Shown here: in pieces, positions 1 through 64,000 of the stretch | Numbering within the stretch: position 1 is the stretch's first letter | Layout of the letters: every line of letters begins with the position of its first letter | Assembly: GCA_028712175.1 (NCBI GenBank) | Contig: JAQTQQ010000001.1 | Coordinates: 18,677 to 82,676, forward strand | Length of the DNA: 64,000 nucleotides | Reading direction: 5' to 3' | Source: Candidatus Omnitrophota bacterium | Lineage (GTDB): Bacteria > Omnitrophota > Gorgyraeia > Gygaellales > Profunditerraquicolaceae | Program-made: the position numbers and the translations under genes | Notes under the pieces: model-generated | The model's database searches: none | Told to the model about the DNA's origin: nothing | The model's input: only the letters and a program-made list of their open reading frames with translations

Positions 1-812
1 TTCCTTAACCAGTTCGACTGCGGAATTAAGATCAAGTATGTTATTAAAAGAAAGTTCCTTGCCTTGCAGCTGTTTTAGATTAATAAGCCCTGCGGTTTTA
101 TTTTTTTCTTTATAGAAAGCTGCCTTCTGATGAGGGTTTTCGCCGTAGCGCAGCTCTTGAATTTTCTCAAAACTTAAAACCAGATCTTTAGGAAACCCTG
201 CGGGCTCTAAGCTGTTTGCTGTTTGCTGTTTGCTCAAATATTCAAATATCGCTGCATCATATTGGCTGGTGTGGCCATAAACCTCAACCCCCAATCGCCG
301 CATCAGGCCTTCGCCTAAAAAACCGTTATTCTTTTTTAATTCCGAAATTACTTCGGCATACCGGGCGGGATTACAAATTACCGCTACGGATTGATAGTTT
401 TTCGCGGCGCTGCGCAGAATAGAAGGCCCGCCGATATCTATATTCTCGATAATTTCTTTGAGGCTAGCTCCGGGCCTAGCAGCTGTTTCAGCAAATGGAT
501 ATAAATTAACTACAACCATATCAATGAGCCCGATACCATGTTCATTTAATCTCTGCATGTGCGCGGTATTTTTCCGTAGTGCAAGCAGGCCGGCGTGGAT
601 CTTAGGATGCAGTGTTTTTACTCTTCCGTCGAGTATTTCGGGAAAACCTGTGTAGCTTGATACCTCGGTTACCTCAATATTGTTCTGGCGTAATAGTTTT
701 GCCGTACCGCCGGTAGAAATAATCTCTACGCCAAAATTTTTTAATTCTTGGGCTAAAGATAAAATTCCGGTTTTATCTGATAGACTAATAAGTGCCCGCC
801 TGATCTTAACCA
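1..812 (-). CDS. purH: PurH (AICAR transformylase/IMP cyclohydrolase), N-terminal part. The gene starts at 812 and runs off the window start.
   Basis: My own reverse-complement translation from 812 gives MVKIRRALISLSDKTGI...GGTAKLL...HPKIHAGLLA...ENIDIGGPSILRSAAKN, which is the MGS-like/IMP cyclohydrolase domain signature. It is absent from the ORF track because there is no stop codon inside the window. Confidence 0.8.
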
Positions 813-1514
813 TTATTTATTAAAGCGGAAGTTAACCAAATCCGCATCCTGCATTATGTAATCCTTTTGCTCAAGGCGCATCTTTCCTTGCTGCTTAGCT
901 TGCGTTTCCCCTCCGCAGGAAATAAAATTAGCGAAGCTTATAATTTCTGCACGGATAAAACCTTGCTGTATATCGGAATGGATTACCCCCGCACCTTCCC
1001 ATGCAGTTGTGCCTTGCTTGATTAACCAAGCGCGGTTCTCTTTATCTCCGACTGTCAGAAAAGTTATAAACCCGCTCTCTGATAAAACCCTGGCCAATAA
1101 AACCCCCATGTTCTCTAATTCTTCTTTGGTGATTACAACTACCGGCTTAAGAGTCAGCAGGCCGTAGCCGGAGATAACTTCCTTATCCTGCTCGGTCAAA
1201 ACTACTGAAGATATAAAATCTTCTTTTTCCAAGGATAGCTTCATTTTTTCTAGGATAATTTTTTCTTTATCGGGCGGTGATTTACTCAACCGTGTTTCTA
1301 CAAAATCCAAATCCCGGAGGATCAAATCTGTCTTAGAATCTTTGGGGATAATTATAACATCCGCTTCAACTGCGGCATTCTCACCTGCCAGTTCCACATG
1401 GGGATAGGTTTTTTTCTTGGATTTAACCAGCTTATCAGCTTGGTCAAGCTTATCATTTTTAACATTATGTTTTCCCAAAACAGCTTCAGGTATAGCAAAT
1501 GCGCTTATTTTCAT
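813..1514 (-). CDS. YchF-like protein lacking the N-terminal P-loop GTPase region. It retains the helical insertion and the C-terminal TGS/DUF933 domain.
   Basis: The C-terminus (GFITFLTVGDKENRAWLIKQGTTAWEGAGVIHSDIQQGFIRAEIISF...KDYIMQDADLVNFRF) closely matches the YchF TGS domain. DLDFVETRL matches the YchF helical domain. No G1 P-loop is present, and only 73 nt lie upstream before the next gene. Confidence 0.6.
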   Translation of the reverse strand: MKISAFAIPEAVLGKHNVKNDKLDQADKLVKSKKKTYPHVELAGENAAVEADVIIIPKDSKTDLILRDLDFVETRLSKSPPDKEKIILEKMKLSLEKEDFISSVVLTEQDKEVISGYGLLTLKPVVVITKEELENMGVLLARVLSESGFITFLTVGDKENRAWLIKQGTTAWEGAGVIHSDIQQGFIRAEIISFANFISCGGETQAKQQGKMRLEQKDYIMQDADLVNFRFNK

Positions 1515-1587
1515 AGGTAGTCTCTTAGAGGGCCTTTAGAATAGAGGCTTTATGCTTTCAAGCCTCTACAAAACAAATAATGAAAGA

Positions 1588-2775
1588 TTACTCCAGGTAG
1601 GTGTAAATCTTGCCCTTATAATTACGTAAAACATATTTACCCTTGGCCTGGGAAAGGATATAATTTGGCCCCACGGGGATTTTTCCGCCGCCGCCAGGCC
1701 CATCGATCACGTATGTCGGCACAGCATACCCCGAGGTATGCCCGCGCAGTTTTTCGATAATATTTATCCCGACTGCAACAGGTGTGCGAAAATGCTGCGT
1801 GCCCCTGACCGGATCGCATTGATAAATATAATATGGCCTTACCCTTATTTGCAGAAGGTCATGCACAAGGCGCCGCATAATAAACGGACGGTCATTGATG
1901 CCTTTAAGAAGCACCGACTGGCTGCCCAAAGGTATGCCTGACTCAGACAGCATATCGCAGGAATTTTTACAGCGCTTGGTAATTTCCTTGGGATGATTAA
2001 AATGAATACTCATCCAGATAGGAGAATATTTTTTCAACATGTTTACTAATTTTTCGGTAATACGCTGCGGCAAGGTTACCGGAATACGCGTACCTATTCT
2101 TAACAGTTCAACATGCGATATATCGCGGATCTTGGCAATTAAAGATTCCAGAGCTTCATCTTCCAGTGTAAGCGGGTCGCCTCCTGAAATCAACACATCC
2201 CTTATCTTTCGGTTGGATTTAATATACTCTATCGCCGCGTCAAATTTAGTTTCGGGGTTTGAATCTTTTTCCTCATGCTCACCCACTAAGCGCCTGCGCG
2301 TACAATGCCGGCAATACATAGCACAGTGATCCGTAGCTAACAGTAAAACCCTATCCGGATAACGGTGCACTAAATGCGGAGCCGGAGAATCGCGGTCTTC
2401 AGCGCAAGGGTCAGCCATCTCATGAGGAGAGATGGAAAACTCATAGTTAACCGGGACGGACTGCCTTCTTATCGGGCAATCGGGGTCATCAGCATCAATA
2501 AGGCTCGCCCAATAGGGAGTAATTGCCATCGCCAACCTGCCTTTTGCCTTATCTATCCCTTTCTCCTCTTCGGAAGTAAGCTTAATAATTTGGGCTAATT
2601 CTTCTTTAGTTCTAATCCTGTGCTTAAGCTGCCAATGCCAATCTTCCCAATCCAGCGGATTAACGTCTTTATAGAGAGGGATCTGCTGGTAGTCGCGTGA
2701 ACGCTTTGGCGGTTTCGGAATAGCCGGCGTTTCGATCTGCGCTTTTTGATTTTCTAAGCCTACAGGATTATTCAA
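1588..2775 (-). CDS. KamA-family radical SAM aminomutase (lysine or glutamate 2,3-aminomutase-like)
   Basis: 395 aa with a CAMYCRHC (CxxxCxxC) radical-SAM motif and a KamA-type N-terminus (WEDWHWQLKHRIRT). It also carries GGDPL and a C-terminal region typical of 2,3-aminomutases. Confidence 0.85.
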   Translation of the reverse strand: MNNPVGLENQKAQIETPAIPKPPKRSRDYQQIPLYKDVNPLDWEDWHWQLKHRIRTKEELAQIIKLTSEEEKGIDKAKGRLAMAITPYWASLIDADDPDCPIRRQSVPVNYEFSISPHEMADPCAEDRDSPAPHLVHRYPDRVLLLATDHCAMYCRHCTRRRLVGEHEEKDSNPETKFDAAIEYIKSNRKIRDVLISGGDPLTLEDEALESLIAKIRDISHVELLRIGTRIPVTLPQRITEKLVNMLKKYSPIWMSIHFNHPKEITKRCKNSCDMLSESGIPLGSQSVLLKGINDRPFIMRRLVHDLLQIRVRPYYIYQCDPVRGTQHFRTPVAVGINIIEKLRGHTSGYAVPTYVIDGPGGGGKIPVGPNYILSQAKGKYVLRNYKGKIYTYLE

Positions 2776-3773
2776 TTTAAGCCTTTCCTTTCTGAGGCAC
2801 TCATCAATATTGCCTCGATAAGATCTTCATATTTCATTCCGGCGGCATATGCCATTATGGGAAAATTAGATTCTTTAGGATCCAGCCCCGGTAAAGGGTT
2901 AATCTCCAAAACATACGGTATATTAAATTTATCCAAACGGATATCGGTGCGCGAAATATCAAGGCAGCCCACGGCACGGTGTGTACGCAAAGCCGCCTCT
3001 TTTACTATTGCCTCTGTTTTTTCATCGAGCCGGGCCGGGCAATAAAACTCCGGGACTAATCCTAATTCACTGTCCCCCTGAAACTCCTTCATTTTCCAGG
3101 AATAAAAATATTCTCCGCTTTTTTTGCAGCTAGAAAAATCTATTTCTAAAATCGGCAGTACCCTGGTTTTACCGTTTTCTAAAATTCCTACCGTCAGCTC
3201 CTTGCCTTCGATAAATTCCTCAACCAAAGCCTCCTGCCGGTAAACATCTATGCATTCTTTGACCTTTTGGAAAAGATCCTCTTTATTACTAACGACGTTT
3301 GCCTTATTGATGCCTTTTGCAGACCCCTCACAATTAGGCTTGACAATTAGAGGAAACTTTAGCTCTGCTGATAAAACTTCGTCCCCTCTTGTAAAAAGCT
3401 GGAAATTGGGGGTAGGAATATTTTCTGCTTTTAGTATTTTCTTGGTGAGCGCCTTGTTTAATGCCAGGGCAAGTGAAAAAGTATTTGAACCGGTATAAGG
3501 AATATTTAAATAATCCAGCACCGCGGGTACCTCGGATTCGCGGAAACGGCCGTGTTTTCCTTCGGCGATATTAAATACCATATCTACTGTATTTTTTCTA
3601 AAATACGAAAATAGGGCCGGATACTCCACGTCTATCGTATCCACGGAATGCCCCTTAGTTTTAAGCGCAGAGACTACGGAATTAATCGTTTCCTCCGAAT
3701 CACATTCAGAGAAATAATCCGCCGGTTTAAGCGGATCCTTCTTCTTTAAATTGTAAGTTAAGGCGACCTTCAC
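2772..3773 (-). CDS. D-alanine--D-alanine ligase family ATP-grasp enzyme (paralog 1)
   Basis: 333 aa with an ATP-grasp fold (PLIVKP, EEFIEGKELTVGIL, VLEINPLPGL, which is the E-x-N-x-PG motif of the Ddl family). It overlaps the KamA gene by 4 bp. Confidence 0.75.
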   Translation of the reverse strand: MKVALTYNLKKKDPLKPADYFSECDSEETINSVVSALKTKGHSVDTIDVEYPALFSYFRKNTVDMVFNIAEGKHGRFRESEVPAVLDYLNIPYTGSNTFSLALALNKALTKKILKAENIPTPNFQLFTRGDEVLSAELKFPLIVKPNCEGSAKGINKANVVSNKEDLFQKVKECIDVYRQEALVEEFIEGKELTVGILENGKTRVLPILEIDFSSCKKSGEYFYSWKMKEFQGDSELGLVPEFYCPARLDEKTEAIVKEAALRTHRAVGCLDISRTDIRLDKFNIPYVLEINPLPGLDPKESNFPIMAYAAGMKYEDLIEAILMSASERKGLN

Positions 3774-3790
3774 CCCGCACCTTCCTGTTC

Positions 3791-4780
3791 TTAACCCAGC
3801 CCGTTTCTTATGATGGCGCTGTTTAGGATCTTGCCCACAATTTGTTCGTAAGTGATGCCGATATTCTTGGCTACGAGCATAAAAACATCTTCGGTAGACA
3901 AAGACGGCAGCGGGTTAATTTCTAAAACATAAGGATTGCCGTCGTTATCAACACGGAAATCCACCCTGCCAAAATCACGGCACTCGACACTGCGATAAAC
4001 TTTTAAAGCCAGCTCATCCAGCTTTTTTTTCAGCTCTTGCGATATTTTAGCCGGGCAGATATATTCAAGCCTGTCGGAAGTGATCCTGGCAAAGGTATAA
4101 AATTTATCATTTAATTTCAGTTTTCCGTCTATCTTTATCTGGACGACCGGCATAATTTCTGGATTCTCATTTCCTACAATAGCTACCGTGAATTCCTGTC
4201 CGGAGATAAATTCTTCAACCAGGGCCGGCTGCTTATAGGCCGTGGTAATAAACTCAACTTGTTTTTTAAGCTCTTCGGTATTTTCCACGCGCGAGCTTTC
4301 TGTCAGGCCTTTAGACGAACCCTCAAACCGCGGCTTAACAATTAATGGGAATTTACAATGGTCTTGGTTAATCAGGGATTCAGCTGACGGAACTTCAAAA
4401 AACTTAGGGGTAGGAATTTTCTCGGCAATGAAAATCTTCTTAGCCATGACTTTATCCAGGGTCAACCCTAAGGTCAAAGCATCCGCGCCTACAAAAGGGA
4501 CCCCTGCCATCTCGAGTAAAATAGGGACCTGTGATTCGCGGTTCCTGCCGGCCAAACCCTCGGAGATATTAAAAACAATGTCTACGCCCAAGTTATCTAT
4601 CTTATCCAGCAAATTTAAGGCATTACCGATTTTTTTTACTTTAAAACCATTTGCAGCAATGGCATCGGCAATAACATTAATTGTTGAAGGGGCGTCAAAT
4701 TCCGCATTAGCATCAAGGGGATCTCCTTCTTTAAACTTATAATCTGTTTTTAAATCGTATGTTAAACCGACGGTTTTCAT
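3791..4780 (-). CDS. D-alanine--D-alanine ligase family ATP-grasp enzyme (paralog 2)
   Basis: 329 aa with the same architecture as its neighbour (PLIVKP, EEFISGQEFTVAIV, VLEINPLPSL). The two proteins share roughly 35-40% identity. Confidence 0.75.
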   Translation of the reverse strand: MKTVGLTYDLKTDYKFKEGDPLDANAEFDAPSTINVIADAIAANGFKVKKIGNALNLLDKIDNLGVDIVFNISEGLAGRNRESQVPILLEMAGVPFVGADALTLGLTLDKVMAKKIFIAEKIPTPKFFEVPSAESLINQDHCKFPLIVKPRFEGSSKGLTESSRVENTEELKKQVEFITTAYKQPALVEEFISGQEFTVAIVGNENPEIMPVVQIKIDGKLKLNDKFYTFARITSDRLEYICPAKISQELKKKLDELALKVYRSVECRDFGRVDFRVDNDGNPYVLEINPLPSLSTEDVFMLVAKNIGITYEQIVGKILNSAIIRNGLG

Positions 4781-4967
4781 CTTTTTGGCTTAAAAAATCC
4801 CCTCTATTTAAAAAAATAAGGGCCCGGTTTATTGCTTTTGCCTTGAGCCCTTAAGAATCTATCCAATTTTTTCCAACTCCGTTTATTAACCTCCAAAAGT
4901 TTGTGCAAAATCTTGTATTTATGCTCTTTTTTTACCACAATATATTGGCATTGTCAAGTATTTTTTC

Positions 4968-5624
4968 TTAAAAATAACGTTCTTGATTCCTACTTTTCCC
5001 GTCGGAAAAAGTAATTCCTGCGCTTTCCAAGTTATGCATTAATTGTGCAAAATCAACGAAGACACAACCCCTTATGCCAAGAGAACCGGCGGACTCTACT
5101 AATTCTTTCCGGTCATCGGTATAAAATACCTCTTTGGGGCTAACTTTGAGCTCCTGAATTACCTTTTTATAGATTTCTATATCAGGCTTAATCATCCCAA
5201 GCTCAAAAGAGAGAAAAATTTTGTCAAAAACCCCAAACACAGGAAAACTTTTTTTTAAATATTCATAATGCAGCGCGTTTATGTTAGATAAAAGGGCTGT
5301 TTTATAACAGGGGCGCAAATCATTGACCAACCTGTAAACGGAACGGTTTTTTGGGCTTAAGAAAAATATATCATTCCATATCGGGGCAAATGAATTAAAG
5401 CTTAGCTGCAGATCCAGCATGTTCTTTACTTCAAGATAAAAATCTTCCGGAGAAATCTTACCGGCCTCAAAGGCAACTGTCGCAGGGGATTCAAAAAAAA
5501 GGTTATATATCTGGCGCGGTGTTTTCGAACAAAAAGCAGATATTCTTTCTGCCGCCCTTTGGTGGTCAAAATCTACCAACACACGGCCTAAATCAAATAG
5601 GATAACTTTTATCCCATTCGGCAT
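4968..5624 (-). CDS. HAD-superfamily hydrolase (subfamily IA-like)
   Basis: The N-terminal VILFDLGRVLVDFD matches HAD motif I (DxG/DxD), and the size of about 218 aa fits. Confidence 0.65.
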   Translation of the reverse strand: MPNGIKVILFDLGRVLVDFDHQRAAERISAFCSKTPRQIYNLFFESPATVAFEAGKISPEDFYLEVKNMLDLQLSFNSFAPIWNDIFFLSPKNRSVYRLVNDLRPCYKTALLSNINALHYEYLKKSFPVFGVFDKIFLSFELGMIKPDIEIYKKVIQELKVSPKEVFYTDDRKELVESAGSLGIRGCVFVDFAQLMHNLESAGITFSDGKSRNQERYF

Positions 5625-5626
5625 GA

Positions 5627-6640
5627 TTAATTTCCCTTATCCTTATTTTTCCTGAAAAGGTCCAGGAACCTGTCTTCATATTCTTTATAAACATTCCACT
5701 TGTCCAGTTCTGCCTTTAATCCGTTTGCCTTGGTAATGTTAATGCGGCTCTCCTCAAAAAGCTTTTCAATTTTTTCTTTTATGGAGACGGGTAATTTTGT
5801 AAGCTGGCTCAAGGTTTTCTTAATTAACTCCACCTCTTCCTCCCCAATGGGCGCAGACTGGCCCCCGCTGCCAAGCTTCAAATATTCCAATAATTTATTG
5901 ATCTCATTTTCCATCGACTGCGCCTGTTCCATTAATGGCTGTAAATTTATTTGTATATTCAATATTTGGCCCAAGGCCTGTAGCACGGCCGCGGATGCTT
6001 TAGGATTCTCGATCTGAATGGTATAAAGGGGGATGTCTCCAAGCAGACAAAAGCCTTTTAACCCGGCAAGCTTGGCCAGCCCTAAAAACAAACCGTTCAT
6101 TCCGCTGATTTGCCCTTCTTGTAAAACATTAAAGTTAAATTTCTTTAAGCCTTCTTTTATTTTTTGATCAGTCGCGGCCAGCCAAACTGCAGGTTTTTGG
6201 GTATGATCGGTTGCTTGCGGCATAGAGGCGAAACTCACCACTAACTCTGCCCCCAGATCCTTGGCTAACCCGATAATGATTTTGGCATAGCTGTCCGCTT
6301 TGGCTAAATCCGGCTGGGCATTGCTTAAGAAAATTATCAGGTCGTGCACAGCCGGCTTAGCACCAAGGCTGTTTGCGCTTACTGCGCGTTTTGACGCCGG
6401 GTTCTTCCAGTAATAAAATTTTCCCTGCGGAAGCAACGGCACCTCTAGTATGCCAGATGAGATAACGCTCCCGGTTGAATAGAAAAATTCACCAGGTGCA
6501 ATCTCTGCAAATTCCTGAGCCTTTAATTCGTTAATTAAATAATTCGCCGCATTAGCTGCCACATCCCCCATCCCCGGCCAGGCGACTATAAGGTAAGGCG
6601 ACCTCAAGCGCGGTTTCTTAGAGATTATCAATGGTCCCAT
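5627..6640 (-). CDS. PAC2-family protein (proteasome-assembly-chaperone-2-like, COG1938)
   Basis: LIVAWPGMGDVAANAANYL is an N-terminal PAC2-like signature. The coiled-coil C-terminal tail also fits the family. Confidence 0.55.
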   Translation of the reverse strand: MGPLIISKKPRLRSPYLIVAWPGMGDVAANAANYLINELKAQEFAEIAPGEFFYSTGSVISSGILEVPLLPQGKFYYWKNPASKRAVSANSLGAKPAVHDLIIFLSNAQPDLAKADSYAKIIIGLAKDLGAELVVSFASMPQATDHTQKPAVWLAATDQKIKEGLKKFNFNVLQEGQISGMNGLFLGLAKLAGLKGFCLLGDIPLYTIQIENPKASAAVLQALGQILNIQINLQPLMEQAQSMENEINKLLEYLKLGSGGQSAPIGEEEVELIKKTLSQLTKLPVSIKEKIEKLFEESRINITKANGLKAELDKWNVYKEYEDRFLDLFRKNKDKGN

Positions 6641-6659
6641 TTCTTCTCCCTTTATTATG

Positions 6660-7790
6660 CTAATTAATAAATTGATATGTTTTTAAAAATTCTTCTAAAA
6701 CTCTTGCGCCGTTATATAAATTTTCTAAAGATGCATATTCGTCAGCGATATGCGCACAGCCTTCCGTGCCGAATCCTGTAGCAATTGCAGGTATCCCCAT
6801 GCTTTTAAAAAAAGTTATTACCGTTGCGCCTTCCGAACCGCTGATACGCGGCTTAATCTCCAGACTTCTAAAAGCGGAAACCAAGCTGTTTACTAAAGGG
6901 TGCCGCGGATCAATATAATATGGCTCCTGGAGACCCTGGATTTCAATTTTAAAATTATCGGTATATTTAGCAATTACCTTTCTTAGAAAATTTAGGAGTT
7001 CTTTTGCATTTTGACCGGGGAGGAACCTAAAATCTAGTTCGAATTCACACCAGTCGCTGACTACATTAACTTTGTCCCCTCCTTTAATCGTACCGATATT
7101 TATCGTAGGATTTTTAAGGTATTTATTTTTAGGATGCCTTTGATGTTGTTTTTTAAGTTCAACAATCACCTTAGCCGCCAGATCAATTGCATTGACCCCT
7201 AACCAAGGATAAGCGCCGTGTGCTTTTTTTCCGGCAATTTTGACCTTAAGATGCATCAGCCCTTTTTGGGTAATTACAATCTCAAATTCGTCGGCATCCA
7301 GAACAACCGCGGCATCCGCTTTTAAAATTTTCCGCCTTAAGAGGGGGATTAAACCTAACCCTGAACCGCTTTCTTCATCAGCAGTAGCCGCAAGAACCAG
7401 GTTATAATCAAGATTAACACCGTCTTCAACTATGGAATTAACCGCTTCTAATGCACAGGCCAGATTTCCCTTACAATCGGTTGCCCCCAAGCCATAAATC
7501 CGGTTGCCGATAATTTTGGCGCAAAAAGGATCAGTCTTCCAATTGACTCCTGCCGGCACAGTATCTAGGTGCGGCGTAATCAAAAGCGATTTATTCGGCC
7601 TGCGGCTTTTAAGAATTGCAATAACGTTTTCTCTTTTACTGCTAAAGGCATATGTTTTAACTTTAACACCCAGGCCCTTTAAATATGAACTCACAAAAAG
7701 AGCAATCCTGCTTTCATTGCTTCCGGGATTCTGAGAATCAATGGAAATCAATCTTTTAATAGTTTCTATCAAACGTTTCTTATTGACCAT
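6660..7790 (-). CDS. M20-family metallo-amidohydrolase (ArgE/DapE-like)
   Basis: 376 aa with HLDTVP, GATDCKG and a dimerisation lid in the centre, which is typical of acetylornithine deacetylase/succinyl-DAP desuccinylase. Confidence 0.75.
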   Translation of the reverse strand: MVNKKRLIETIKRLISIDSQNPGSNESRIALFVSSYLKGLGVKVKTYAFSSKRENVIAILKSRRPNKSLLITPHLDTVPAGVNWKTDPFCAKIIGNRIYGLGATDCKGNLACALEAVNSIVEDGVNLDYNLVLAATADEESGSGLGLIPLLRRKILKADAAVVLDADEFEIVITQKGLMHLKVKIAGKKAHGAYPWLGVNAIDLAAKVIVELKKQHQRHPKNKYLKNPTINIGTIKGGDKVNVVSDWCEFELDFRFLPGQNAKELLNFLRKVIAKYTDNFKIEIQGLQEPYYIDPRHPLVNSLVSAFRSLEIKPRISGSEGATVITFFKSMGIPAIATGFGTEGCAHIADEYASLENLYNGARVLEEFLKTYQFIN

Positions 7791-8418
7791 TTAAAGGACA
7801 GGCCTCGCATTTAGGGCTACGCTTATGGCAATACTCCTTGCCCAGCTTTACCAAAAGGGCGTGGTATTCATTAAATAACCCTGCATTATTTTTAAGGTTT
7901 TTCATAAAAACCTCCTGCACGCTGAAATAATCTGCTCCTGCCTTAATTAACTTATGGCGCAAAAGTATTCTTTTTGTGTATGCATCTACAACAAATATGG
8001 GTTTATTTAAAGCATATAGTAAAATGGAATCCGCGGTTTCTTGGCCGATGCCGTTTACCCCCAGCAATTGCCGGCGCAAAGTTCCCAAATCAACGGAGGA
8101 AATCTTTTCAAGGCTCAAAGAATAATTATCAAAGAAGAATTTAAGAAAATTCTTAAGCCGCGCGGCCTTAATATTATAATAACCGGCAGGCCTAATCAAA
8201 CCGGATAGCTTCTTGGAAGGCAATTTATAAATCTTTTCAGCATCTAGCAGTTTTTTCTTTTTTAAAGATGCTATTGCTTTTTCTACATTAGACCAGCTGG
8301 TGTTTTGAGTAAGGATTGCCCCGACCATTACCTCAAAAGCGCTCTGCGCAGGCCACCAATACTGCCGGCCGAAGGCAGAATAAAGGCGACGAAAAATACG
8401 GCTTAGCTTGCGTTTCAT
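7780..8418 (-). CDS. Endonuclease III-like HhH-GPD base-excision glycosylase domain protein
   Basis: GAILTQNTSWSNVEKAI, LGVNGIGQETADSILLYAL (HhH-GPD) and a C-terminal CHKRSPKCEACP fragment of a 4Fe-4S loop that appears to lack the fourth Cys. Confidence 0.65.
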   Translation of the reverse strand: MKRKLSRIFRRLYSAFGRQYWWPAQSAFEVMVGAILTQNTSWSNVEKAIASLKKKKLLDAEKIYKLPSKKLSGLIRPAGYYNIKAARLKNFLKFFFDNYSLSLEKISSVDLGTLRRQLLGVNGIGQETADSILLYALNKPIFVVDAYTKRILLRHKLIKAGADYFSVQEVFMKNLKNNAGLFNEYHALLVKLGKEYCHKRSPKCEACPLNGQ

Positions 8419-10352
8419 TCTTTCAGCTCTAACGGATTAAAACCATAATAAGCAAACAGGGCATACACTGTGCCAGAAACTGACCCCGTATGCTTGCCCT
8501 TTGGGGTCATCCAGCCATGCCCTGTATCTACATGATCGCTGGTTGCGTAAGGAAGGCAGCCTTGGCCCTGCCCCGAAGGCGAAGAGCTGGAGATGATCAT
8601 ATTGCCCAGCTGGCTTAAATACATCTCTGATTTTTTCTTATATTTATCCGCATTGGCCAAATTGCCTTTTTTGGCATAAAAATCTTCCATGATCTTATAC
8701 GATACGATCATCTGCGCGGTCCACTCCGAAGAAACAACTCCACCTCTTGCAACATGGCGGCTGGGCGCGAAATCAAAACCTTTTATTTTTACAACTTGAT
8801 TATTCGCACGCAGGAAATTCGCTTCAACACTGCAATTATCCTCAACAAATTCCAGAATTTTATCCGGATCCATTCCTAACTCCAGCAGCTTTTGCGGGCC
8901 GATGGCGGCAATTGACCAGGCATAAGTATCTGTAGCTATAGTAGAATCCCCTTTTCCGCGCTTGACCGGTAAATCCTTGCGGTCATAGGTATTCTTGACA
9001 ATCCAATTAATAACCTTTTCAGCAGCATTGGAATATTGCCTATCTTGCGTAACTTTAGCCAGCATATTGAAAAACGCATAAGCATCAAGATTGTGTTCGG
9101 TAGAATACCACTCAACCGCCGGGCCGCCGCGAATGCCTCCATCGAAATCTTTGTCTTGCATTTGCATAATCACAGAGGCAATACTTTTGGCTAAAGCCAA
9201 ATAACTGTTATCTTGAGTTTTTTGCATATACTGCATAATAGCAATGCCTAACCAGATATTCGGGCCGCTATGCATTATGAATTCCGCCGGTCCGCCATCG
9301 TCGACATAATAAGCATTAAGAAACCATCCGTTTTCTCTTTTGGCGTTATGAGCAAAAAAACCCAGTATCTTCTGTGCGCGGTTATAATCTCCAAATTGCG
9401 TATAAGCCTGGACAAGCAGCGCTAAATCATAAGTAAATGACCAGTTAGCGATCTCTTTATCGCCCTCAAAACTCATCACCAATCCCGTACGGCTGTTTTG
9501 ATGAATTTTAAGCCATTGATACATCTTGTCAAAATTAGCTTTTTCTAGTATTTCCTTTTTCTCATGCAGCTCAGACAACTCTTTGGCAACTTTAGTCTCG
9601 CTGATTAAAACAACGGCCAGCTGGCTTTCTAAAATTGCTTTCTCTTTTGTTAAATCGGAAATCAGGTCATTCAGCTGGTTAACACGGTTTAAATTACCTG
9701 TTTCTATCTGCGCTTTTTGCGACTCAATAGATTTAATGCGTTCCTCTAATATTCTCAACTTTGACTGGAAATTTTGGCGCTCGGCAGTGACCTTTTCAAT
9801 TTTTTGCCGGGCGAGCGTGGAATCTTTCAAAACTAAGGCCAGCTTTTCTACGAGCAGCTTATTACCGCTAGTTAGCTTAATATTTATATAGCTGTTAATA
9901 CCCAAAACTAAAACCAAGATTACTACGAGCGATGAAACTACCGGGACAAAAAGTTTCCTGAACCAGGCATAGCGCATTAATTTACTATTTTGATTTGCAG
10001 ATATCTGTTCATAATTTAACCCGATTAAATATTTGCGCTTATCGCCTCCGACATCCTGAACCCAAACAAAGCTGGCCCGGGCAGCAATAGGTTTATTGCT
10101 GATTGGAATATCAATCTCTAAGGATAGTTTGAATTTTCTCTCATCGAGCAGTTTGAGCAATTGCGGATCAGGATTATTTATACAAAGACATAGGCCTCCC
10201 GGGCCCACATTATTAGTAAACCCCTGCAGCCAGTTTGAAAGAAGGGTTTTTCCGTCTGGCGTTTCGAGGCGGAACTGCACCGGGAATACCGTATCTAGAC
10301 GCAAATACTTTCTTTGTTCCGGTTGCTGCTTTTTCTTGTCCTTTAAGCCCAT
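8415..10352 (-). CDS. PilZ-domain (c-di-GMP receptor-like) membrane protein with a coiled coil and a C-terminal (alpha/alpha)6 six-hairpin-glycosidase-like domain
   Basis: N-terminal RKYLRLD...NNVGPGGL matches the PilZ RxxxR / DxSxxG motifs. A TM helix (LFVPVVSSLVVILVLVLGI) is followed by about 120 aa of heptad-rich coiled coil. The Trp/Tyr-rich C-terminal domain (GWFLNAYYVDDGG...NIWLGIAIMQYM) looks like an alpha-toroid glycosidase. The fold of this last domain is my inference. Confidence 0.5.
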   Translation of the reverse strand: MGLKDKKKQQPEQRKYLRLDTVFPVQFRLETPDGKTLLSNWLQGFTNNVGPGGLCLCINNPDPQLLKLLDERKFKLSLEIDIPISNKPIAARASFVWVQDVGGDKRKYLIGLNYEQISANQNSKLMRYAWFRKLFVPVVSSLVVILVLVLGINSYINIKLTSGNKLLVEKLALVLKDSTLARQKIEKVTAERQNFQSKLRILEERIKSIESQKAQIETGNLNRVNQLNDLISDLTKEKAILESQLAVVLISETKVAKELSELHEKKEILEKANFDKMYQWLKIHQNSRTGLVMSFEGDKEIANWSFTYDLALLVQAYTQFGDYNRAQKILGFFAHNAKRENGWFLNAYYVDDGGPAEFIMHSGPNIWLGIAIMQYMQKTQDNSYLALAKSIASVIMQMQDKDFDGGIRGGPAVEWYSTEHNLDAYAFFNMLAKVTQDRQYSNAAEKVINWIVKNTYDRKDLPVKRGKGDSTIATDTYAWSIAAIGPQKLLELGMDPDKILEFVEDNCSVEANFLRANNQVVKIKGFDFAPSRHVARGGVVSSEWTAQMIVSYKIMEDFYAKKGNLANADKYKKKSEMYLSQLGNMIISSSSPSGQGQGCLPYATSDHVDTGHGWMTPKGKHTGSVSGTVYALFAYYGFNPLELKE

Positions 10353-10562
10353 TTTCCCCTTCTCCTAAATTAATCTTGCGAGCTATATTTTATAACAAAT
10401 GGCAGTTAATGCAATGTGAAATGTTTATATAATACTCTGCTAATTCAATTAACCGGCTTGTTTTGCTCCGGAGCGCAGCTTAAGAATCCTGCGCGGGCAT
10501 GGCGGTGCGGCTATATAACAATAAGAAAGAGGCAAAATTAGGTTCAAGCGGTGCGCCAAAGG

Positions 10563-10589
10563 ATAAAACAAGACGCAGCTAAACTGCGT
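10563..10589 (-). terminator. Rho-independent terminator downstream of the exonuclease gene
   Basis: On the minus strand the hairpin ACGCAG-uuuag-CUGCGU is followed by CUUGUUUUAUCC. Confidence 0.45.
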
Positions 10590-10606
10590 TAAAATATAGC
10601 TATAAA

Positions 10607-11197
10607 TCAAATTTTTGGTTTGAAAGCAAAGAGGTTAGAGAAACTAGCAAGGTCGGCAATTCCTTTTTCCTGGCAGAGTGCTTTAAGTTTGGTAAAAACC
10701 TCCCATGTCATCTCTACGTCGGCCAAAGCCCTGTGCTGCTGTACAGTTCTAATTTCCAGTTTCTGGGCGACAAACCAAAGGGGGTAACGCGCAAGCCCGG
10801 GCAACAGCTTCCTGGCCATGGTAAGAACGTCCAATACCAAGATATTATTAATTGCCGGCAAACCGATCAGTTTAAGTTCATTATTTAAAAAGCTCATGTC
10901 AAATTCAGCATTATATGAACACAGGCAGCTGCCTTTGGTAAAATCTAAGAATTTTGGCATTACCGCACCTATCTCCGGAACACCTTTAAGCATTTCAGGA
11001 GTAATTTTATTTACGGAAAATGCGCCCGCTGAAATGGCCCTGCCCGGATTAATCAGTTCATCGAATACAGCTATCCTCTCTTTGGCCCTGACCTTTAAAG
11101 CCGCCAGTTCAACCATGCGGTCACCTTCCTCCGGCTTTAACCCGGTAGTCTCGGTATCAAATATAGTAATTTCTATTTCATCAATGTTTTCAGGCAT
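10607..11197 (-). CDS. DEDDh 3'-5' exonuclease (DnaQ/epsilon-like)
   Basis: FDTETTG (Exo I), CSYNAEFDMSFL (Exo II) and HRALADV (Exo III). Confidence 0.75.
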   Translation of the reverse strand: MPENIDEIEITIFDTETTGLKPEEGDRMVELAALKVRAKERIAVFDELINPGRAISAGAFSVNKITPEMLKGVPEIGAVMPKFLDFTKGSCLCSYNAEFDMSFLNNELKLIGLPAINNILVLDVLTMARKLLPGLARYPLWFVAQKLEIRTVQQHRALADVEMTWEVFTKLKALCQEKGIADLASFSNLFAFKPKI

Positions 11198-12080
11198 CTC
11201 TGGTTACGATATAAGCCGGGGCCAATTGAACCGGTTTGTATGAAAGTTTTGTTTTACGTAAATTCTCTAAACCCGAATCATCCATAATATTAATATATTT
11301 ATAGCCTTTAAGCTCCTGTGCAAATTTGCGAAAGATAAATTGCGCAAGGCCCTTAAGGGAAAGGTCGGTTATCTCATAAAGTATGCAAAAAGTATCTTTG
11401 TTCAATTTATAACCGAAGCTAAATGCCTTGATTTTTTTATCCACCCTGATGAGAATACCCTCTAAATGCAGCTGCCCATAGTTAGCTAGGGCGTCTTTGA
11501 GCACCCGGCGGCTGTCCTCAAGCATGCCTCGGTAAACATCGTCGCTGCAGCAAAGCCTGCGCTCTGCCGCCCAGAGATTAAACAAATCCAATATTCCTGC
11601 CTTATCCGCTGGGCGCAAAGAACGCCAATCAAAATCATAATGTTTTACAAAATAATTATGGGAGGCGCGCTGCGATTTAAACCTGTTTCCTTTAAGGCTG
11701 GCTAAATCCTCCCTTAAACAGAGATAATCCGGATACTTTTCATGACAAAGATACCCTAGGGCGCGATAATACTCTAAATCGCTTTGCGGGATATTTTCAA
11801 TACGCGAGATATCCTTATTCTTATTACATTTATCCATAATCGCAAACGCCGCTCTTATCGCCTCGGGGTTAGGTTCTTTTGCCAGAGGAGGCAAATACAT
11901 AAAAGAGCCTATCTTATCTCTAAAAAATACACAAAGGCTATTTTTGATTATTTCCCACCTAATTTCATAAAGTGAGCGCCAAATAAAAATATTGGCAAAA
12001 GAAAATGGCGCAAGGCTATGCTCTAACATAGCCAGATACCTATTAAATAGATTCCGGTCTTTTAAGGTTAATTTCCGCAA
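11190..12080 (-). CDS. DUF2156-like protein (GNAT-fold, resembles the C-terminal lysyl-transferase domain of MprF)
   Basis: FSFANIFIWR near the N-terminus and a size of about 300 aa. The assignment rests on memory of the family pattern. Confidence 0.4.
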   Translation of the reverse strand: MRKLTLKDRNLFNRYLAMLEHSLAPFSFANIFIWRSLYEIRWEIIKNSLCVFFRDKIGSFMYLPPLAKEPNPEAIRAAFAIMDKCNKNKDISRIENIPQSDLEYYRALGYLCHEKYPDYLCLREDLASLKGNRFKSQRASHNYFVKHYDFDWRSLRPADKAGILDLFNLWAAERRLCCSDDVYRGMLEDSRRVLKDALANYGQLHLEGILIRVDKKIKAFSFGYKLNKDTFCILYEITDLSLKGLAQFIFRKFAQELKGYKYINIMDDSGLENLRKTKLSYKPVQLAPAYIVTRDA

Positions 12081-12555
12081 CTTCCCTTACCTCTTCGTAC
12101 GCTTGAATAATCTGGGGGTTACTCTTAAGAATATTTAGTTGTTTTGGTGTATTAAGGTAATCCGTCAAATAAGCAATATAATCTTTTGCCTGGATGCTGT
12201 TTATATTTTCATGAACATACGGGCAATTTAAATCAACCGTCAGGAGCACCTTCCCTTTGCGGAGGTTAATGAGAAACGGATACAGTTGGCATTCAAATGG
12301 CCGGATTTGATAAATTTTACAGTTGTTGTCTTGGGCCCCTAAATACGGGCAAACAAAATATGCGCCATCATGGCTGGCTACGGGTGTAATACGGCGGTTA
12401 ATAGAAATCGAGGCAACAGGAATATCTGATCGGTCCAATAACCCCTGGATCTCTTCATCCAGGAGACAGGGGCTCCAAACGGAATCTGCCTCTTTAAAGC
12501 GGCAGCAGCCTTTACATTCTATACAAAATTCCGAAGGGACAAACTGTTTGATCAT
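12043..12555 (-). CDS. YkgJ-family cysteine-cluster protein (UPF0153)
   Basis: CIECKGCC (CxxCxxCC) plus later CPYL...C, CQLYPF and CPY motifs. Confidence 0.6.
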   Translation of the reverse strand: MIKQFVPSEFCIECKGCCRFKEADSVWSPCLLDEEIQGLLDRSDIPVASISINRRITPVASHDGAYFVCPYLGAQDNNCKIYQIRPFECQLYPFLINLRKGKVLLTVDLNCPYVHENINSIQAKDYIAYLTDYLNTPKQLNILKSNPQIIQAYEEVREVAEINLKRPESI

Positions 12556-12872
12556 TTCACAATACTCCCGAGTTTTAATTTTTTCTCAGGGCAAAGAACT
12601 GCAATCCCGCTCTCATCCGAACCCGCCAGAATCATCCCCTGGCTTTCTATGCCGCGTAAAACTACCGGTTCCAAATTATCTATCAATACAACCTGCTTAC
12701 CTATAAGCTCTTCTTTAGTATAAAAAACCCTGATCCCCGCAACCACCTGTTTTTGCCGGTCGCCTAAATCCAGCTTTAAAATTAATAATTTGTCCGCGTT
12801 CGGATGATCATTAACTTCTATAATTTCTGCCACCCTTAATTCTAATTTCTTAAAATCATCGATTGAAGCCAT
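12552..12872 (-). CDS. Standalone tRNA-binding (Myf/EMAP/CsaA-like OB-fold) protein
   Basis: VNDHPNADKLLILKLDLGDRQKQVVAGI...GIESQGMILA is the tRNA-binding domain normally found at the PheT N-terminus or MetG C-terminus. Confidence 0.75.
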   Translation of the reverse strand: MASIDDFKKLELRVAEIIEVNDHPNADKLLILKLDLGDRQKQVVAGIRVFYTKEELIGKQVVLIDNLEPVVLRGIESQGMILAGSDESGIAVLCPEKKLKLGSIVK

Positions 12873-12905
12873 TCTAAAAACCTCCTTATTCCAAAATATG
12901 TCCGC

Positions 12906-14432
12906 TTAAAATTTTAACTCCGCATAAAACTCAACCTGATAGGCATTATTCGCCGATCCGTCACCGCGCAGATAAGGGCTGAATATACTGCCATCCGTAT
13001 CATCGCGCCTTTCTTTATAAAACTTACCCGGGATAAAGACCCCGCCTAAACACCCAACTGTTAAATGCGTGTTCACTCTATAGTCAATAAATAAATCCGC
13101 TTCATAACCTAAATCCCGGGAAAGATACCTGCCTTGGCCGTCTAAAGTTCCAACCGGCCTGGCAAACGCCATGAGATAATACCCGTATAAACTTACGCAA
13201 AGCTTGTCTGTAAAATTATAATCAAATCCGGCCGAAGGCATAATTAAATTTTCAAAATCGCCAGGAGAGAATGTGCCCGGGCGCGGCACGCCATAATTTA
13301 GGCCAAACCCTCCGCTCATAGCAACAATAGGAAGCATGTCCACGTTGCTGCTGCTTATAGCATCACTCAAATTCATATTTGTAGGCGAGGCATAACTAAA
13401 AGCGCGGTTTTTACTGCCTCCATATAGCGTATCTGCGCTCTCTGCATCTTGGGGAGTAGTTTTATTTCCGGAACAAAATAAAAATTGCAGCTCTGGAACA
13501 AATTTTCCAAGAACATAATCAATCCCAGAATAAAAAATATATCCGGTATGCGCGATATCCTTATAATTGCTGTCTGCGCTTTTAGCTAATCCAAAGTTAT
13601 GGGCCGCTTCTATTTTCAGATTAAAATCAGCCCCATTATACTCCCATGCGGTGCCAATTGTACCCAGAAAATCCCTGTTAACCGGGGTGGAAAAAAGATT
13701 ATCTCTTTTCCCTTCTGAAGTATAATCAGCCAACATGCCGATATACGGCCAAAAGCTCTGGCTGCCTGCGGTAATTTTAACATCCGCGGCAAAGAAATTA
13801 GCGGCATTAGGCTCATAACTCTGCCCCTGTTCATCCTCCTGGCGGATATACGGGCCTAAAGGATTCTTATAAACCAAGTCCGGCTTGCAATAATAAATGC
13901 GCCATAATAAATTCTGTGTTTCTCGATAAAGCGTAAATCCGTAATTTTCATAACTGCCATTAAGAGAAAACCCGTTGCCAACTTCATAAACATATGACCC
14001 CGCCTTAAACCTATAATTATCAAAGAGTTTGGAATCAAGCCAAAACTCCTCAACTGACGGTAAAAGTTCTATGCCTCGGTAACTCTCTATTCTGCCGCCA
14101 GAGGTAACTAGTGTATTATGCACAAAAATGGGGGCGCTATAATCATATGGGCCGTTCCGCTCAAGTTTAATATACAGCTTACTTTCCTGGTCCTTAAAAT
14201 CAGCGGTAAGCCCGAAACTATAATCAATACCTAAATATGCAGTATGGTCATCCTTATTATGGCTATCCAAGCTAACTACATTTTTAAGGTTCACTAAATC
14301 CGTGCGCAGACAAGTATCCAGACTAATCCCCAATTGCCCGTTATTGATAAGCTCATGGCTGTATGCGCAAGAGATACTGCTTAAGGTTAAGGCTGAGGGC
14401 AAGGTTAAGAAAAAGAAAATTTTTCTCAGCAT
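12906..14432 (-). CDS. Outer-membrane beta-barrel protein (porin/exporter-like)
   Basis: There is an N-terminal signal peptide. The protein is rich in alternating aromatic/Gly beta-strand patterns and ends in ...YAELKF, a C-terminal Phe typical of OMP sorting. Confidence 0.55.
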   Translation of the reverse strand: MLRKIFFFLTLPSALTLSSISCAYSHELINNGQLGISLDTCLRTDLVNLKNVVSLDSHNKDDHTAYLGIDYSFGLTADFKDQESKLYIKLERNGPYDYSAPIFVHNTLVTSGGRIESYRGIELLPSVEEFWLDSKLFDNYRFKAGSYVYEVGNGFSLNGSYENYGFTLYRETQNLLWRIYYCKPDLVYKNPLGPYIRQEDEQGQSYEPNAANFFAADVKITAGSQSFWPYIGMLADYTSEGKRDNLFSTPVNRDFLGTIGTAWEYNGADFNLKIEAAHNFGLAKSADSNYKDIAHTGYIFYSGIDYVLGKFVPELQFLFCSGNKTTPQDAESADTLYGGSKNRAFSYASPTNMNLSDAISSSNVDMLPIVAMSGGFGLNYGVPRPGTFSPGDFENLIMPSAGFDYNFTDKLCVSLYGYYLMAFARPVGTLDGQGRYLSRDLGYEADLFIDYRVNTHLTVGCLGGVFIPGKFYKERRDDTDGSIFSPYLRGDGSANNAYQVEFYAELKF

Positions 14433-14556
14433 TTTCTTATATTATCATTGCCGGATAGAAAACTCAAGATAAAGTAAGTGGATTTATGGTTTTTTTTAAT
14501 GTATACTTTGAGTAGGAAAGAGCTGCTTCATTGCTTTTACAAAAGGAAGGTTCGCG

Positions 14557-15003
14557 ATGGATTGGGGATCGAAAAAAGGGTTTGCTTTACCGGAAATGCT
14601 CTTAGCTGCATTAATCGCCTCGTTTGCGCTCTGCGGCATTTTATTGACTTATATTGCCTGCATGGATTCTATCAAAATATCAAAAAATGCCAGTATCGCT
14701 ACCAGCGCAGCCCAAGGGTTAATTGAGGAGATCCGCAGCACCCCCTTCCCGCAGATTATTACCAATTATGACCGGCTTAATTTTACTGTTAACGGTATTG
14801 CCAACAATAGAGGCATAATCTATATTGATGACTCAAACCCGGAGTTCCTGCTGGTGACGGTGAGTGTCTCTTGGCAGGAGGGCAACAGGATAATCGGCGA
14901 AGATTTAAACTTGAACGGCACGCTTGATACGGGAGAAGATGTTAACGGAAACGGGATTCTTGATTCAACTGTGAAGCTGGTCACGCAAGTGGCTAACCGA
15001 TAA
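14557..15003 (+). CDS. Prepilin-type N-terminal cleavage/methylation domain protein (pseudopilin/minor pilin)
   Basis: KKGFALPEMLLAALIASFAL is a class III signal with G|F...E(+5) followed by a hydrophobic helix. Confidence 0.6.
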   Translation: MDWGSKKGFALPEMLLAALIASFALCGILLTYIACMDSIKISKNASIATSAAQGLIEEIRSTPFPQIITNYDRLNFTVNGIANNRGIIYIDDSNPEFLLVTVSVSWQEGNRIIGEDLNLNGTLDTGEDVNGNGILDSTVKLVTQVANR

Positions 15004-15007
15004 AAAA

Positions 15008-15523
15008 ATGAGAGGCTTAACTTTAGTCGAAATCTTGGTCGCCATACTAATATTCTCTATCATTATGATAGCCATCGGGCTTACTGTGGTTGCAGGTAAA
15101 AATTCATTATTTACGAGCGACACACCGACCCAGCTTCGGCAGAATATTTTATTTTCTATTATGACAATGTCCCGGGAGTTACGCCAGACATCCCCTTCAA
15201 GGACAAATTTGGCCGAAGGCGCAAGCGCGAACTCCATTACGTTCCAAGTCCCCTTTGATAACAACGCTGACGGTATTGTCGTTGATAGCGTGGGCAATAT
15301 AGAATGGGGCAGCAATATTACTTATTCACTTGACGGCTCAAATCAGCTTATTCGCACACAGTCAGGAGTAAGCTCGGTTATTGCTCCTAATATCGTTGTT
15401 TTACAATTTAGCAGGCAGGCAGGAGAAAATAGAATCATCCAAATTGATATTACCGCTCAAAATATAAGCAGCGCGGGGAATTGGCAAGACCAAGAGCAGG
15501 CGATATTAAAGATGAGGAATTAA
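15008..15523 (+). CDS. Prepilin-type pseudopilin/minor pilin
   Basis: MRGLTLVEILVAILIF gives G|LTLVE with Glu at +5. Confidence 0.65.
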   Translation: MRGLTLVEILVAILIFSIIMIAIGLTVVAGKNSLFTSDTPTQLRQNILFSIMTMSRELRQTSPSRTNLAEGASANSITFQVPFDNNADGIVVDSVGNIEWGSNITYSLDGSNQLIRTQSGVSSVIAPNIVVLQFSRQAGENRIIQIDITAQNISSAGNWQDQEQAILKMRN

Positions 15524-15524
15524 T

Positions 15525-16826
15525 ATGCATAACCTTTTTAAAAAACTTAATAATAAGGGAATCGCACTTATCGCCACCTATATGGCAATAACTATACTGC
15601 TTGCTTTTTCAGGATTTATCGTGGAGGTAGGCAACTCTCAGAACAAAACAACAAATACTTTTAAAAGGCAGGCTCAGGCAACAGCTATTGCCGAAGCAGG
15701 TCTTGACCGCGCGCTCATATGGTTAAGGAGCCAGCCTACTCCTCCGGGAAGCTCCACCAATCCCTGGGGAGGGCCGCAAACCCTTGGAATCCCGGCTATC
15801 GGCGCCTATAGCGTTACTATCACCGACCTTGGCTCACCCGGTGGCTCACCCAGCGTAAAGAGATACCGCGTAGCTTCAGTCGGAACGGCGGGCGGGATAA
15901 ACCGGACATTAACTAATTATTTACAAACAGATAATTACGCAAGATACATATGGTTCACTGACAGTGAAAGCTATGGCGGTACAAACGTGTGGTTCTGGGA
16001 CCAAGACATTCTAAACGGGCCGGTACATACCAATAGTCATTTTAATATCAAAGGCGACCCTGTGTTTGACGGAGAGGTGCGCTCCGTAGATGGTTATATA
16101 CGATATTATAACAACGGCAACAATATTAATTCATCTAATTTAAGCAATCCTCCTTATGATCTGCCTGATTTTCGTAGTACGGTAACCTTGGGGGCGGATG
16201 GAACGAACATGCCTACTCAAGCCTTAAGCCTACGCAGCGCCTCTACCAGCGCTGGAGGACTCAGGCTTACCGGAAATTCTACGGTTGTTTTAAACTCAAA
16301 TGGCACAATGAATGTTACTAATTCTGCAAAAGGATGGAATAACCGCAATATGTCCTTGCCTTCTAACGGCGCCCTTTTTGTCAATAGCGGCACTCTCACT
16401 ATTTCCGGAACGCTTAACGGCAGATTAACCGCAGGTTCAAGCCGGGATATTATTATCCCTAATAATATAGTTTACTCTAATGATCCAGCCATAGACCCAG
16501 CGTCTACCGATACCCTGGGGCTGATATCCGAAGAAGATGTAATGATTAGTAGCGGCGCACCGACTAATTTAAGGATAGACGCATCTATTATGGCATTAAA
16601 TACATCATTTATGCTAACCAACTGGTGGGTTGGCCCGGCCAAAGGGACACTGACTGTTTTTGGGGGAATAATCCAGAAGGAGCGTGGCCCGGTAGGGACT
16701 TTTAGCGGAACAACCAAAGTTTCCGGCTATTCTAAAAATTACCAGTATGACACAAGATTATTAAACTCTCCTCCGCCGTTTGTTCCGACTACAGGAGACT
16801 ATATTACATTATCGTGGGAGAACTAA
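15525..16826 (+). CDS. Large PilX-like pilus-associated protein (possible tip adhesin)
   Basis: A PilX_N-like hydrophobic N-terminus (KGIALIATYMAITILL) is followed by about 380 aa rich in N-x-S/T and Gly beta-strand repeats. Confidence 0.4.
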   Translation: MHNLFKKLNNKGIALIATYMAITILLAFSGFIVEVGNSQNKTTNTFKRQAQATAIAEAGLDRALIWLRSQPTPPGSSTNPWGGPQTLGIPAIGAYSVTITDLGSPGGSPSVKRYRVASVGTAGGINRTLTNYLQTDNYARYIWFTDSESYGGTNVWFWDQDILNGPVHTNSHFNIKGDPVFDGEVRSVDGYIRYYNNGNNINSSNLSNPPYDLPDFRSTVTLGADGTNMPTQALSLRSASTSAGGLRLTGNSTVVLNSNGTMNVTNSAKGWNNRNMSLPSNGALFVNSGTLTISGTLNGRLTAGSSRDIIIPNNIVYSNDPAIDPASTDTLGLISEEDVMISSGAPTNLRIDASIMALNTSFMLTNWWVGPAKGTLTVFGGIIQKERGPVGTFSGTTKVSGYSKNYQYDTRLLNSPPPFVPTTGDYITLSWEN

Positions 16827-16829
16827 AAT

Positions 16830-17252
16830 ATGAAAATTAGGTGGCTAATTATCTTATCTGCTATTTTTATGGGAATAATATTTATAAGCCTGCTTATTAC
16901 TCAACAACATAACAATACCGCTTCCTTAATGGAAGAACAAAAACCGCAAAATACGCAATTAACAAATAACTTGCAAATTGCCCCTGCGCGCATAATCCCA
17001 ACACCACAGCAGATGCCCGCGGTTAAAAGCGCAATTACTGTAATTAAAACTTCCGCGAGTGAAGCGCAAAACAAGGTCCCTGCGGCAGGACCCCTAAAAA
17101 GCATCCCGGCAATAAAAAGTACCCCCTCCAAAAACAGTTTAGCAAACACCGCAATGGAAAGCAGCGCTCAGGCAGGCATAACAATAGTGGGCAAACGCCC
17201 CACCCCCAAAGAAGCTCAAGAAATGAACTCAGCAGGAATAGTGATGTATTAA
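16830..17252 (+). CDS. Hypothetical membrane-anchored Pro/Ala/Thr-rich protein
   Basis: It has an N-terminal TM helix, a low-complexity tail and a start codon 4 nt after the stop of the preceding gene. Confidence 0.3.
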   Translation: MKIRWLIILSAIFMGIIFISLLITQQHNNTASLMEEQKPQNTQLTNNLQIAPARIIPTPQQMPAVKSAITVIKTSASEAQNKVPAAGPLKSIPAIKSTPSKNSLANTAMESSAQAGITIVGKRPTPKEAQEMNSAGIVMY

Positions 17253-17280
17253 ACTTGCGGTGGATTTCCGAAGAAATTAC

Positions 17281-17359
17281 TGGCGGGGCCGACGAGATTC
17301 GGACTCGCGATCTCCTCCGTGACAGGGAGGCGCTTTAAACCAGGCTAAGCTACGACCCC
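17281..17359 (-). tRNA. tRNA-Asp (GTC), CCA encoded
   Basis: The reverse complement is GGGGTCGTAGCTTAGCCTGG...CCTCC-CTGTCAC-GGAGG...GCGAG-TCCGAAT-CTCGT-CGGCCCC-G-CCA, a full cloverleaf with anticodon GUC. Confidence 0.8.
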
Positions 17360-17532
17360 ATTATTAGACTATGGTCTATAGACTATAGACGATAAAACCA
17401 TGGGTTTATATATTGTAAACAAATTTCAAAGAATTGCAAACTATTTATTCTTAAAAACTCGCATTACAGCGATCAATGATTCTATAGACCATTGTCTATA
17501 GACTTTCGACTCTGAAGTTTTGATGAAAACAA

Positions 17533-17606
17533 TGGGCGATAGAGGACTTGAACCCCTGACCCTCTGAATGTAAATCAGATGCTCTAACCAACTGAGCTAA
17601 TCGCCC
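17533..17606 (-). tRNA. tRNA-Val (TAC)
   Basis: The reverse complement is GGGCGAT-TA-GCTC-AGTTGGTTA-GAGC-A-TCTGA-TTTACAT-TCAGA-GGGTC-AGGGG-TTCAAGT-CCTCT-ATCGCCC-A. Confidence 0.8.
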
Positions 17607-17835
17607 TCGAATTTAGGCTACTTTTCCTTACGGTTAGCGTGTCCGCCAAAGCATTATGGCGGAGAGCTAATCGCCCAACAAATACAGAATTTAATTACAA
17701 TCAGCCAAATCCCGGAAAAGATAAATCAATCACACGAATAATTTGTCTTAATCTATCACTAAAGCTCCGGGATTACAAGCAAAATGGCTTTTCTGCCTAC
17801 TGTGCCTAAAAGCACATTTCTGGATTTAGTAAACC

Positions 17836-18291
17836 TTATCCGGTAAGTTTTCCCAAAAGGCCTAAGGAAAACGCCATGACAAACAACGCTACTGTTTCTA
17901 TAATCCCCAAAATAACGAGGTAGTTTCCAAAACCCCTGCCTGTTTCACCCATAGCATCGGCAGCGCAAGCACCCGCTTTGCCCTGCATCAGGGCAGAAAA
18001 GCCCATAGCTAAACCGCAGAACAAACCTACATCCCAGGCATAGACTCCTTTAGCTACCGCTTCAGCCATCTTGTTCATAAGAATCATCCCGTAAATAGTC
18101 TGAGTAAGCGGCGCACCGACAAAGACCAGAAGCATAAAGGATGCCGGCTTATTCTGAATAAAAGCTTTTTTCCATGCCCCTACTACTGCCATACCTGCTA
18201 TTCCCGCGCCAAGCCCAGAGCCTACAGCGGCTAAACCCAATGCCGCAGCTGCCCCTAAATCTTTAAACTGCACAATTAACCCTGCATCCAT
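17836..18291 (-). CDS. ntpK: V/A-type ATPase proteolipid subunit K (duplicated c-hairpin)
   Basis: 151 aa, Gly/Ala-rich, with four TM helices in two repeats carrying conserved GxGxGxA motifs. Confidence 0.8.
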   Translation of the reverse strand: MDAGLIVQFKDLGAAAALGLAAVGSGLGAGIAGMAVVGAWKKAFIQNKPASFMLLVFVGAPLTQTIYGMILMNKMAEAVAKGVYAWDVGLFCGLAMGFSALMQGKAGACAADAMGETGRGFGNYLVILGIIETVALFVMAFSLGLLGKLTG

Positions 18292-18314
18292 ATAGCAACT
18301 CCTTTTTTTAAATG

Positions 18315-20084
18315 TTACTTCTCGGTAAGCGGTTTGTAACTAAAGCCGCTCCATTTTATATCAAGATGGCTGCAAAACTCAAGCACATTTAACCTAACCC
18401 CGTGGACAAGAATAGATAGCGGACCAAGTATTATATTCAGTGTGTGCCCGACTAAAAGTATAAGAGAAGTTAGCAAGCCAGCTGTAAAATTAGCAAAACC
18501 AATATCCATCGCCATCTTATTAAAAGCATCCGCCACAGCCAAAGTTGCAAGGCCGACGGCAAAAAGGCGTATATAAGAAACTACGTCGGTAAAATTATTC
18601 ATAATGTTAAGCGCCAAAGCACCTAAGCCGCTAGCGAAACCCTTAAGGATATTTTTTTGAGGGCAGGTGAAAAAAACAACTAAGGTTGACCCGGCAATAA
18701 TCAGATACGGATAAAATACCGGCAAGGTATCTCCTAAGATAAGAAGCTTGGCTATAAAAAACGTAAACCACAATATGCATATCCAGCCAATGTCTGCTAA
18801 AAAAGACAGCGCGGGAAACTTCAATAAAGCCCTCCAGATGTGGGCGATACTTAAATGCAAAGCCCCTAAAAAGAAACAGAAGTTCTGTATGTTTTTATCG
18901 CTGCGCAAAGCAGGCAAAACCGGTTTTACCCAAGCAGGCAGCCATTCCTGGCCAAAGAAACTGGCGGTCAAAATTCCCCAAATTATAGCGCAGCTGCTTA
19001 AAATATACAAAAGGACAAAAGCTGACTTATCGCTTATGCCTTTGCCCCATTTTTTATGTATAATCAGGGTAAGTAAAAAGTATACGGCGCCATATCCTGC
19101 ATCTCCGATCAAAATACCGAAAAATATTGAAAAAAAGATAAGGAACCAGAGGCTTATATCGAGCTCCCTATACCCGGGAATAACTTCAATTATTTTAAAT
19201 ACCGGATTAATTATGCCCAGCCATTTTGGGTTACGCACTAATGTAGGCACATTATCGCTTTCCAATGGTTCGGTTATCAATAATCCCCAGCCCTGCGCCT
19301 TTGCTGCTTCTTTAATAGAATTTTCGGAATCAAAGGGAATGTAGCCTTTAATATATAAAAGACCCTCTTGTTGTTGGGCCATTCCTGAAAGCGCCTCGTA
19401 AAATTCAACTTCTTTCATCATCTGCGCGCGGGTATCTTTTAAATAATATAGATATACAAACTCTCTTAACAACTCTTCTTTTATTAAGCCTGCGATTTTC
19501 TTGTCCTCAATAAGCCTCCTTTGCATCATGCTTAAAGAAATCTTCGGCATTTCTGTCTCTTTAAACGGAAGATTAAAATTTTTATCTGCTATAATAGCAC
19601 AATTGTAAATATTCCCCTGTCTGCTTATTTTCTTCAGGTAAATATCTTTAGGCAGGCTTTTTATCTGTTCGTCAGAAAGTTTATATAAACGAATATAAAT
19701 ACCTTTTAGGCTGAGCCGGGCGGCCTCCTGAGGATCAAAATCACCCCACCCAACGTATCTATCAATACCTGAGGAAAGAGTTACCGAATACTCCTTGAGC
19801 TGCTGAAAACGTTTATTTAAATCAATGATATGTTGCGCCAATGGGCGCCAGGCTGGCATGCGTTTGGCCTGCGGGCGAGATACGGAATTCTTTCCTTCAG
19901 ACTCTAACAAAGCAATTGCCTGATTAAGCAAGAAAAGGTCGTTATGCAAAACAGCGAGCTTATCCCCTTTAGGCGGAATTACATGCTCTACATGCAAAAC
20001 CCCGAGCTTACGGACTCCCTTGAGCAAAAACTCGGCGTCCTTTCCTTGCACGACCAGGAAAATTTTTTTCATCGCTACAATCAT
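18315..20084 (-). CDS. ntpI: V/A-type ATPase subunit I (a-subunit)
   Basis: 589 aa with a soluble N-terminal half and a C-terminal polytopic membrane half ending ...LSILVHGVRLNVLEF. Confidence 0.85.
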   Translation of the reverse strand: MIVAMKKIFLVVQGKDAEFLLKGVRKLGVLHVEHVIPPKGDKLAVLHNDLFLLNQAIALLESEGKNSVSRPQAKRMPAWRPLAQHIIDLNKRFQQLKEYSVTLSSGIDRYVGWGDFDPQEAARLSLKGIYIRLYKLSDEQIKSLPKDIYLKKISRQGNIYNCAIIADKNFNLPFKETEMPKISLSMMQRRLIEDKKIAGLIKEELLREFVYLYYLKDTRAQMMKEVEFYEALSGMAQQQEGLLYIKGYIPFDSENSIKEAAKAQGWGLLITEPLESDNVPTLVRNPKWLGIINPVFKIIEVIPGYRELDISLWFLIFFSIFFGILIGDAGYGAVYFLLTLIIHKKWGKGISDKSAFVLLYILSSCAIIWGILTASFFGQEWLPAWVKPVLPALRSDKNIQNFCFFLGALHLSIAHIWRALLKFPALSFLADIGWICILWFTFFIAKLLILGDTLPVFYPYLIIAGSTLVVFFTCPQKNILKGFASGLGALALNIMNNFTDVVSYIRLFAVGLATLAVADAFNKMAMDIGFANFTAGLLTSLILLVGHTLNIILGPLSILVHGVRLNVLEFCSHLDIKWSGFSYKPLTEK

Positions 20085-20698
20085 ACGAGAGCTTCCTCAA
20101 AATATAACTCTTCTATTTTTCTTTTTGCAATCTTGCTGCGCCCTACGGCGTTAGCCATCTGATCCCCAATATAGATCTTAATCAGGCGGATATTCTCTTC
20201 TGCTTCCGGGATCTTTATTTTTTCAAAAAGATTGACCCTTTGTGTAGTAATACGCAGTTCATGCCGCAGGGCCAAAACGGCTTCTTCGGCCACTAAAATT
20301 GCTTTATTCAAAATAATGGCCTCTTTAAAGGCTTCGATTGCTAAATCCAGCCACAGCGGAGTAGTAAACAAATCGTAGGCTTTTTCTTCAAACTCCACTG
20401 TATCAAACACGGGGATATCGCAGCCGGCGATATTTTTAATGTGGCTAATTATTGTTTTTATCTTTAAAAATAACTTGATGTCGACTTGCGGGTCAGTAAG
20501 CAAACCTATCCAAAGGTTAATTGCCTGTCGTTTTTTAGCTAACACTTGTTGTTTTTCTTTGAGCGCCGAATTTTGCTGCAGGATCTCAAGCTGTAACTGC
20601 TGTTTCTTTAGCTGCAGAGTCGGGAGATAGCGCTTATACTGCTTTAACGCGTCACGTTGCCTTTTTAATTCTCCTTTGGTAAGTTTTATCTTTGCCAT
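20081..20698 (-). CDS. ntpD: V/A-type ATPase subunit D
   Basis: It starts LTKGELKRQRDALK, a long coiled-coil central stalk. Confidence 0.8.
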   Translation of the reverse strand: MAKIKLTKGELKRQRDALKQYKRYLPTLQLKKQQLQLEILQQNSALKEKQQVLAKKRQAINLWIGLLTDPQVDIKLFLKIKTIISHIKNIAGCDIPVFDTVEFEEKAYDLFTTPLWLDLAIEAFKEAIILNKAILVAEEAVLALRHELRITTQRVNLFEKIKIPEAEENIRLIKIYIGDQMANAVGRSKIAKRKIEELYFEEALV

Positions 20699-22041
20699 TA
20701 TTGCTTAGGCCCGCCCCGTTGCATCTCTGGATCTTTGCTTGCGGAGATGCAACGGGGCCAGAAGTTCTGGATCACCGAAAGCTTTATTCCGGTTTCTTCG
20801 GGAGTAAAACAATCCGCCAAAATCTGCCAGCATAAATCCAAGGCCTCCGTAAGCGGGATATTCACCTTAAGGGACATCAGGTCCTTTTCAAAAAGAACTC
20901 CATATTTAAGTAATTTTTTGTCCCATTGGCTCATTTGGAACCCCATTGATTGTTTCTCGACGGTCTCCCGGTAATTGGCAAAAAGCTGGATCATTGTATC
21001 CATAATTGTACGGTGGTCAGGGCGGGTTTTTCCATTTACTTGCTGTTTTAGGCGGCTTAAAGAACCGAAAGGCTCAATAACACCGTTTTTTAAATAAAAC
21101 TGGCCCTCGGTAATATAGCCGGTGTTATCCGGCACAGGATGGGTCACATCGTCTCCGGGCATAGTCGTAGCCGACAGAATAGTAACCGAGCCTGCTCCTT
21201 CAAAATCAACCGCCTTCTCATAGCGGGCGGCAAGCTGGCTATAAAGATCCCCCGGATACCCGCGGTTAGACGGTACCTGCTCCATAGTAATAGCGATTTC
21301 TTTTAATGAATCGGCAAAATTGGTCATGTCAGTTAGCAGGCAAAGCACCCGCTTGCCTTTTAACGCAAAATCTTCTGCCACCGCTAAGCTTATATCCGGA
21401 ACAAGCAGGCATTCTACGGTAGGGTCGCTTGCAGTGTGTATAAAAAATATGCAGCGCGAAAGCGCGCCATGCGCGTTTAATGTTTCGCGAAAAAAAAGAT
21501 AATCATCGTGTTTAAGCCCCATGCCTCCTAAAATTATAATGTCTACTTCCGCCTGAACGGCAATACGCGCAAGAAGCTCATTATAAGGCTCGCCGGCAAT
21601 TGAAAAAATAGGGAGTTTTTGCGATTCCACCAAAGAATTAAAAACATCGATCATCGGAATCCCTGTGCGGATCATCTTATTAGGGATAATTCTTTTAACC
21701 GGATTAACGGAAGGGGCGCCGATAGCCGTCAGGTTTTCAGAAAGAAGCGGGCCCTTGTCTAAAGGAAGGCCGCTACCGTTAAATATGCGGCCCAGTAAAT
21801 TGTCGCCGGTAGAGATACGCATTGGATAACCAAAAAACCTTACCTTATCACCCGTTGATATGCCGCGGCTTCCTGCGAAAACCTGTAGCGAAACCCTCTT
21901 AGAGTCAATCCGGATAACCTGCGCTAAAGATGTCCCCCGGGCGCCTGTAATCTGAGCAATATCCAAATAGCCCACACCTTGGGCTTCTACAATGATGACA
22001 TCGCCGGCTATCTGAATAATATTAGTATAAGCTTTTTGCAT
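20698..22041 (-). CDS. ntpB: V/A-type ATPase subunit B
   Basis: 447 aa with a non-catalytic nucleotide-binding fold ([25 protein letters not shown]). Confidence 0.9.
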
Positions 22042-23783
22042 TATTTTCCCTTCTTGGCCTTTTTATCTTCCAAAAGCACCGCTATCTGCTCTTCAATTTT
22101 TTTAAATTCCGGGCTTAAATATGCGGCAGAGCTCCAGGTGCGCATCAGTTGGCGTAAAGCTTGAAAGAATTTCAAGGCTGCTGCCTTATCTTCTAATTGA
22201 TATTCCGAATCTAATATGCCGCAAATAAATTGCAATAAATAAACCTGGCGATCTTTTGGCGTAGCTTCGTCTACCGGGTCAAAGGCATTTTGCTGCAGAT
22301 AAACAAAATCAAATAATTCACCTTTTAAATACTGGATATAATCATTTAATGAGGTGCCTTCTTCACCGACAACTTTCATCATCTGCGCAATTTCATGGCT
22401 GCGGCGCAGGATAGCAACCCCTTTTTCCTGATTTTCGGGGTTAACAAAACTCTTATATTTGCTCCAGCTGATCAAAGGGTCTATTGCCGGGTATTTTCTG
22501 GCATCTGAACGTTCACGGGAAAGCCCGTGAAAAGCACCGACTACTTTCAATGTCGCCTGAGTTACGGGTTCTTCAAAATTTCCACCGGCAGGGCTGACTG
22601 TACCGCCTATGGTCACCGAGCCAAAAGCTCCCCCATAAAGTTTAACCACCCCGGCCCGTTCATAAAAAGAGGCAATGCGTGATTCAAGATATGCGGGAAA
22701 AGCTTCCTCCCCCGGAATCTCTTCCAAGCGGCCGCTCATCTCGCGCATCGCCTGCGCCCATCGCGAAGTAGAATCGGCCAGTAACAAAACATTCAAACCC
22801 ATCTGGCGGTAATATTCTGCGATGGTTACCGCGGTATAAACGCTTGATTCACGGGCGGCTACCGGCATTGAGCTTGTATTACAGATAATTACCGTGCGGT
22901 CCATAAGCGGTTTATGCGTACGCGGATCGCTTAGTTCGGGGAATGTTTTTAAGGTCTCCACGACTTCCCCGGCGCGCTCTCCGCAGGCAGCGATAATTAC
23001 AATATCCACTTCCGCATAACGGCTGGTTAATTGTTGTAAAACAGTTTTACCCGCGCCGAATGGCCCGGGAATACAATATGTCCCTCCGAGTGAAACCGGA
23101 AAAAGTGAATCAATGAGGCGTATTTTTGTAACCATCGGTTCCTGCGGCCTTAATTTCTCGGCATAGGCTCTAATTGGTATTTTTACCGGCCAGACCTGCT
23201 GTAAAAAAACATCGTGCGTGCGGCCTGCGGAATCCTTAAGTTTTGCGATAGGCTGTTTTAAATTATACCTTCCGGCAGGCGCAATGCTTAGAACTTCAAG
23301 GCTGCCGTAAAGGGAAAAAGGCGCCATAATGTAATGCTTAAAGATTTTTTCCGGCACGAAACCCAGCCAGCTGCCCGCCAATACTTTGTCATTCGGCTTG
23401 GCCAAAGGCGTAAAATCCCATTGCGTTTCATCAGCTAAGGCCTCCAGGTAAACCCCCCGCTTAAGAAAAAATCCGCATTTTTCGGCTAAAGCAGGAAGAG
23501 GATTCTCCAGCCCATCAAAAATCTGGCCCAATAGCCCGGGGCCAAGCTCTACAGAAAGAAGTTCATTGCTAAATTCCACAAGGTCACCGGCTTTTAAACC
23601 CTGCGTGCTTTCATAAACCTGCATCTCTGCACGATTAGCCCGCACACGGATAACTTCGGCTTTAAGCCGCTCTTCTTTATGGATAATATAAGCAACTTCA
23701 TTTTGAATAATAAATCCGTCAACTTGGGCAGTAACCATATTAGCATTAACATTAATTACCCGCCCGGTTCTCTCGTTTTTCAT
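22041..23783 (-). CDS. ntpA: V/A-type ATPase catalytic subunit A
   Basis: 580 aa with a [10 protein letters not shown]-loop and the non-homologous insert typical of A subunits. Confidence 0.9.
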
Positions 23784-23785
23784 AA

Positions 23786-24316
23786 TTAATTTCGTACCGT
23801 TGCGTTAAACAAACTTTCCTTATCCGCTGATTGAATTTTGTCCCAACGTTCCATGATTTTAAGCTTTAAAGCATAAACCAATAAAGAATCAAAGTCAAAA
23901 TAATGGCTGGTATTTAAAGACTCCAGAAAATTCCATCTCTCTAGGTCCAAAATCTTTTCTGCGTCCAGCACTGATGTGCTTCGATAAGCAGACATTGCCA
24001 CATGGCTAATATGCGCATCTGGCCAATCCGGAAGGCGAACAAACGCTAAGGGGTCAATTTTCTTTCTATGCGCCCTTGCACGGATCAATTCATTTCTCAG
24101 GGCTATCTCAAAATTAGCCCATTTGCCTAAAGTGTGACCTGAAGCGGCTTGCAATAAATGGGGTTCCCGTTGACAAGCAGCACGCAAAAGATCAATCTTT
24201 TCTTCCGGGACCAAGCCCTTACATTTAGCAAAGAAATCCTCTAAGCTAAATGGCAGCTTAGAGGAAAAGCTAAGCATCGGAAGGCTGGAAATAAAATATG
24301 TATAATAAGCGCCCAT
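23786..24316 (-). CDS. Uncharacterised protein conserved between V-ATPase E and A genes (as in Chlamydia, Treponema and Borrelia operons)
   Basis: The position in the operon is the main evidence. The sequence has no recognisable motif. Confidence 0.4.
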   Translation of the reverse strand: MGAYYTYFISSLPMLSFSSKLPFSLEDFFAKCKGLVPEEKIDLLRAACQREPHLLQAASGHTLGKWANFEIALRNELIRARAHRKKIDPLAFVRLPDWPDAHISHVAMSAYRSTSVLDAEKILDLERWNFLESLNTSHYFDFDSLLVYALKLKIMERWDKIQSADKESLFNATVRN

Positions 24317-24919
24317 TTATTCGGATTTTATGATTTTGGCTAATTCAGGCCTTAGGGTTTCGGATATATATTCGGCCAAGGCATCGGCGCTGAAATCAAA
24401 AATTGATTTTCCGGCATCAAAGCTGATTATAAACCCGCTGTCAATGCTATCGGCAGATTTCAAGGTGATTTGCTTTTGTGTTTCCTTCACCAGCTGCTTT
24501 AAAAACCCTTGTTCTAATTTTTCCTTATCCTCCTGGTTTAAAGAGACTGTGATCTCCGAGCCTAAAGAAAGCGGCGCATTTTTAATCAAAGAACCAAGGA
24601 TTAACGCTAATTCTTCAGCGGTTAAGGCCCGGTGGATATCGGCTCTAATTAGTTTATCCAACACGGAATTAATTTCTTTTCTTAAAGTAATTAACAAATC
24701 CCGGCCTGCCTGCCTTAAAGAAGCTTGAGTAGACTCCTTAATCCTCTTTGCTTCGATATCGGCCTGCTTGATAACTTTATCCGCCTCTATTTTTGCATCT
24801 CCAATAATCTTTTGAGCAACCGTATCTGCTTCGGCTATTATTTGTGCGGATTTTTCCTCGGCTGCCGCAATGCCTTCGGTTTGAATCTTTGCGATTAACT
24901 CTTTAATTTCCTCTGCCAT
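24317..24919 (-). CDS. ntpE: V/A-type ATPase subunit E (peripheral stalk)
   Basis: 200 aa with an N-terminal Ala/Glu/Lys-rich long helix (AEEIKELIAKIQTEGIAAAEE...) and a globular C-terminus. Confidence 0.75.
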   Translation of the reverse strand: MAEEIKELIAKIQTEGIAAAEEKSAQIIAEADTVAQKIIGDAKIEADKVIKQADIEAKRIKESTQASLRQAGRDLLITLRKEINSVLDKLIRADIHRALTAEELALILGSLIKNAPLSLGSEITVSLNQEDKEKLEQGFLKQLVKETQKQITLKSADSIDSGFIISFDAGKSIFDFSADALAEYISETLRPELAKIIKSE

Positions 24920-25598
24920 ATATTTCTCCTAAAAGTGCTTCTGTTTTTGCAATGGGATCATCCGCCTTTAAAATAGGGCGGCCGATAACTAAGAAATTGC
25001 TTCCTGCTTTTTGCGCCTGGGCAACCGTAGCTACCCTTTTTTGGTCATCCCCAGCGGAATTATTTTCCCTGATGCCGGGAGTAACAATTATAAAATTCTT
25101 TTTTATTTGAGAGCGCAAAATCTCCGCTTCATGCACAGAGCAAACTACTCCGTCTAACCCATAATCCAGCCCATGTTGTGCCATACCTAAAACTTCATCT
25201 TTATCTGCCTGGATGCTCGTTAAAACCGTAACCCCGAGTAATAACGGAGGTATTGAGCTTAAAACCTCTGCTTGATACGCCGCAGCCTTAACCGCAGCCT
25301 CAATCATTTCCTTGCCGCCTGAGATATGCAAAGTAAGCATTTTTACCCCAAGACGCGTTGCCGCCTCTATTGCCTTGGCAACGGTATTAGGGATATCAAA
25401 ATATTTAAGGTCTAAGAAAACTTCGGCGCCGTGTTTATGCAGCATCTCGATAACTTTAGGCCCATAAGCGGTAAAAAGATGGCTTCCTACCTTAAAAATC
25501 TTGATTTTAGGATAAAGCTTATCCGCAAAATCCCTTGCTTCCTCTATAGTGTCCACATCTAAGGCAAGTATAATTTCCGGCCTACTTAATCCTTGCAT
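24903..25598 (-). CDS. pyrF: Orotidine-5'-phosphate decarboxylase
   Basis: IILALDV, DLKYFDIPNT, VTPGIR. Confidence 0.85.
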   Translation of the reverse strand: MQGLSRPEIILALDVDTIEEARDFADKLYPKIKIFKVGSHLFTAYGPKVIEMLHKHGAEVFLDLKYFDIPNTVAKAIEAATRLGVKMLTLHISGGKEMIEAAVKAAAYQAEVLSSIPPLLLGVTVLTSIQADKDEVLGMAQHGLDYGLDGVVCSVHEAEILRSQIKKNFIIVTPGIRENNSAGDDQKRVATVAQAQKAGSNFLVIGRPILKADDPIAKTEALLGEIYGRGN

Positions 25599-26521
25599 GT
25601 TTTTAATCTTCCTGTTATCCCGCTTAAGCTTGAGATCTTATTATCAATCATATATTGCATTAATCCGGCAAGGATCTCCACGCTGGCTTGGGGATTGATA
25701 AAATTAGCCGTGCCTACGCTAATCAGCCTTGAACCGGCAAGAAAAAACTCTAACGCGCTTTCTGTATCTATTATACCACCCATGCCAATAATAGGAATTC
25801 TAATTTTCCTATAGGTTTCCCAAACCATTTTAATTGCTACAGGCCTGATTGCCGGGCCGCTTAAACCGCCCGCCCACGGGCCTAATTTAGGAGTGCGCTT
25901 ATTTACGTCTATACACATCCCGCCCAGAGTATTAATCAAGGCCACCGCATCGCTGCCTGCATTTTGCGCAGCTAAAGCAATATCAGAAATACTGGTTACG
26001 TTCGGAGACAATTTTGTAATCAAACATTTTTGCGTAAGCTTACGTACGCGGCTGACTAGCGCAAATGTATCTTGGGCGTCCTGAGAAATTAACTTATCCT
26101 TTAAAAGATTCGGGCATGATATATTTAATTCAATAGCGTATACCGCATCGGCCTTATCCAGTTTTGTAACCAGGATATCGAATTCTTGTGGGGAATCCTC
26201 AGCGGCAATACTAACAATAATAGGCACGTGTAATTTTCCCAAAGGCAAGAGCTTCTCTTTAATAAACTTATCGATTCCGGGATTTTCTAGGCCGATAGAA
26301 TTAAGCATCCCGCTTGGCGTTTCACAAGTGCGAGGCGGCACATTCCCCGGGCGGGGCTTAAGCGTAATGGTCTTAGTAACAATAGCGCCCAGCTTTTTTA
26401 GGTCAATAAAATCTTTAAACTCCTCAGCATATCCGAATGTGCCGCTAGCTACCATTACCGGGTTCTTAAAAACCAGCTTGCCTATTCTAACGCTTAAATC
26501 TGGTTTCATTTTCTTTACCAT
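25586..26521 (-). CDS. pyrD: Dihydroorotate dehydrogenase catalytic subunit (class 1B)
   Basis: NPVMVASGTFG, NISCPN, SDAVALINTLGG, IIGMGGI. Confidence 0.85.
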   Translation of the reverse strand: MVKKMKPDLSVRIGKLVFKNPVMVASGTFGYAEEFKDFIDLKKLGAIVTKTITLKPRPGNVPPRTCETPSGMLNSIGLENPGIDKFIKEKLLPLGKLHVPIIVSIAAEDSPQEFDILVTKLDKADAVYAIELNISCPNLLKDKLISQDAQDTFALVSRVRKLTQKCLITKLSPNVTSISDIALAAQNAGSDAVALINTLGGMCIDVNKRTPKLGPWAGGLSGPAIRPVAIKMVWETYRKIRIPIIGMGGIIDTESALEFFLAGSRLISVGTANFINPQASVEILAGLMQYMIDNKISSLSGITGRLKTCKD

Positions 26522-27294
26522 ATTAATTCCCTGCTTGAAAAAACAGGGCCATCTTTACATACCCTCTTATAGCCTGAGATTGTCTCAACAACGCACCCCA
26601 AACAGGCCCCGGTACCGCAAGCCATATGCCCTTCCAACGAAACCTGGGCGTTAATATTATGCTTAAGAGCAATTAAGCTTACGGCCCTTAACATCGGATG
26701 CGGACCGCAGGCGTATATTGTCGATAGTCGATAGTCGATAGTCGATGTTAGAATATTTTCTAACAAATCAGTAACTTTACCTGTAAATCCGAGTGAACCA
26801 TCATCGGTGGCTAATTGAAGAGTGCAGCCCAGAGACCTAAACTCATCAGCACAAAGAATCTGTTTTTTAGTCCGCGCCCCGATTAAAACCAAGGGTTTAT
26901 TTAATTTTTCTGCCAAATAAACTAACGGTGCAACCCCCATGCCGCCGGCAATAAAAATATTTTGCCCGGGTTGTGGCTTAACCGGCAACTGATAATTAAA
27001 ACCCTTGCCCAGCGGGCCGATAAGATCCAAAGTTTCCTGCGGTTTTCTTTCGGATAAAGCAAGAGTGCCTTTGCCGACGACTTCGTAAATAAGCTTAATC
27101 TTGGAGCCTTTTACCGCATGAATACTAATCGGCCTTCTTAATAACGGGTCTGTCCCTTGGTTAACCCTGATATTTACAAATTGGCCCGGGCGGGCGTATC
27201 TGGCAATCTGGCTTGAGGAGAATTCCAGATTCCAATAATTACCAGTAAGCCTTTTGTTAGAGATTATCCTTGCTTGTAACCGCGTTGTCTCCAT
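26515..27294 (-). CDS. pyrK: Dihydroorotate dehydrogenase electron-transfer subunit
   Basis: An FAD/NAD-binding ferredoxin-reductase fold with a C-terminal CGTGACLGC [2Fe-2S] motif. Confidence 0.85.
   Translation of the reverse strand: METTRLQARIISNKRLTGNYWNLEFSSSQIARYARPGQFVNIRVNQGTDPLLRRPISIHAVKGSKIKLIYEVVGKGTLALSERKPQETLDLIGPLGKGFNYQLPVKPQPGQNIFIAGGMGVAPLVYLAEKLNKPLVLIGARTKKQILCADEFRSLGCTLQLATDDGSLGFTGKVTDLLENILTSTIDYRLSTIYACGPHPMLRAVSLIALKHNINAQVSLEGHMACGTGACLGCVVETISGYKRVCKDGPVFSSRELIW
26720..26747. repeat. Heptanucleotide tandem repeat (GTCGATA)x3 plus GTCGATG inside the pyrK coding sequence
   Basis: The sequence reads ttgTCGATAGTCGATAGTCGATAGTCGATGtt. On the coding strand it encodes TSTIDYRLSTI in frame. 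Confidence 0.9.
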
Positions 27295-27976
27295 GCTTTT
27301 TCTCGGTACGCCTGCTCAATAAAATCACTAATATCATAAATAAAATAAAGGTTAACAATAACCATACAGACTGTTTGAGGTAACCCCTAAAACCCTCCCC
27401 CAGAATATCATCCCAAGACTCTACCAGCAAAACAAATAAAAGGAGCGTAATAATAGAACCGATTTCTTTTTTGAACCAGATTATTTTTATAGGCAAATAA
27501 CCGCTTATATCTAACTCCACTATACTTGATAATGATGGGAAAATGCGCGGGACTTTTCTGCAGTATTCTTTATATGTATCCGGAAATATTTTTAAGAGTT
27601 TTTTCTCTTCTTTATAGATAAGCAGCAAGTAACGAATAGTGAAGATTAAAATAAAAATTACCATCGCCCACCATTTAAAAACTGTCAACACCACCCCTAA
27701 GCCGATCAAAAATATCCCCAAATACATAGGATTACGCACAATTTGGTATGGCCCGCCCTCTATTAATGCCTGGCCTTGCACGGAATGTTCTGCCTTGTAT
27801 CCTCTGGCAGAAACCCGGATAATCTGGCCCAGCAGGATAAATGCAAAACCCAGCACCTCTACCCATCCTTCCCAATTTGCCTCCGGATGGCTGCGAAAGA
27901 AAAATCTGGGGGAAAAAGCAACAATGATGACAGCACAAAATATAATTATTCCGTTTATCTTCAGCCGTTTTTTCAT
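27257..27976 (-). CDS. Isoprenylcysteine-carboxyl / phospholipid methyltransferase family membrane protein
   Basis: GPYQIVRNPMYLG is the ICMT/PEMT signature, in a polytopic membrane protein. Confidence 0.65.
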   Translation of the reverse strand: MKKRLKINGIIIFCAVIIVAFSPRFFFRSHPEANWEGWVEVLGFAFILLGQIIRVSARGYKAEHSVQGQALIEGGPYQIVRNPMYLGIFLIGLGVVLTVFKWWAMVIFILIFTIRYLLLIYKEEKKLLKIFPDTYKEYCRKVPRIFPSLSSIVELDISGYLPIKIIWFKKEIGSIITLLLFVLLVESWDDILGEGFRGYLKQSVWLLLTFILFMILVILLSRRTEKKHGDNAVTSKDNL

Positions 27977-27979
27977 ATA

Positions 27980-28780
27980 TTAATTTTGGCACTTAGCGCA
28001 AAAATAGGTGCCTCTGCCTCCTTGGGTTATTCTTTTTATCGGTTCACCGCAGACAAAACATGGCTTATCCTTGCGGCCATAAACCCGATGAAACCGTGAG
28101 TAATCACCTTTTTTCCCGGAAACACGCACATAATCATCTACCGAAGAACCTCCATGGCTGATAGCGCGCGAAAGCACTCTGCTCATTTCCCTGAATAAAA
28201 CCCCTGCTTCTGACCCATTCAAGCTTTGCGCCTGCCGCTGGGGATCAATGTGCGCGCGGAATAAAATTTCAGCCGCATAAAGATTACCGATGCCGGAAAT
28301 AAAAGATTGATCCATAAGCAAAGGTTTAATTTTGGTTTTCTTCTTAGAGAGCATATCTTTAAAATCGGAAAAAGTCAAATCAAATGGTTCGGGTCCCAGG
28401 GCACAGACAAATTTTAATTTTTTCCAATCAGGGATTAAACGCAGTTCGCCGAATAAACGCTGATCATTAAAATCCAGGGTTTGGCCACCTTTAAAATTGA
28501 AAGCTACCCTGCTGGAGGAAGAGCCTCCCGGATAAACCAGCTGCCCAGTCATCTTAAGGTGTATTGTCAAGGCGTATCCGTTTGATAATTCAAAAATCAA
28601 CAGTTTTGCACGGCGCAAAATATTTCTTATGGTACTGCCCTCTATCAATTTTTTGAATAGCCGCGGAGCTGGCTGGCGGATAACTCTGGGGTTATGCATA
28701 CAAACATTAACAATTTTTTTACCCAAGACTGTTTTTTCTAAATCTCTTTTTATAGTCTCAACCTCTGGCAGCTCTGGCAT
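27980..28780 (-). CDS. mutM: Formamidopyrimidine-DNA glycosylase
   Basis: MPELPEVE N-terminus (Pro2/Glu3 catalytic) and a C-terminal CFVCGEPI...YFCAKCQ zinc finger. Confidence 0.85.
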   Translation of the reverse strand: MPELPEVETIKRDLEKTVLGKKIVNVCMHNPRVIRQPAPRLFKKLIEGSTIRNILRRAKLLIFELSNGYALTIHLKMTGQLVYPGGSSSSRVAFNFKGGQTLDFNDQRLFGELRLIPDWKKLKFVCALGPEPFDLTFSDFKDMLSKKKTKIKPLLMDQSFISGIGNLYAAEILFRAHIDPQRQAQSLNGSEAGVLFREMSRVLSRAISHGGSSVDDYVRVSGKKGDYSRFHRVYGRKDKPCFVCGEPIKRITQGGRGTYFCAKCQN

Positions 28781-30320
28781 AATACTCCTGCAGCGATTTA
28801 ACTTTTAGCTTTTTCTTTAATAGCACCTCTATACCACTTACTGTTGCCTGTGCACCGAATATGGTTGTGGTATAAGGTATGCCATAACGGATAACCTGCG
28901 AACGGATCTTGATTTCATCAAGCCGGGGGATCCTGCCTGAAGGAGTATTAATAACCAATTGCAGCTTACCCTCTTTCATTAAATCCAAAACGTTAGGGCT
29001 GCCTTCTGATATTTTGGGAAGAATTTTTGCGGAAATATTAATTTTTTCCAATACCTGGGCCGTTCCGCTTGAAGCATAAATTTTAAAACCAAGGTCTTTT
29101 AGTTTCTTAGCTATTAAAATGATGCTCCTTTTATCGCGGTCACTAACAGAAATAAAAACATTGCCTTTCTTGGGCAGCCTCTGACCGGCGGCAAGCTGGC
29201 TTTTAATATATGCTTGGCCGAAATCCACGTCAATTCCCATAACCTCTCCGGTAGATTTCATCTCCGGGCCAAGGATTATGTCTACGCCAGGAAAACGGTT
29301 AAAAGGAAATACGGATTCTTTAATCGCTACGTGCTTAGGAACGAGCTCTTTGGTAAACCCGAGCTCTTTTAATTTCTTTCCCAACATAACCTTGGTTGCT
29401 AACTTTGCCAGCGGCACACCGATTACTTTGGACACAAACGGCACGGTCCGCGAGGCGCGAGGGTTAACCTCCAGCACATAAACCTTACTGTCTTTTACCG
29501 CGTATTGCACATTCATTAACCCCACGATATTGAGTTCGCCGGCCATGTGGATTGTTGCCCGCCGTATCTCTCTTAATATTTCACCGGATAAGGTATACGT
29601 CGGAAGAGACATGGCTGCGTCTCCGGAATGCACTCCTGCCTGCTCAATATGCTCCATAATCCCCCCGATAACAAAATCCCGGCCATCTCCTACAAGATCA
29701 ACATCAACCTCTATGGCATCCTCCAGGAATTTATCAACCAAAACAGGATGCCCTTCGGAAACCTCAGCTGCTTCTTTAATAAATTTTTCTAAGACCTTTT
29801 CATCATAAGCAATTTCCATTGCCCTGCCCCCTAAAACATATGAAGGACGGACTAATACCGGATAGCCAATCTGGCCAGCCACTTCTTTTGCTTGATCAAA
29901 AGTAAATGCGGTGCCATTTACCGGCTGCAAAAGACCAAGTTTATCCAGCATATGCTTAAAACGTTTGCGGTCCTCGGCAATATCAATACTGTCGGCGCTT
30001 GTTCCTAAAAGGTTTACCCCTGCCTTCAGTAAAGGGACAGCTAAATTAAGCGGGGTCTGCCCCCCAAATTGTACAATCACGCCAATTGGTTTTTCCCTTT
30101 CAATAATATTCATGATATCTTCAAAGGTAAGCGGTTCAAAATAAAGACGGTCAGAGGTATCATAATCCGTAGAAACTGTTTCAGGATTACAATTGACCAT
30201 AATACTTGCCACACCTTCCTCTTTTAAGGCAAATGCAGCATGACAACAGCAATAATCAAATTCAATTCCCTGCCCAATTCTATTGGGTCCACCACCTAAA
30301 ATAACTACTTTTTTCTTCAT
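28758..30320 (-). CDS. carB: Carbamoyl-phosphate synthase large subunit, C-terminal half only (second ATP-grasp plus MGS-like allosteric domain): a split carB
   Basis: 520 aa starting VVILGGGPNRIGQGIEFDYCCCHA. This corresponds to CarB residues about 550-1070, and no N-terminal half is adjacent. Confidence 0.8.
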   Translation of the reverse strand: MKKKVVILGGGPNRIGQGIEFDYCCCHAAFALKEEGVASIMVNCNPETVSTDYDTSDRLYFEPLTFEDIMNIIEREKPIGVIVQFGGQTPLNLAVPLLKAGVNLLGTSADSIDIAEDRKRFKHMLDKLGLLQPVNGTAFTFDQAKEVAGQIGYPVLVRPSYVLGGRAMEIAYDEKVLEKFIKEAAEVSEGHPVLVDKFLEDAIEVDVDLVGDGRDFVIGGIMEHIEQAGVHSGDAAMSLPTYTLSGEILREIRRATIHMAGELNIVGLMNVQYAVKDSKVYVLEVNPRASRTVPFVSKVIGVPLAKLATKVMLGKKLKELGFTKELVPKHVAIKESVFPFNRFPGVDIILGPEMKSTGEVMGIDVDFGQAYIKSQLAAGQRLPKKGNVFISVSDRDKRSIILIAKKLKDLGFKIYASSGTAQVLEKINISAKILPKISEGSPNVLDLMKEGKLQLVINTPSGRIPRLDEIKIRSQVIRYGIPYTTTIFGAQATVSGIEVLLKKKLKVKSLQEYYARAARG

Positions 30321-30382
30321 TTAAACCCCACTATTGCTATATTTATGCTTACTTATTGGTCTAGCCACTCCACTTAGTAAAA

Positions 30383-30455
30383 ATGCGCCTGGACAGAATC
30401 GAACTGTCACCACTAGCTTCGGAGGCTAGTGCGCTATCCGTTGCGCTACAGGCGC
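30383..30455 (-). tRNA. tRNA-Arg (CCG)
   Basis: The reverse complement is GCGCCTG-TA-GCGC-AACGGATA-GCGC-A-CTAGC-CTCCGAA-GCTAG-TGGT-GACAG-TTCGATT-CTGTC-CAGGCGC-A. The plus-strand ORF at 30383-30676 is spurious. Confidence 0.75.
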
Positions 30456-30456
30456 C

Positions 30457-31695
30457 TCAAAACAAACTTAATTGCTGCTCGCTTTTCTTCTCTTCCCCGT
30501 TGTCATCGAATATGGATACCGTTCCATATTCGCCGTCAAAACCTGCTTTAATATTTACTTTGCCTGCACGCACACGCATAACACCATCAACAATTTTGGG
30601 GGGCAAGTTTTTAAGCAATTCATCTTTTGAAGCCTTGAGCAAAATATTGAACTCTGTGCCAAATTTAGCCAAATAAGCCAAATACTCCCTTTCAACGCTC
30701 AACGATGACTTGCCTACGCCTTTTGCTTCAGCCATTATCTCCACAAAAGGAATGAGGTTCTTAAATGGGATAGCGTTGTCCGGTTTAAAACCCTCGGGCC
30801 GGTCCGCTAACTTTTCTACGCGGTTAACTACCCCGACAGTTATAGGCTTGCCGCATTTAGAGCACCTTCCGCCGTGCTCTTTGGTTTCTTGAGGCGACCA
30901 ACGGACTCCGCAAAGCCTGTGCCCATCATAATGGTACTTTCCTTCTTCGGGAAAAAATTCAATAGTATAAAGAAATCTTTCTTTATCCTTGGTTTTTAAA
31001 ACTTCCCTTATTGTTTTATAATCCATTTGGCAATTAAAGACGTTTGCTTCGCGGCCAATCTTTTGCGGAGAATGCGAATCGCTATTAGAAATCAAGGTAA
31101 ACCTATCTAAGGCGCTCAGGCGCCAATTCATTGCAGGATCGCTGGATAACCCGGTTTCAAGGGCAAAAATTTTCTCGGTTTGTTTCTCGAAGCAGTCCTC
31201 GATTTTATCAAATCCCGACATAGAACCAAATGCGCTAAACCATGGAGTCCAAATATGCGCCGGGACAATCATACAATTCTCGTCAATATCAAAAACGATC
31301 CGGGCAAGCTCGGCAGCATCTAGACCCAATATCGGCCGGCCGTCGCTAGCTAAGTTTCCGATCCTGCCTAACCGTTCGTTTATCTTATCCACACTTTTAA
31401 ATGACGGGCTAAAAATAAGATTGTGGATACGGTAAGAGCGTCCATTTTTAGAATAAATACTGCTTACTTCGGCAGTAAGCATAAAATAGATTCCGGCGTG
31501 TTTAAATAAACCGTTGCCACAATCTTCGAAAGAATGCTTTAACTCTTCCAGCCACAAATGATGCGTAAAATCACCCGTACCCATCAAGTGTATGCCTTTT
31601 AGTTTTGCCCAGGCGGCTAAATGCTTCACATCCATATCGCGGCTGGTTGCCCGGGAATATTTGGAATGGATGTGAAAATCTGCGATAAATTCCAT
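30457..31695 (-). CDS. PHP-domain protein of the TIGR00375 / EndoQ-like family (endonuclease acting at deaminated bases)
   Basis: N-terminal ADFHIHSKYSRATS is the PHP HxH motif. The 412 aa size fits, and HYDGHRLCG...CSKCG is a Zn-finger-like cluster. The family assignment is from memory and not verified. Confidence 0.5.
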   Translation of the reverse strand: MEFIADFHIHSKYSRATSRDMDVKHLAAWAKLKGIHLMGTGDFTHHLWLEELKHSFEDCGNGLFKHAGIYFMLTAEVSSIYSKNGRSYRIHNLIFSPSFKSVDKINERLGRIGNLASDGRPILGLDAAELARIVFDIDENCMIVPAHIWTPWFSAFGSMSGFDKIEDCFEKQTEKIFALETGLSSDPAMNWRLSALDRFTLISNSDSHSPQKIGREANVFNCQMDYKTIREVLKTKDKERFLYTIEFFPEEGKYHYDGHRLCGVRWSPQETKEHGGRCSKCGKPITVGVVNRVEKLADRPEGFKPDNAIPFKNLIPFVEIMAEAKGVGKSSLSVEREYLAYLAKFGTEFNILLKASKDELLKNLPPKIVDGVMRVRAGKVNIKAGFDGEYGTVSIFDDNGEEKKSEQQLSLF

Positions 31696-31697
31696 AT

Positions 31698-32972
31698 TTA
31701 ATTTTTATATACTACTTTACCCCGGTAAATAGTGTATTCAACCAGGCCCTTTACTGTTCTTCCGATAAAAGGGGAGTTTTTTGATTTTGAAATAATTTTA
31801 CTTTTCTCAAGGAGAAACTCCTTTTCGGCATTTACGATAATTATATCGGCATCATCCCCTGCGCCAAGAGAACCTTTATTAATGCCTAAAATCTTTGCCG
31901 GATTTACGGATATTTTCTCGACCAATTCCGGCCAGCTTAATACCTTTTTGCTGATTAACTCCATAATGCTTATTGCCAGACCGGACTCAAGGCCAATCTT
32001 ACCGAATTCCGCACGATCAAACTCGATATCCTTCTCGTTTTCTGTATGCGGGGCATGATCCGAGGCAATTGCGTCTATAACCCCGTCTTTTAATCCTGCC
32101 TTTATTGCCGCCACATCCTCTTTGCTTCTTAAGGGCGGATTAGTTTTCATCTTGGTATCATAATCCACAATGTCTTCTTCCGATAAAGCAAAATAATGAG
32201 GTGCGGTTTCACAAGTAACCTTTAACCCTATTTTCTTTGCCTTTGCAATTATCTCCACGGACTCCCTGCAGCTTACATGCGCAATATGCACCCGAGTGTC
32301 CGCCCTGGCGGCTAAATCAATATCCCGGCTTATTCTTTTATATTCCGATTCATTTGATATGCCGCGCAGGCCCAAACGAGTAGACTGAAAACCTAAATTA
32401 ATTACTCCTTTACCAGAAAGCTTCTTATCCTCGCAGTGACAAACTGTTAAAAGGCCGTATTGTTTTGCGCTTTTAAATGCATCCAACATCACCTCATCGC
32501 TGTCTACGGAACTTCCATCGTCAGAGATAGCAATAGCGCCGGCACGCTTAAGCTTTGCCATATCGTTTAACTCTTGGCCTAAGCGGCCTTTAGTAATCGC
32601 GCCGCAAACCAACACATTAATTAATGCGTTTTTGGCGATTATCCCGCGCAGCAGCTTAATATTTTCTTCGCAATCCATCGCCGGCAGGGTATTGGGCATA
32701 GCTAAAACAGTAGTTACGCCACCCTTGGAAGCCGCAGCTGTGCCGCTTAAAACAGTCTCTTTATCTTCTCGCCCCGGCTCGCGCAAATGCACATGCATAT
32801 CAATAATGCCCGGGGCAACAATTTTACCTCCGGCATCAATTATAGCTGCATCGGCCGCTTGAATGTTTTTACCAATCTTGGATATCTGATGGTCTTGGAT
32901 TAAGATGTCAAGCACTGCATCAATCTTATTGAGCGGATCAATTACCCTGCCCCCCTTTATAAGTATGCTCAT
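31698..32972 (-). CDS. pyrC: Dihydroorotase
   Basis: GIIDMHVHLREPG, and ASDHAPH near the C-terminus. Confidence 0.85.
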   Translation of the reverse strand: MSILIKGGRVIDPLNKIDAVLDILIQDHQISKIGKNIQAADAAIIDAGGKIVAPGIIDMHVHLREPGREDKETVLSGTAAASKGGVTTVLAMPNTLPAMDCEENIKLLRGIIAKNALINVLVCGAITKGRLGQELNDMAKLKRAGAIAISDDGSSVDSDEVMLDAFKSAKQYGLLTVCHCEDKKLSGKGVINLGFQSTRLGLRGISNESEYKRISRDIDLAARADTRVHIAHVSCRESVEIIAKAKKIGLKVTCETAPHYFALSEEDIVDYDTKMKTNPPLRSKEDVAAIKAGLKDGVIDAIASDHAPHTENEKDIEFDRAEFGKIGLESGLAISIMELISKKVLSWPELVEKISVNPAKILGINKGSLGAGDDADIIIVNAEKEFLLEKSKIISKSKNSPFIGRTVKGLVEYTIYRGKVVYKN

Positions 32973-33900
32973 TTTCGTGCGTCCTTTGCTTGCGCGACCA
33001 AAAATAAAACCGCCATTCTTACGGCAATGCCGTTAGTAACCTGCTCTAAAATCACCGAGTTTGCCCCGTCTGCTACATTGCTGGACATTTCAATACCCCG
33101 ATTAATCGGCCCGGGATGCATCACTACAATATCTTTTTTAGCCTTTGCCAGCCTTTCCTCGGTAATCCCGAATTTTTTGAAATAATCCAATTGCTCGGGA
33201 AATGCCGCGCCTTCGTCCCGCTCAAATTGCATCCTTAAAACATTTACTGCGTCAGCTTGTTTTAAAACTTCGTCGATATTACTTGAAGTTTTTGCTCCGG
33301 TCAGCTCTATACCAACCGGAAGCAGCATTTTAGGCGCGCACAAAATAACATTTGCCCCCAGTTTAGTAAGCCCCCAGATATTTGAACGGGCAACCCGTGA
33401 ATGCGCGATATCCCCGACGATGGCGACATTTAAACCTTTGATTTTACCTAACTTTTCTCTTAATGTAAAGATGTCAAGCAGCGCCTGCGTCGGATGCTCA
33501 TGCCAACCGTCTCCGGCATTGACTACGCTAATGTCTAAAGAACGTGCCAGCATATTGGCGGCCCCGGAACAGTTGTGCCGCATAATAATTATATCGGCTT
33601 TAAGCGCCTGGATATTTTTGCCGGTATCAATGAGTGTTTCACCCTTGCGCACGCTGGATGTCTCCGATGCGATATTGATCACGTCGGCGGAAAGGCGCTT
33701 GGCCGCTACTTCAAAAGATACACGAGTGCGCGTAGACGGTTCATAAAAAAGATTCACCGCGGTTTTACCGCGTAAGGCGGGGACTTTTTTTATTTCACGG
33801 GTAGAAACTTCTTTAAAAGACTCGGCAGTATCTAAAATAAGGGTGATCTCGTCTTCTGTTAAATATTCAAGCCCCAAAAGGTCTTTTTTTGTCCAAGCCA

Positions 33901-33901
<1 letters not shown>
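32969..33901 (-). CDS. pyrB: Aspartate carbamoyltransferase catalytic subunit
   Basis: STRTRVSFE, and HPTQAL / HPGP motifs. Confidence 0.9.
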
Positions 33902-34479
<578 letters not shown>

Positions 34480-34592
34480 TTAGGTTGTACTATTATTACA
34501 CACATTCGCCTTACCTTGCCAGCTTCACAGAGCCGGGCTTAAAGGTCCTTTTATTATATATAAGTTTATCATAAGCTGCTCCTTTGTCAAGG

Positions 34593-35246
34593 CTAAATTA
34601 CAATGACAAATTCTCCGCGCGGCCTGCCTCTTGAAAGCCTCTGCTGAATGCTATCCGGGCTTCCGCGCAGGATTTCTTCAAATTTCTTAGTCAACTCCCT
34701 GGCCACCACAATCTCCCTCTGCCCAAAGACCGTATCTATATCTCGCAGGCTTGCCAGTATCCTGTGACAGGATTCATAAAAAACCAGCGTACATCCTATT
34801 TTCTTGAGCCTTTCCAGTTGATTCCTGCGCGCGCCCGAGCGGTTAGGCAAAAACCCGGCAAAATAAAACTCATGGGCCGGTTTACCGGAAAGCACCAATG
34901 CATGCACAAATGCCGTAGCCCCCGGGATAAAAGAAACCTCGAGATTGTTTTTTATCGCCAGATTAATCAGATTATAGCCGGGATCCAGAATACCCGGGGT
35001 TCCCGCATCGGACACAAGGGCAATATTTTTCCCCAATTTTAACAAATTAACCAGATATTCGCCTTTAGTGAACCGGTTGTGCTGAAAAAAACTTGTTGTG
35101 GGCGTAGAAATTCCGTAATGAGTCAGCAATATCTGCGTATGCCGGGTATCTTCGCAGGCAATCAAGTCTGCGCTTTTTAGAACTTCAACCGCTCTTAGCG
35201 ATAAATCTTTTAAATTGCCAATGGGGGTGGCAACGATATAAAGCAT
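34593..35246 (-). CDS. rsmI: 16S rRNA (cytidine1402-2'-O)-methyltransferase
   Basis: MLYIVATPIGNLKDLS...ACEDTRHT is the tetrapyrrole-methylase fold typical of RsmI. Confidence 0.85.
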   Translation of the reverse strand: MLYIVATPIGNLKDLSLRAVEVLKSADLIACEDTRHTQILLTHYGISTPTTSFFQHNRFTKGEYLVNLLKLGKNIALVSDAGTPGILDPGYNLINLAIKNNLEVSFIPGATAFVHALVLSGKPAHEFYFAGFLPNRSGARRNQLERLKKIGCTLVFYESCHRILASLRDIDTVFGQREIVVARELTKKFEEILRGSPDSIQQRLSRGRPRGEFVIVI

Positions 35247-37084
35247 TATTCTACGGTTACGGATTTAGCTAAATTACGCGGCTGGTCAACATCACAGCCC
35301 CGTTTCACAGCAATATGATATGCCAATAATTGCAGCGGCAGCGCTACTAGAAGGGGGGAAAATATTTCTTCTGTCTTGGGCACATAAATTACTTCACGGG
35401 TAAGCTCTTTAATTTCACAGTCCCCGCATGTGGCGATGGAGATAATTTTACCTTTGCGCGAACGAATCTCCTGAATATTGGAAACCATTTTTTCATATAC
35501 TTTCGATGCAGGAGCAATACAAACTACCGCCCTGTATTCATCAATTAAAGCGATCGGCCCATGCTTCATCTCGCCGGCGGCATATCCTTCCGCAGGTATA
35601 TAAGATATTTCTTTTAATTTTAGCGCCCCTTCTAAGGCAGAGGGATAATTTATGTTTCTCCCCAAGTATAGAAATGACCCCAAATGCGAATGTTTACGGG
35701 CAAGGCCGGCAATGCTTTTCTGATGTTTCAAAATCTCCATTTGATGCGCAGGAATCTTACGCAATTCAGTCAATAACTTTTTTATCCTCTCATGCGGCAA
35801 CGCGCCCTTAATCTGCGCCAGGTAGAAAGCAAAAAGATACAGCGCGGTGATTTGGGCAGTATAGGCCTTGGTGGAGGCAACACCAATCTCGGGTCCGGCA
35901 TGAGTGTAAATTATACCATCCGATTCCCGGGTAAGCGTCGAGCCTAAAACATTACATATAGAAATTACGGGTGAACCGCGCCGCTTGGCTTCTCTTATGC
36001 CAGCTAGAGTATCCGCTGTTTCTCCGGATTGGCTTATGGCAATAACTAAAGTTTCCGGTCCAATCAAAAGATCGCGATACCTGAATTCGCTGGAAACATC
36101 TATCTGCGCAGGGATGCCGCAAAGCGATTCCAACGCATATTTTACCACCATCCCGGCATGATATGCCGTACCGCATGCTACAATAAAAATCTCCCGGATT
36201 TCTTTAAGTTTGGCATCCGGGATATTCTGCTCTTGAAAATAAATTTTCCCTGTTTCCTTACTAATGCGCGAATCAATAAGGCTGTCTAATATTTTGGGCT
36301 GCTCATTAATTTCCTTGAGCATAAAATGATCAAACCCTGTCTTCTGCGCAGAATCAATATCCCAACTGATATGCGTGGTTTGCTTAAAAACGGTCTTGCC
36401 ATCGAGCGTGCTAACCTTAAAATTGTCTTTATCTAAAATGGCGACTTCATTTTCATCCAAGAAAACAACCTCTTTGGTAAAGCCGAGGACAGCGGGGACA
36501 TCCGAAGCAAGAAAATTGTCACCATTACCGACACCAATAATTAAAGGGCTTCCTAAACGCGCCCCGATTAATTTATTTGGCTCTCTTACGGAAATCACCC
36601 CTATAGCAAAAGAACCTATTAATAATTTAAGCGCCTTACATACTGCTTCCTCGAGAGGAATATTTTTATAAAATTTCTCGATCAGATGGACGATAACCTC
36701 GGTATCTGTCTGGCTATTAAAAACATGCCCCTCTTTAACCAACTGCGCCTTCAAAGGCTCATAATTCTCAATAATACCGTTATGCACAATAGCAATTGAG
36801 CCGGAACAATCGCAATGAGGATGCGCATTAGCCTGCGTAGGGGCGCCGTGCGTTGCCCAACGCGTGTGCGCAATGCCCACTACTCCGCTAAGCGGCTTAC
36901 TTTTAACCAATTTTTCCAGAGCGCTGATCTTTCCGGGAGCTTTTCTGACAGAAATGCTGTATTTTTTAGGAGAAATTAAAGCTATGCCGCTTGAATCATA
37001 GCCGCGGTACTCCAGGCGTTTTAAGCCGGATAATAAAACGGGCTGCGCTTCTTTTTCTCCGATATATCCGACTATTCCACACAT
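35246..37084 (-). CDS. glmS: Glutamine--fructose-6-phosphate aminotransferase
   Basis: MCGIVGYIG (Ntn Cys2), two SIS domains, C-terminal ...KSVTVE. The track ORF extends 14 codons upstream. I placed the start at the Met preceding CGIVG. Confidence 0.9.
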   Translation of the reverse strand: MCGIVGYIGEKEAQPVLLSGLKRLEYRGYDSSGIALISPKKYSISVRKAPGKISALEKLVKSKPLSGVVGIAHTRWATHGAPTQANAHPHCDCSGSIAIVHNGIIENYEPLKAQLVKEGHVFNSQTDTEVIVHLIEKFYKNIPLEEAVCKALKLLIGSFAIGVISVREPNKLIGARLGSPLIIGVGNGDNFLASDVPAVLGFTKEVVFLDENEVAILDKDNFKVSTLDGKTVFKQTTHISWDIDSAQKTGFDHFMLKEINEQPKILDSLIDSRISKETGKIYFQEQNIPDAKLKEIREIFIVACGTAYHAGMVVKYALESLCGIPAQIDVSSEFRYRDLLIGPETLVIAISQSGETADTLAGIREAKRRGSPVISICNVLGSTLTRESDGIIYTHAGPEIGVASTKAYTAQITALYLFAFYLAQIKGALPHERIKKLLTELRKIPAHQMEILKHQKSIAGLARKHSHLGSFLYLGRNINYPSALEGALKLKEISYIPAEGYAAGEMKHGPIALIDEYRAVVCIAPASKVYEKMVSNIQEIRSRKGKIISIATCGDCEIKELTREVIYVPKTEEIFSPLLVALPLQLLAYHIAVKRGCDVDQPRNLAKSVTVE

Positions 37085-37170
37085 GGAACACCTTAAAGTT
37101 TGCCTTACCAGAACCCCGCTGGACACTCAACTGCTTTATGACAATGCGGCGGGATTTTTCTCAATCAAAA

Positions 37171-37245
37171 TGACCCTGACGGGATTTGAACCCGTGTCGA
37201 GAGCTTGAAAAGCTCTTGTCCTGGACCAGGCTAGACGACAGGGTC
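37171..37245 (-). tRNA. tRNA-Glu (TTC)
   Basis: The reverse complement is GACCCTG-TC-GTCT-AGCCTGGTCC-AGGAC-...-AGAGC-TTTTCAA-GCTCT-...-CGGGT-TCAAATC-CCGTC-AGGGTC-A. Confidence 0.8.
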
Positions 37246-37254
37246 TTTTAAGCC

Positions 37255-39687
37255 TTATTCACCTTCCTCCGCGATCACCGGAGCAACACAAGAAACTCGG
37301 TCCTTATCTTGTAACTTAATTAACCGCACCCCCTGCGATGAACGCCCGGTTTCGCGGATATCTTTTATTGCACAGCGCAGGAATATTCCGTTTTGGGTAA
37401 TCACCATCAGCTCATCTTTATCATTTACGGTTTTTAAATTTACTGCCTGTCCGTTTTTGTCCGTAACTTTGATATTAATTACGCCTTTGCCCCCGCGGCT
37501 GGTCAAGCGATACTCATCAACAGTCGTACGTTTTGCAAAACCCAGTTCTGTAACCGTAAGTATAGTAGAATCTTTTTGCGGCACGACCATATCAATAACT
37601 TCATCTTTTTTAGCCAAAGATATCGCGCGCACTCCATGCGCGCCTCTACCCATTTCTCGCACCTTATCTTCGGTAAATCTTATAGCCTTGCCCTGCTTGG
37701 TCCCGATAAGCAGTTCCTGTTTCCCGTCGGTCATTTCAACCCCGATTAATGCATCATCTTTATCTAAGGTAATACCGATAATCCCGCCTTTACGCGGATT
37801 GCCGTAAGCATCAAGCTTGGTCTTCTTGATCTGGCCAAACTTAGTAACCATTACCAGGTATTTATCCGCAGAAAACTCTTTTACCGGGATAGTGGAACTT
37901 ACTTTGGCCGTCTGCTCCATTTGCACAAGGTTAATAATCGCCTTGCCTTTAGATATACGGCTTGCCTGCGGTATTTCATAAACTTTTAACCAGTGCACCT
38001 GGCCTTTATCGGTAAAAATTAACAGGTAGTCTTTGGTGGAGGCGACAAAAAGATGCTCGCTAAAATCTTCATCTTTAAGTTCAGCCCCTGTTGCACCAGT
38101 CCCCCCCCGTTTTTGTTTGCGATAAGCGCTTACCGGCAGGCGTTTAATATAACCCCCATGGCTGATCGTTACAACCACATCTTCTTCGGCGATAAAGTCT
38201 TCGACTTCCAGCTCTTCTGCTTCGCCGACTATATCTGTGCGGCGGCTGTCCCCGTATTTTTTCTTTAACTCTTCCAGCTCTTCTTTAATAATTGCTTCGA
38301 TTTTTTTGAGCGAGGCTAAAATCGCCCGGCACAATTCTATCTTCTTTAGGAGCTCCGCATATTCCGCATCAATCTTATCCCGCTCAAGGGCGGTTAGGCG
38401 CTGTAACTGCATTTCGAGGATCGCCTGAGATTGTATCTCTGAAAGCTCGAATTCTTTCATTAAATTCAATTTGGCAGCATCCACGCTCTTAGAAGTTTTA
38501 ATAACCTTGATAATGCGATCGATAAACTTAAGCGCGATCTTTAAGCCTTCTAAAATATGCGCCCTCTTTAAAGCTTTATCTAATTCAAATTGGGTACGCC
38601 TGCGGATAACTACACGGCGATGTTCAATATAACAATCTAATACTTGACGCAAATTTAATACTTTGGGGCGGTTATCAACTAAAGCCAGCATAATAATTCC
38701 AAAGGTGCTTTCCAGCTGGGTGTGTTTAAAAAGCTGGTTCAGGATAATTTGGGATTCGGTATCGCGCTTAAGCTCAACCACTATGCGCATACCTTCTTTA
38801 TCCGACTCATCCCTGATATCGGAAATGCCTTCAATTTTTTTATCATCAACCAGCCCGGCGATAGCTTCAATTAGGGCGGATTTCTGCACCTGATAGGGAA
38901 TTTCGGTAAAAATAATCAGATCTTTACCATTCTTCTGATGCTCAACCGTAGCCCTGGCGCGCATCAGAAGCTTGCCCCTGCCGGTCATATAAGCATCTTT
39001 AATACCGCTTTTACCGCAAATTAAACCTCCGGTCGGAAAATCCGGCCCCTTAATGTAACGCATCAAGTCTTTAATCTCTGCTTCGGGGTGATCAATAAGA
39101 TAAATAAGCGCATCGCATACTTCAGTTAAGTTATGCGGCGGGATATTGGTTGCCATGCCAACAGCAATTCCGCTTGAGCCGTTCACCAAAAGATTGGGCA
39201 GAGTTGCCGGTAAAAGCAGCGGCTCTTTTAAGGAAGAGTCAAAGTTGGGCCCAAAGTTTACTGTTTCCTTCTCAATATCTCCGAGCATTTCATCGCTGAT
39301 TGCGTCAAGGCGCGCCTCAGTATAACGCATGGCAGCTGCAGCGTCCCCGTCAACCGAACCAAAGTTGCCTTGGCCGTCAACTAAAGGATAGCGCAGAGAA
39401 AAATCCTGCGCCATTCTTACCAGAGTATCATAAATAGCCATATCTCCGTGGGGGTGGTATTTACCCATGGTTTCGCCAACGATACGGGCGCACTTTTTAT
39501 AAGGCTTGGAGTGTTCAAGACTCAACTCCCGCATGGCATACAGGATACGACGATGTACGGGTTTCAGCCCGTCGCGGACATCGGGCAGGGCTCGCCCGAC
39601 AATTACACTCATGGCGTAATTTAAATAAGAATCCTTAACCTCGTCCTCAATATATACTTCGATTATTTTTTCGTTGCGCGTGTACAT
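37255..39687 (-). CDS. gyrA: DNA gyrase subunit A
   Basis: [34 protein letters not shown] (QRDR region), with the Tyr active site upstream, and 810 aa. Confidence 0.95.
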
Positions 39688-39689
39688 AG

Positions 39690-42433
<2,744 letters not shown>

Positions 42434-42437
42434 AGCA

Positions 42438-43529
42438 TTAATTAAGCCGCATAGGTAAAACTATATACACATACCCGCTCATCCGAATTACCCCGGGCTT
42501 TTCTGCATCAATTAATTCCAAGCTAACCGTTTCATCATTCAAAATCTTCACAACATCCATCAGGTAGACCGGATTAAAACCGATGACCAATTCTCTGCCC
42601 TGATAATCGACCGCTAACTCCTCATGAAATTCGCCCACGTCCGGTGTGGATTTGGAAATTACTAATTTATTTTTAAACACCTCTAATTTTACTGCTTGAT
42701 AATCCTGCGTAGCTAAAAGTGCCGCCCTTTTAATCGCTAATAAAAACTGGCTGCGGCCTACCTTCATTTTATTTTCAGACGCCGGAGGTATAACCTGCTT
42801 ATAATCCGGAAACTCCCCTTCTATCAAACGCGAAACAATCCCCACCCCCCCTAAATCAAACAACACCTGATTACTACTAATTACCAAAGACAACTCACCT
42901 TCCTCTTTTAAGTTGCGGCTTAATTCCTGAATTGTTTTAATCGGAACGATCATATTAAGATCTACATCCGACTCAAGAGACAGTTTTCTTTCGGCAATCG
43001 CCAGTCTTTTACCGTCGGTGGATACTAAAACCAGCGTTCCTCTGTTAATCTTAAAAAGGATTCCGTTTAAAACATACCGAGTTTCGTCAAAAGACACCGC
43101 AAAAGAGGTTAAAGATAACGCTTGTTTTAACACTCCTTGCTCTATTTTAATTGCTTTTTTATCCTTAAACTCAGGTAACTTAGGAAATTCCTCTTTTGCT
43201 AACCCCATAATCTTAAACTGACACAAATCAGAATCAATTGTAATCTGATTGTTTTTTTTAGTAGAAATATTCACAACATCCACAGGAAATTCCTTAATTA
43301 TATCGCTAAATCTTTTTGCTGGAATCGTAATAGAACCTGGCTCTTGTGTATCCACAGGGATTACACAGGTTATTCCTATATCTAAATCTGTAGCTACAAG
43401 CCTTAGACTGTTTGCTTGGCTCTCCATCAACACATTGGACAAAATTGGCAAAGCCGATTTTGATGTTATAACGTTTTGAACGGTTTGGATCGCCCACATT
43501 AACTTGTCCTTCTCAACTTTAAACCTCAT
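42438..43529 (-). CDS. dnaN: DNA polymerase III beta sliding clamp
   Basis: 363 aa with three-domain clamp periodicity, directly downstream of dnaA. Confidence 0.9.
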   Translation of the reverse strand: MRFKVEKDKLMWAIQTVQNVITSKSALPILSNVLMESQANSLRLVATDLDIGITCVIPVDTQEPGSITIPAKRFSDIIKEFPVDVVNISTKKNNQITIDSDLCQFKIMGLAKEEFPKLPEFKDKKAIKIEQGVLKQALSLTSFAVSFDETRYVLNGILFKINRGTLVLVSTDGKRLAIAERKLSLESDVDLNMIVPIKTIQELSRNLKEEGELSLVISSNQVLFDLGGVGIVSRLIEGEFPDYKQVIPPASENKMKVGRSQFLLAIKRAALLATQDYQAVKLEVFKNKLVISKSTPDVGEFHEELAVDYQGRELVIGFNPVYLMDVVKILNDETVSLELIDAEKPGVIRMSGYVYIVLPMRLN

Positions 43530-43670
43530 TTTCTAATCTCCTTCTATTTATAATTATATAAGATCTTAAATCAGTAATAGACGTAAAGGGCCCCCAAAAC
43601 TGTTAACAAGAACTTAAAATCTTAAAACGACAACAGTTACGTAAATATACAGCGGTTAATAACCTGGGCA

Positions 43671-45017
43671 CTATTGTTTAATAACTTGAATAAGCTTTTC
43701 AATTTTATCCCGCAATTCAGGGTTATGATGAATTTCTTCCTTGAGTTTCTTGTATGAGTGCAAAACTGTTGTGTGGTCTTTACCGCCAAAAAGCTCGCCG
43801 ATTTCAGGCAAGGACAAATCCGTTAACTCCCTGCTTAAATACATGGCTATTTGTCTGGGCAGCACTACCTGTTTATTGCGGCGTTTAGTTTTAATTTCCT
43901 GTAATGAAATACCAAATTCTTCTACAACGCAACGCTGGATAAAATCTACCGTAATTAATTTAGCAGGCTCATTTAATAAATCCTTGAGCACTTCTTTAGC
44001 TAGCTGTAAGGTTACAGGAGCCTCTTCTAATAAAGAATAGGCAATTGTTCTAATGAGCGCACCTTCTAACTCCCGGATGTTGGTTTTGATCAGACCCGCA
44101 ATAAAAAATATGACGTCGGCGGGGACATTGACTGGCTCGCGCTCGATTTTTTTCTTTAATATCGCTATCCGGGTTTCCAGGTCCGGCGGCTGTATGTCTA
44201 TAGCAAGGCCCCATCCGAACCGTGAAACCAGGCGTTCCTGTAAATTGGTAATTTCTTTTGGCGGCCTGTCGGATGAGAAAACGATTTGTTTATGCGCATC
44301 GTATAAGGAGTTAAAAGTGTGGAAAAATTCTTCCTGAGTGGACTCTTTGCCTGCGATAAAATGAATATCATCAATAACCAAAACATCAAGGTTGCGATAT
44401 TTTTGGCGGAAGGCCGCAGTAGAACGGTGCACTATAGCATCAATTAATTCATTAGTAAACTTTTCGCTGGAAATGTAGCATATTTTAATTGCCGCGGCTG
44501 CATTGTTTTTTATCTGATGACATATAGCTTGGATTAGATGGGTTTTCCCCAAGCCCACCCCTCCATAGATAAAAAGTGGATTATAGGTTTTCGCCGGTGA
44601 ATTAGCTACTGCTAAAGAATACGCATGAGCATGCCGGTTAGACGGGCCAACTACGAAATTTTCAAATGTATAGCGGGAATTTAAGTTAACTGCGCCTTGC
44701 GCGCGGTTTGTATGGGCATCGGGCGCCTGCTGGGCGCTCAATGTTTCTTGTGTGTCAAGCTGCTCTTGGGCAACAACCAGTTTTACTAACAGGTTATCCA
44801 GACCTCGTTGTTTTAAAATCTCATGAATAATACCTAGGTAGTGTTTTTCAATCCAATCCTTAAAAAATTGATCCGGTGCCTGGAGATCTATATTCTGGGC
44901 GTCTTTAGCTGCAAATTTTAAAGGGGCAATCCAAGTCGCAAAAATTGTATCCCCCACCCTGCTTTTTAAATCAGCCTGCGCCTCTTCCCATTTTTTAGTT
45001 AGCTCGAGCATATCCAT
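43671..45017 (-). CDS. dnaA: Chromosomal replication initiator
   Basis: GGVGLGKTHL Walker A, IDDIHF, and a C-terminal HTH (DHTTVLHSYKK). Confidence 0.95.
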   Translation of the reverse strand: MDMLELTKKWEEAQADLKSRVGDTIFATWIAPLKFAAKDAQNIDLQAPDQFFKDWIEKHYLGIIHEILKQRGLDNLLVKLVVAQEQLDTQETLSAQQAPDAHTNRAQGAVNLNSRYTFENFVVGPSNRHAHAYSLAVANSPAKTYNPLFIYGGVGLGKTHLIQAICHQIKNNAAAAIKICYISSEKFTNELIDAIVHRSTAAFRQKYRNLDVLVIDDIHFIAGKESTQEEFFHTFNSLYDAHKQIVFSSDRPPKEITNLQERLVSRFGWGLAIDIQPPDLETRIAILKKKIEREPVNVPADVIFFIAGLIKTNIRELEGALIRTIAYSLLEEAPVTLQLAKEVLKDLLNEPAKLITVDFIQRCVVEEFGISLQEIKTKRRNKQVVLPRQIAMYLSRELTDLSLPEIGELFGGKDHTTVLHSYKKLKEEIHHNPELRDKIEKLIQVIKQ

Positions 45018-45270
45018 CTGCTTCTTCCGTCATTTGACCTATTAACAGTTTATACACAACTTGCATAAATCTGTGGATAAAAATTATTTCTCAAACTTCT
45101 TTGCATGAGGCTATTATAACAAAGCCTAAACTACTTGCAAGCAAAAAAGTTAAACGCCAGCTATTATACAATATTATACTGTGGCGTCAACAAAAAACTT
45201 GACCGCCCGATAAATGTGTGTTACAATTCACAAATCTTAGAAAATATTCACACCCATAAAAGGAGCAGCA
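45018..45270. promoter_or_regulatory. Putative oriC / dnaA-rpmH divergent control region with DnaA boxes
   Basis: A perfect TGTGGATAA (reverse complement of TTATCCACA) at 45072-45080 and a 1-mismatch TTATACACA at 45041-45049. The region is AT-rich and the gene-strand switch occurs exactly here. Confidence 0.4.
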
Positions 45271-45411
45271 ATGAAAAAAAATTTAAAGACACCCACAAAT
45301 ATCGTAGGTAAAAAGCGCCACGGTTTTCGTAGCAAGATGGCGACTAGATCCGGACGCAAGCTGTTAGCCCGTCGTCGGAGCAAAGGCAGAAAGAGGCTTT
45401 GCATTTGAAGC
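45271..45411 (+). CDS. rpmH: 50S ribosomal protein L34
   Basis: Translates to [45 protein letters not shown]. An RBS AGGAG lies 6 nt upstream. It is too short to appear in the ORF track. Confidence 0.85.
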
Positions 45412-45623
45412 TCACTGCGCCAGCGCTTTTTTTAATCAATATTTATCAAAAATTTATTAGGCAGCTATTGCCATCTTGTTGTCGTTTTGAACCCAGCTGT
45501 TCTGAATTTACGAAGCAGGCAATTTTAAAATACGGTTTAATGAAAGGAGTATGTAAGGGGCTAAGCAGGATATTCCGCTGCCATCCGTTTTCCGGAAGAT
45601 CCGGGTATGACCCCTTAATATAA
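45399..45623 (+). CDS. yidD: Membrane protein insertion efficiency factor
   Basis: [10 protein letters not shown]...[14 protein letters not shown] matches the YidD signature. It overlaps the end of rpmH, and no rnpA lies between them. Confidence 0.8.
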
Positions 45624-45628
45624 AATCT

Positions 45629-47158
45629 ATGGAAAAAAGACTAGTTCTTGCTATTGCTTTGTCTTTACTTGTTTTATTAACATGGTCAGCTTTCTCCCCA
45701 AAACCACAACCTATTGAAAATAAAGAAGTTGCGTATAGAGACTCTCAATTGTCGCCTTCTGTATCAAGTATAAACCAGGGTTCTGCCCCGGTGGTTTTAG
45801 TTGCCCCGGCGCCAGTTGATATCAAAGAGACTTTAAAATTTACTCAAGACACCCGAGAGATAATCTTTAATCCTGCTAAAGCAGAAATCCTCGAGGTGGT
45901 TTTTAAAGACAAACTTGAACATCGCCTGCCACTTAAGCACGGTTTACTTAGCGACGGGAACTTTTTATTCAAGCAGCGAAGCGTGACCAAGGATTCCATT
46001 TCTTTTGTCTATGAAGATCAGTCTAGGCGTATTATTAAGAGATTTAAAATACCTAACAATAGTTACGTCATAGAGTTAGAGATTCAGACCAAGAATCTGT
46101 CTTCAAAGCCTCTGACATTTACTCCGCAATTGATCTTAGGGACATTAGATTTATCTGCTAAAAACCCACACTCACGTTATCAGGATATATTCCTCGGTGG
46201 TAAAGAAAAAACAATGCATCTTGCAGCTGGGAAAGATTTCAACAGCCAGGATGTAAAATTCATTGGTCTGCGGGATCAGTATTTTTGTGCCATTCTCGAG
46301 CCTTCTAATATTACGCTCAATGCTTATATCAAAAAACTTCCAACACAAGAATCTGAGATTGGACTTTTTGCAAATGAAACTACTTTACAGCCTGGTATTC
46401 AGATTGGACATTTCTATAAAATTTATTTAGGTCCACAAGATTTAAAGATATTGAATAGTATTAAACCAGAATGGACAGCAATTGTACATTTTGGTACCTT
46501 TGATATCATTGCACAGGTGCTTTTACAGCTTCTCGGATTTTTCCACAGCTTAGTTCATAACTGGGGGTGGGCATTGATTATGCTTAGTTTGGCGGTTTAT
46601 TTTCTTCTTTTCCCGCTTTCTATTAAGCAAATGCGTTCAATGAAAGAGATGCAGGCTTTACAGCCGAAAATTGAGGCCCTGCGTAAAGAACTGAAAGATA
46701 ATCCGCAGAAATTAAACAAAGAGATAATGGGGCTCTATAAAGAACACAAAGTGAATCCGCTTGGTGGGTGTTTGCCGCTTTTATTGCAAATGCCTATTTT
46801 CTTCGCGCTTTACCAGGCCTTAATACGCTCAACAGTCTTAAGAGGAGCGCAATTTCTATGGATTCAAGATTTGTCTGCTCCAGACAAGTTGTTTGTTTTA
46901 AAACATTCATTACCTTTTTTGGGTAATCAGATCAATCTATTACCGATTCTAATGGCTATTGCTATGTTTGTCCAGCAGAAGATTTCTATGGGGAAGACAA
47001 CCGGAGATGCTGCCCAACAGCAGAAAATAATGTCCATTATTATGCCGGTTATGTTTGGAGTAATCTTTTACCAAATGCCATCTGGGTTAGTCTTATATTG
47101 GTTTGTAAATAGCATGTTGATGCTGTTGTATCAATTCCGTATTAATAGCCAGAAATGA
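45629..47158 (+). CDS. yidC: Membrane protein insertase YidC
   Basis: An N-terminal TM helix, a periplasmic domain, and the conserved C-terminal five-TM core (GGCLPLLLQMPIFFALY). Confidence 0.85.
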   Translation: MEKRLVLAIALSLLVLLTWSAFSPKPQPIENKEVAYRDSQLSPSVSSINQGSAPVVLVAPAPVDIKETLKFTQDTREIIFNPAKAEILEVVFKDKLEHRLPLKHGLLSDGNFLFKQRSVTKDSISFVYEDQSRRIIKRFKIPNNSYVIELEIQTKNLSSKPLTFTPQLILGTLDLSAKNPHSRYQDIFLGGKEKTMHLAAGKDFNSQDVKFIGLRDQYFCAILEPSNITLNAYIKKLPTQESEIGLFANETTLQPGIQIGHFYKIYLGPQDLKILNSIKPEWTAIVHFGTFDIIAQVLLQLLGFFHSLVHNWGWALIMLSLAVYFLLFPLSIKQMRSMKEMQALQPKIEALRKELKDNPQKLNKEIMGLYKEHKVNPLGGCLPLLLQMPIFFALYQALIRSTVLRGAQFLWIQDLSAPDKLFVLKHSLPFLGNQINLLPILMAIAMFVQQKISMGKTTGDAAQQQKIMSIIMPVMFGVIFYQMPSGLVLYWFVNSMLMLLYQFRINSQK

Positions 47159-47355
47159 AAAAAGTAAAATCCATAGAGGCCGAAGGTAAAACAGTAGAGG
47201 AAGCCATTGAAAAGGCGTTGTTAGAATTGAAGCTGCCTCGTAGCCGGGTTAAAATAGAGAGCTTGTCTGAAGAAAAAAAGGGACTTTTCGGTATGGCAGG
47301 AGCTAAGCCTGCAAAGGTACGCGTGAGCGAAATTCCGGTCAAAGAAAATACTTGA
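47155..47355 (+). CDS. Small Jag/KhpB N-terminal-domain-like protein
   Basis: A 66 aa protein immediately after yidC, which is the usual position of jag. Only the N-terminal domain is present. Confidence 0.35.
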   Translation: MKKVKSIEAEGKTVEEAIEKALLELKLPRSRVKIESLSEEKKGLFGMAGAKPAKVRVSEIPVKENT

Positions 47356-47380
47356 CAAGCAGTATAGTTTTGCGATAATT
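47352..47380 (+). promoter_or_regulatory. Sigma70-like promoter upstream of parAB
   Basis: TTGACA, then a 17 nt spacer, then ATAATT. Confidence 0.35.
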
Positions 47381-47435
47381 AATGTAGTTATAAGTGATGT
47401 TCCGTGAGGAACTATACGTAAGTATAACAATACCA

Positions 47436-48212
47436 ATGGGTAAGATAATTGCAATATGTAATCAAAAAGGTGGCGTAGGAAAAACAACCACTTCAATCAA
47501 CCTTGCCGCCTACCTAGCGATAGCGGGCAAAAAAATATTGCTTATTGATTTGGATCCCCAAGCTAATGCTACTAGCGGTATTGGAATCAATAAGCATGAT
47601 ATAAAGAAAAGTACTTATCATATCCTACTCGAAGAATTAAAATTCAGCGATATTCTCCAGAAGACCGCAATCGATAATCTTATACTTGCTCCATCTAATT
47701 TAGATTTGACTGGGGCAGAAGTGGAATTAGTAGGAGCATTGGGCCGGGAGTACAGACTGAAAAGAGCCCTGCAGTCGGAAAAGGACAATTATGATTTTAT
47801 AATCATTGATTCTCCGCCTTCGTTAGGGTTGCTCACAATTAATGGTTTATGCGCCGCTGATTCAGTGGTAATTCCGGTGCAATGCGAATATTATGCATTA
47901 GAAGGATTAACGCAACTACATAACACTATTAGACTTGTGAAAGAAAACCTTAATCCTTTATTAGCCATTGAAGGGGTGCTTTTGACTATGGCCGATTTTC
48001 GCACAAACCTTACTAAAGAAGTTATTCAGGAGGCACGCAATCATTTTCAAGATAAAGTTTATAATACCGTAATTCCAAGAAATATCCGTTTGACCGAAGC
48101 CCCTAGTTTTGGCAAACCCATAGCTTTGTATGACCGTAATTCGCTCGGTGCGCAAAAATATGAGGAGCTTAGCAGGGAGATATTAGGTTTACCTGTTTCA
48201 AGCCTTCCATAG
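47436..48212 (+). CDS. parA: Chromosome partitioning ATPase ParA/Soj
   Basis: KIIAICNQKGGVGKTTT deviant Walker A. The start was chosen at the internal Met after the promoter. Confidence 0.85.
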   Translation: MGKIIAICNQKGGVGKTTTSINLAAYLAIAGKKILLIDLDPQANATSGIGINKHDIKKSTYHILLEELKFSDILQKTAIDNLILAPSNLDLTGAEVELVGALGREYRLKRALQSEKDNYDFIIIDSPPSLGLLTINGLCAADSVVIPVQCEYYALEGLTQLHNTIRLVKENLNPLLAIEGVLLTMADFRTNLTKEVIQEARNHFQDKVYNTVIPRNIRLTEAPSFGKPIALYDRNSLGAQKYEELSREILGLPVSSLP

Positions 48213-48288
48213 CAGTAGCTTACAAACAGATTGCAGTTGGATTTATCGCAATGCAGGAAAAATTTAAAATTTCAAAAGGAGTAATTTA

Positions 48289-49170
48289 ATGGAAAGACGA
48301 GCTTTGGGAAAAGGATTAGGCGCATTGATTCCTGAAAAAACGGTAGATAGTGCGGTACATAAAGAAGAGATTGTTTATGTCCAGTCTGGACAAATAAAAC
48401 CAAATCCCTTTCAGCCGCGCGAGGATTTTGATCCACAAAGCATTGAGGAGTTGGCCCAATCAATTAAAGAAAAAGGAGTTATTCAGCCTCTCTTAGTTAG
48501 GCGCAGAGGGGATAACTACGAATTAATTGCCGGAGAAAGAAGGCTGCGCGCCGCTACTTCTTTGGGGCTTAAAGAAATCCCAATTATAGTCCGCGAAGTA
48601 AGTGACCAGGATTCTTTAGAGTTAGCATTAATTGAAAATATCCAAAGAGAAAGTTTAAACCCCATTGAGGAAGCGCATGCTTATCAACACCTGATGGACA
48701 AATTTAAAATTACTCAGGAGAAAATTTCCGAAGTCGTAGGAAAGGCTAGGGTAACTATTACCAATACTTTGCGCCTACTGAAGCTTCCTCATGAGATTCA
48801 GGAAGAGATGAAAAAGGGGCGGATTAGTTTTGCGCACGGCCGCGCCCTGCTTGAGATCGACGATGCCAATCACCAGCGCAGGCTAGTGCAGGATATTATT
48901 TCCAAAGGGTTGTCCGTGAAGGAGCTGGAGAGTTTGATAAAAACAAGCCGCCCGAAATCAATAAAAAGAAGCATTGGCCACCTCCAGCGTGAACCTATTG
49001 TCGCAATCCTCGAAGAACAGCTGCAGCATGCTTTAGCCACCAAGGTCCGAATTAGTAAGAGAAAAAAACGCGGGCACATTAATATAGAGTTTTATTCATC
49101 TGAAGACCTGCAGCGTATAACTAACATTATAAAATCCGGGTTACCTATAAGCAGGGAGGAAAATAAATAA
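48289..49170 (+). CDS. parB: Chromosome partitioning protein ParB/Spo0J
   Basis: A GERRLRAA ParB box and an HTH. Confidence 0.85.
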   Translation: MERRALGKGLGALIPEKTVDSAVHKEEIVYVQSGQIKPNPFQPREDFDPQSIEELAQSIKEKGVIQPLLVRRRGDNYELIAGERRLRAATSLGLKEIPIIVREVSDQDSLELALIENIQRESLNPIEEAHAYQHLMDKFKITQEKISEVVGKARVTITNTLRLLKLPHEIQEEMKKGRISFAHGRALLEIDDANHQRRLVQDIISKGLSVKELESLIKTSRPKSIKRSIGHLQREPIVAILEEQLQHALATKVRISKRKKRGHINIEFYSSEDLQRITNIIKSGLPISREENK

Positions 49171-49673
49171 TGGACCAGGCAGTTTTAATTTTAATTAAAC
49201 CAGATGGGCTGAAAAAGTCCTTAACCGGTAACATCCTTACGCGTTTGTCTGAGACAAAGCTTGAAATTGTTGCCGCTAAAATGGTACGCGTAACCAAAGA
49301 ATTGGCAGAGGAGCATTATAAACACCTGAAGGACAAACCGTTTTTTAATGATATTATTCAATATTTGCAAGGGCAGCTGCACGACCGTAAAAAAGTTATG
49401 GCACTGATATACTGGGGTCAGGATGCGATAAAAAAATGCCGTGATTTAGCAGGCGCGACCAACCCCGAAGAGGCGGAATCAACTTCTATCCGAGGTTCTT
49501 ACGGCAGGATTACAACCAGCGGTGTTTATGAAAATGTAATTCATGTTTCATCCAATGATTCAGAGGCAGAAAGAGAGATTAAGCTGTGGTTTGCTCCGGA
49601 TGAAACCATCGTTGATTTATACGCTACAAAAAGCATAGTGCAGCAGGAAGTAAAAAGTAAAGTTTGGGCATAA
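49170..49673 (+). CDS. ndk: Nucleoside diphosphate kinase
   Basis: ILIKPDG, IVAAKM, PFF, GATNP, IRGSYG, NVIHVSSN (active-site His). Confidence 0.75.
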   Translation: MDQAVLILIKPDGLKKSLTGNILTRLSETKLEIVAAKMVRVTKELAEEHYKHLKDKPFFNDIIQYLQGQLHDRKKVMALIYWGQDAIKKCRDLAGATNPEEAESTSIRGSYGRITTSGVYENVIHVSSNDSEAEREIKLWFAPDETIVDLYATKSIVQQEVKSKVWA

Positions 49674-49689
49674 AAGAAAGGTAAGTAGA

Positions 49690-50517
49690 ATGATTAGCAG
49701 CATGACAGGTTTTGGCAGCGATGAAGCAGAGATTGATTCTGTTGGAAGAATTGGCGTAGAATTGCGGTGTACCAATCATAAATTTACAGAAACCGTTTTT
49801 CATTTACCCGAAGGAATGATCTCTTTGGAGGATAAATTAAAAAAAGAGATCGAAAGCAGAATTAAAAGAGGAAGAGTGTACTGTGCGATAAACATTAAAG
49901 GACAGATGGCGCAAGGGATATTTGTCAACCGACGGCTCCTCAAAAGTTATTTGCATGAGTTAAACGCTATCAAGAGAGAGTTTAAGATTAATGACGGGTT
50001 GAACCTGGATTCTCTAATCAGGCTTCCGGGAATTTTGGCATTAAAAGAAAACAGGCCTGCGGGAGCCCATATTTGGGAAAAGCTTAAGCCGATTTTCATG
50101 CATGCGCTTGCGAATTTATTAAAAGCCCGCCAGAAGGAAGGTATGGCGCTTGCAAAATTATTAAAGAGCAGGGGGGAATCGCTGAAAAAAGACCTAGTTT
50201 TCATTAAGCGGCGTTTTACTATAGCGGCAAGAATCAAAATTAATAAAATCCATACGGAGGAAGAACGGCTGTCCTTTTTAAAGGGTGCTGATATCGCAGA
50301 AGAGATCGATCGCCTGTGTTTCCACGTCAAGAATTTTCAACAAAAGCTTGTGCAAGGACAGGCTATCGGTAAGGAGCTGGATTTTATTACCCAGGAGATG
50401 CAGCGGGAAGCAAATACTCTGGCCGCCAAATCATTCGACCTGATTATTTCGGGCCGTGCTGTTGGGATGAAAAGCCAGATTGAGAAGATCCGCGAACAGG
50501 TACAGAATATTGAGTAG
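49690..50517 (+). CDS. yicC: YicC-family protein
   Basis: An MTGFG N-terminus and a DUF1732-like C-terminus (ISGRAVGMKSQIEKIREQVQNIE). Confidence 0.7.
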   Translation: MISSMTGFGSDEAEIDSVGRIGVELRCTNHKFTETVFHLPEGMISLEDKLKKEIESRIKRGRVYCAINIKGQMAQGIFVNRRLLKSYLHELNAIKREFKINDGLNLDSLIRLPGILALKENRPAGAHIWEKLKPIFMHALANLLKARQKEGMALAKLLKSRGESLKKDLVFIKRRFTIAARIKINKIHTEEERLSFLKGADIAEEIDRLCFHVKNFQQKLVQGQAIGKELDFITQEMQREANTLAAKSFDLIISGRAVGMKSQIEKIREQVQNIE

Positions 50518-51116
50518 TGAAAGCCAATAAAAGCCAAAAAAAGCTAGGGAAAATTTTTATCATTAGCGGGCCCTCGGGCTCCGGAAAAACCACCCTTCTG
50601 ACCGGTTTAATAAAAGACAAAAAAATTGGAAAGCTGCTTGTAAAATCTTGCTCTGTTACTACTCGTTCGCCTCGCACTGGGGAAAAGAACGCAAGGGAAT
50701 ATTTTTTTGTCGGTAAGGCAGGGTTTGATCGTTTGTTAAAAGCAAAAAAAATTCTTGAATGGACCAGGTATTTGGGATATTATTACGGAACGCCTAAGGG
50801 GCCTTTGGAAAGCCAGCTTGCCGCCGGCAAAAACGTAGGCTTGTGCCTGGATCTGAAAGGTGCAAGGACCCTTAAAAAATTATATCCTAATAATGCGGTA
50901 ACAGTTTTTGTCCTCCCTCCTTCGCTTGATGCGCTAAAGTCGAGGATAGTAAGCCGCTGCAGCCATGCTAACAAAAGCGAAACAGCTAGCAGAATACGTC
51001 TTGCGCGGAGGGAGATTTTGGCGGTCTCTCGGTTTGATTATTGTGTGTTAAACCAAAATTTGACTGTTGCGCTCGGAGAATTGAAAGAGATATTCTTGCG
51101 TGAAATTAATGCATAA
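50517..51116 (+). CDS. gmk: Guanylate kinase
   Basis: ISGPSGSGKTTL P-loop and YYGTPK. Confidence 0.85.
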   Translation: MKANKSQKKLGKIFIISGPSGSGKTTLLTGLIKDKKIGKLLVKSCSVTTRSPRTGEKNAREYFFVGKAGFDRLLKAKKILEWTRYLGYYYGTPKGPLESQLAAGKNVGLCLDLKGARTLKKLYPNNAVTVFVLPPSLDALKSRIVSRCSHANKSETASRIRLARREILAVSRFDYCVLNQNLTVALGELKEIFLREINA

Positions 51117-51139
51117 AACACTACTTTGGGGGTAAAAAG

Positions 51140-51349
51140 ATGGGGTATCAGGGCAGGGAAAAACTTTTAGATAAAAGCATGGGTTCAATTTATAAACTCG
51201 TAATTTTAGCTTCCAAAAGGGCGCTCGAGATTGCTGAAGGCCAGCCAAAATTAGTTGCGGATGACGCTTCAGTTAAGCCTTCTACCGTGGCTTTACATGA
51301 AATCGAAGCAAACAAAGTGGAAGCCAGGAAAAGCAAAGCCAAAGAGTGA
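51140..51349 (+). CDS. rpoZ: RNA polymerase omega subunit
   Basis: SIYKLVILASKRALEIAEG, in a gmk-rpoZ arrangement. Confidence 0.75.
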   Translation: MGYQGREKLLDKSMGSIYKLVILASKRALEIAEGQPKLVADDASVKPSTVALHEIEANKVEARKSKAKE

Positions 51350-51894
51350 TGGCAAAGAAAGAACAAAATATTATTTTAGGCGTAACTGCCAGCATTGCAA
51401 TTTATAAGGCATGCGAGATAATCCGCAGGCTTAGGGCTTGCGGATTATTGGTGCATGTAGTTATGACTAAAGAGGCCCAGGAGTTAATTAAGCCTGTTGT
51501 TTTTAGAAGCCTGAGCGGAAATAAGGTATATTTGGGGCAGATGTTTGAGGAGCAAGATAGCTGGGATATTAACCACATTGCTTTGGCTCGCAAAGCGGAT
51601 TTAATTTTAATTGCCCCGGCGACAGCTAATATAATCGCTAAGCTTGCCGCGGGGATCTGTGATGACCTTTTAAGTTGTACTGTTTGTGCTGCTGAATCCA
51701 AGGTGTTAATTGCACCGGCAATGAATGAAAATATGTATAATAATAAAATTACTCAAAGTAATATCGCGAAATTAAAATCCTGCGGGTATAAATTTATTGC
51801 TCCCGGCAAAGGTCTGCTAGCTTGCGGGATGGTGGGGACAGGTTGTTTGGCAGAGGTATCTGATATTGTAAAAGAAGTAAGAAAGATATTATAA
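51346..51894 (+). CDS. coaC: Phosphopantothenoylcysteine decarboxylase flavoprotein (CoaC domain only)
   Basis: ILGVTASIAIYKACEIIRRL and PAMNENMY. The 182 aa length leaves no room for a CoaB ligase domain. Confidence 0.75.
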   Translation: MMAKKEQNIILGVTASIAIYKACEIIRRLRACGLLVHVVMTKEAQELIKPVVFRSLSGNKVYLGQMFEEQDSWDINHIALARKADLILIAPATANIIAKLAAGICDDLLSCTVCAAESKVLIAPAMNENMYNNKITQSNIAKLKSCGYKFIAPGKGLLACGMVGTGCLAEVSDIVKEVRKIL

Positions 51895-51899
51895 TTTTT

Positions 51900-51971
51900 G
51901 GCGACGTAGCCAAGTGGTAAGGCAGTTGTCTGCAAAACAACTATTCAGCGGTTCAATTCCGCTCGTCGCCT
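51900..51971 (+). tRNA. tRNA-Cys (GCA)
   Basis: GGCGACG-TA-GCC-AAGTGGTAA-GGC-A-GTTGT-CTGCAAA-ACAAC-...-GCGG-TTCAATT-CCGC-TCGTCGCC-T. Confidence 0.8.
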
Positions 51972-52117
51972 TTATTTCAATTATAATTGGTCGATAGTCA
52001 ATGGACCGTGGCCAATAGACTTCAGACTATCGACCATAACAAAATGCATTAAATAAGAGATGGTTGTATCGACAATCGACTATAGTCTATAGACCAAGTG
52101 TTATTTTAATATAATAG

Positions 52118-52200
52118 GGGCAAGTGGTGGAATGGCATACACGACAGACTTAAAATCTGTTGGCCGCAAGGTCGTAAGGGTCCGACTCCCTTCTTGCCCA
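52118..52200 (+). tRNA. tRNA-Leu (TAA), class II with a long variable arm
   Basis: GGGCAAG-TG-GTGG-AATGGCATAC-ACGAC-AGA-CTTAAAA-TCT..., variable arm GGCCGCAAGGTCGTA, T-arm, and CTTGCCC-A. Confidence 0.75.
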
Positions 52201-52308
52201 TTATTTAGCTCGTAGCTCTTAGGGCATAGCTCTTGAGTAGTTTTGAACAGGCTGTCTAAAAGCTGCGAGCTAATAGCCAAGAACTAAAAGTGTTTGATAT
52301 CGGATATC

Positions 52309-52382
52309 GGGCTCATAGCTCAGTTGGTTAGAGCGTTGCGTTGACATCGCAAAGGTCAGTGGTTCAAGTCCACTTGGGCCCA
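52309..52382 (+). tRNA. tRNA-Val (GAC)
   Basis: GGGCTCA-TA-GCTC-AGTTGGTTA-GAGC-G-TTGCG-TTGACAT-CGCAA-AGGTC-AGTGG-TTCAAGT-CCACT-TGGGCCC-A. Confidence 0.75.
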
Positions 52383-52407
52383 TTTAATTCTTAGGGGAAA
52401 TTATTTA

Positions 52408-54168
52408 ATGGATCTGGATACTTTAAGACATTCTTGTTCGCATATTATGGCTCATGCAGTAAAAGAGCTTTGGCCCGATGTCAAATTAGCCATTGGCCCG
52501 GCAATTGAGGATGGTTTTTACTACGATTTTGATAAGAGCGGACCATTTAGCGATGATGACCTGCTTAAGATTGAACAAAAAATGCGCCAGATTATCGCTA
52601 AAGATGAACAGTTTTTGCGTGAAGAGCTAGACAAGAATAGCGCAATAGAATTATTTAAGAAATTAAAAGAAGATTACAAGGTGGAGCTTATTCAAGCGCT
52701 GCCGCAGGACAGTGTTTCAATTTACAGGACAGGCAAGTCATTTTTAGATTTATGCCGCGGGCCGCATATAAAATCAACGGGGCAAATCAAGGCCTTTAAA
52801 CTCTTATCGGTAGCAGGGGCCTATTGGCATGGGATTGAAACTAACCCTATGCTGCAGAGGATTTATGGCACCTGTTTTAATACGCAGAAAGAATTAGAGG
52901 CGCATTTAAAAAACCTGGATGAAGCAAAGCTGCGTGACCATAGAAAATTGGGGCCTTCTTTAGAGTTCTTTGATATTTATCATAAAGCGGCGGGTGCCGG
53001 ATTGGTATTCTATCATCCTAAAGGCGCTCTTTTACGCACGATCATTGAAGATTATGAAAAAAAAGAACATCTTAAGCGAGGTTATCAGATCGTAATTACC
53101 CCGCATATTATGGATGTTAGTTTATGGAAAACCAGCGGGCATTATGATTATTACAAAGACAACATGTTTATATTAAATGCTCTAGATGAGCCTGCCGTAA
53201 ATAACGGAGAGGCCCCCGGGACATCTCAGGGCGAGTTTGTTCTAAAGCCGATGAATTGCCCCGGGCATATTTTGATCTATAAGTCCAAAACAAGAAGCTA
53301 TAAAGATTTGCCCATACGCTTCTTTGAGCTGGGTACGGTTTATCGCCGGGAAAAGGCAGGAGTACTGCACGGGTTATTACGTGTGCGCGGGTTTACTCAG
53401 GACGATGCGCATATATTCTGCCTGCCGCACCAGTTGCGGGATGAAATCGAGAAGATTATAGAGTTTGTCTTTGAAACGATGGAGGTCTTTGGGTTTAAAG
53501 AATGGGGCGTGGAGTTAAGCACGCGGCCTGAAAAATATATCGGCTCACTTGATGATTGGGAGAAGGCAACCGCAGCGTTAGAGGACGCCTTGAAAGACAA
53601 AGGGATTCCCTATGAGGTTAACCCGGGGGATGGAGCATTTTACGGCCCCAAAATTGATATCAAATTAAAAGATGCCCTTAAAAGAACTTGGCAATGCGCG
53701 ACCATTCAGTGCGACTTTGCTCTTCCCAAAAGGTTTGATTTGGCTTATATTGATGCCGAAGGTAAAGAAAAGCAGCCGGTTATGCTGCACAGGGTTTTAT
53801 TGGGCAGCCTTGAGCGTTTTATCGGCGCGCTTATCGAGCATTACAAAGGAGAGCTGCCTTTATGGTTAAGCCCTTGCCAGGTTTTATTAATCCCGATCAA
53901 AGATTCGGTTGTCGAGTATGCCCAGGGAGTAAAGAATAAATTAGAAGAAAATAATATACGCGTAGATATAGATACACGTAATGACACCCTGGATAAGAAA
54001 ATACGCAACGCCGAATTAAACAAGATTCCTTATTGTTTAATTTTAGGGGAACGTGAAGCGCAGCAGGGAATGGTAAGCGTCCGTAAAAAAGGCAGCGGTA
54101 ACCAGGGTGCGCTTCTGTTAGATAAATTTATCGAAGAATTAATTAACCAGATTCGGGAACACAGATAA
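52408..54168 (+). CDS. thrS: Threonyl-tRNA synthetase (no N-terminal TGS domain)
   Basis: It starts at the editing domain (LRHSCSHIMAHAVKELWP). Class II motifs and a C-terminal anticodon-binding domain are present. The tRNA-Val gene 26 nt upstream leaves no room for a TGS domain. Confidence 0.9.
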   Translation: MDLDTLRHSCSHIMAHAVKELWPDVKLAIGPAIEDGFYYDFDKSGPFSDDDLLKIEQKMRQIIAKDEQFLREELDKNSAIELFKKLKEDYKVELIQALPQDSVSIYRTGKSFLDLCRGPHIKSTGQIKAFKLLSVAGAYWHGIETNPMLQRIYGTCFNTQKELEAHLKNLDEAKLRDHRKLGPSLEFFDIYHKAAGAGLVFYHPKGALLRTIIEDYEKKEHLKRGYQIVITPHIMDVSLWKTSGHYDYYKDNMFILNALDEPAVNNGEAPGTSQGEFVLKPMNCPGHILIYKSKTRSYKDLPIRFFELGTVYRREKAGVLHGLLRVRGFTQDDAHIFCLPHQLRDEIEKIIEFVFETMEVFGFKEWGVELSTRPEKYIGSLDDWEKATAALEDALKDKGIPYEVNPGDGAFYGPKIDIKLKDALKRTWQCATIQCDFALPKRFDLAYIDAEGKEKQPVMLHRVLLGSLERFIGALIEHYKGELPLWLSPCQVLLIPIKDSVVEYAQGVKNKLEENNIRVDIDTRNDTLDKKIRNAELNKIPYCLILGEREAQQGMVSVRKKGSGNQGALLLDKFIEELINQIREHR

Positions 54169-54182
54169 AAAGGGAGGCAGCT

Positions 54183-54689
54183 ATAAAAAAGTTCATTCGC
54201 ATAAACGACAGGATTATTTCGCCGCAGGTCAGAGTTATCGGACATGACGGTAGCCAGCTGGGTGTAATGTCCGTTCAGAGGGCACTAGAGCTTGCCAATC
54301 AACAAGAGTTAGATTTGGTAGAAGTTGCCTCCGCGGCCAATCCGCCGGTTTGCCGGATTGTTGAGTTTAGTAAATTTAGGTATGACCTTGAGAAAAAAGA
54401 GCGGGAATCCAAAAAACACCAGAAACAAGGGCGCTTAAAGGAAATCCGCCTCAAGCCGAATATCGATGAGCATGATTATGCAACCAAAGTTAAACAAGCT
54501 GTCAGTTTTTTAAAGAAAAAAGATAAAGTTAAAGTAAATCTTTTCTTCCGGGGCAGGCAGATGGAACATCTGGACTTAGGGAGGAAGGTTTTAGATAAAT
54601 TTATTGTTGATACACAGAGTGATGGGCATGTAGAAAAAATGCCGCAGCTTGAAGGCAGGATTATGTCCTTTATGATTGCTCCAAAATAA
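54183..54689 (+). CDS. infC: Translation initiation factor IF-3, probably with an AUA/AUU-class non-canonical start
   Basis: The reading frame upstream of the track ATG encodes IKKFIRINDRIISPQVRVIGHDGSQLGVMS, the IF3 N-domain consensus. An RBS AAAGGGAGG lies 6 nt before ATA at 54183. Confidence 0.7.
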   Translation: MKKFIRINDRIISPQVRVIGHDGSQLGVMSVQRALELANQQELDLVEVASAANPPVCRIVEFSKFRYDLEKKERESKKHQKQGRLKEIRLKPNIDEHDYATKVKQAVSFLKKKDKVKVNLFFRGRQMEHLDLGRKVLDKFIVDTQSDGHVEKMPQLEGRIMSFMIAPK

Positions 54690-54719
54690 GATACAATATA
54701 ATACCAAAGAGGAGAAAAA

Positions 54720-54923
54720 ATGGGAAAGTTAAAGACGAAACGGGGAGTGGCTAAACGTTTTAAGCTTACTAAAAAAGGAAGGGTTAAATATTCTGGCGGC
54801 GGCAAAAGCCATTTAGCTTCATCCAAGAAGACCAAAAAAATAAGAAACCTAAGGAAGCGTAAAACATTGACGGCCGGCAGCAAGGAAGAAAGATTTATTA
54901 AGTCTATGCTGCCGTACGGTTAG
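54720..54923 (+). CDS. rpmI: 50S ribosomal protein L35
   Basis: [20 protein letters not shown]. Confidence 0.9.
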
Positions 54924-54954
54924 AAAGAGGTTTTATCTCAAAAGGAGATCAATA

Positions 54955-55302
54955 ATGGCAAAAATTAAACACAGTGTGGCAACGCGTAAAAGAAAGAAGA
55001 AGATTTTAAAGCAGGCTAAAGGGTATTGGGGCGATCATAGCACGCAATATCAGCAAGCTAATAGGGTCCTTATGCATGCTCTTAAATATGCTTACCGCGA
55101 CCGCCGTAATAAAAAACGTGAAATCCGTTCCCTCTGGATTGCACGCATTAATGCGGCATGCAGAGAAGTTGGGACTACTTATAGTGTATTTATGAGCGGG
55201 CTTAAGAAGGCAAAGATTAATCTTGACCGTAAGATCTTGGCTGATTTAGCGGTAAAAGACAGCCATGCTTTTAAGAAACTTGCAGAGATAATTAAAAAGT
55301 AA
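54955..55302 (+). CDS. rplT: 50S ribosomal protein L20
   Basis: [26 protein letters not shown]... Confidence 0.9.
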
Positions 55303-55388
55303 AGTTTTAATAGCTGTTAGGTTAGTAAAAGGCTGATTATGTGTTGTCTGCGAATAATCTAACGGGCAAAGGGAGAATTGCTAACGGG

Positions 55389-56042
55389 ATGTATGTAATT
55401 ATTGTTGGATGCGGGAGAGTTGGGGCACAGCTGGCCAAGCTTCTATCTGCGGAAGGCCACGATGTCGTGGTTATTGATAAATTACGGGAATCATTCATTC
55501 GCCTCGGAGATACTTTTAACGGGCTGACAATGGTAGGCAATGGTTTTGATTTGGCCCTTTTAAAGCAGGTGGGGGTTGAAAAGTCCGATGCCTTTTGCGC
55601 AGTAACCAACGGAGATAATACCAATTTAATTAGCGCGCAGGTCGCTAAAAAGATTTTCCGTGTCCCCAAAGTCATTGCGCGCGTCTATGACCCGCAGCGC
55701 GCACATATTTATGCCGCTCTCGGTTTGGATATAATGAGCGGTACAATGCTTTTATCCGCAATGCTTAGGGATAAAATTATTGAAAGCAGATTCTCCAGCT
55801 ACCTCATTGAATCCAAAGACCTTGGGGTTATTGAGATTGAAGTAAAAGATAACCTCGCAGGAAAAACTATTCAGGACATAAATATTCCGGGAGACCTTAT
55901 TGTCGTTGCCCTGCGCAGAATGCAGGTGGTCAGCATACCGGAGACCAGGACTGTTTTAAAAAACAAAGATATCTTAATGGGGGTAGTTAAGGTTTCTAGC
56001 CTAAAAGAAATCAGAGAAAAGTTTCAGTTAGGAGAGAAATAA
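55389..56042 (+). CDS. trkA: Trk/Ktr K+ uptake regulatory subunit (RCK_N + RCK_C)
   Basis: MYVIIVGCGRVG Rossmann motif. The track ORF starts upstream at GTG (55341). The ATG at 55389 has the better RBS. Confidence 0.7.
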   Translation: MYVIIVGCGRVGAQLAKLLSAEGHDVVVIDKLRESFIRLGDTFNGLTMVGNGFDLALLKQVGVEKSDAFCAVTNGDNTNLISAQVAKKIFRVPKVIARVYDPQRAHIYAALGLDIMSGTMLLSAMLRDKIIESRFSSYLIESKDLGVIEIEVKDNLAGKTIQDINIPGDLIVVALRRMQVVSIPETRTVLKNKDILMGVVKVSSLKEIREKFQLGEK

Positions 56043-56044
56043 AT

Positions 56045-56707
56045 ATGTATATTTTGATTGTTGGCGCAGGCAAGGTGGGGTATTTTTTGGCTAAGCGGCT
56101 TTGTCAAGGTAGGCACACGGTAAGCATTGTTGATAAAGACCATCAGACCTGTGAAGAGATTGCCAAGGAATTAAAGGCATTGGTCATAAACGGCGATGCA
56201 TGCGATCCGAAAATACTGGAAGAAGCGGGGATCATGCGCGCAGATGTATTGGCTGCGGTTACCGGTGACGATGAAGATAACCTGATTATTTGCCAGCTGG
56301 CAAAAGAAAAATTTAATCTGCAACGTACTGTCGGGCGCGTAAATAATCCCGATAATGAGTATACCTTTAACGAGCTGGGGATTGATGTCCCGGTTGACTC
56401 CACCAAGATTATCGCTAAAATTATTGAAGAAGAGGTTTCTTTCTCCGACTTTGTCAACTTAATGAGTTTTAAACGGGGCAAACTGGCTATTGTGCGCGTG
56501 GACCTGCCGACCGACGCCCCGGTGATCAACAAGCAGATAAAAGAGATTGATCTGCCAAAAGATGCGGTGTTAGTTTCTATTCTTAGGGGCGAAGAGGTAA
56601 TTCTTCCTAAGGGTGATACGGTGCTCAAATCCGGCGATGATGTTATCGCGCTTACTCTAATCGGCAATGAACCGCAGCTTTTGCACCTTTTAGCCGGGAA
56701 ACTTTAA
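56045..56707 (+). CDS. trkA: Second Trk/Ktr regulatory subunit paralog (RCK_N + RCK_C)
   Basis: MYILIVGAGKVG. Confidence 0.7.
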   Translation: MYILIVGAGKVGYFLAKRLCQGRHTVSIVDKDHQTCEEIAKELKALVINGDACDPKILEEAGIMRADVLAAVTGDDEDNLIICQLAKEKFNLQRTVGRVNNPDNEYTFNELGIDVPVDSTKIIAKIIEEEVSFSDFVNLMSFKRGKLAIVRVDLPTDAPVINKQIKEIDLPKDAVLVSILRGEEVILPKGDTVLKSGDDVIALTLIGNEPQLLHLLAGKL

Positions 56708-56824
56708 AACAATGAAATTTAAACCCGCCTTAAATATCATACTCGGTATATCCACAGAAATTTTATATGTTTTTATTATACTGTTGGCAGCGTTTTTGAT
56801 CTGTCTTGCGGTATATTTTAGGCC

Positions 56825-58327
56825 ATGATTCTTAAGCCCGGAATAGAAGACCTAAAGATCATTGGTTTTTATCTCGGAAAAATAATTTTGGGGTTAGCTT
56901 TTACTATGGTGATCCCGATTTTAATGGCCTTTTGTTTTAAAGAAGTAAACCCTGCCTTAGATTTTATAATCGCTATCGAAATATCGGTTTTATTAGGCCT
57001 GCTTCTGATAAAGATTTGCCATACGGATAAAGATTTGAATTGGATGCAGGGGATGATCGTGGTTAGCCTATCCTGGATTATAGCGATGGTCTTGGGCGCC
57101 ATACCGTTATATTTAAGCGGGCATTGGAAATCTTTTCTTGATGCATGCTTTGATGCAATGAGCGGGTTTGCTACTACAGGCCTTACCTTGGTGCAGGATT
57201 TGGATCATATGTCCTACACGCATAATCTTTGGCGGCATTTAATTATGTTTTTAGGGGGCCAAGGTATTGTGGTCATCGCGCTCTCATTTTTTGTGCGGGG
57301 TTTTTCCGGGGCATTCAAGATGTATGTCGGCGAGGCCCGCGAGGAAAAGATCATGCCCAACGTAATTCATACCTCTCGTTTTATCTGGATGGTGAGCATC
57401 GTTTACCTGATTTTAGGTACGCTCGCTTTGGGCATAACCGGGATTTGTAACGGCATGAAGCCGGTAAACTCGTTTTTTCACGGAGCCTGTATTTTTATGG
57501 CTGCTTTTGATACCGGAGGGTTTAGCCCTCAATCGCAGAGCATGCTTTATTATCATAGCCCGGTATACGAGATTATTACTATAATTATTATAGTTTTAGG
57601 GGCGCTTAATTTTAAGATGCATTACCATTTGTGGACGGGAAATCGCAAAGAAATATTTAGAGATATTGAAACTGTTACTTTTTTTTCCACGATTACCGCT
57701 ACATTTGCTATTGTCGCTGTAGGTCTGGCACAGATTGGCAGTTATCCTTCGGTGTTTGTGCTTTTCCGCAAGGGTTTTTATCAGTTAATTTCCGCACATA
57801 CCGGGACCGGCTTCCAGACAATTTATGCGCAACAATTCTTTTCAGACTGGAACCCCTTGGCACTAACCGGGGTAATTATGGCCATGGCTTTAGGAGGCGC
57901 GGTATGTTCGACTACCGGGGCGATAAAAATGTTGCGTATCGGCATAATTTTAAAAGCCATCAAAGAAGACGTAAAAAGGATTATTATGCCTGAGCGGGCG
58001 GTAATTGCCGAAAAGTTCCATCATATAAAAGAGGTATTTTTGGAAGATAAAATAGTGCGGGGAGCGTTAATTATTACCTTATTCTATATAATTTTATATG
58101 GATTAGGCGCCCTTGTGGGGATGTTTTACGGCAATTCTTTTTTGGAGTCGCTGTTTGAGTCGACTTCAGCGGCAGCTAATGTTGGATTATCCTGCGGGAT
58201 TACCCATGCCGCCATGCCCGCGGTTTTAAAAATTACTTATATAATACAGATGTGGGCAGGCCGTTTGGAATTTATGTCGGTATTTACGATCCTCGGGTTT
58301 TTATATGCCGTACTTAAAGGAAAATGA
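56825..58327 (+). CDS. trkH: Trk/Ktr K+ transporter membrane subunit
   Basis: 500 aa, polytopic, with GFATTGLT and GFSP pore-loop glycines. Confidence 0.85.
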   Translation: MILKPGIEDLKIIGFYLGKIILGLAFTMVIPILMAFCFKEVNPALDFIIAIEISVLLGLLLIKICHTDKDLNWMQGMIVVSLSWIIAMVLGAIPLYLSGHWKSFLDACFDAMSGFATTGLTLVQDLDHMSYTHNLWRHLIMFLGGQGIVVIALSFFVRGFSGAFKMYVGEAREEKIMPNVIHTSRFIWMVSIVYLILGTLALGITGICNGMKPVNSFFHGACIFMAAFDTGGFSPQSQSMLYYHSPVYEIITIIIIVLGALNFKMHYHLWTGNRKEIFRDIETVTFFSTITATFAIVAVGLAQIGSYPSVFVLFRKGFYQLISAHTGTGFQTIYAQQFFSDWNPLALTGVIMAMALGGAVCSTTGAIKMLRIGIILKAIKEDVKRIIMPERAVIAEKFHHIKEVFLEDKIVRGALIITLFYIILYGLGALVGMFYGNSFLESLFESTSAAANVGLSCGITHAAMPAVLKITYIIQMWAGRLEFMSVFTILGFLYAVLKGK

Positions 58328-58824
58328 AAAATAAGCTTAAGTCTATTCCGATAATTCTACTTTTTATTTTTACTTTTTTTATGCCGGCTTGTTTTGCAAG
58401 CGGGATAAATAGTGGCGAATTGATCAAAAATGCCAAGCAGTATGACGGAAAATTAGTCACATATTCAGGCGAGGTCATCGGAGATGTCATGCTGCGTGGA
58501 AAATTTGCTTGGGTCAACATTAGCGACGGAGACAATGCGATCGGCGTTTGGATGAGTGCGGATTTAGCAAAAGATATAAAGTTTTCCGGGAGCTATAGGT
58601 CCAAAGGCGATAATTACGAAGTGGTTGGGACATTCCATCGTTTTTGCCTTCAGCATGGCGGGGACATGGATATTCACGCCCAGGCAATACGCAAGATCGC
58701 ATCCGGACGGGCTCTTAACCAAAGACTGAATATTGATAAAAAGAATTTAAGCATTATTTTGTTGGGGATACTATTTTCAATATGGATATTAACCTTATTC
58801 AAGAAAAAATCGAAAATGAGTTAG
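58324..58824 (+). CDS. Hypothetical exported protein with a C-terminal membrane anchor
   Basis: A signal peptide (IPIILLFIFTFFMPACFA), a beta-rich middle region, and a C-terminal TM helix plus KKKSK. It overlaps the pheS start. Confidence 0.35.
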   Translation: MKNKLKSIPIILLFIFTFFMPACFASGINSGELIKNAKQYDGKLVTYSGEVIGDVMLRGKFAWVNISDGDNAIGVWMSADLAKDIKFSGSYRSKGDNYEVVGTFHRFCLQHGGDMDIHAQAIRKIASGRALNQRLNIDKKNLSIILLGILFSIWILTLFKKKSKMS

Positions 58825-59795
58825 CCGGCGTTATTTCGCCGCAGGCTTTAGAGGAAGTACGCGTTAAATACCTTGGCAGGAAGGGCCTGATTGCCGAGTT
58901 GACCGGTTCCATCCCCATGCTCCCCATTGATAAAAGAGGGGGTTTTGGCAAAGAAGTTAACGCTTTAAAAATCAAAGTGCTTAATTTGATAGAGGAAAAG
59001 GAAAGGTCGCTTAAAAATCAAGATAGCGCGGCCAAAAAAAATAATATAGATATTGGAATGCCGGGTATTGCACAGAGGCCCGGAAGCCTGCATCCGATTA
59101 CCCACATTATCGATGAAATATGCACTATATTTAACCGTATGGGTTTTTCCGTGCTCGAGGGGCCGGAGGTTGAAACAGAATATAATAACTTTACCGGTTT
59201 AAACATTCCGCTAGACCATCCTTCGCGCGATGCCTTCGACACCTTTTATTTAAAAAAATATGCTAAGTCCCTCTTGCGCAGCCATACCTCTCCGGTGCAG
59301 GTGCGTGCGATGAAAACGGCTAAGCCGCCGCTGGCGATAATAGTTCCCGGCAGGGTATACCGGCCTGATGCGGTTGATGCCAGCCATCTTTTTATGTTTC
59401 ATCAGATTGAAGGGATTTTAGTCGATAGAAATATAAAGTTTTCCGATTTAAAGGGGACCTTGGAGATGTTTACTAAAAATGTTTTTGGCAAAGATATCAA
59501 AATGCGTTTTAGGCCGCATTTTTTCCCTTTTACCGAGCCATCGGCGGAGGTGGATATATCTTGCATTATCTGCTGTGGTAAGGGGTGTTCTGTCTGCGGC
59601 AGAAAAGGCTGGCTGGAAATACTCGGAGCAGGGATGATTCATCCTAACGTTTTTAAGCATGTAGGGTATGATGCCAAGAAGTATACGGGTTTTGCTTTTG
59701 GCATGGGGATCGAAAGGATTGCCATGTTAAAGTACGGCATCAATGATATTAGGCTGTTTTTCGAGAATGACCTGAGATTTTTAAAACAATTCTAA
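58782..59795 (+). CDS. pheS: Phenylalanyl-tRNA synthetase alpha subunit
   Basis: Class II motifs (FRPHFFPFTEPSAE, GAGMIHPNV). Confidence 0.9.
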   Translation: MDINLIQEKIENELAGVISPQALEEVRVKYLGRKGLIAELTGSIPMLPIDKRGGFGKEVNALKIKVLNLIEEKERSLKNQDSAAKKNNIDIGMPGIAQRPGSLHPITHIIDEICTIFNRMGFSVLEGPEVETEYNNFTGLNIPLDHPSRDAFDTFYLKKYAKSLLRSHTSPVQVRAMKTAKPPLAIIVPGRVYRPDAVDASHLFMFHQIEGILVDRNIKFSDLKGTLEMFTKNVFGKDIKMRFRPHFFPFTEPSAEVDISCIICCGKGCSVCGRKGWLEILGAGMIHPNVFKHVGYDAKKYTGFAFGMGIERIAMLKYGINDIRLFFENDLRFLKQF

Positions 59796-59865
59796 CCCGG
59801 CTCCTTTAGAATATTTATTTTAAAAGGTGAAGGGTGTAAAATTATGAACAATAAGAAGGTGCTGG

Positions 59866-61896
59866 ATGAAAATTACCTATAATTGGTTAAAAGATTTTAT
59901 TGATTTAAAAGTCCCTCCTTTTGAGCTGGCAGAAAAGCTGACTATGGCAGGATTAGAAGTTGTTTCGCTCAAAGAGTCAGGAGGAGATTTTATCTTTGAA
60001 ATTGAGATAACCTCCAATCGTCCTGACTGGCTGAGTATTGAGGGGATTGCCCGCGAGGTCAGTGCTATCTGCGGTGGAACGCTTAAAACAAAAACCCCTA
60101 AAGAATTAAAATTTAAAAATAAAGGAATTTTATCTGTGCCGCTTCTGGTTTCGAATAAAAAGGATTGTCCATTTTACAGCGGCAGGGTAATTTGCGGCGT
60201 TAAAGTCGGTCCCTCGCCAGGGTGGCTTAAAAAGAGGCTGGAGCTTTTAGGTTGCCGCAGTGTAAATAACATTGTTGATATAACTAATTACATTTTATTT
60301 GAATTAGGACAACCCCTGCATGCCTTTGATTTAGATAAGATAGAAGGCCCCCAGATTTGCGTCCGCCGCGCTATGGCCAACGAAAAGATTATTACTATCG
60401 ACGGAAAAGAGCAGCTGCTTGACCCCGAAATTCTTGTAATCGCGGATAAAAATAAACCGGTAGCCATTGCCGGAATTATGGGAGGCAGGGAGGCAGAGGT
60501 GGCTATTGGTACACGCAATATTCTGCTTGAATCTGCAGTATTTAATCCGGTGCTCCTGCGCCGGGGCAGGCAAAAATTAGGTTTGCAATCAGAGTCAGTA
60601 TATAGGTTTGAAAGAGGAGTATCTTTAAGCGGGGCGGCCAGGGCTTCTTTTATCGCCAGCGATTTAATTCTGAGCCTAGCGTCCGGAAACCCTTGCGGAT
60701 ACAAAAGTTTAGGCTCCTTAAAAACAGCCGATCGTTTGATCAATTTAGATCCCGCCTATGTAAAGAGGGTACTGGGGGGAGCGATCCCGGCTGTGAAGAT
60801 GAAACAGATTTTAAACAAATTAGGCCTGGTGGTAAAAGTTAAAGCGAAACAAATTTTATCGGTAAAAGTGCCTGACTTTAGGCAGGACCTTAAATTGCCG
60901 GTAGATTTGGTCGAAGAAATCGCCCGGATTTATGGTTATGAGAAAATTGCACAGAGTACCCCTGCGGTAGTACCGCAAGAAAAACTGCTTAGTAAACGGG
61001 ATATTACCTGTGCCATAAAAAATTTGTTATCCGGTTTAGGTTTACATGAAGTCATTACCTATAGTTTGATTGATCGCGCCTTGCTTGCAAAAACCGGGAT
61101 CAAAACTGATTCGGAGGTAGTTGAAATTTTAAATCCCTTGAGTTGTGAACAAGAGGTTTTACGCCCGTCTCTTTTGCCCAGCCTTATTCGTTGCGTTGCG
61201 TTTAATTTAAATCAGCAAATTGATTATGTGAATATTTTTGAAATTGCCAATGTTTTTTTAGCAAGGCCTCATTCTGTAGAAGAAGAACCTGTTTTGGCAA
61301 TAGCCTTATGCGGGGTACATTCATTTTTATCAAAGCAGGGTTTAGTCAAAGACGATATCAATATTTTACATTTAAAGGGTATTTTAGAGGCCTTGTTTAA
61401 TAAGCTCAAAGTCAAAGATTTTAATTTTACCCCCCAAGATGACGGTAAAATAAGTATTCTTCTGGGGCAGAAACAGGCAGGTTTTATGCTGGAGTTAAGC
61501 CGGCAGGCATTAGATAGCGTCGATATTAAAAACAGGCAGGTTGTCCTGGCAGAGGTTAATTTAAAACAATTATTCGGATGCATAGGTTTTGAAAAGAAAT
61601 TTGCAAGCCTTCCAAAATATCCTGCGATTACAAGAGACATAAGTTTTGTAATCAAACAGGACATAGCAGTGAGAGATTTGCTTATAGCTATAGAGGAAAA
61701 AGGCGCTCCGTTGTTGCGCTCGGCGAAAATTGCAGATTATTATCAGGGGAAACAAATACCCGCGGGCTTTATCGGTTTAACCGTATCTTGTGTTTATCGG
61801 CTGGATGAACGTACTTTAACCGAAGAAGAGGTTAACCCTTTGCATAATACCGTTTGTTCTTTATTGGAAGAGCGTTTTGGAATAAAATTGCGCTAG
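59866..61896 (+). CDS. pheT: Phenylalanyl-tRNA synthetase beta subunit (short form lacking the N-terminal tRNA-binding domain)
   Basis: 676 aa with a B1 start (MKITYNWLKDFIDL) joined directly to B3/B4 (ITSNRPDWLSIEGIARE), then B5, B6/7 and a C-terminal FDX-ACB domain. Confidence 0.9.
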   Translation: MKITYNWLKDFIDLKVPPFELAEKLTMAGLEVVSLKESGGDFIFEIEITSNRPDWLSIEGIAREVSAICGGTLKTKTPKELKFKNKGILSVPLLVSNKKDCPFYSGRVICGVKVGPSPGWLKKRLELLGCRSVNNIVDITNYILFELGQPLHAFDLDKIEGPQICVRRAMANEKIITIDGKEQLLDPEILVIADKNKPVAIAGIMGGREAEVAIGTRNILLESAVFNPVLLRRGRQKLGLQSESVYRFERGVSLSGAARASFIASDLILSLASGNPCGYKSLGSLKTADRLINLDPAYVKRVLGGAIPAVKMKQILNKLGLVVKVKAKQILSVKVPDFRQDLKLPVDLVEEIARIYGYEKIAQSTPAVVPQEKLLSKRDITCAIKNLLSGLGLHEVITYSLIDRALLAKTGIKTDSEVVEILNPLSCEQEVLRPSLLPSLIRCVAFNLNQQIDYVNIFEIANVFLARPHSVEEEPVLAIALCGVHSFLSKQGLVKDDINILHLKGILEALFNKLKVKDFNFTPQDDGKISILLGQKQAGFMLELSRQALDSVDIKNRQVVLAEVNLKQLFGCIGFEKKFASLPKYPAITRDISFVIKQDIAVRDLLIAIEEKGAPLLRSAKIADYYQGKQIPAGFIGLTVSCVYRLDERTLTEEEVNPLHNTVCSLLEERFGIKLR

Positions 61897-62137
61897 GTTG
61901 ATTTAAGCCGCCAGGGTTGATTCCCCATTAAATATGTGCTATACTTTTTATAGAATAAAACAGCTCTTTTAGATATCCCTGCGGTGCACGTTGGAAACCT
62001 GATAATTGTTGAACCAACACTTTTTTTCAGGGAGCCCATAATCGCTTGACGCCTTGGCGTAAAGTGTAGGGCACCCACCTGAAACCAAATCGGTTCAGAC
62101 TATCTCTCCAACGGCACTCTTGCGGGGATTTTTTATT

Positions 62138-63505
62138 ATGGACCTATTTACAGAGCAAACTTTAGACAATCAAAATAAAAACCTGCCTTTAGCAGTACGC
62201 ATGCGCCCGATTAAGCTCGATGAGTTATTGGGGCAGGACCATATATTAGGGAAAACTAAACTATTACGCCGGGCCATCGAAGCTGACCGTTTGAATTCAC
62301 TTATTCTTTTTGGGCCGCCCGGAACAGGTAAGACATCTTTAGCATGGTGTATTGCCAATGTTACCAAGGCGCATTATGTAGCGATAAACGCGACCACCTC
62401 TTGCGTTGAAGAGTTAAGAAAAATTATCCTGCAGTCTAAATTAAGGGCAAAGGAGGACGGTAAAAGGACCATTCTTTTTATCGACGAGATTCATCGTTTT
62501 AATAAAGCACAACAGGACGTACTTTTACCCGATGTTGAAGAAGGGCGCCTAATTTTAATCGGCGCCACGGTGCATAACCCGTATTTTTCGCTTACCTCGG
62601 CTTTGCTTTCCCGTTCAATTGTCTGCGAATTAAAGGAACTTCAAGTCTCCGAACTGCAGCGTATCATTAATAATGCCTTAAAAGATAAAGAGAGAGGGTT
62701 GGGTAATTTTAAAGTTAAGTTGGAGAAAAAAGCTTTAAATTTTCTTGCTAAAATCTGTCAGGGCGATGCGCGCCGCGCCCTGTCCGCTTTGGAACTAGGG
62801 GTTTTAACTACCCCGGAGTCCAAAGATGGTTATATCAACTTTGATTTAGGGATTGCCCAGGAATCAATCCAGAAAAAAGCAGTAGTTTATGACCGCGATG
62901 AGGACGGCCATTATGATACGGCTTCAGCTTTTATCAAATCAATGCGCGGCAGCGATCCTGACGCAGCAATTTACTGGATGGCCAAAATGCTCTATGCCGG
63001 AGAGGAAGCGCGATTCATCGCCCGCAGGGTTTGTATTTTGGCTGCCGAGGACGTGGGTAATGCCGATCCGCTGGCTTTAGTATTAGCAAATGCGGCTTTA
63101 CAGGTTTCCGAGTTTGTGGGTATGCCCGAAGCCAGGATTCCTCTGGCTCAGGCAGTAATTTATGTTTCTTGTGCTTTTAAGTCCAATGCCAGCTATTTAG
63201 CTATTGAAAGAGCTACGCAGGATATTAAAGAAAATAAAGTTCAAGAAGTTCCTGACCACCTTAAAAGTACCTCTTATAGCGCAGCAGAGAAGCTGGGCCA
63301 TGGCATAGGGTATAAATACAGCCATGATTACCCGGAGCATTTTGTAAAACAAAAATATACGCGCAAAAAAGTGCTATACTATGAACCGACAGATTTGGGC
63401 CATGAGGCTAAGATTAAAGAACGCCTGGAAAAGCTGCGTTTTCTTTCCTCTAAAGATAAAAGTACCGGAACGGGCTGTACCGCAAAGAAAGGGCCGTTAA
63501 AATGA
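62138..63505 (+). CDS. rarA: Replication-associated recombination protein A (AAA+ ATPase)
   Basis: LILFGPPGTGKTSLA, ILFIDEIHRFNKAQQD, and a MgsA C-terminal domain. The start was placed at MDLFTEQ. Confidence 0.85.
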   Translation: MDLFTEQTLDNQNKNLPLAVRMRPIKLDELLGQDHILGKTKLLRRAIEADRLNSLILFGPPGTGKTSLAWCIANVTKAHYVAINATTSCVEELRKIILQSKLRAKEDGKRTILFIDEIHRFNKAQQDVLLPDVEEGRLILIGATVHNPYFSLTSALLSRSIVCELKELQVSELQRIINNALKDKERGLGNFKVKLEKKALNFLAKICQGDARRALSALELGVLTTPESKDGYINFDLGIAQESIQKKAVVYDRDEDGHYDTASAFIKSMRGSDPDAAIYWMAKMLYAGEEARFIARRVCILAAEDVGNADPLALVLANAALQVSEFVGMPEARIPLAQAVIYVSCAFKSNASYLAIERATQDIKENKVQEVPDHLKSTSYSAAEKLGHGIGYKYSHDYPEHFVKQKYTRKKVLYYEPTDLGHEAKIKERLEKLRFLSSKDKSTGTGCTAKKGPLK

Positions 63506-64000
63506 TAATACTCATGTTAATGCTTGCGGTTATTGGCGTAGGTATGGTTATTTTTGCCGTTTTTGAAATATTTGTATCTGGTAAGCCCGGAATGAAAAAT
63601 AAGATAAACAATCTGGGCGAGCAGGCTCCCGTTGTGCTTCCTCAAACTGATTACGGGAAAGAACAAAAAATACAACGCTTAGAAAGCCGCGTACTTGATT
63701 TAGAGAGCCAGGTTCAGAAAAGTCAAGCCGAATATGCCAAGGAGGAAACTGCTTTTAAGCAGGCTAAAGAAAACGAATCAAAGCTGCTTGAGGAGTTAAG
63801 GCGCAGGGATGAATGGCTGGCTAAAGCCGAAGCGGAGCTGGCTAAAATAAAATTAGAGAATTCGGATTTGACCAATAAATTTATTGCAAAAGAAAAAGAA
63901 TTAGAAGCAGAGTTTACTAATAATGTAAATTTAACGCGCGCGCTCAATGAAATGAAAACATCTCTTACCGACAAAGAAATGGGCTCCAAGCTTAAAGAAG
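63502..64000 (+). CDS. Partial membrane-anchored coiled-coil protein (runs off the window end)
   Basis: I translated this myself: MIILMLMLAVIGVGMVIFAVFEIF... then heptad-rich LESRVLDLESQVQKSQAEYAKEE.... The ATG overlaps the rarA stop (ATGA). The minus-strand ORF at 63723-63989 is its antisense shadow. Confidence 0.4.
   Translation, partial: MIILMLMLAVIGVGMVIFAVFEIFVSGKPGMKNKINNLGEQAPVVLPQTDYGKEQKIQRLESRVLDLESQVQKSQAEYAKEETAFKQAKENESKLLEELRRRDEWLAKAEAELAKIKLENSDLTNKFIAKEKELEAEFTNNVNLTRALNEMKTSLTDKEMGSKLKE

Follow-up and report, generated by a model that had tools for sequence, protein, structure and literature searches.

The question raised by this locus is whether an aminomutase gene and two adjacent genes for ATP-grasp ligases form a pathway, and which of the surrounding genes belong to it. 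The locus, in an Omnitrophota genome whose replication origin is some 40 kb away, occupies positions 813–7790 of the 64-kb stretch of DNA that we analysed (64,000 nucleotides, the window). A preliminary description had listed seven tightly packed minus-strand genes here and proposed that the two ATP-grasp enzymes join the aminomutase product, beta-lysine or beta-glutamate, into a small peptide. We consider that the aminomutase and the ligases probably carry out the ATP-dependent assembly of a small beta-lysine-containing peptide (probability of roughly 0.6), and that the remaining genes are neighbours only.

All seven minus-strand open reading frames are present across the span, and Pfam and NCBIfam profile scores confirmed each family named in the preliminary description: the aminomutase, two Ddl-type ATP-grasp enzymes, a HAD hydrolase, a PAC2 protein and an M20 deacylase. 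The packing is tight in part. The genes for KamA, a lysine 2,3-aminomutase of the radical SAM, PLP type (1588–2775, 395 aa, TTG start), and for the Ddl-fold ligase AGa (2772–3773, 333 aa, Pfam Dala_Dala_lig_C 9e-36) overlap by 4 bp, and 17 nt separate AGa from the second Ddl-fold ligase, AGb (3791–4780, 329 aa, Pfam Dala_Dala_lig_C 6e-41). Gaps of 2 and 19 nt separate the HAD-IA hydrolase (4968–5624, Pfam Hydrolase/HAD_2) from the PAC2-family protein with its C-terminal helical extension (5627–6640, Pfam PAC2 3.5e-37), and the latter from the ArgE/DapE-family M20 deacylase (6660–7790, TIGR01910 score 266, cut-off 217.6). However, 73 nt lie between KamA and a YchF-like gene (813–1514) and 187 nt between AGb and HAD. 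The seven genes therefore do not make up a single uniform operon: this last gap contains a conserved promoter, leader and intrinsic terminator (4810–4957, minus strand), placed between the trio AGb-AGa-KamA and the HAD, PAC2 and M20 genes.

Read along the minus strand, the leader of the trio consists of TTGACA (4957–4952), TGTGGTAAAAAA with a −10 element at 4934–4929, an inverted repeat ATATTGTG..ACAAGAT (4943–4910), GGAGG (4894–4890), a mini-ORF TTG GAA AAA ATT GGA TAG (4876–4859), and a hairpin (4852–4818) with a T-run (4816–4810) that make up the intrinsic terminator. Most of the 74 loci in the alignment conserve this element 5' of AGb, regardless of the identity of the upstream gene; its one consensus structure is the hairpin, with compensatory changes in three of seven pairs. 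The motifs occur nowhere else in the window, and the element has no match in Rfam. The functional unit would be AGb-AGa-KamA, whose transcription would use a promoter and leader of its own, and these three genes are the sole demonstrable unit of the locus.

The identity of KamA is indicated by family models. It passes TIGR03820 (lysine 2,3-aminomutase; 530 bits, cut-off 525.4) and falls below the cut-offs of the models for glutamate aminomutase (476, cut-off 650), arginine aminomutase and EpmB (254, cut-off 369). Over 364 aligned positions it is 58% identical to the structurally characterised enzyme of C. subterminale (PDB 2A5H), and it retains the equivalents of the Fe-S cysteines C125/C129/C132, of R134 and K337, and of D293 and D330, the residues that bind the epsilon-amine of lysine. 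By homology, KamA would convert free L-lysine to (3S)-beta-lysine; a lysine-specific KamA therefore has beta-lysine as its predicted product. Of the two products proposed earlier, beta-glutamate was rejected on the basis of the two retained Asp residues and the low score on the glutamate model.

The ligases AGa and AGb are paralogues with about 40% identity. The AF2 model of AGa (pLDDT 92) superimposes on P. aeruginosa DdlB with a TM-score of 0.81 at 29% sequence identity, and AGa retains the equivalents of the catalytic residues K97/K144/E180/E187/R255/D257/E270/N272. The catalytic residues are also retained in AGb. The equivalents of Y216 and L282 are lost in both proteins, and in AGb the equivalents of K215/Y216/S281/L282 are R/I/D/V. 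Features specific to the AGa/AGb family include an N-terminal E-x-D motif, E for His63 and R for Met259. In a rough neighbour-joining tree, a long branch lies between this family and E. coli DdlB. The best Ddl score among NCBIfam models is 204 for AGa and 188 for AGb (cut-off 243), every Ddl model being below its cut-off. As judged from sequence, AGa and AGb are active, catalytically intact enzymes but not Ddl.

These data bear on a simpler explanation, in which AGa and AGb are the housekeeping D-Ala-D-Ala ligases of peptidoglycan synthesis and stand beside KamA by coincidence. Their closest characterised relatives in sequence and fold are indeed Ddl enzymes, they carry the annotation D-alanine-D-alanine ligase in some sources, and the 64-kb window holds no further ddl. 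Nevertheless, the sub-threshold scores, the lost residues, the long branch, a position outside any mur/fts cluster and the fusions with KamA described below, which extend over several phyla and archaea, make this explanation highly improbable.

In related Omnitrophota, AGb-AGa-KamA was contiguous in all 74 loci, with overlapping or near-abutting genes and AGb directly upstream of AGa in every case. The median identity of the trio genes is 82–83%, as against 58–67% for the flanking genes. Outside this clade, fusions of KamA with a ligase of the AGa/AGb family form 37 protein clusters at 90% identity, from taxa that include Deltaproteobacteria, Nitrospirota, Ca. Magnetoovum, archaea and Omnitrophota, and the lysine-binding Asp residues are retained in every fusion matched by motif patterns. 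Among the 150 nearest representatives of the family, 44 are fusions of two ATP-grasp domains. In a metagenome scan seeded with ligase-family members that were not picked for KamA linkage, KamA lay within 1.5 kb in 19 of 22 evaluable loci. The arrangement of two ligases and KamA is not due to chance, given the invariant contiguity and the fusions in other phyla. Synteny, fusions, metagenome linkage and the Thioflavicoccus mobilis cluster described below together indicate a functional coupling between KamA and the ligases, which agrees with the ligation of the aminomutase product that was originally proposed.

The commonest layout outside Omnitrophota is ligase-ligase-GNAT-KamA, complete in 12 of the 22 evaluable metagenome loci. 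Small GNATs (152–186 aa) adjoin most of these modules, and in one (L084) a GNAT is fused to an ATP-grasp domain; the one GNAT examined is RimI-like, and the AblB model TIGR03827 was not among its matches. Neither the window nor 80 related loci contain AblB or any other GNAT. The trio in the window is a GNAT-less variant of a widespread bacterial and archaeal module of KamA, two ligases and a GNAT. This acetyltransferase had been overlooked in the preliminary description.

Peptidases are further partners of the module. L089, L090, L119 and L164 have a fused or neighbouring S51 (cyanophycinase-like) peptidase, and an S58 peptidase (DmpA/BapA family) lies 3' of double ligases in L081, L138, L150 and L154. 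Both point to a product that is probably a peptide open to hydrolysis. The same partners could also fit a cationic oligomer or polymer of beta-lysine, either a cyanophycin-like store or a streptothricin-like bioactive peptide, with the GNAT, where present, serving for capping or self-protection. Streptothricin acetyltransferases are likewise small GNATs, acting on the beta-lysine amine. In the cultured Thioflavicoccus mobilis, KamA adjoins a family ligase together with genes for the synthesis of DABA and 2,3-diaminopropionate, so that three enzymes forming diamino acids stand beside a ligase. On the other hand, the Omnitrophota genomes are small and have the trio close to oriC, surrounded by housekeeping genes; no conserved exporter or immunity gene lies beside the module in the loci compared, PADLOC gave no match, and the presence of two different ligases speaks for two defined steps and not for repeated addition to a polymer. 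An oligomer or polymer is thus unlikely.

Assembly of a small peptide from beta-lysine can be outlined as follows. Each ligase, using ATP, would form an acyl-phosphate and then an amide bond, and AGa and AGb would jointly produce a small peptide or pseudopeptide that contains beta-lysine. One ligase may take beta-lysine directly, because the ligases of this clade are those fused to KamA elsewhere, and the other may add a further residue; we infer the order of steps and the choice of ligase from fusion partners and the rough neighbour-joining tree only. The most tentative point is the nature of the product, most likely a small cytoplasmic cationic or zwitterionic solute, for example an osmolyte or a polyamine-like molecule. 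It could be turned over by dedicated peptidases, possibly the nearby M20 enzyme here and S51 or S58 enzymes elsewhere. In the loci compared, no transporter or osmoregulatory gene is conserved beside the module, which counts against this outline.

A role of M20 as reverse amidase is plausible by analogy, because S51 and S58 peptidases adjoin or are fused to ligases in other lineages. Among solved structures, acetylornithine deacetylase and DapE are nearest to M20. Nevertheless, HAD, PAC2 and M20 form a separate syntenic block at a variable distance from the trio. Of 49 loci, 17 have it within 500 bp, 19 have it at 0.5–3 kb with other genes inserted in between, and two have it beyond 3 kb; in the remaining 11 no such block lies within 8.5 kb. 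In other genomes HAD and AGb are set apart by an AIR-synthase-related gene and a 245-aa ORF, and the block never accompanies the module in loci outside this Omnitrophota clade. The HAD protein reaches no NCBIfam equivalog cut-off; the nearest solved structures of the PAC2 protein are the Pyrococcus PAC2-family proteins 3VR0 and PbaA, plus Rv2125. The suggested membership of HAD and PAC2 in the system was not borne out, nor was that of the seventh gene. The latter, counted earlier without a family name, encodes a 233-aa protein that matches only the YchF C-terminal domain (Pfam YchF-GTPase_C 3e-33, residues 150–232; TIGR00092 125, cut-off 279). It lies 0.3–2.5 kb from KamA in 28 of 46 loci, with an EF-G paralogue in between in L042.

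An EF-G paralogue and a YchF-like gene are found downstream of KamA in many Omnitrophota genomes, and in L092 the gene immediately upstream of the module encodes a LysW-like zinc-ribbon protein of 61 aa whose tail is acidic. Together they give a hint of protein or carrier modification, in which the ligases would attach beta-lysine to a translation factor, as in EF-P beta-lysylation, or to a LysW-type carrier, and no free metabolite would arise. An essential macromolecular target would also account for how unusually well the trio is conserved in a lineage with reduced genomes, and proteins are indeed modified by some ATP-grasp enzymes, RimK and LysX among them. However, the LysW-like protein is confined to this one locus, neither the window nor the other loci retrieved having a homologue, the ligases are Ddl-like rather than RimK/LysX-like (RimK Pfam scores at or under threshold), KamA scores well under the EpmB cut-off, and the module is also present in archaea. 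The peptidase and GNAT partners better match a small molecule, and modification of a protein or carrier appears distinctly unlikely.

A literature search found no description of a module of KamA and two ligases, in agreement with the preliminary description, and the module is apparently undescribed. Ligation of beta-lysine is a worthwhile and testable lead, and several known systems resemble it in part. The Bacillus subtilis yodT-kamA operon combines KamA with the GNAT YodP and the M20 enzyme YodQ; it shares with our locus the proximity of KamA to an ArgE/DapE-type deacylase, but it has no ATP-grasp ligases, and its GNAT, aminotransferase and CoA-transferase genes are absent from the Omnitrophota locus. 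Ddl/VanA-type ligases have in common with AGa and AGb the fold, the ATP, Mg and catalytic residues and presumably the acyl-phosphate mechanism, whereas AGa and AGb are below the family cut-offs, have altered specificity residues, and are linked or fused to KamA rather than to mur genes. Carnosine synthase is an ATP-grasp ligase for beta-alanine, and carnosinase is an M20 dipeptidase that hydrolyses a beta-aminoacyl dipeptide. The window likewise pairs ATP-grasp ligases with an M20 enzyme, but the ATP-grasp clade and the beta-amino acid differ, there are two ligases, and the linkage of M20 to the trio is not conserved in Omnitrophota.

In the EpmB/EpmA system, a KamA-family enzyme also feeds beta-lysine to an ATP-dependent ligase; EpmA, however, is LysRS-like and not ATP-grasp, KamA stays below the EpmB cut-off (254 against 369), and neither efp nor epmA occurs in the neighbourhood of the trio. 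Cyanophycin synthetase and cyanophycinase correspond to some lineages of the module in non-ribosomal amide formation by ATP-grasp and in the S51 peptidase, but AGa and AGb lack a Mur-ligase-like domain, and the window contains no S51 enzyme. N-acetylglutaminylglutamine amide (NAGGN) is made by Ngg, a GNAT and ATP-grasp enzyme, with AsnO. Here a GNAT and an ATP-grasp activity together give an N-acetylated dipeptide solute, and a fusion of the two domains is also present in the module of L084, but the substrates are alpha-amino acids, there is no aminomutase, and the window variant has no GNAT. Known osmolytes that offer precedents are NAGGN, an acetylated dipeptide, and N-epsilon-acetyl-beta-lysine, the product of the AblA/AblB pathway in methanogens (PMC1224877). 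The latter pathway starts with a lysine 2,3-aminomutase that belongs, like KamA, to the TIGR03820 equivalog family; the gene for this aminomutase adjoins that of a beta-lysine-derivatising enzyme, and a GNAT also occurs in the module of other lineages, whereas in the GNAT-less window and related loci two ATP-grasp amide ligases would derivatise beta-lysine instead.

All seven minus-strand ORFs of the preliminary description were recovered with unchanged coordinates, and their families were verified with Pfam and NCBIfam. They encode a YchF-like protein of 233 aa (813–1514), in which the YchF C-terminal domain alone is matched and which that description had counted but left unnamed; KamA, a lysine 2,3-aminomutase of 395 aa (1588–2775); the Dala_Dala_lig_C ATP-grasp proteins AGa (2772–3773) and AGb (3791–4780); a HAD-IA hydrolase with no equivalog above cut-off (4968–5624); a PAC2-family protein (5627–6640, Pfam 3.5e-37); and an M20 deacylase of the ArgE/DapE subfamily (6660–7790, 266 bits against a cut-off of 217.6). 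The close packing attributed to the whole row holds at four of the six junctions, with a 4-bp overlap of KamA and AGa and gaps of 17, 2 and 19 nt, and does not hold at the other two, where 73 nt separate the YchF-like gene from KamA and 187 nt separate AGb from the HAD gene. Relatives almost identical to the window proteins occur in Omnitrophota MAGs. None of the seven proteins matched a PADLOC model at E ≤ 0.001, and membership of an anti-phage defence system was ruled out on this basis.

KamA scores 530.0 bits on the model TIGR03820, a narrow pass over the curated equivalog cut-off of 525.4, in an alignment that stops at model position 360 of 417. Over 364 aligned positions it shares 58% identity with the lysine 2,3-aminomutase of Clostridium subterminale, whose crystal structure is known (PDB 2A5H). 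Its segments CAMYCRHCTRRR and YVIDGPGGGGK match C125/C129/C132/R134 and K337 of that enzyme, so that the CxxxCxxC radical-SAM cluster, the PLP-binding Lys337 and Arg134, which binds the substrate carboxylate, are all present. The two residues that bind the epsilon-ammonium group of lysine, Asp293 and Asp330, are also kept (in YQCD and VIDGP, respectively, by alignment to 2A5H); in glutamate 2,3-aminomutase, Lys and Asn reportedly replace the two Asp. The protein fails the glutamate 2,3-aminomutase model TIGR04368 (476 bits, cut-off 650), the arginine aminomutase model (419, cut-off 600) and the EpmB model TIGR03821 (254 bits, cut-off 369.3), and neither epmA, encoding a LysRS-like ligase, nor efp is among the genes immediately adjoining KamA. 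Because KamA passes TIGR03820 with the lysine-site residues in place and fails the other models, the beta-glutamate product that had been offered as an alternative finds no support, and the same holds for the possibility, raised earlier as a ground for refutation, that the aminomutase is an EpmB. The scores and the Asp pair rule out beta-arginine as well. KamA is thus predicted, by homology, to make (3S)-beta-lysine from L-lysine.

AGa and AGb share about 40% identity and could, from their annotation, be taken for housekeeping D-Ala-D-Ala ligases. Their closest solved structures are indeed Ddl enzymes (about 25–30% identity), and AGa, modelled with AlphaFold (pLDDT 92), reaches a TM-score of 0.81 against P. 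aeruginosa DdlB. Against a housekeeping role, both proteins fall below the cut-off of every curated Ddl, VanA and D-Ala-D-Ser model, the best Ddl scores being 204 for AGa and 188 for AGb against 243 (NF002378), and 164 against 246 (TIGR01205). The substrate site has also changed. On an E. coli DdlB reference sequence that we presume to be correct, and with an uncertain alignment of the omega loop, the equivalents of the nucleotide-binding, Mg-binding and catalytic residues K97, K144, E180, E187, R255, D257, E270 and N272 are kept in both proteins; the His63 equivalent is Glu in both, Tyr216 corresponds in AGa to Phe on one alignment and to Glu on another, and in AGb to Ile, Ser281 is retained in AGa and is Asp in AGb, and Leu282 corresponds to Asn in AGa and Val in AGb. 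Hallmarks of the ligase family are an N-terminal E-x-D at the Glu15 position, an invariant Arg for Met259 and R-E for E68-D69; a substrate bearing a pair of ammonium groups would be in keeping with the additional acidic residues. The two genes lie outside any mur/fts cluster, and no third ddl-like gene was found in the 64-kb window. In a rough neighbour-joining tree, a long branch parts the whole ligase family from E. coli DdlB, and members of the family are fused to KamA, which also speaks against a housekeeping Ddl. AGa and AGb are Ddl-fold enzymes but most likely not Ddl.

The same rough tree contains two clades. AG2 comprises the second ligase of modules that include a GNAT acetyltransferase, and AG1 comprises all KamA-fused ligases together with both window ligases, the latter in different subclades. 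Best-hit scores do not pair AGa and AGb cleanly, one to one, with the two ligases found elsewhere. Searches with the module GNATs of four loci outside this Omnitrophota group (L084, L088, L092 and L093) gave no homologue, either in the window or in 80 related loci. Since both ligases are of the AG1 clade and no module-GNAT homologue is present there or in these relatives, the window carries a GNAT-less variant with two AG1 ligases.

The related loci were obtained by tblastn with AGa over species-representative genomes, which gave 467 confirmed stretches encoding a relative; the best 80 of these 467 (73–92% identity) were used for comparison. Their labels are nearly all Omnitrophota, several being titled 'uncultured Planctomycetales' and one Margulisiibacteriota. 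All 74 loci that hold AGb, AGa and KamA have the three genes contiguous, in unchanged order and with median gaps of 6 nt and −1 nt. The median identity of the trio to the window proteins is 82–83%, and that of every flanking gene is 58–67%.

The upstream genes behave differently: M20, PAC2 and HAD (4968–7790, minus strand) form a separate unit that travels jointly across Omnitrophota genomes. In the 49 loci whose sequence extends 8.5 kb or more upstream of AGb, HAD lies within 500 bp of AGb in 17; the block stands 0.5–3 kb away, with inserted genes between, in 19 (15 with HAD, four with PAC2 only), is more than 3 kb away in two, and is absent within 8.5 kb in 11. In the related locus L042, for example, an AIR-synthase-related gene and a 245-aa ORF are inserted between HAD and AGb. 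On the other side, the YchF-like gene is conserved downstream of KamA, within 300 bp in 14 of 46 loci and at 0.3–2.5 kb in 28 of 46; in L042 the two are separated by a 651-aa EF-G paralogue (12228–14183), and the spacing is comparable in most related genomes. The N-terminus of the YchF-like protein lacks a P-loop, judged by eye. The preliminary description had counted the HAD, PAC2 and seventh (YchF-like) genes as members of one system with the trio; this part of it is not borne out, the block being separate and at a varying distance from the trio or absent. A role of M20 as an accessory of the trio is plausible but unproven.

The very high conservation of the trio, its EF-G and YchF-like neighbours and a single LysW-like protein at a locus of another Omnitrophota lineage hint at a rival, less likely reading, the use of beta-lysine in the modification of a protein or carrier; the LysW-like protein is confined to that one locus.

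A leader element (4810–4957, minus strand) lies in the 187-nt gap upstream of AGb. It consists of a promoter with the −35 sequence TTGACA (4957–4952), followed after 17 nt by an extended −10, TGTGGTAAAAAA; an inverted repeat ATATTGTG...ACAAGAT around the −10 (4943–4910); a GGAGG (4894–4890); a mini-ORF encoding M-E-K-I-G (4876–4859), which begins in the conserved box TAA(A/G)TTG(G/A)AAAAA; and a GC-rich hairpin (4852–4818) with a T-run (4816–4810), about 30 nt ahead of the AGb start codon. Of the 74 aligned loci, most have the element ahead of AGb whichever gene stands further upstream, and we therefore assign it to the trio. Both leader motifs occur only once in the window. Rfam gave no match to the 187-nt gap, either at the gathering threshold or at E ≤ 10, which rules out a known riboswitch. 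RNAalifold backs a single RNA structure, the terminator hairpin, with compensatory changes in three of seven pairs, and thus gives no indication of a structured aptamer. The first codons of the mini-ORF (M-E/K-K) are kept and its length varies from 2 to 26 codons, so that it does not encode a conserved peptide. In the window, the space after the terminator is too short for a further promoter, and transcription of the trio must therefore read through the terminator. Either the element acts as an attenuator or it is a small transcript of its own; it may be new.

The window is part of the core chromosome. The region 42438–47158 looks like the chromosomal replication origin, with dnaA (43671–45017), dnaN, gyrB and gyrA on the minus strand on one side, yidC on the plus strand on the other, and a change in the sign of the GC skew at about 45 kb of the window; pyrimidine-synthesis genes, glmS, trkH and tRNA synthetase genes are further present. 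A V/A-type ATPase operon (17836–24316, minus strand; subunits I, A and B identified) is found in place of the F-type. A 6S RNA was detected on the plus strand at 61973–62132 (69.8 bits), and seven tRNA genes lie at 17284–17606, 30384–30455, 37171–37245 and 51900–52382. At 8415–10352 (minus strand), a 645-aa protein combines an N-terminal PilZ domain, a coiled coil and a weak GH76-like C-terminal region; its gene adjoins an endonuclease III-like gene, an arrangement conserved in related genomes. At 11190–12555 (minus strand), the gene of a stand-alone LPG_synthase_C (DUF2156) protein precedes that of a CxxCxxCC (PF03692) protein. In the archaeal KamA–ligase module L093 (12488–13574), a CxxCxxCC protein likewise comes directly after the GNAT, possibly by coincidence.

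Outside this Omnitrophota group, a full-library search with AGa gave about 1,100 representatives at 50% identity (E < 1e-30). Among the best 150 of them were 44 tandem ligase::ligase fusions and three KamA::ligase fusions, and one fusion used as query led to 37 distinct KamA–ligase fusion clusters, whose named sources are a Deltaproteobacteria MAG, Candidatus Magnetoovum, an archaeon and an Omnitrophota MAG. The lysine-binding Asp residues are present in every KamA::ligase fusion matched by the motif patterns. The fused gene is accompanied by one further ligase (L094) or two (L087), by a ligase and a GNAT (L088), by a ligase::GNAT fusion (L084), by a ligase, an unknown gene and a GNAT in an archaeal context (L093), or by a ligase, a GNAT and a weak RimK-like protein in a different Omnitrophota lineage (L092). 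In the last locus, a LysW-like zinc-ribbon protein of 61 aa, acidic in its C-terminal tail, is encoded about 530 nt upstream of the fusion (7287–7472; Pfam 29.4 against 27); it was seen once, with no homologue in the window or at any other locus, and was rejected as part of the module. In the probably archaeal locus L091 (8001–12830), the fusion overlaps genes for a diaminopimelate-decarboxylase-like enzyme and for a 448-aa protein without family match, a hint that this lineage makes a decarboxylated, polyamine-like compound. A further variant, found at L089 (6682–10835), L090 (1024–5196), L119 and L164, joins a PaaK/F390-synthetase-like adenylating enzyme to a ligase::KamA fusion, with a cyanophycinase-like S51 peptidase fused or adjacent in the first two; at L089 the S51 domain lies within a single 944-aa protein.

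A less biased metagenome scan was seeded with five single-domain family members not picked for linkage to KamA. It sampled 80 loci, nine of them Omnitrophota-like; of the rest, 22 had at least 3 kb on either side of the ligases. KamA lies within 1.5 kb of the ligases in 19 of these 22 evaluable loci, and the complete set of two ligases, GNAT and KamA is present in 12. The commonest form of the module pairs KamA with an AG2-clade second ligase and a small GNAT, and the window is without both of these features. Overall, the ligase–KamA neighbourhood recurs across Omnitrophota (74/74) and beyond (19/22), and this recurrence, the contiguity of the trio and the fusions support the core idea of the preliminary description, that the product of the aminomutase is ligated by the ATP-grasp pair.

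Clustering of 789 ORFs flanking the non-Omnitrophota modules showed that only the PaaK-like and S51 genes and local synteny recur; no conserved exporter was found among them. Partners of the S51, S58, PaaK-like ligase and decarboxylase types were found neither in the window nor in the 80 Omnitrophota loci. Family members also occur without KamA. Double ligases are followed by an S58 (DmpA/BapA-family) peptidase gene in L081 (8001–11432), L138, L150 and L154, and fused or paired ligases with an S58 gene are a separate conserved pairing; L085 is an archaeal singleton ligase, and among rhizobial plasmid homologues (32–37% identical), pNGR234a, the sole one checked, has no KamA nearby.

The cultured purple sulfur bacterium Thioflavicoccus mobilis 8321 carries a ligase of the family on plasmid pTHIMO01 (L176, NC_019941.1 6691–12172). 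This ligase adjoins a lysine-type KamA, 46% identical to that of the window, and the same cluster encodes a diaminobutyrate transaminase and SbnA/SbnB-type diaminopropionate synthesis (SbnB-like), so that three diamino-acid-forming enzymes and a ligase stand side by side. This cluster, the cyanophycinase-like S51 peptidase and the GNAT, possibly a protective enzyme, hint at a rival, less likely product, a cationic oligomer, polymer or bioactive peptide. A small cytoplasmic solute would fit the dedicated peptidases that recur (S51, S58, possibly M20), the GNAT partners and the lack of conserved exporters.

We favour this small solute, which is the weakest step of the following scheme. KamA would convert L-lysine into (3S)-beta-lysine, the step shown by homology, and two ATP-grasp steps, in each of which an amine attacks an acyl-phosphate, would then put beta-lysine into a small peptide. 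The AG1-type ligase may take beta-lysine directly, since AG1 is the type repeatedly fused to KamA. Taken as a whole, the reading is that the trio stands for a beta-lysine pathway, so far undescribed, that is spread over hundreds of uncultured lineages of bacteria and archaea and is found in at least one bacterium in culture. The pathway would lead to a new class of metabolite (a beta-lysine-containing di- or tripeptide or a short cationic oligomer, with N-acetylation in lineages that have a GNAT) for use as a new osmolyte or polyamine surrogate, and in Omnitrophota it would be under a novel leader-peptide/terminator attenuator control. We give this reading a probability of about 0.45, slightly less than an even chance.

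The enzymes come from well-known families, and non-ribosomal amino-acid ligation is already a known category. The pathway is phylogenetically widespread, and neither it nor its product seems to have been described. The preliminary description knew of no pathway with this gene content, and a full-text literature search likewise found no description of an aminomutase–ATP-grasp system; the survey of ATP-grasp amidoligases by Iyer et al. (2009) was outside its coverage. A function would be given to many proteins labelled "D-alanine-D-alanine ligase" or "ATP-grasp domain-containing protein". The lineages that carry the genes are mostly uncultured, and some have very small genomes, in which kept genes tend to matter; Thioflavicoccus mobilis 8321 offers a cultured carrier.

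To our knowledge, free beta-lysine has few roles, namely the osmolyte N-epsilon-acetyl-beta-lysine, the modification of EF-P, lysine fermentation and some actinomycete antibiotics. The coupling of KamA with the ligases, and their fusions across Omnitrophota, Nitrospirota, Deltaproteobacteria and archaea, point to another beta-lysine metabolite, apparently so far unsought. In their combination with recurring peptidases, the ligases resemble the ligase–peptidase pair of carnosine synthase and carnosinase.

Follow-up and report, generated by a model that had tools for sequence, protein, structure and literature searches.

The 64,000-nucleotide stretch of Candidatus Omnitrophota DNA analysed here (the window) contains, in its ORF list, a complete coding sequence of 645 amino acids with an ATG start at 8415..10352; this gene and all other features located below lie on the minus strand. 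Analysis of the sequence and of structural models divides the product into four parts, which are, from the N to the C terminus, a PilZ domain, a TM helix, a coiled-coil stalk, and an (alpha/alpha)6 barrel, and the full-length AF2 model has a pLDDT of 80.8. On inspection, the upstream intergenic region (10353..10606) was seen to hold a terminator-like hairpin (10573-10589, after the RNase_T gene), an AT-rich -10-like box, and a strong RBS, AGGAGAAGGGG, just 5' of the start codon. Because these three elements occur together in the upstream intergenic region, the sequence suggests that the PilZ-fusion gene is the first gene of its own transcription unit. A homolog search found an identical protein (P0001) in public data, 120 full-length homologs with 60-100% identity were among the matches listed, and the public automatic annotation already reads 'PilZ domain-containing protein'. 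No second copy of the PilZ or the barrel domain was found within the 64-kb window.

The gene is part of a block with the order OMP, tRNA_bind, CxxCxxCC, LPG_synthase_C, RNase_T, PilZ-fusion gene, HhH-GPD, M20, PAC2, and HAD, which is strongly syntenic in a set of 80 genomes and functionally heterogeneous, and for the latter reason we dropped the neighbourhood as a clue to function. The block forms a backbone of housekeeping genes (DnaQ-like exonuclease, EndoIII-like protein, M20 peptidase, PAC2, and HAD) that is conserved close to oriC, and in distant members HypF-like, HypD-like, and TPR/transglutaminase-like genes are inserted upstream. The downstream EndoIII-like HhH-GPD gene (7780..8418; Pfam HhH-GPD, E=6e-17) begins with an ATG that shares nucleotides with the PilZ stop codon (ATGA), and this adjacency is kept in 67 of the 80 loci; the link between the two genes is probably positional and not functional. 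No glycosyltransferase, polysaccharide synthesis, or export genes linked to the fusion were found in the window or in the conserved neighbourhood, and the exopolysaccharide remodelling proposed in a preliminary description of this DNA therefore gains no support from gene context. The same description had placed the gene upstream of an OMP gene and of pilin genes; the OMP gene (12906-14432) instead lies upstream of the PilZ-fusion gene, and the pilin-like genes are divergently transcribed. A crude regular-expression search for GGDEF/EAL/HD-GYP genes, covering the 64-kb window and some 1.1 Mb of loci, all from one syntenic region, returned spurious matches only. GGDEF domains and pilZ genes have been reported in Omnitrophota (10.1101/2023.11.21.568195).

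At least 346 species-level genomes, nearly all of them labelled Omnitrophota, encode the fusion, and the full architecture is found in about 50 clusters at 50% identity; because of this spread, we consider the whole fusion to be under strong purifying selection. Standalone barrel proteins (about 430 aa, secreted) are also found in Desulfobacterota, with cultured Desulfosarcina and Trichloromonas among their sources. In Trichloromonas, Desulfosarcina, and Omnitrophica WOR_2, the genes next to the standalone paralogs were variable and unrelated, and no carbohydrate operon was seen among them. Two PilZ surveys, one of them 10.1101/814665, list no glycosidase-fold fusion, and we found no report in the literature of a PilZ domain joined across the membrane to a glycosidase-fold domain. 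An unusual regulatory architecture, as it had been called before, is thus a fair term in view of its absence from these two surveys, but the architecture is not rare, being present in hundreds of Omnitrophota species.

PilZ domain, membrane helix, and stalk

The PilZ domain, predicted to be cytoplasmic, covers aa 12-128 (9969..10319) and was delimited with Pfam PF07238, a profile of N-terminal sequences, and the AF2 model. Against the target sequence itself, PF07238 gave E=4.8e-4 and 20.9 bits, slightly below the 22.5-bit cut-off; it matched 22 of 26 family members, the best with E=9e-9. A profile built from divergent N termini aligned along the full domain to the PilZ protein MotI/YpfA (5vx6; E=6e-7), and the alignment includes both c-di-GMP-binding motifs. 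The RxxxR motif, R14-K-Y-L-R18 (10299..10313; checked in the translation), aligns to RRQYVR of MotI, and the second motif, [D/N]xSxxG, is represented by N48-V-G50-P-G-G53 (10194..10211), which aligns to NISAGG of MotI. RxxxR is kept in 163 of 165 full-length homologs and [DN]x[SAGT]xxG in 160 of them, mostly as NIS.GG; R14, R18, and G53 are invariant among divergent members (25-45% identity). In the AF2 model, strands at aa 17-30, 42-50, 53-59, 75-80, 89-101, and 104-116 (pLDDT 80-92) form a beta-barrel over aa 17-116, followed from aa 119 by a C-terminal helix that continues as the TM helix. To judge by these motifs and profile matches, the N-terminal domain is a canonical PilZ domain in which both c-di-GMP-binding motifs are under strong selection. 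We note that, in the target protein, Gly-50 takes the place of the motif serine that most homologs have (NVGPGG), with N48 and G53 kept, and this substitution might weaken c-di-GMP binding.

A single TM helix, LFVPVVSSLVVILVLVLGI, was located at aa 134-152 (9897..9953) by Kyte-Doolittle analysis (19-residue mean, 2.98), is flanked on its N-terminal side by positive residues (R, RK), and lies inside a continuous helix of the model (aa 119-214). The coiled-coil stalk that follows (aa 155-283; 9504..9890) was defined by periodicity and by the long AF2 helices 119-214 and 221-283, between which a break or variable loop falls at about aa 215-220. Its 3.5-residue hydrophobic periodicity has a power of 1.47 compared with 0.22+/-0.21 in shuffled sequences, a value reached by none of 2000 shuffles, and length variants among 30 homologs differ by +7 residues (20/30) or +14 residues (2/30). 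The model and the sequence together indicate that the PilZ C-terminal helix continues into the TM helix and the heptad-phased stalk without a break. Because the TM helix has a positive-inside pattern and because standalone and multidomain barrel homologs begin with signal peptides, we infer that the PilZ domain is cytoplasmic and the barrel periplasmic.

Profiles, hydropathy, and the AF2 model bear out every element of the architecture given in the preliminary description (PilZ, one TM helix, coiled coil, and alpha-toroid); the coiled coil, put there at about 120 aa, corresponds to a heptad-periodic stalk of about 130 aa. Of its motif reading, RxxxR and N...GG stand, together with the PilZ assignment, and the canonical serine of D/NxSxxG is absent from this protein.

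The (alpha/alpha)6 barrel and its conserved pocket

The C-terminal six-hairpin (alpha/alpha)6 domain (aa 285-645; 8418..9500), predicted to be periplasmic, was identified from a domain model and Foldseek. The model of this domain of about 360 aa has a pLDDT of 91.8, a pTM of 0.93, and 11-12 helices. A Foldseek search of the PDB gave 317 matches with E<=1e-3; of the 50 that were listed, nearly all are carbohydrate-active enzymes of the (alpha/alpha)6 type. The leading match is the GH76 protein BT2949 (4v1s; E=4.7e-10, TM 0.61-0.65, 17% identity), and many further (alpha/alpha)6 enzymes match at TM 0.55-0.72. Tryptophan and tyrosine make up 7.8% of the barrel compared with 1.9-5.4% of the other parts of the protein. 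The C-terminal domain had been described as Trp/Tyr-rich and as an alpha-toroid, and both statements agree with these results. By TM-score and rmsd, MmpH (7qsj) is the closest match to the barrel; we did not retain it as a functional guide, as its paper relates MmpH to GH15 and GH125 and offers no transferable mapping of catalytic residues. A GH8-like reading, suggested by the 'ATD' motif and by the E-to-D spacing, was likewise rejected, as there is no GH8 sequence or profile match and GH8-like folds match no better.

At the sequence level, Pfam GH76 (PF03663) scored 28.7 bits against a cut-off of 25.9, over profile positions 89-218 of 366 only. It matched 18 of 26 family members at E<=0.01, and the more distant members had no Pfam match. 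The leading PDB sequence match was 4v1r (E=2.7e-6) and the profile match 4mu9 (E=7.7e-4). Pfam searches with distant barrel relatives gave nothing, or scattered sub-threshold matches to GH76, GH88, GlcNAc_2-epim, GH127, and LanC-like families, and an NCBIfam scan of the protein gave nothing relevant.

The site equivalent to the catalytic Asp-Asp dyad of GH76 is G363-P364 (9261..9266) in the alignment, where 'DDNIW' of 4mu9 corresponds to 'GPNIW' of the barrel. In GH76, the adjacent aspartates serve as nucleophile and acid/base (D124/D125 in BcGH76 and D136/D137 in GH76A). Aspartate occupies profile position 119 in 4mu9, 4c1s, and 6u4z, and the D136A/D137A mutant structure 6shm is in register with them. 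Among 95 divergent relatives, position 363 is glycine in 89 and aspartate in none. Because the alignments place G363-P364 at the dyad and show no aspartate at position 363, we conclude that the barrel is not a GH76 enzyme, contrary to what the preliminary description had implied, and that it belongs to an uncharacterised six-hairpin family separate from GH76.

A search of the homolog alignment for conserved acidic residues, as proposed earlier, yielded a set of near-invariant candidate pocket residues (D309, E419, D423, R465, D469, D475, E543, and Y602), with several candidate catalytic carboxylates among them. D309 (Y308-D309; 9426..9428), at the start of inner helix 1, is present in 90 of 95 representatives and invariant in A2. 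At the start of inner helix 5 lies E419-H-N-L-D423 (9084..9098), with E419 in 91, D423 in 85, and H420 in 70 of the 95 divergent representatives, the motif positions being Cys and Pro in the GH76 protein 4mu9. The segment R465-G-K-G-D469-S-T-I-A-T-D475 (8928..8960) forms a loop and the start of inner helix 7 (R465, 83/95; D469, 85/95; D475, 92/95), and E543 (8724..8726), in S-x-E-W-T at the start of inner helix 9, is found in 91/95, followed by W544 (81/95) and T545 (87/95). H612 resembles H420 in being fairly well conserved (70/95). The pocket is common to the fused, the secreted standalone, and the giant Omnitrophota proteins (83-92 of 95 representatives). In the helix register of the model, the conserved motifs fall at the starts of H1 (YD), H3 (GPNxW), H5 (TEHNxD), H7 (DxxxATD), H9 (SxEWT), and H11 (GSxxGT). 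In six-hairpin enzymes, the active-site funnel is located where the inner helices make their first turns. As the conserved residues lie at inner-helix starts, they would be expected to cluster in one funnel. The pocket might serve for binding and not for catalysis.

Function of the fusion and alternative explanations

The reading that we favour, with a probability of about 0.55, is that the protein is an inner-membrane c-di-GMP receptor that passes a signal inside-out to a periplasmic glycan-active domain, as Alg44 or LapD do across the membrane. Binding of c-di-GMP would reorder the RxxxR arm and may in addition link two PilZ barrels, as it does in Alg44. Upon binding, the packing or the register of the TM and coiled-coil helices would shift, and this shift would switch the periplasmic barrel in its activity, its accessibility, or its binding of partners; the barrel in turn would act on an envelope or surface polysaccharide as a hydrolase, lyase, or transglycosylase. 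The barrel itself is most likely a glycan-active enzyme with a non-GH76 catalytic apparatus, for which E419/D423, D469/D475, E543, and D309 are the candidates.

The main competitor holds that the barrel is a non-catalytic binder of glycan or protein in a c-di-GMP-regulated scaffold or co-polymerase that controls the assembly of an envelope machine (polysaccharide secretion, or pilus/T2SS-like attachment). The loss of the GH76 dyad is compatible with this explanation, as are the Alg44-like layout (N-terminal PilZ, one TM helix, and periplasmic helical domain), the near-equal stalk helices (aa 153-214 and 221-283), which would suit an MFP-like alpha-hairpin, and the presence of the OMP and pilin-like genes nearby in the window. 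Against it, five to six carboxylates together with Arg, Tyr, and His are near-invariant at the inner-helix N termini across architectures, a pattern more typical of catalysis, and no synthase or partner gene is syntenic with the fusion; we regard a scaffold as rather doubtful. Another reading, which we consider unlikely, is that of a periplasmic enzyme, constitutive and anchored in the membrane, with a PilZ domain that has lost the sensing of c-di-GMP and serves only as a structural or interaction module, as in a PilZ protein of Xanthomonas and Pseudomonas. The glycine at the motif serine, the sub-threshold Pfam PilZ score of the target sequence, and the lack of c-di-GMP turnover genes nearby in the crude search would fit such a module, but about 97-99% of homologs retain the motifs, and R14, R18, and G53 do not vary; such conservation would be unexpected without ligand binding. 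Moreover, non-binding PilZ proteins typically lack the binding motifs, and PilZ domains within fusion proteins invariably keep c-di-GMP binding (10.1101/814665).

Two further explanations assign the barrel to a known enzyme family. That it is a genuine GH76 endo-alpha-1,6-mannanase or a Dfg5-like transglycosylase under c-di-GMP control is suggested by the best Pfam, PDB sequence, and Foldseek matches, all of which are to GH76, and by the NCBI name of one homolog, 'glycoside hydrolase family 76 protein'. The sequence match, however, spans two of the six hairpins at 12-17% identity, the TM-scores of about 0.61-0.70 are no better than those of AGE epimerases, MmpH, or GH8-like and GH15-like barrels, and the replacement of the Asp-Asp pair largely refutes this assignment, which we consider highly improbable. 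An AGE-type sugar epimerase or isomerase, not active on polymers, is very unlikely. The best fold matches include AGE epimerases (6f04, E=3e-8; 5zhb; 8h1l), NCBI calls one standalone homolog 'AGE family epimerase/isomerase', and H420 and H612 would be in keeping with such an enzyme; yet Pfam and profile searches gave no AGE match, identity to AGE structures is 9-12%, and the domain is predicted to be exported or periplasmic in every architecture seen, whereas AGE enzymes work on free sugars in the cytoplasm.

Returning to the inside-out receptor, we extend it to a broader proposal, which is tentative and on balance open to doubt. A phylum-wide Omnitrophota c-di-GMP switch would gate, through the phase-conserved stalk, a periplasmic enzyme of a new six-hairpin family with a non-GH76 catalytic centre, a module shared with the giant 'Archaeovorin' proteins, which are implicated in attack on prey cell walls, and would in this way couple the state of the messenger to the processing of envelope or prey glycans during attachment or predation. 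Known outputs of PilZ domains are glycosyltransferases (BcsA), co-polymerases (Alg44), flagellar motors, chemoreceptors, and transcription factors. If the inside-out receptor model is right, a second messenger would directly control an extracytoplasmic glycan-active module. The output domain defines an uncharacterised six-hairpin family with its own conserved acidic pocket, which is widespread in Omnitrophota and shared with giant proteins proposed to act in Omnitrophota predation. The compact 645-aa fusion or the secreted paralogs would offer a tractable entry to the substrate of the module, and the protein would be a clean natural system for the passage of a signal via a single TM helix and a coiled coil.

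Comparison with known systems

The closest parallel in layout is Alg44, the alginate co-polymerase of Pseudomonas aeruginosa (4RT0/4RT1), which also has an N-terminal cytoplasmic canonical PilZ domain, a single TM helix, and a largely helical periplasmic domain. In Alg44, too, cytoplasmic c-di-GMP binding controls an envelope process, and the PilZ C-terminal helix, which mediates interactions, takes part in dimerisation (10.1101/814665). The periplasmic part of Alg44 is HlyD/MFP-like, whereas here it is a six-hairpin barrel, and Alg44 is encoded in the alginate operon beside the glycosyltransferase Alg8, whereas no synthase is linked to the fusion. Pfam and NCBIfam found no HlyD or MFP domain in the target protein, and the PDB sequence searches gave no match to Alg44. 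LapD of Pseudomonas fluorescens is an inside-out receptor in which a degenerate EAL domain senses c-di-GMP and acts via a HAMP linker on a periplasmic domain that sequesters the protease LapG. It shares with our protein the concept of a cytoplasmic c-di-GMP domain that signals across the membrane, by way of a helical linker, to an output domain in the periplasm; the sensor is a degenerate EAL domain there and a PilZ domain here, and the two proteins are not homologous. MotI/YpfA of Bacillus subtilis, the closest solved PilZ protein by sequence, is soluble, consists of two domains, and acts as a flagellar clutch; it has neither a membrane segment nor a periplasmic region.

As regards the output domain, the GH76 mannanases (BT2949, 4v1s; BT3792, 4c1s; BT_3782, 4mu9; and Bacillus circulans Aman6, 4d4a) have the same (alpha/alpha)6 fold and share the 'N-x-W' motif of helix 3 and the next two hairpins, but only about one third of the domain aligns at the sequence level, and positions such as E419 and D423 are non-acidic in GH76. 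The same six-hairpin family as in the fusion occurs in Omnitrophota proteins of 1,000-7,900 aa, in which E419, D475, D309, R465, and D469 are each present in 16 of 16. A preprint on the giant Omnitrophota 'Archaeovorin' (West-Roberts et al.) describes, for one such protein, a fold similar to GH76 (4C1S) and associates pilZ genes and GGDEF domains with the giant genes (10.1101/2023.11.21.568195); to judge by its fold, the domain in that preprint may belong to the present family. The giant proteins carry the domain as one of dozens of modules, with PilZ encoded separately, whereas here the two are fused within 645 aa.

Gene, PilZ domain, membrane anchor and stalk

The open reading frame at 8415-10352 of the window (minus strand), which the preliminary description had called as a PilZ domain joined through a transmembrane (TM) helix and a coiled coil to a six-hairpin-glycosidase-like domain, proved to be a real gene, encoding a protein of 645 amino acids from an ATG start. 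A strong Shine-Dalgarno sequence (AGGAGAAGGGG) lies 5' of it, and the RNase_T-family gene before it is followed by a terminator-like hairpin; at its other end, its stop codon and the start ATG of the EndoIII-like gene next downstream overlap as ATGA. An identical copy of the protein was found in public metagenome data, and the best 120 of 1,300 scored homologs were all full length (~645 amino acids), 60-100% identical and from Candidatus Omnitrophota MAGs. In automated annotation, members go by "PilZ domain-containing protein" or, in occasional cases, by "Glycosyl hydrolase family 76/PilZ domain."

The match of the window protein to Pfam PilZ (E=4.8e-4; 20.9 bits) fell just below the 22.5-bit cut-off. 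At the family level, we regard the assignment, made by sequence comparison, as solid because 22 of 26 aligned members matched PilZ in Pfam (best E=9e-9), because a profile built from 25 divergent N-termini, which share 25-45% identity with the window protein, matched MotI/YpfA (5vx6) at E=6e-7 across the whole PilZ domain, and because the motifs are conserved. The RxxxR and NxSxGG of the family align with RRQYVR and NISAGG of MotI; RxxxR is present in 163 and [DN]x[SAGT]xxG in 160 of 165 full-length homologs, and R14, R18, and G53 are invariant in the 25 divergent N-termini. One reservation applies to the window protein, which has Gly for the motif Ser (N48-V-G-P-G-G53), as do ~30 of the 165 homologs, Ser being present in the majority. 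The AF2 model places a six-stranded barrel at residues 17-116, followed by a helix.

Only one very hydrophobic segment was seen (residues 134-152; KD 2.98), with R/RK on its N-terminal flank, and the topology predicted from it has PilZ in the cytoplasm and everything after the segment beyond the inner membrane. In the model, one unbroken helix (residues 119-214) begins as the C-terminal helix of PilZ, runs through the TM segment, and continues as the first helix of the stalk; a second long stalk helix spans residues 221-283. The two stalk helices may either extend over ~20 nm or fold back as a hairpin of ~9 nm. The 3.5-residue hydrophobic periodicity of the stalk had a power of 1.47 compared with 0.22 ± 0.21 for shuffled sequences, a value reached by none of 2000 shuffles. 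Further, stalk length was unchanged in 82 of the 112 homologs having both anchors, and 22 of the 30 variants were longer by exactly 7 or 14 residues. Because of this periodicity and these increments, the heptad phase appears to be under selection, which would fit a stalk that relays a conformational signal or fixes a precise distance.

The six-hairpin barrel and its conserved pocket

A C-terminal (alpha/alpha)6 barrel was predicted both in the model of the whole protein (pLDDT 80.8) and in a barrel-only model from a diverse alignment (pLDDT 91.8, pTM 0.93). When compared with the PDB by Foldseek, its top matches were GH76 alpha-mannanases (BT2949, E=4.7e-10, TM 0.61-0.65, 17% identity). Next, at essentially the same level, came MmpH (TM up to 0.72), AGE-type epimerases, and six-hairpin enzymes of GH8-like, GH15-like, GH88/105, and further types, the non-GH76 matches having TM 0.55-0.7 and 9-13% identity. 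The alpha-toroid anticipated in the preliminary description is thus borne out by both models and by Foldseek, with GH76 as the nearest, albeit remote, family. GH76 was also the sole relative detectable by sequence: the Pfam GH76 match of the window protein (28.7 bits) is confined to profile positions 89-218, 4v1r scored E=2.7e-6, and the barrel family profile matched 4mu9 at E=7.7e-4.

Although GH76 is closest in both fold and sequence, the barrel departs from it at the catalytic dyad. GH76 enzymes use a pair of neighbouring Asp residues, D124/D125 in BcGH76 and D136/D137 in GH76A; the PDB titles of D125N and D136A/D137A mutants corroborate this pair. In HMMER alignments, the "DDNIW" of GH76 4mu9 lies opposite "GPNIW" of the barrel family; P364 faces Asp in 4mu9, 4c1s, and 6u4z alike, and the double mutant 6shm aligns in the same register. 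In a barrel HMM alignment of 95 divergent representatives (43 fused, 25 standalone, 11 other, and 16 giant-protein), position 363 is Gly in 89 and Asp in none. We therefore do not place the barrel in GH76, as its site aligned with the defining Asp-Asp is G363-P364.

The same 95 representatives retain a different set of near-invariant residues, comprising the acids D309 (90/95), E419 (91/95), D423 (85/95), D469 (85/95), D475 (92/95), and E543 (91/95) together with R465 (83/95), Y308 (89/95), Y602 (89/95), and W367 (84/95). In GH76, Cys stands at the place of E419 and Pro at that of D423. Each near-invariant residue sits at the start of an odd-numbered (inner) helix, either within its first turn or in the loop directly before it, the region in which six-hairpin enzymes have their active-site funnel. 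Because this constellation is kept in all architectural contexts, the alignment argues for a candidate catalytic or ligand-binding centre.

Distribution and genomic neighbourhood

A profile searched exhaustively against 1.84 billion cluster representatives had 1,714 matches, 195 of them at E<=1e-30, with the full PilZ-TM-coiled-coil-barrel architecture in ~50 clusters at 50% identity; among GTDB species representatives, the protein is encoded at 346 loci. The 80 loci kept were labelled Omnitrophota save for one "Margulisiibacteriota" record and some labels of a generic pipeline kind. We note that many records with the same gene and synteny are titled "uncultured Planctomycetales bacterium" (L007, L021, L022, L036, L037, and others) and one "Candidatus Margulisiibacteriota" (L077); the taxonomy given for these deposited MAGs is probably generic or wrong. 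Standalone barrels of ~370-450 amino acids with a signal peptide occur in Omnitrophota and in cultured Desulfobacterota, including Desulfosarcina cetonica (annotated "exported hypothetical protein") and Trichloromonas acetexigens. In two further proteins, P0193 (871 amino acids) and P0194 (967 amino acids, with a signal or anchor helix at its start), the barrel is fused C-terminally to MgtE_N/FliG-like repeat regions (Pfam E=6e-8 to 5e-5), a second architecture coupling it with a normally cytoplasmic module.

The barrel also lies within very large proteins of 1,000-7,886 amino acids. P0234 (5,959 amino acids; six matched stretches), P0244 (7,886), P0219 (3,817), and P0215 (3,011) contain one or several barrels with the same conserved pocket and are probably the Omnitrophota "Archaeovorin" giant proteins. 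A preprint on giant Omnitrophota genes describes a GH76-like fold (4C1S) in an "Archaeovorin" protein, with GGDEF domains encoded inside giant genes and small pilZ genes lying downstream of these, and proposes roles in prey cell wall degradation (10.1101/2023.11.21.568195). The reported pilZ genes and GGDEF domains show that c-di-GMP components exist in the phylum, and a glycan target common to the PilZ-barrel and giant proteins is suggested.

The gene order is OMP, tRNA_bind, CxxCxxCC, LPG_synthase_C, RNase_T, the PilZ-barrel gene, HhH-GPD, M20 peptidase, PAC2, and HAD. Among homologs of 52-80% identity, HhH-GPD is kept at 67, M20 at 69, and PAC2 at 66 of 80 loci; in distant members, unrelated HypF-like, HypD-like, and TPR/transglutaminase-like genes are inserted upstream. 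This synteny reflects vertical inheritance of a core gene, not an operon of related function, because the neighbours are functionally heterogeneous, the window neighbourhood contains no exopolysaccharide synthesis or export genes, a crude regex search of the 64-kb window and of the syntenic loci, which all cover one region, revealed no c-di-GMP turnover genes, and the standalone-paralog contexts examined were uninformative. No further copy of the PilZ or barrel domain is present in the window.

Several neighbours deserve mention in their own right. The OMP gene (12906-14432, minus strand), found upstream of the PilZ-barrel gene at 25 of 80 loci, encodes 508 amino acids with a signal peptide and a weak C-terminal match, below the cut-off, to the alginate-export porin family Alginate_exp (E=4e-5); Pfam gave no match on its homologs, and it may represent a new outer-membrane beta-barrel family. 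Divergent from it, three consecutive genes (14557-16826, plus strand; 148, 171, and 433 amino acids) have prepilin-like hydrophobic N-termini and probably encode pseudopilins of a T2SS or T4P-like system, such a system being reported as conserved in Omnitrophota. The overlapping LPG_synthase_C-like gene (11190-12080, minus strand; the C-terminal domain of aminoacyl-phosphatidylglycerol synthase, lacking the membrane flippase) and CxxCxxCC zinc/iron-chelating domain gene (12043-12555, minus strand), with the adjacent standalone tRNA-binding-domain gene (12552-12872), are syntenic across Omnitrophota and could form a tRNA-dependent aminoacyl-transfer module. Downstream of HAD lies the "aminomutase cluster" of the preliminary description (1588-4780, minus strand). 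Pfam confirms the first of its two D-Ala-D-Ala-ligase-like ATP-grasp genes (3791-4780); the other, and a lysine-2,3-aminomutase-like radical-SAM gene, are extrapolated from the syntenic locus L004. The cluster is possibly a beta-lysine or peptide-ligation pathway. The region also holds a pyrimidine-biosynthesis cluster and, on the minus strand, gyrA (37255-39687), gyrB (39690-42149), dnaN (42438-43529), and dnaA (43671-45017), with yidC (45629-47158, plus strand) diverging from the dnaA side. This is a chromosomal origin neighbourhood, with the gap at 45018-45628 as candidate oriC.

A putative inside-out c-di-GMP receptor

The best-supported model, to which we give a probability of about 0.55, is that the PilZ-barrel protein is an inside-out c-di-GMP receptor controlling a periplasmic six-hairpin domain. 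When the membrane-proximal PilZ barrel binds c-di-GMP, perhaps with the ligand linking two protomers in the manner of Alg44, the TM and coiled-coil helices that continue from it would pack differently. The six-hairpin domain would thereby be switched in its activity, its exposure, or its binding of partners, and it would most likely act on an envelope or surface glycan via a non-GH76 catalytic centre. Of this picture, the analysis demonstrates which domains are present, how their motifs are conserved, the lone TM helix, the heptad phasing, the barrel fold, the missing GH76 dyad, and the alternative conserved pocket; the topology, binding of c-di-GMP, signal transmission, catalysis, and substrate are inferences.

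Loss of the GH76 dyad is also consistent with a non-catalytic, Alg44-like scaffold, a reading that we consider unlikely, if deserving of attention, beside a pocket rich in near-invariant acids. That the PilZ domain is blind to its ligand, as the Gly at the motif Ser of the window protein might suggest, seems improbable with the RxxxR motif kept almost throughout the family. The Foldseek similarity to AGE-type epimerases would suit an AGE-like epimerase, which we think very improbable given that sequence searches point to GH76 only, and a true GH76 mannanase, for which that same sequence relationship speaks, is scarcely credible with Asp at position 363 in none of the representatives.

Two surveys of PilZ architectures list fusions to GT2, HlyD, REC, GGDEF, EAL, HD-GYP, MCP, CheC, and kinases, and a glycosidase-fold domain is absent from both. 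The co-occurrence of PilZ and a GH76-like domain is already visible in databases, uncharacterised, because automated annotation labels PilZ and sometimes GH76/PilZ; what would be new is a PilZ receptor whose trans-membrane output is an undescribed six-hairpin family. The protein should strike a c-di-GMP or CAZyme specialist as noteworthy and experimentally tractable. Overall, its closest architectural analog is Alg44, and its closest conceptual analog is LapD.
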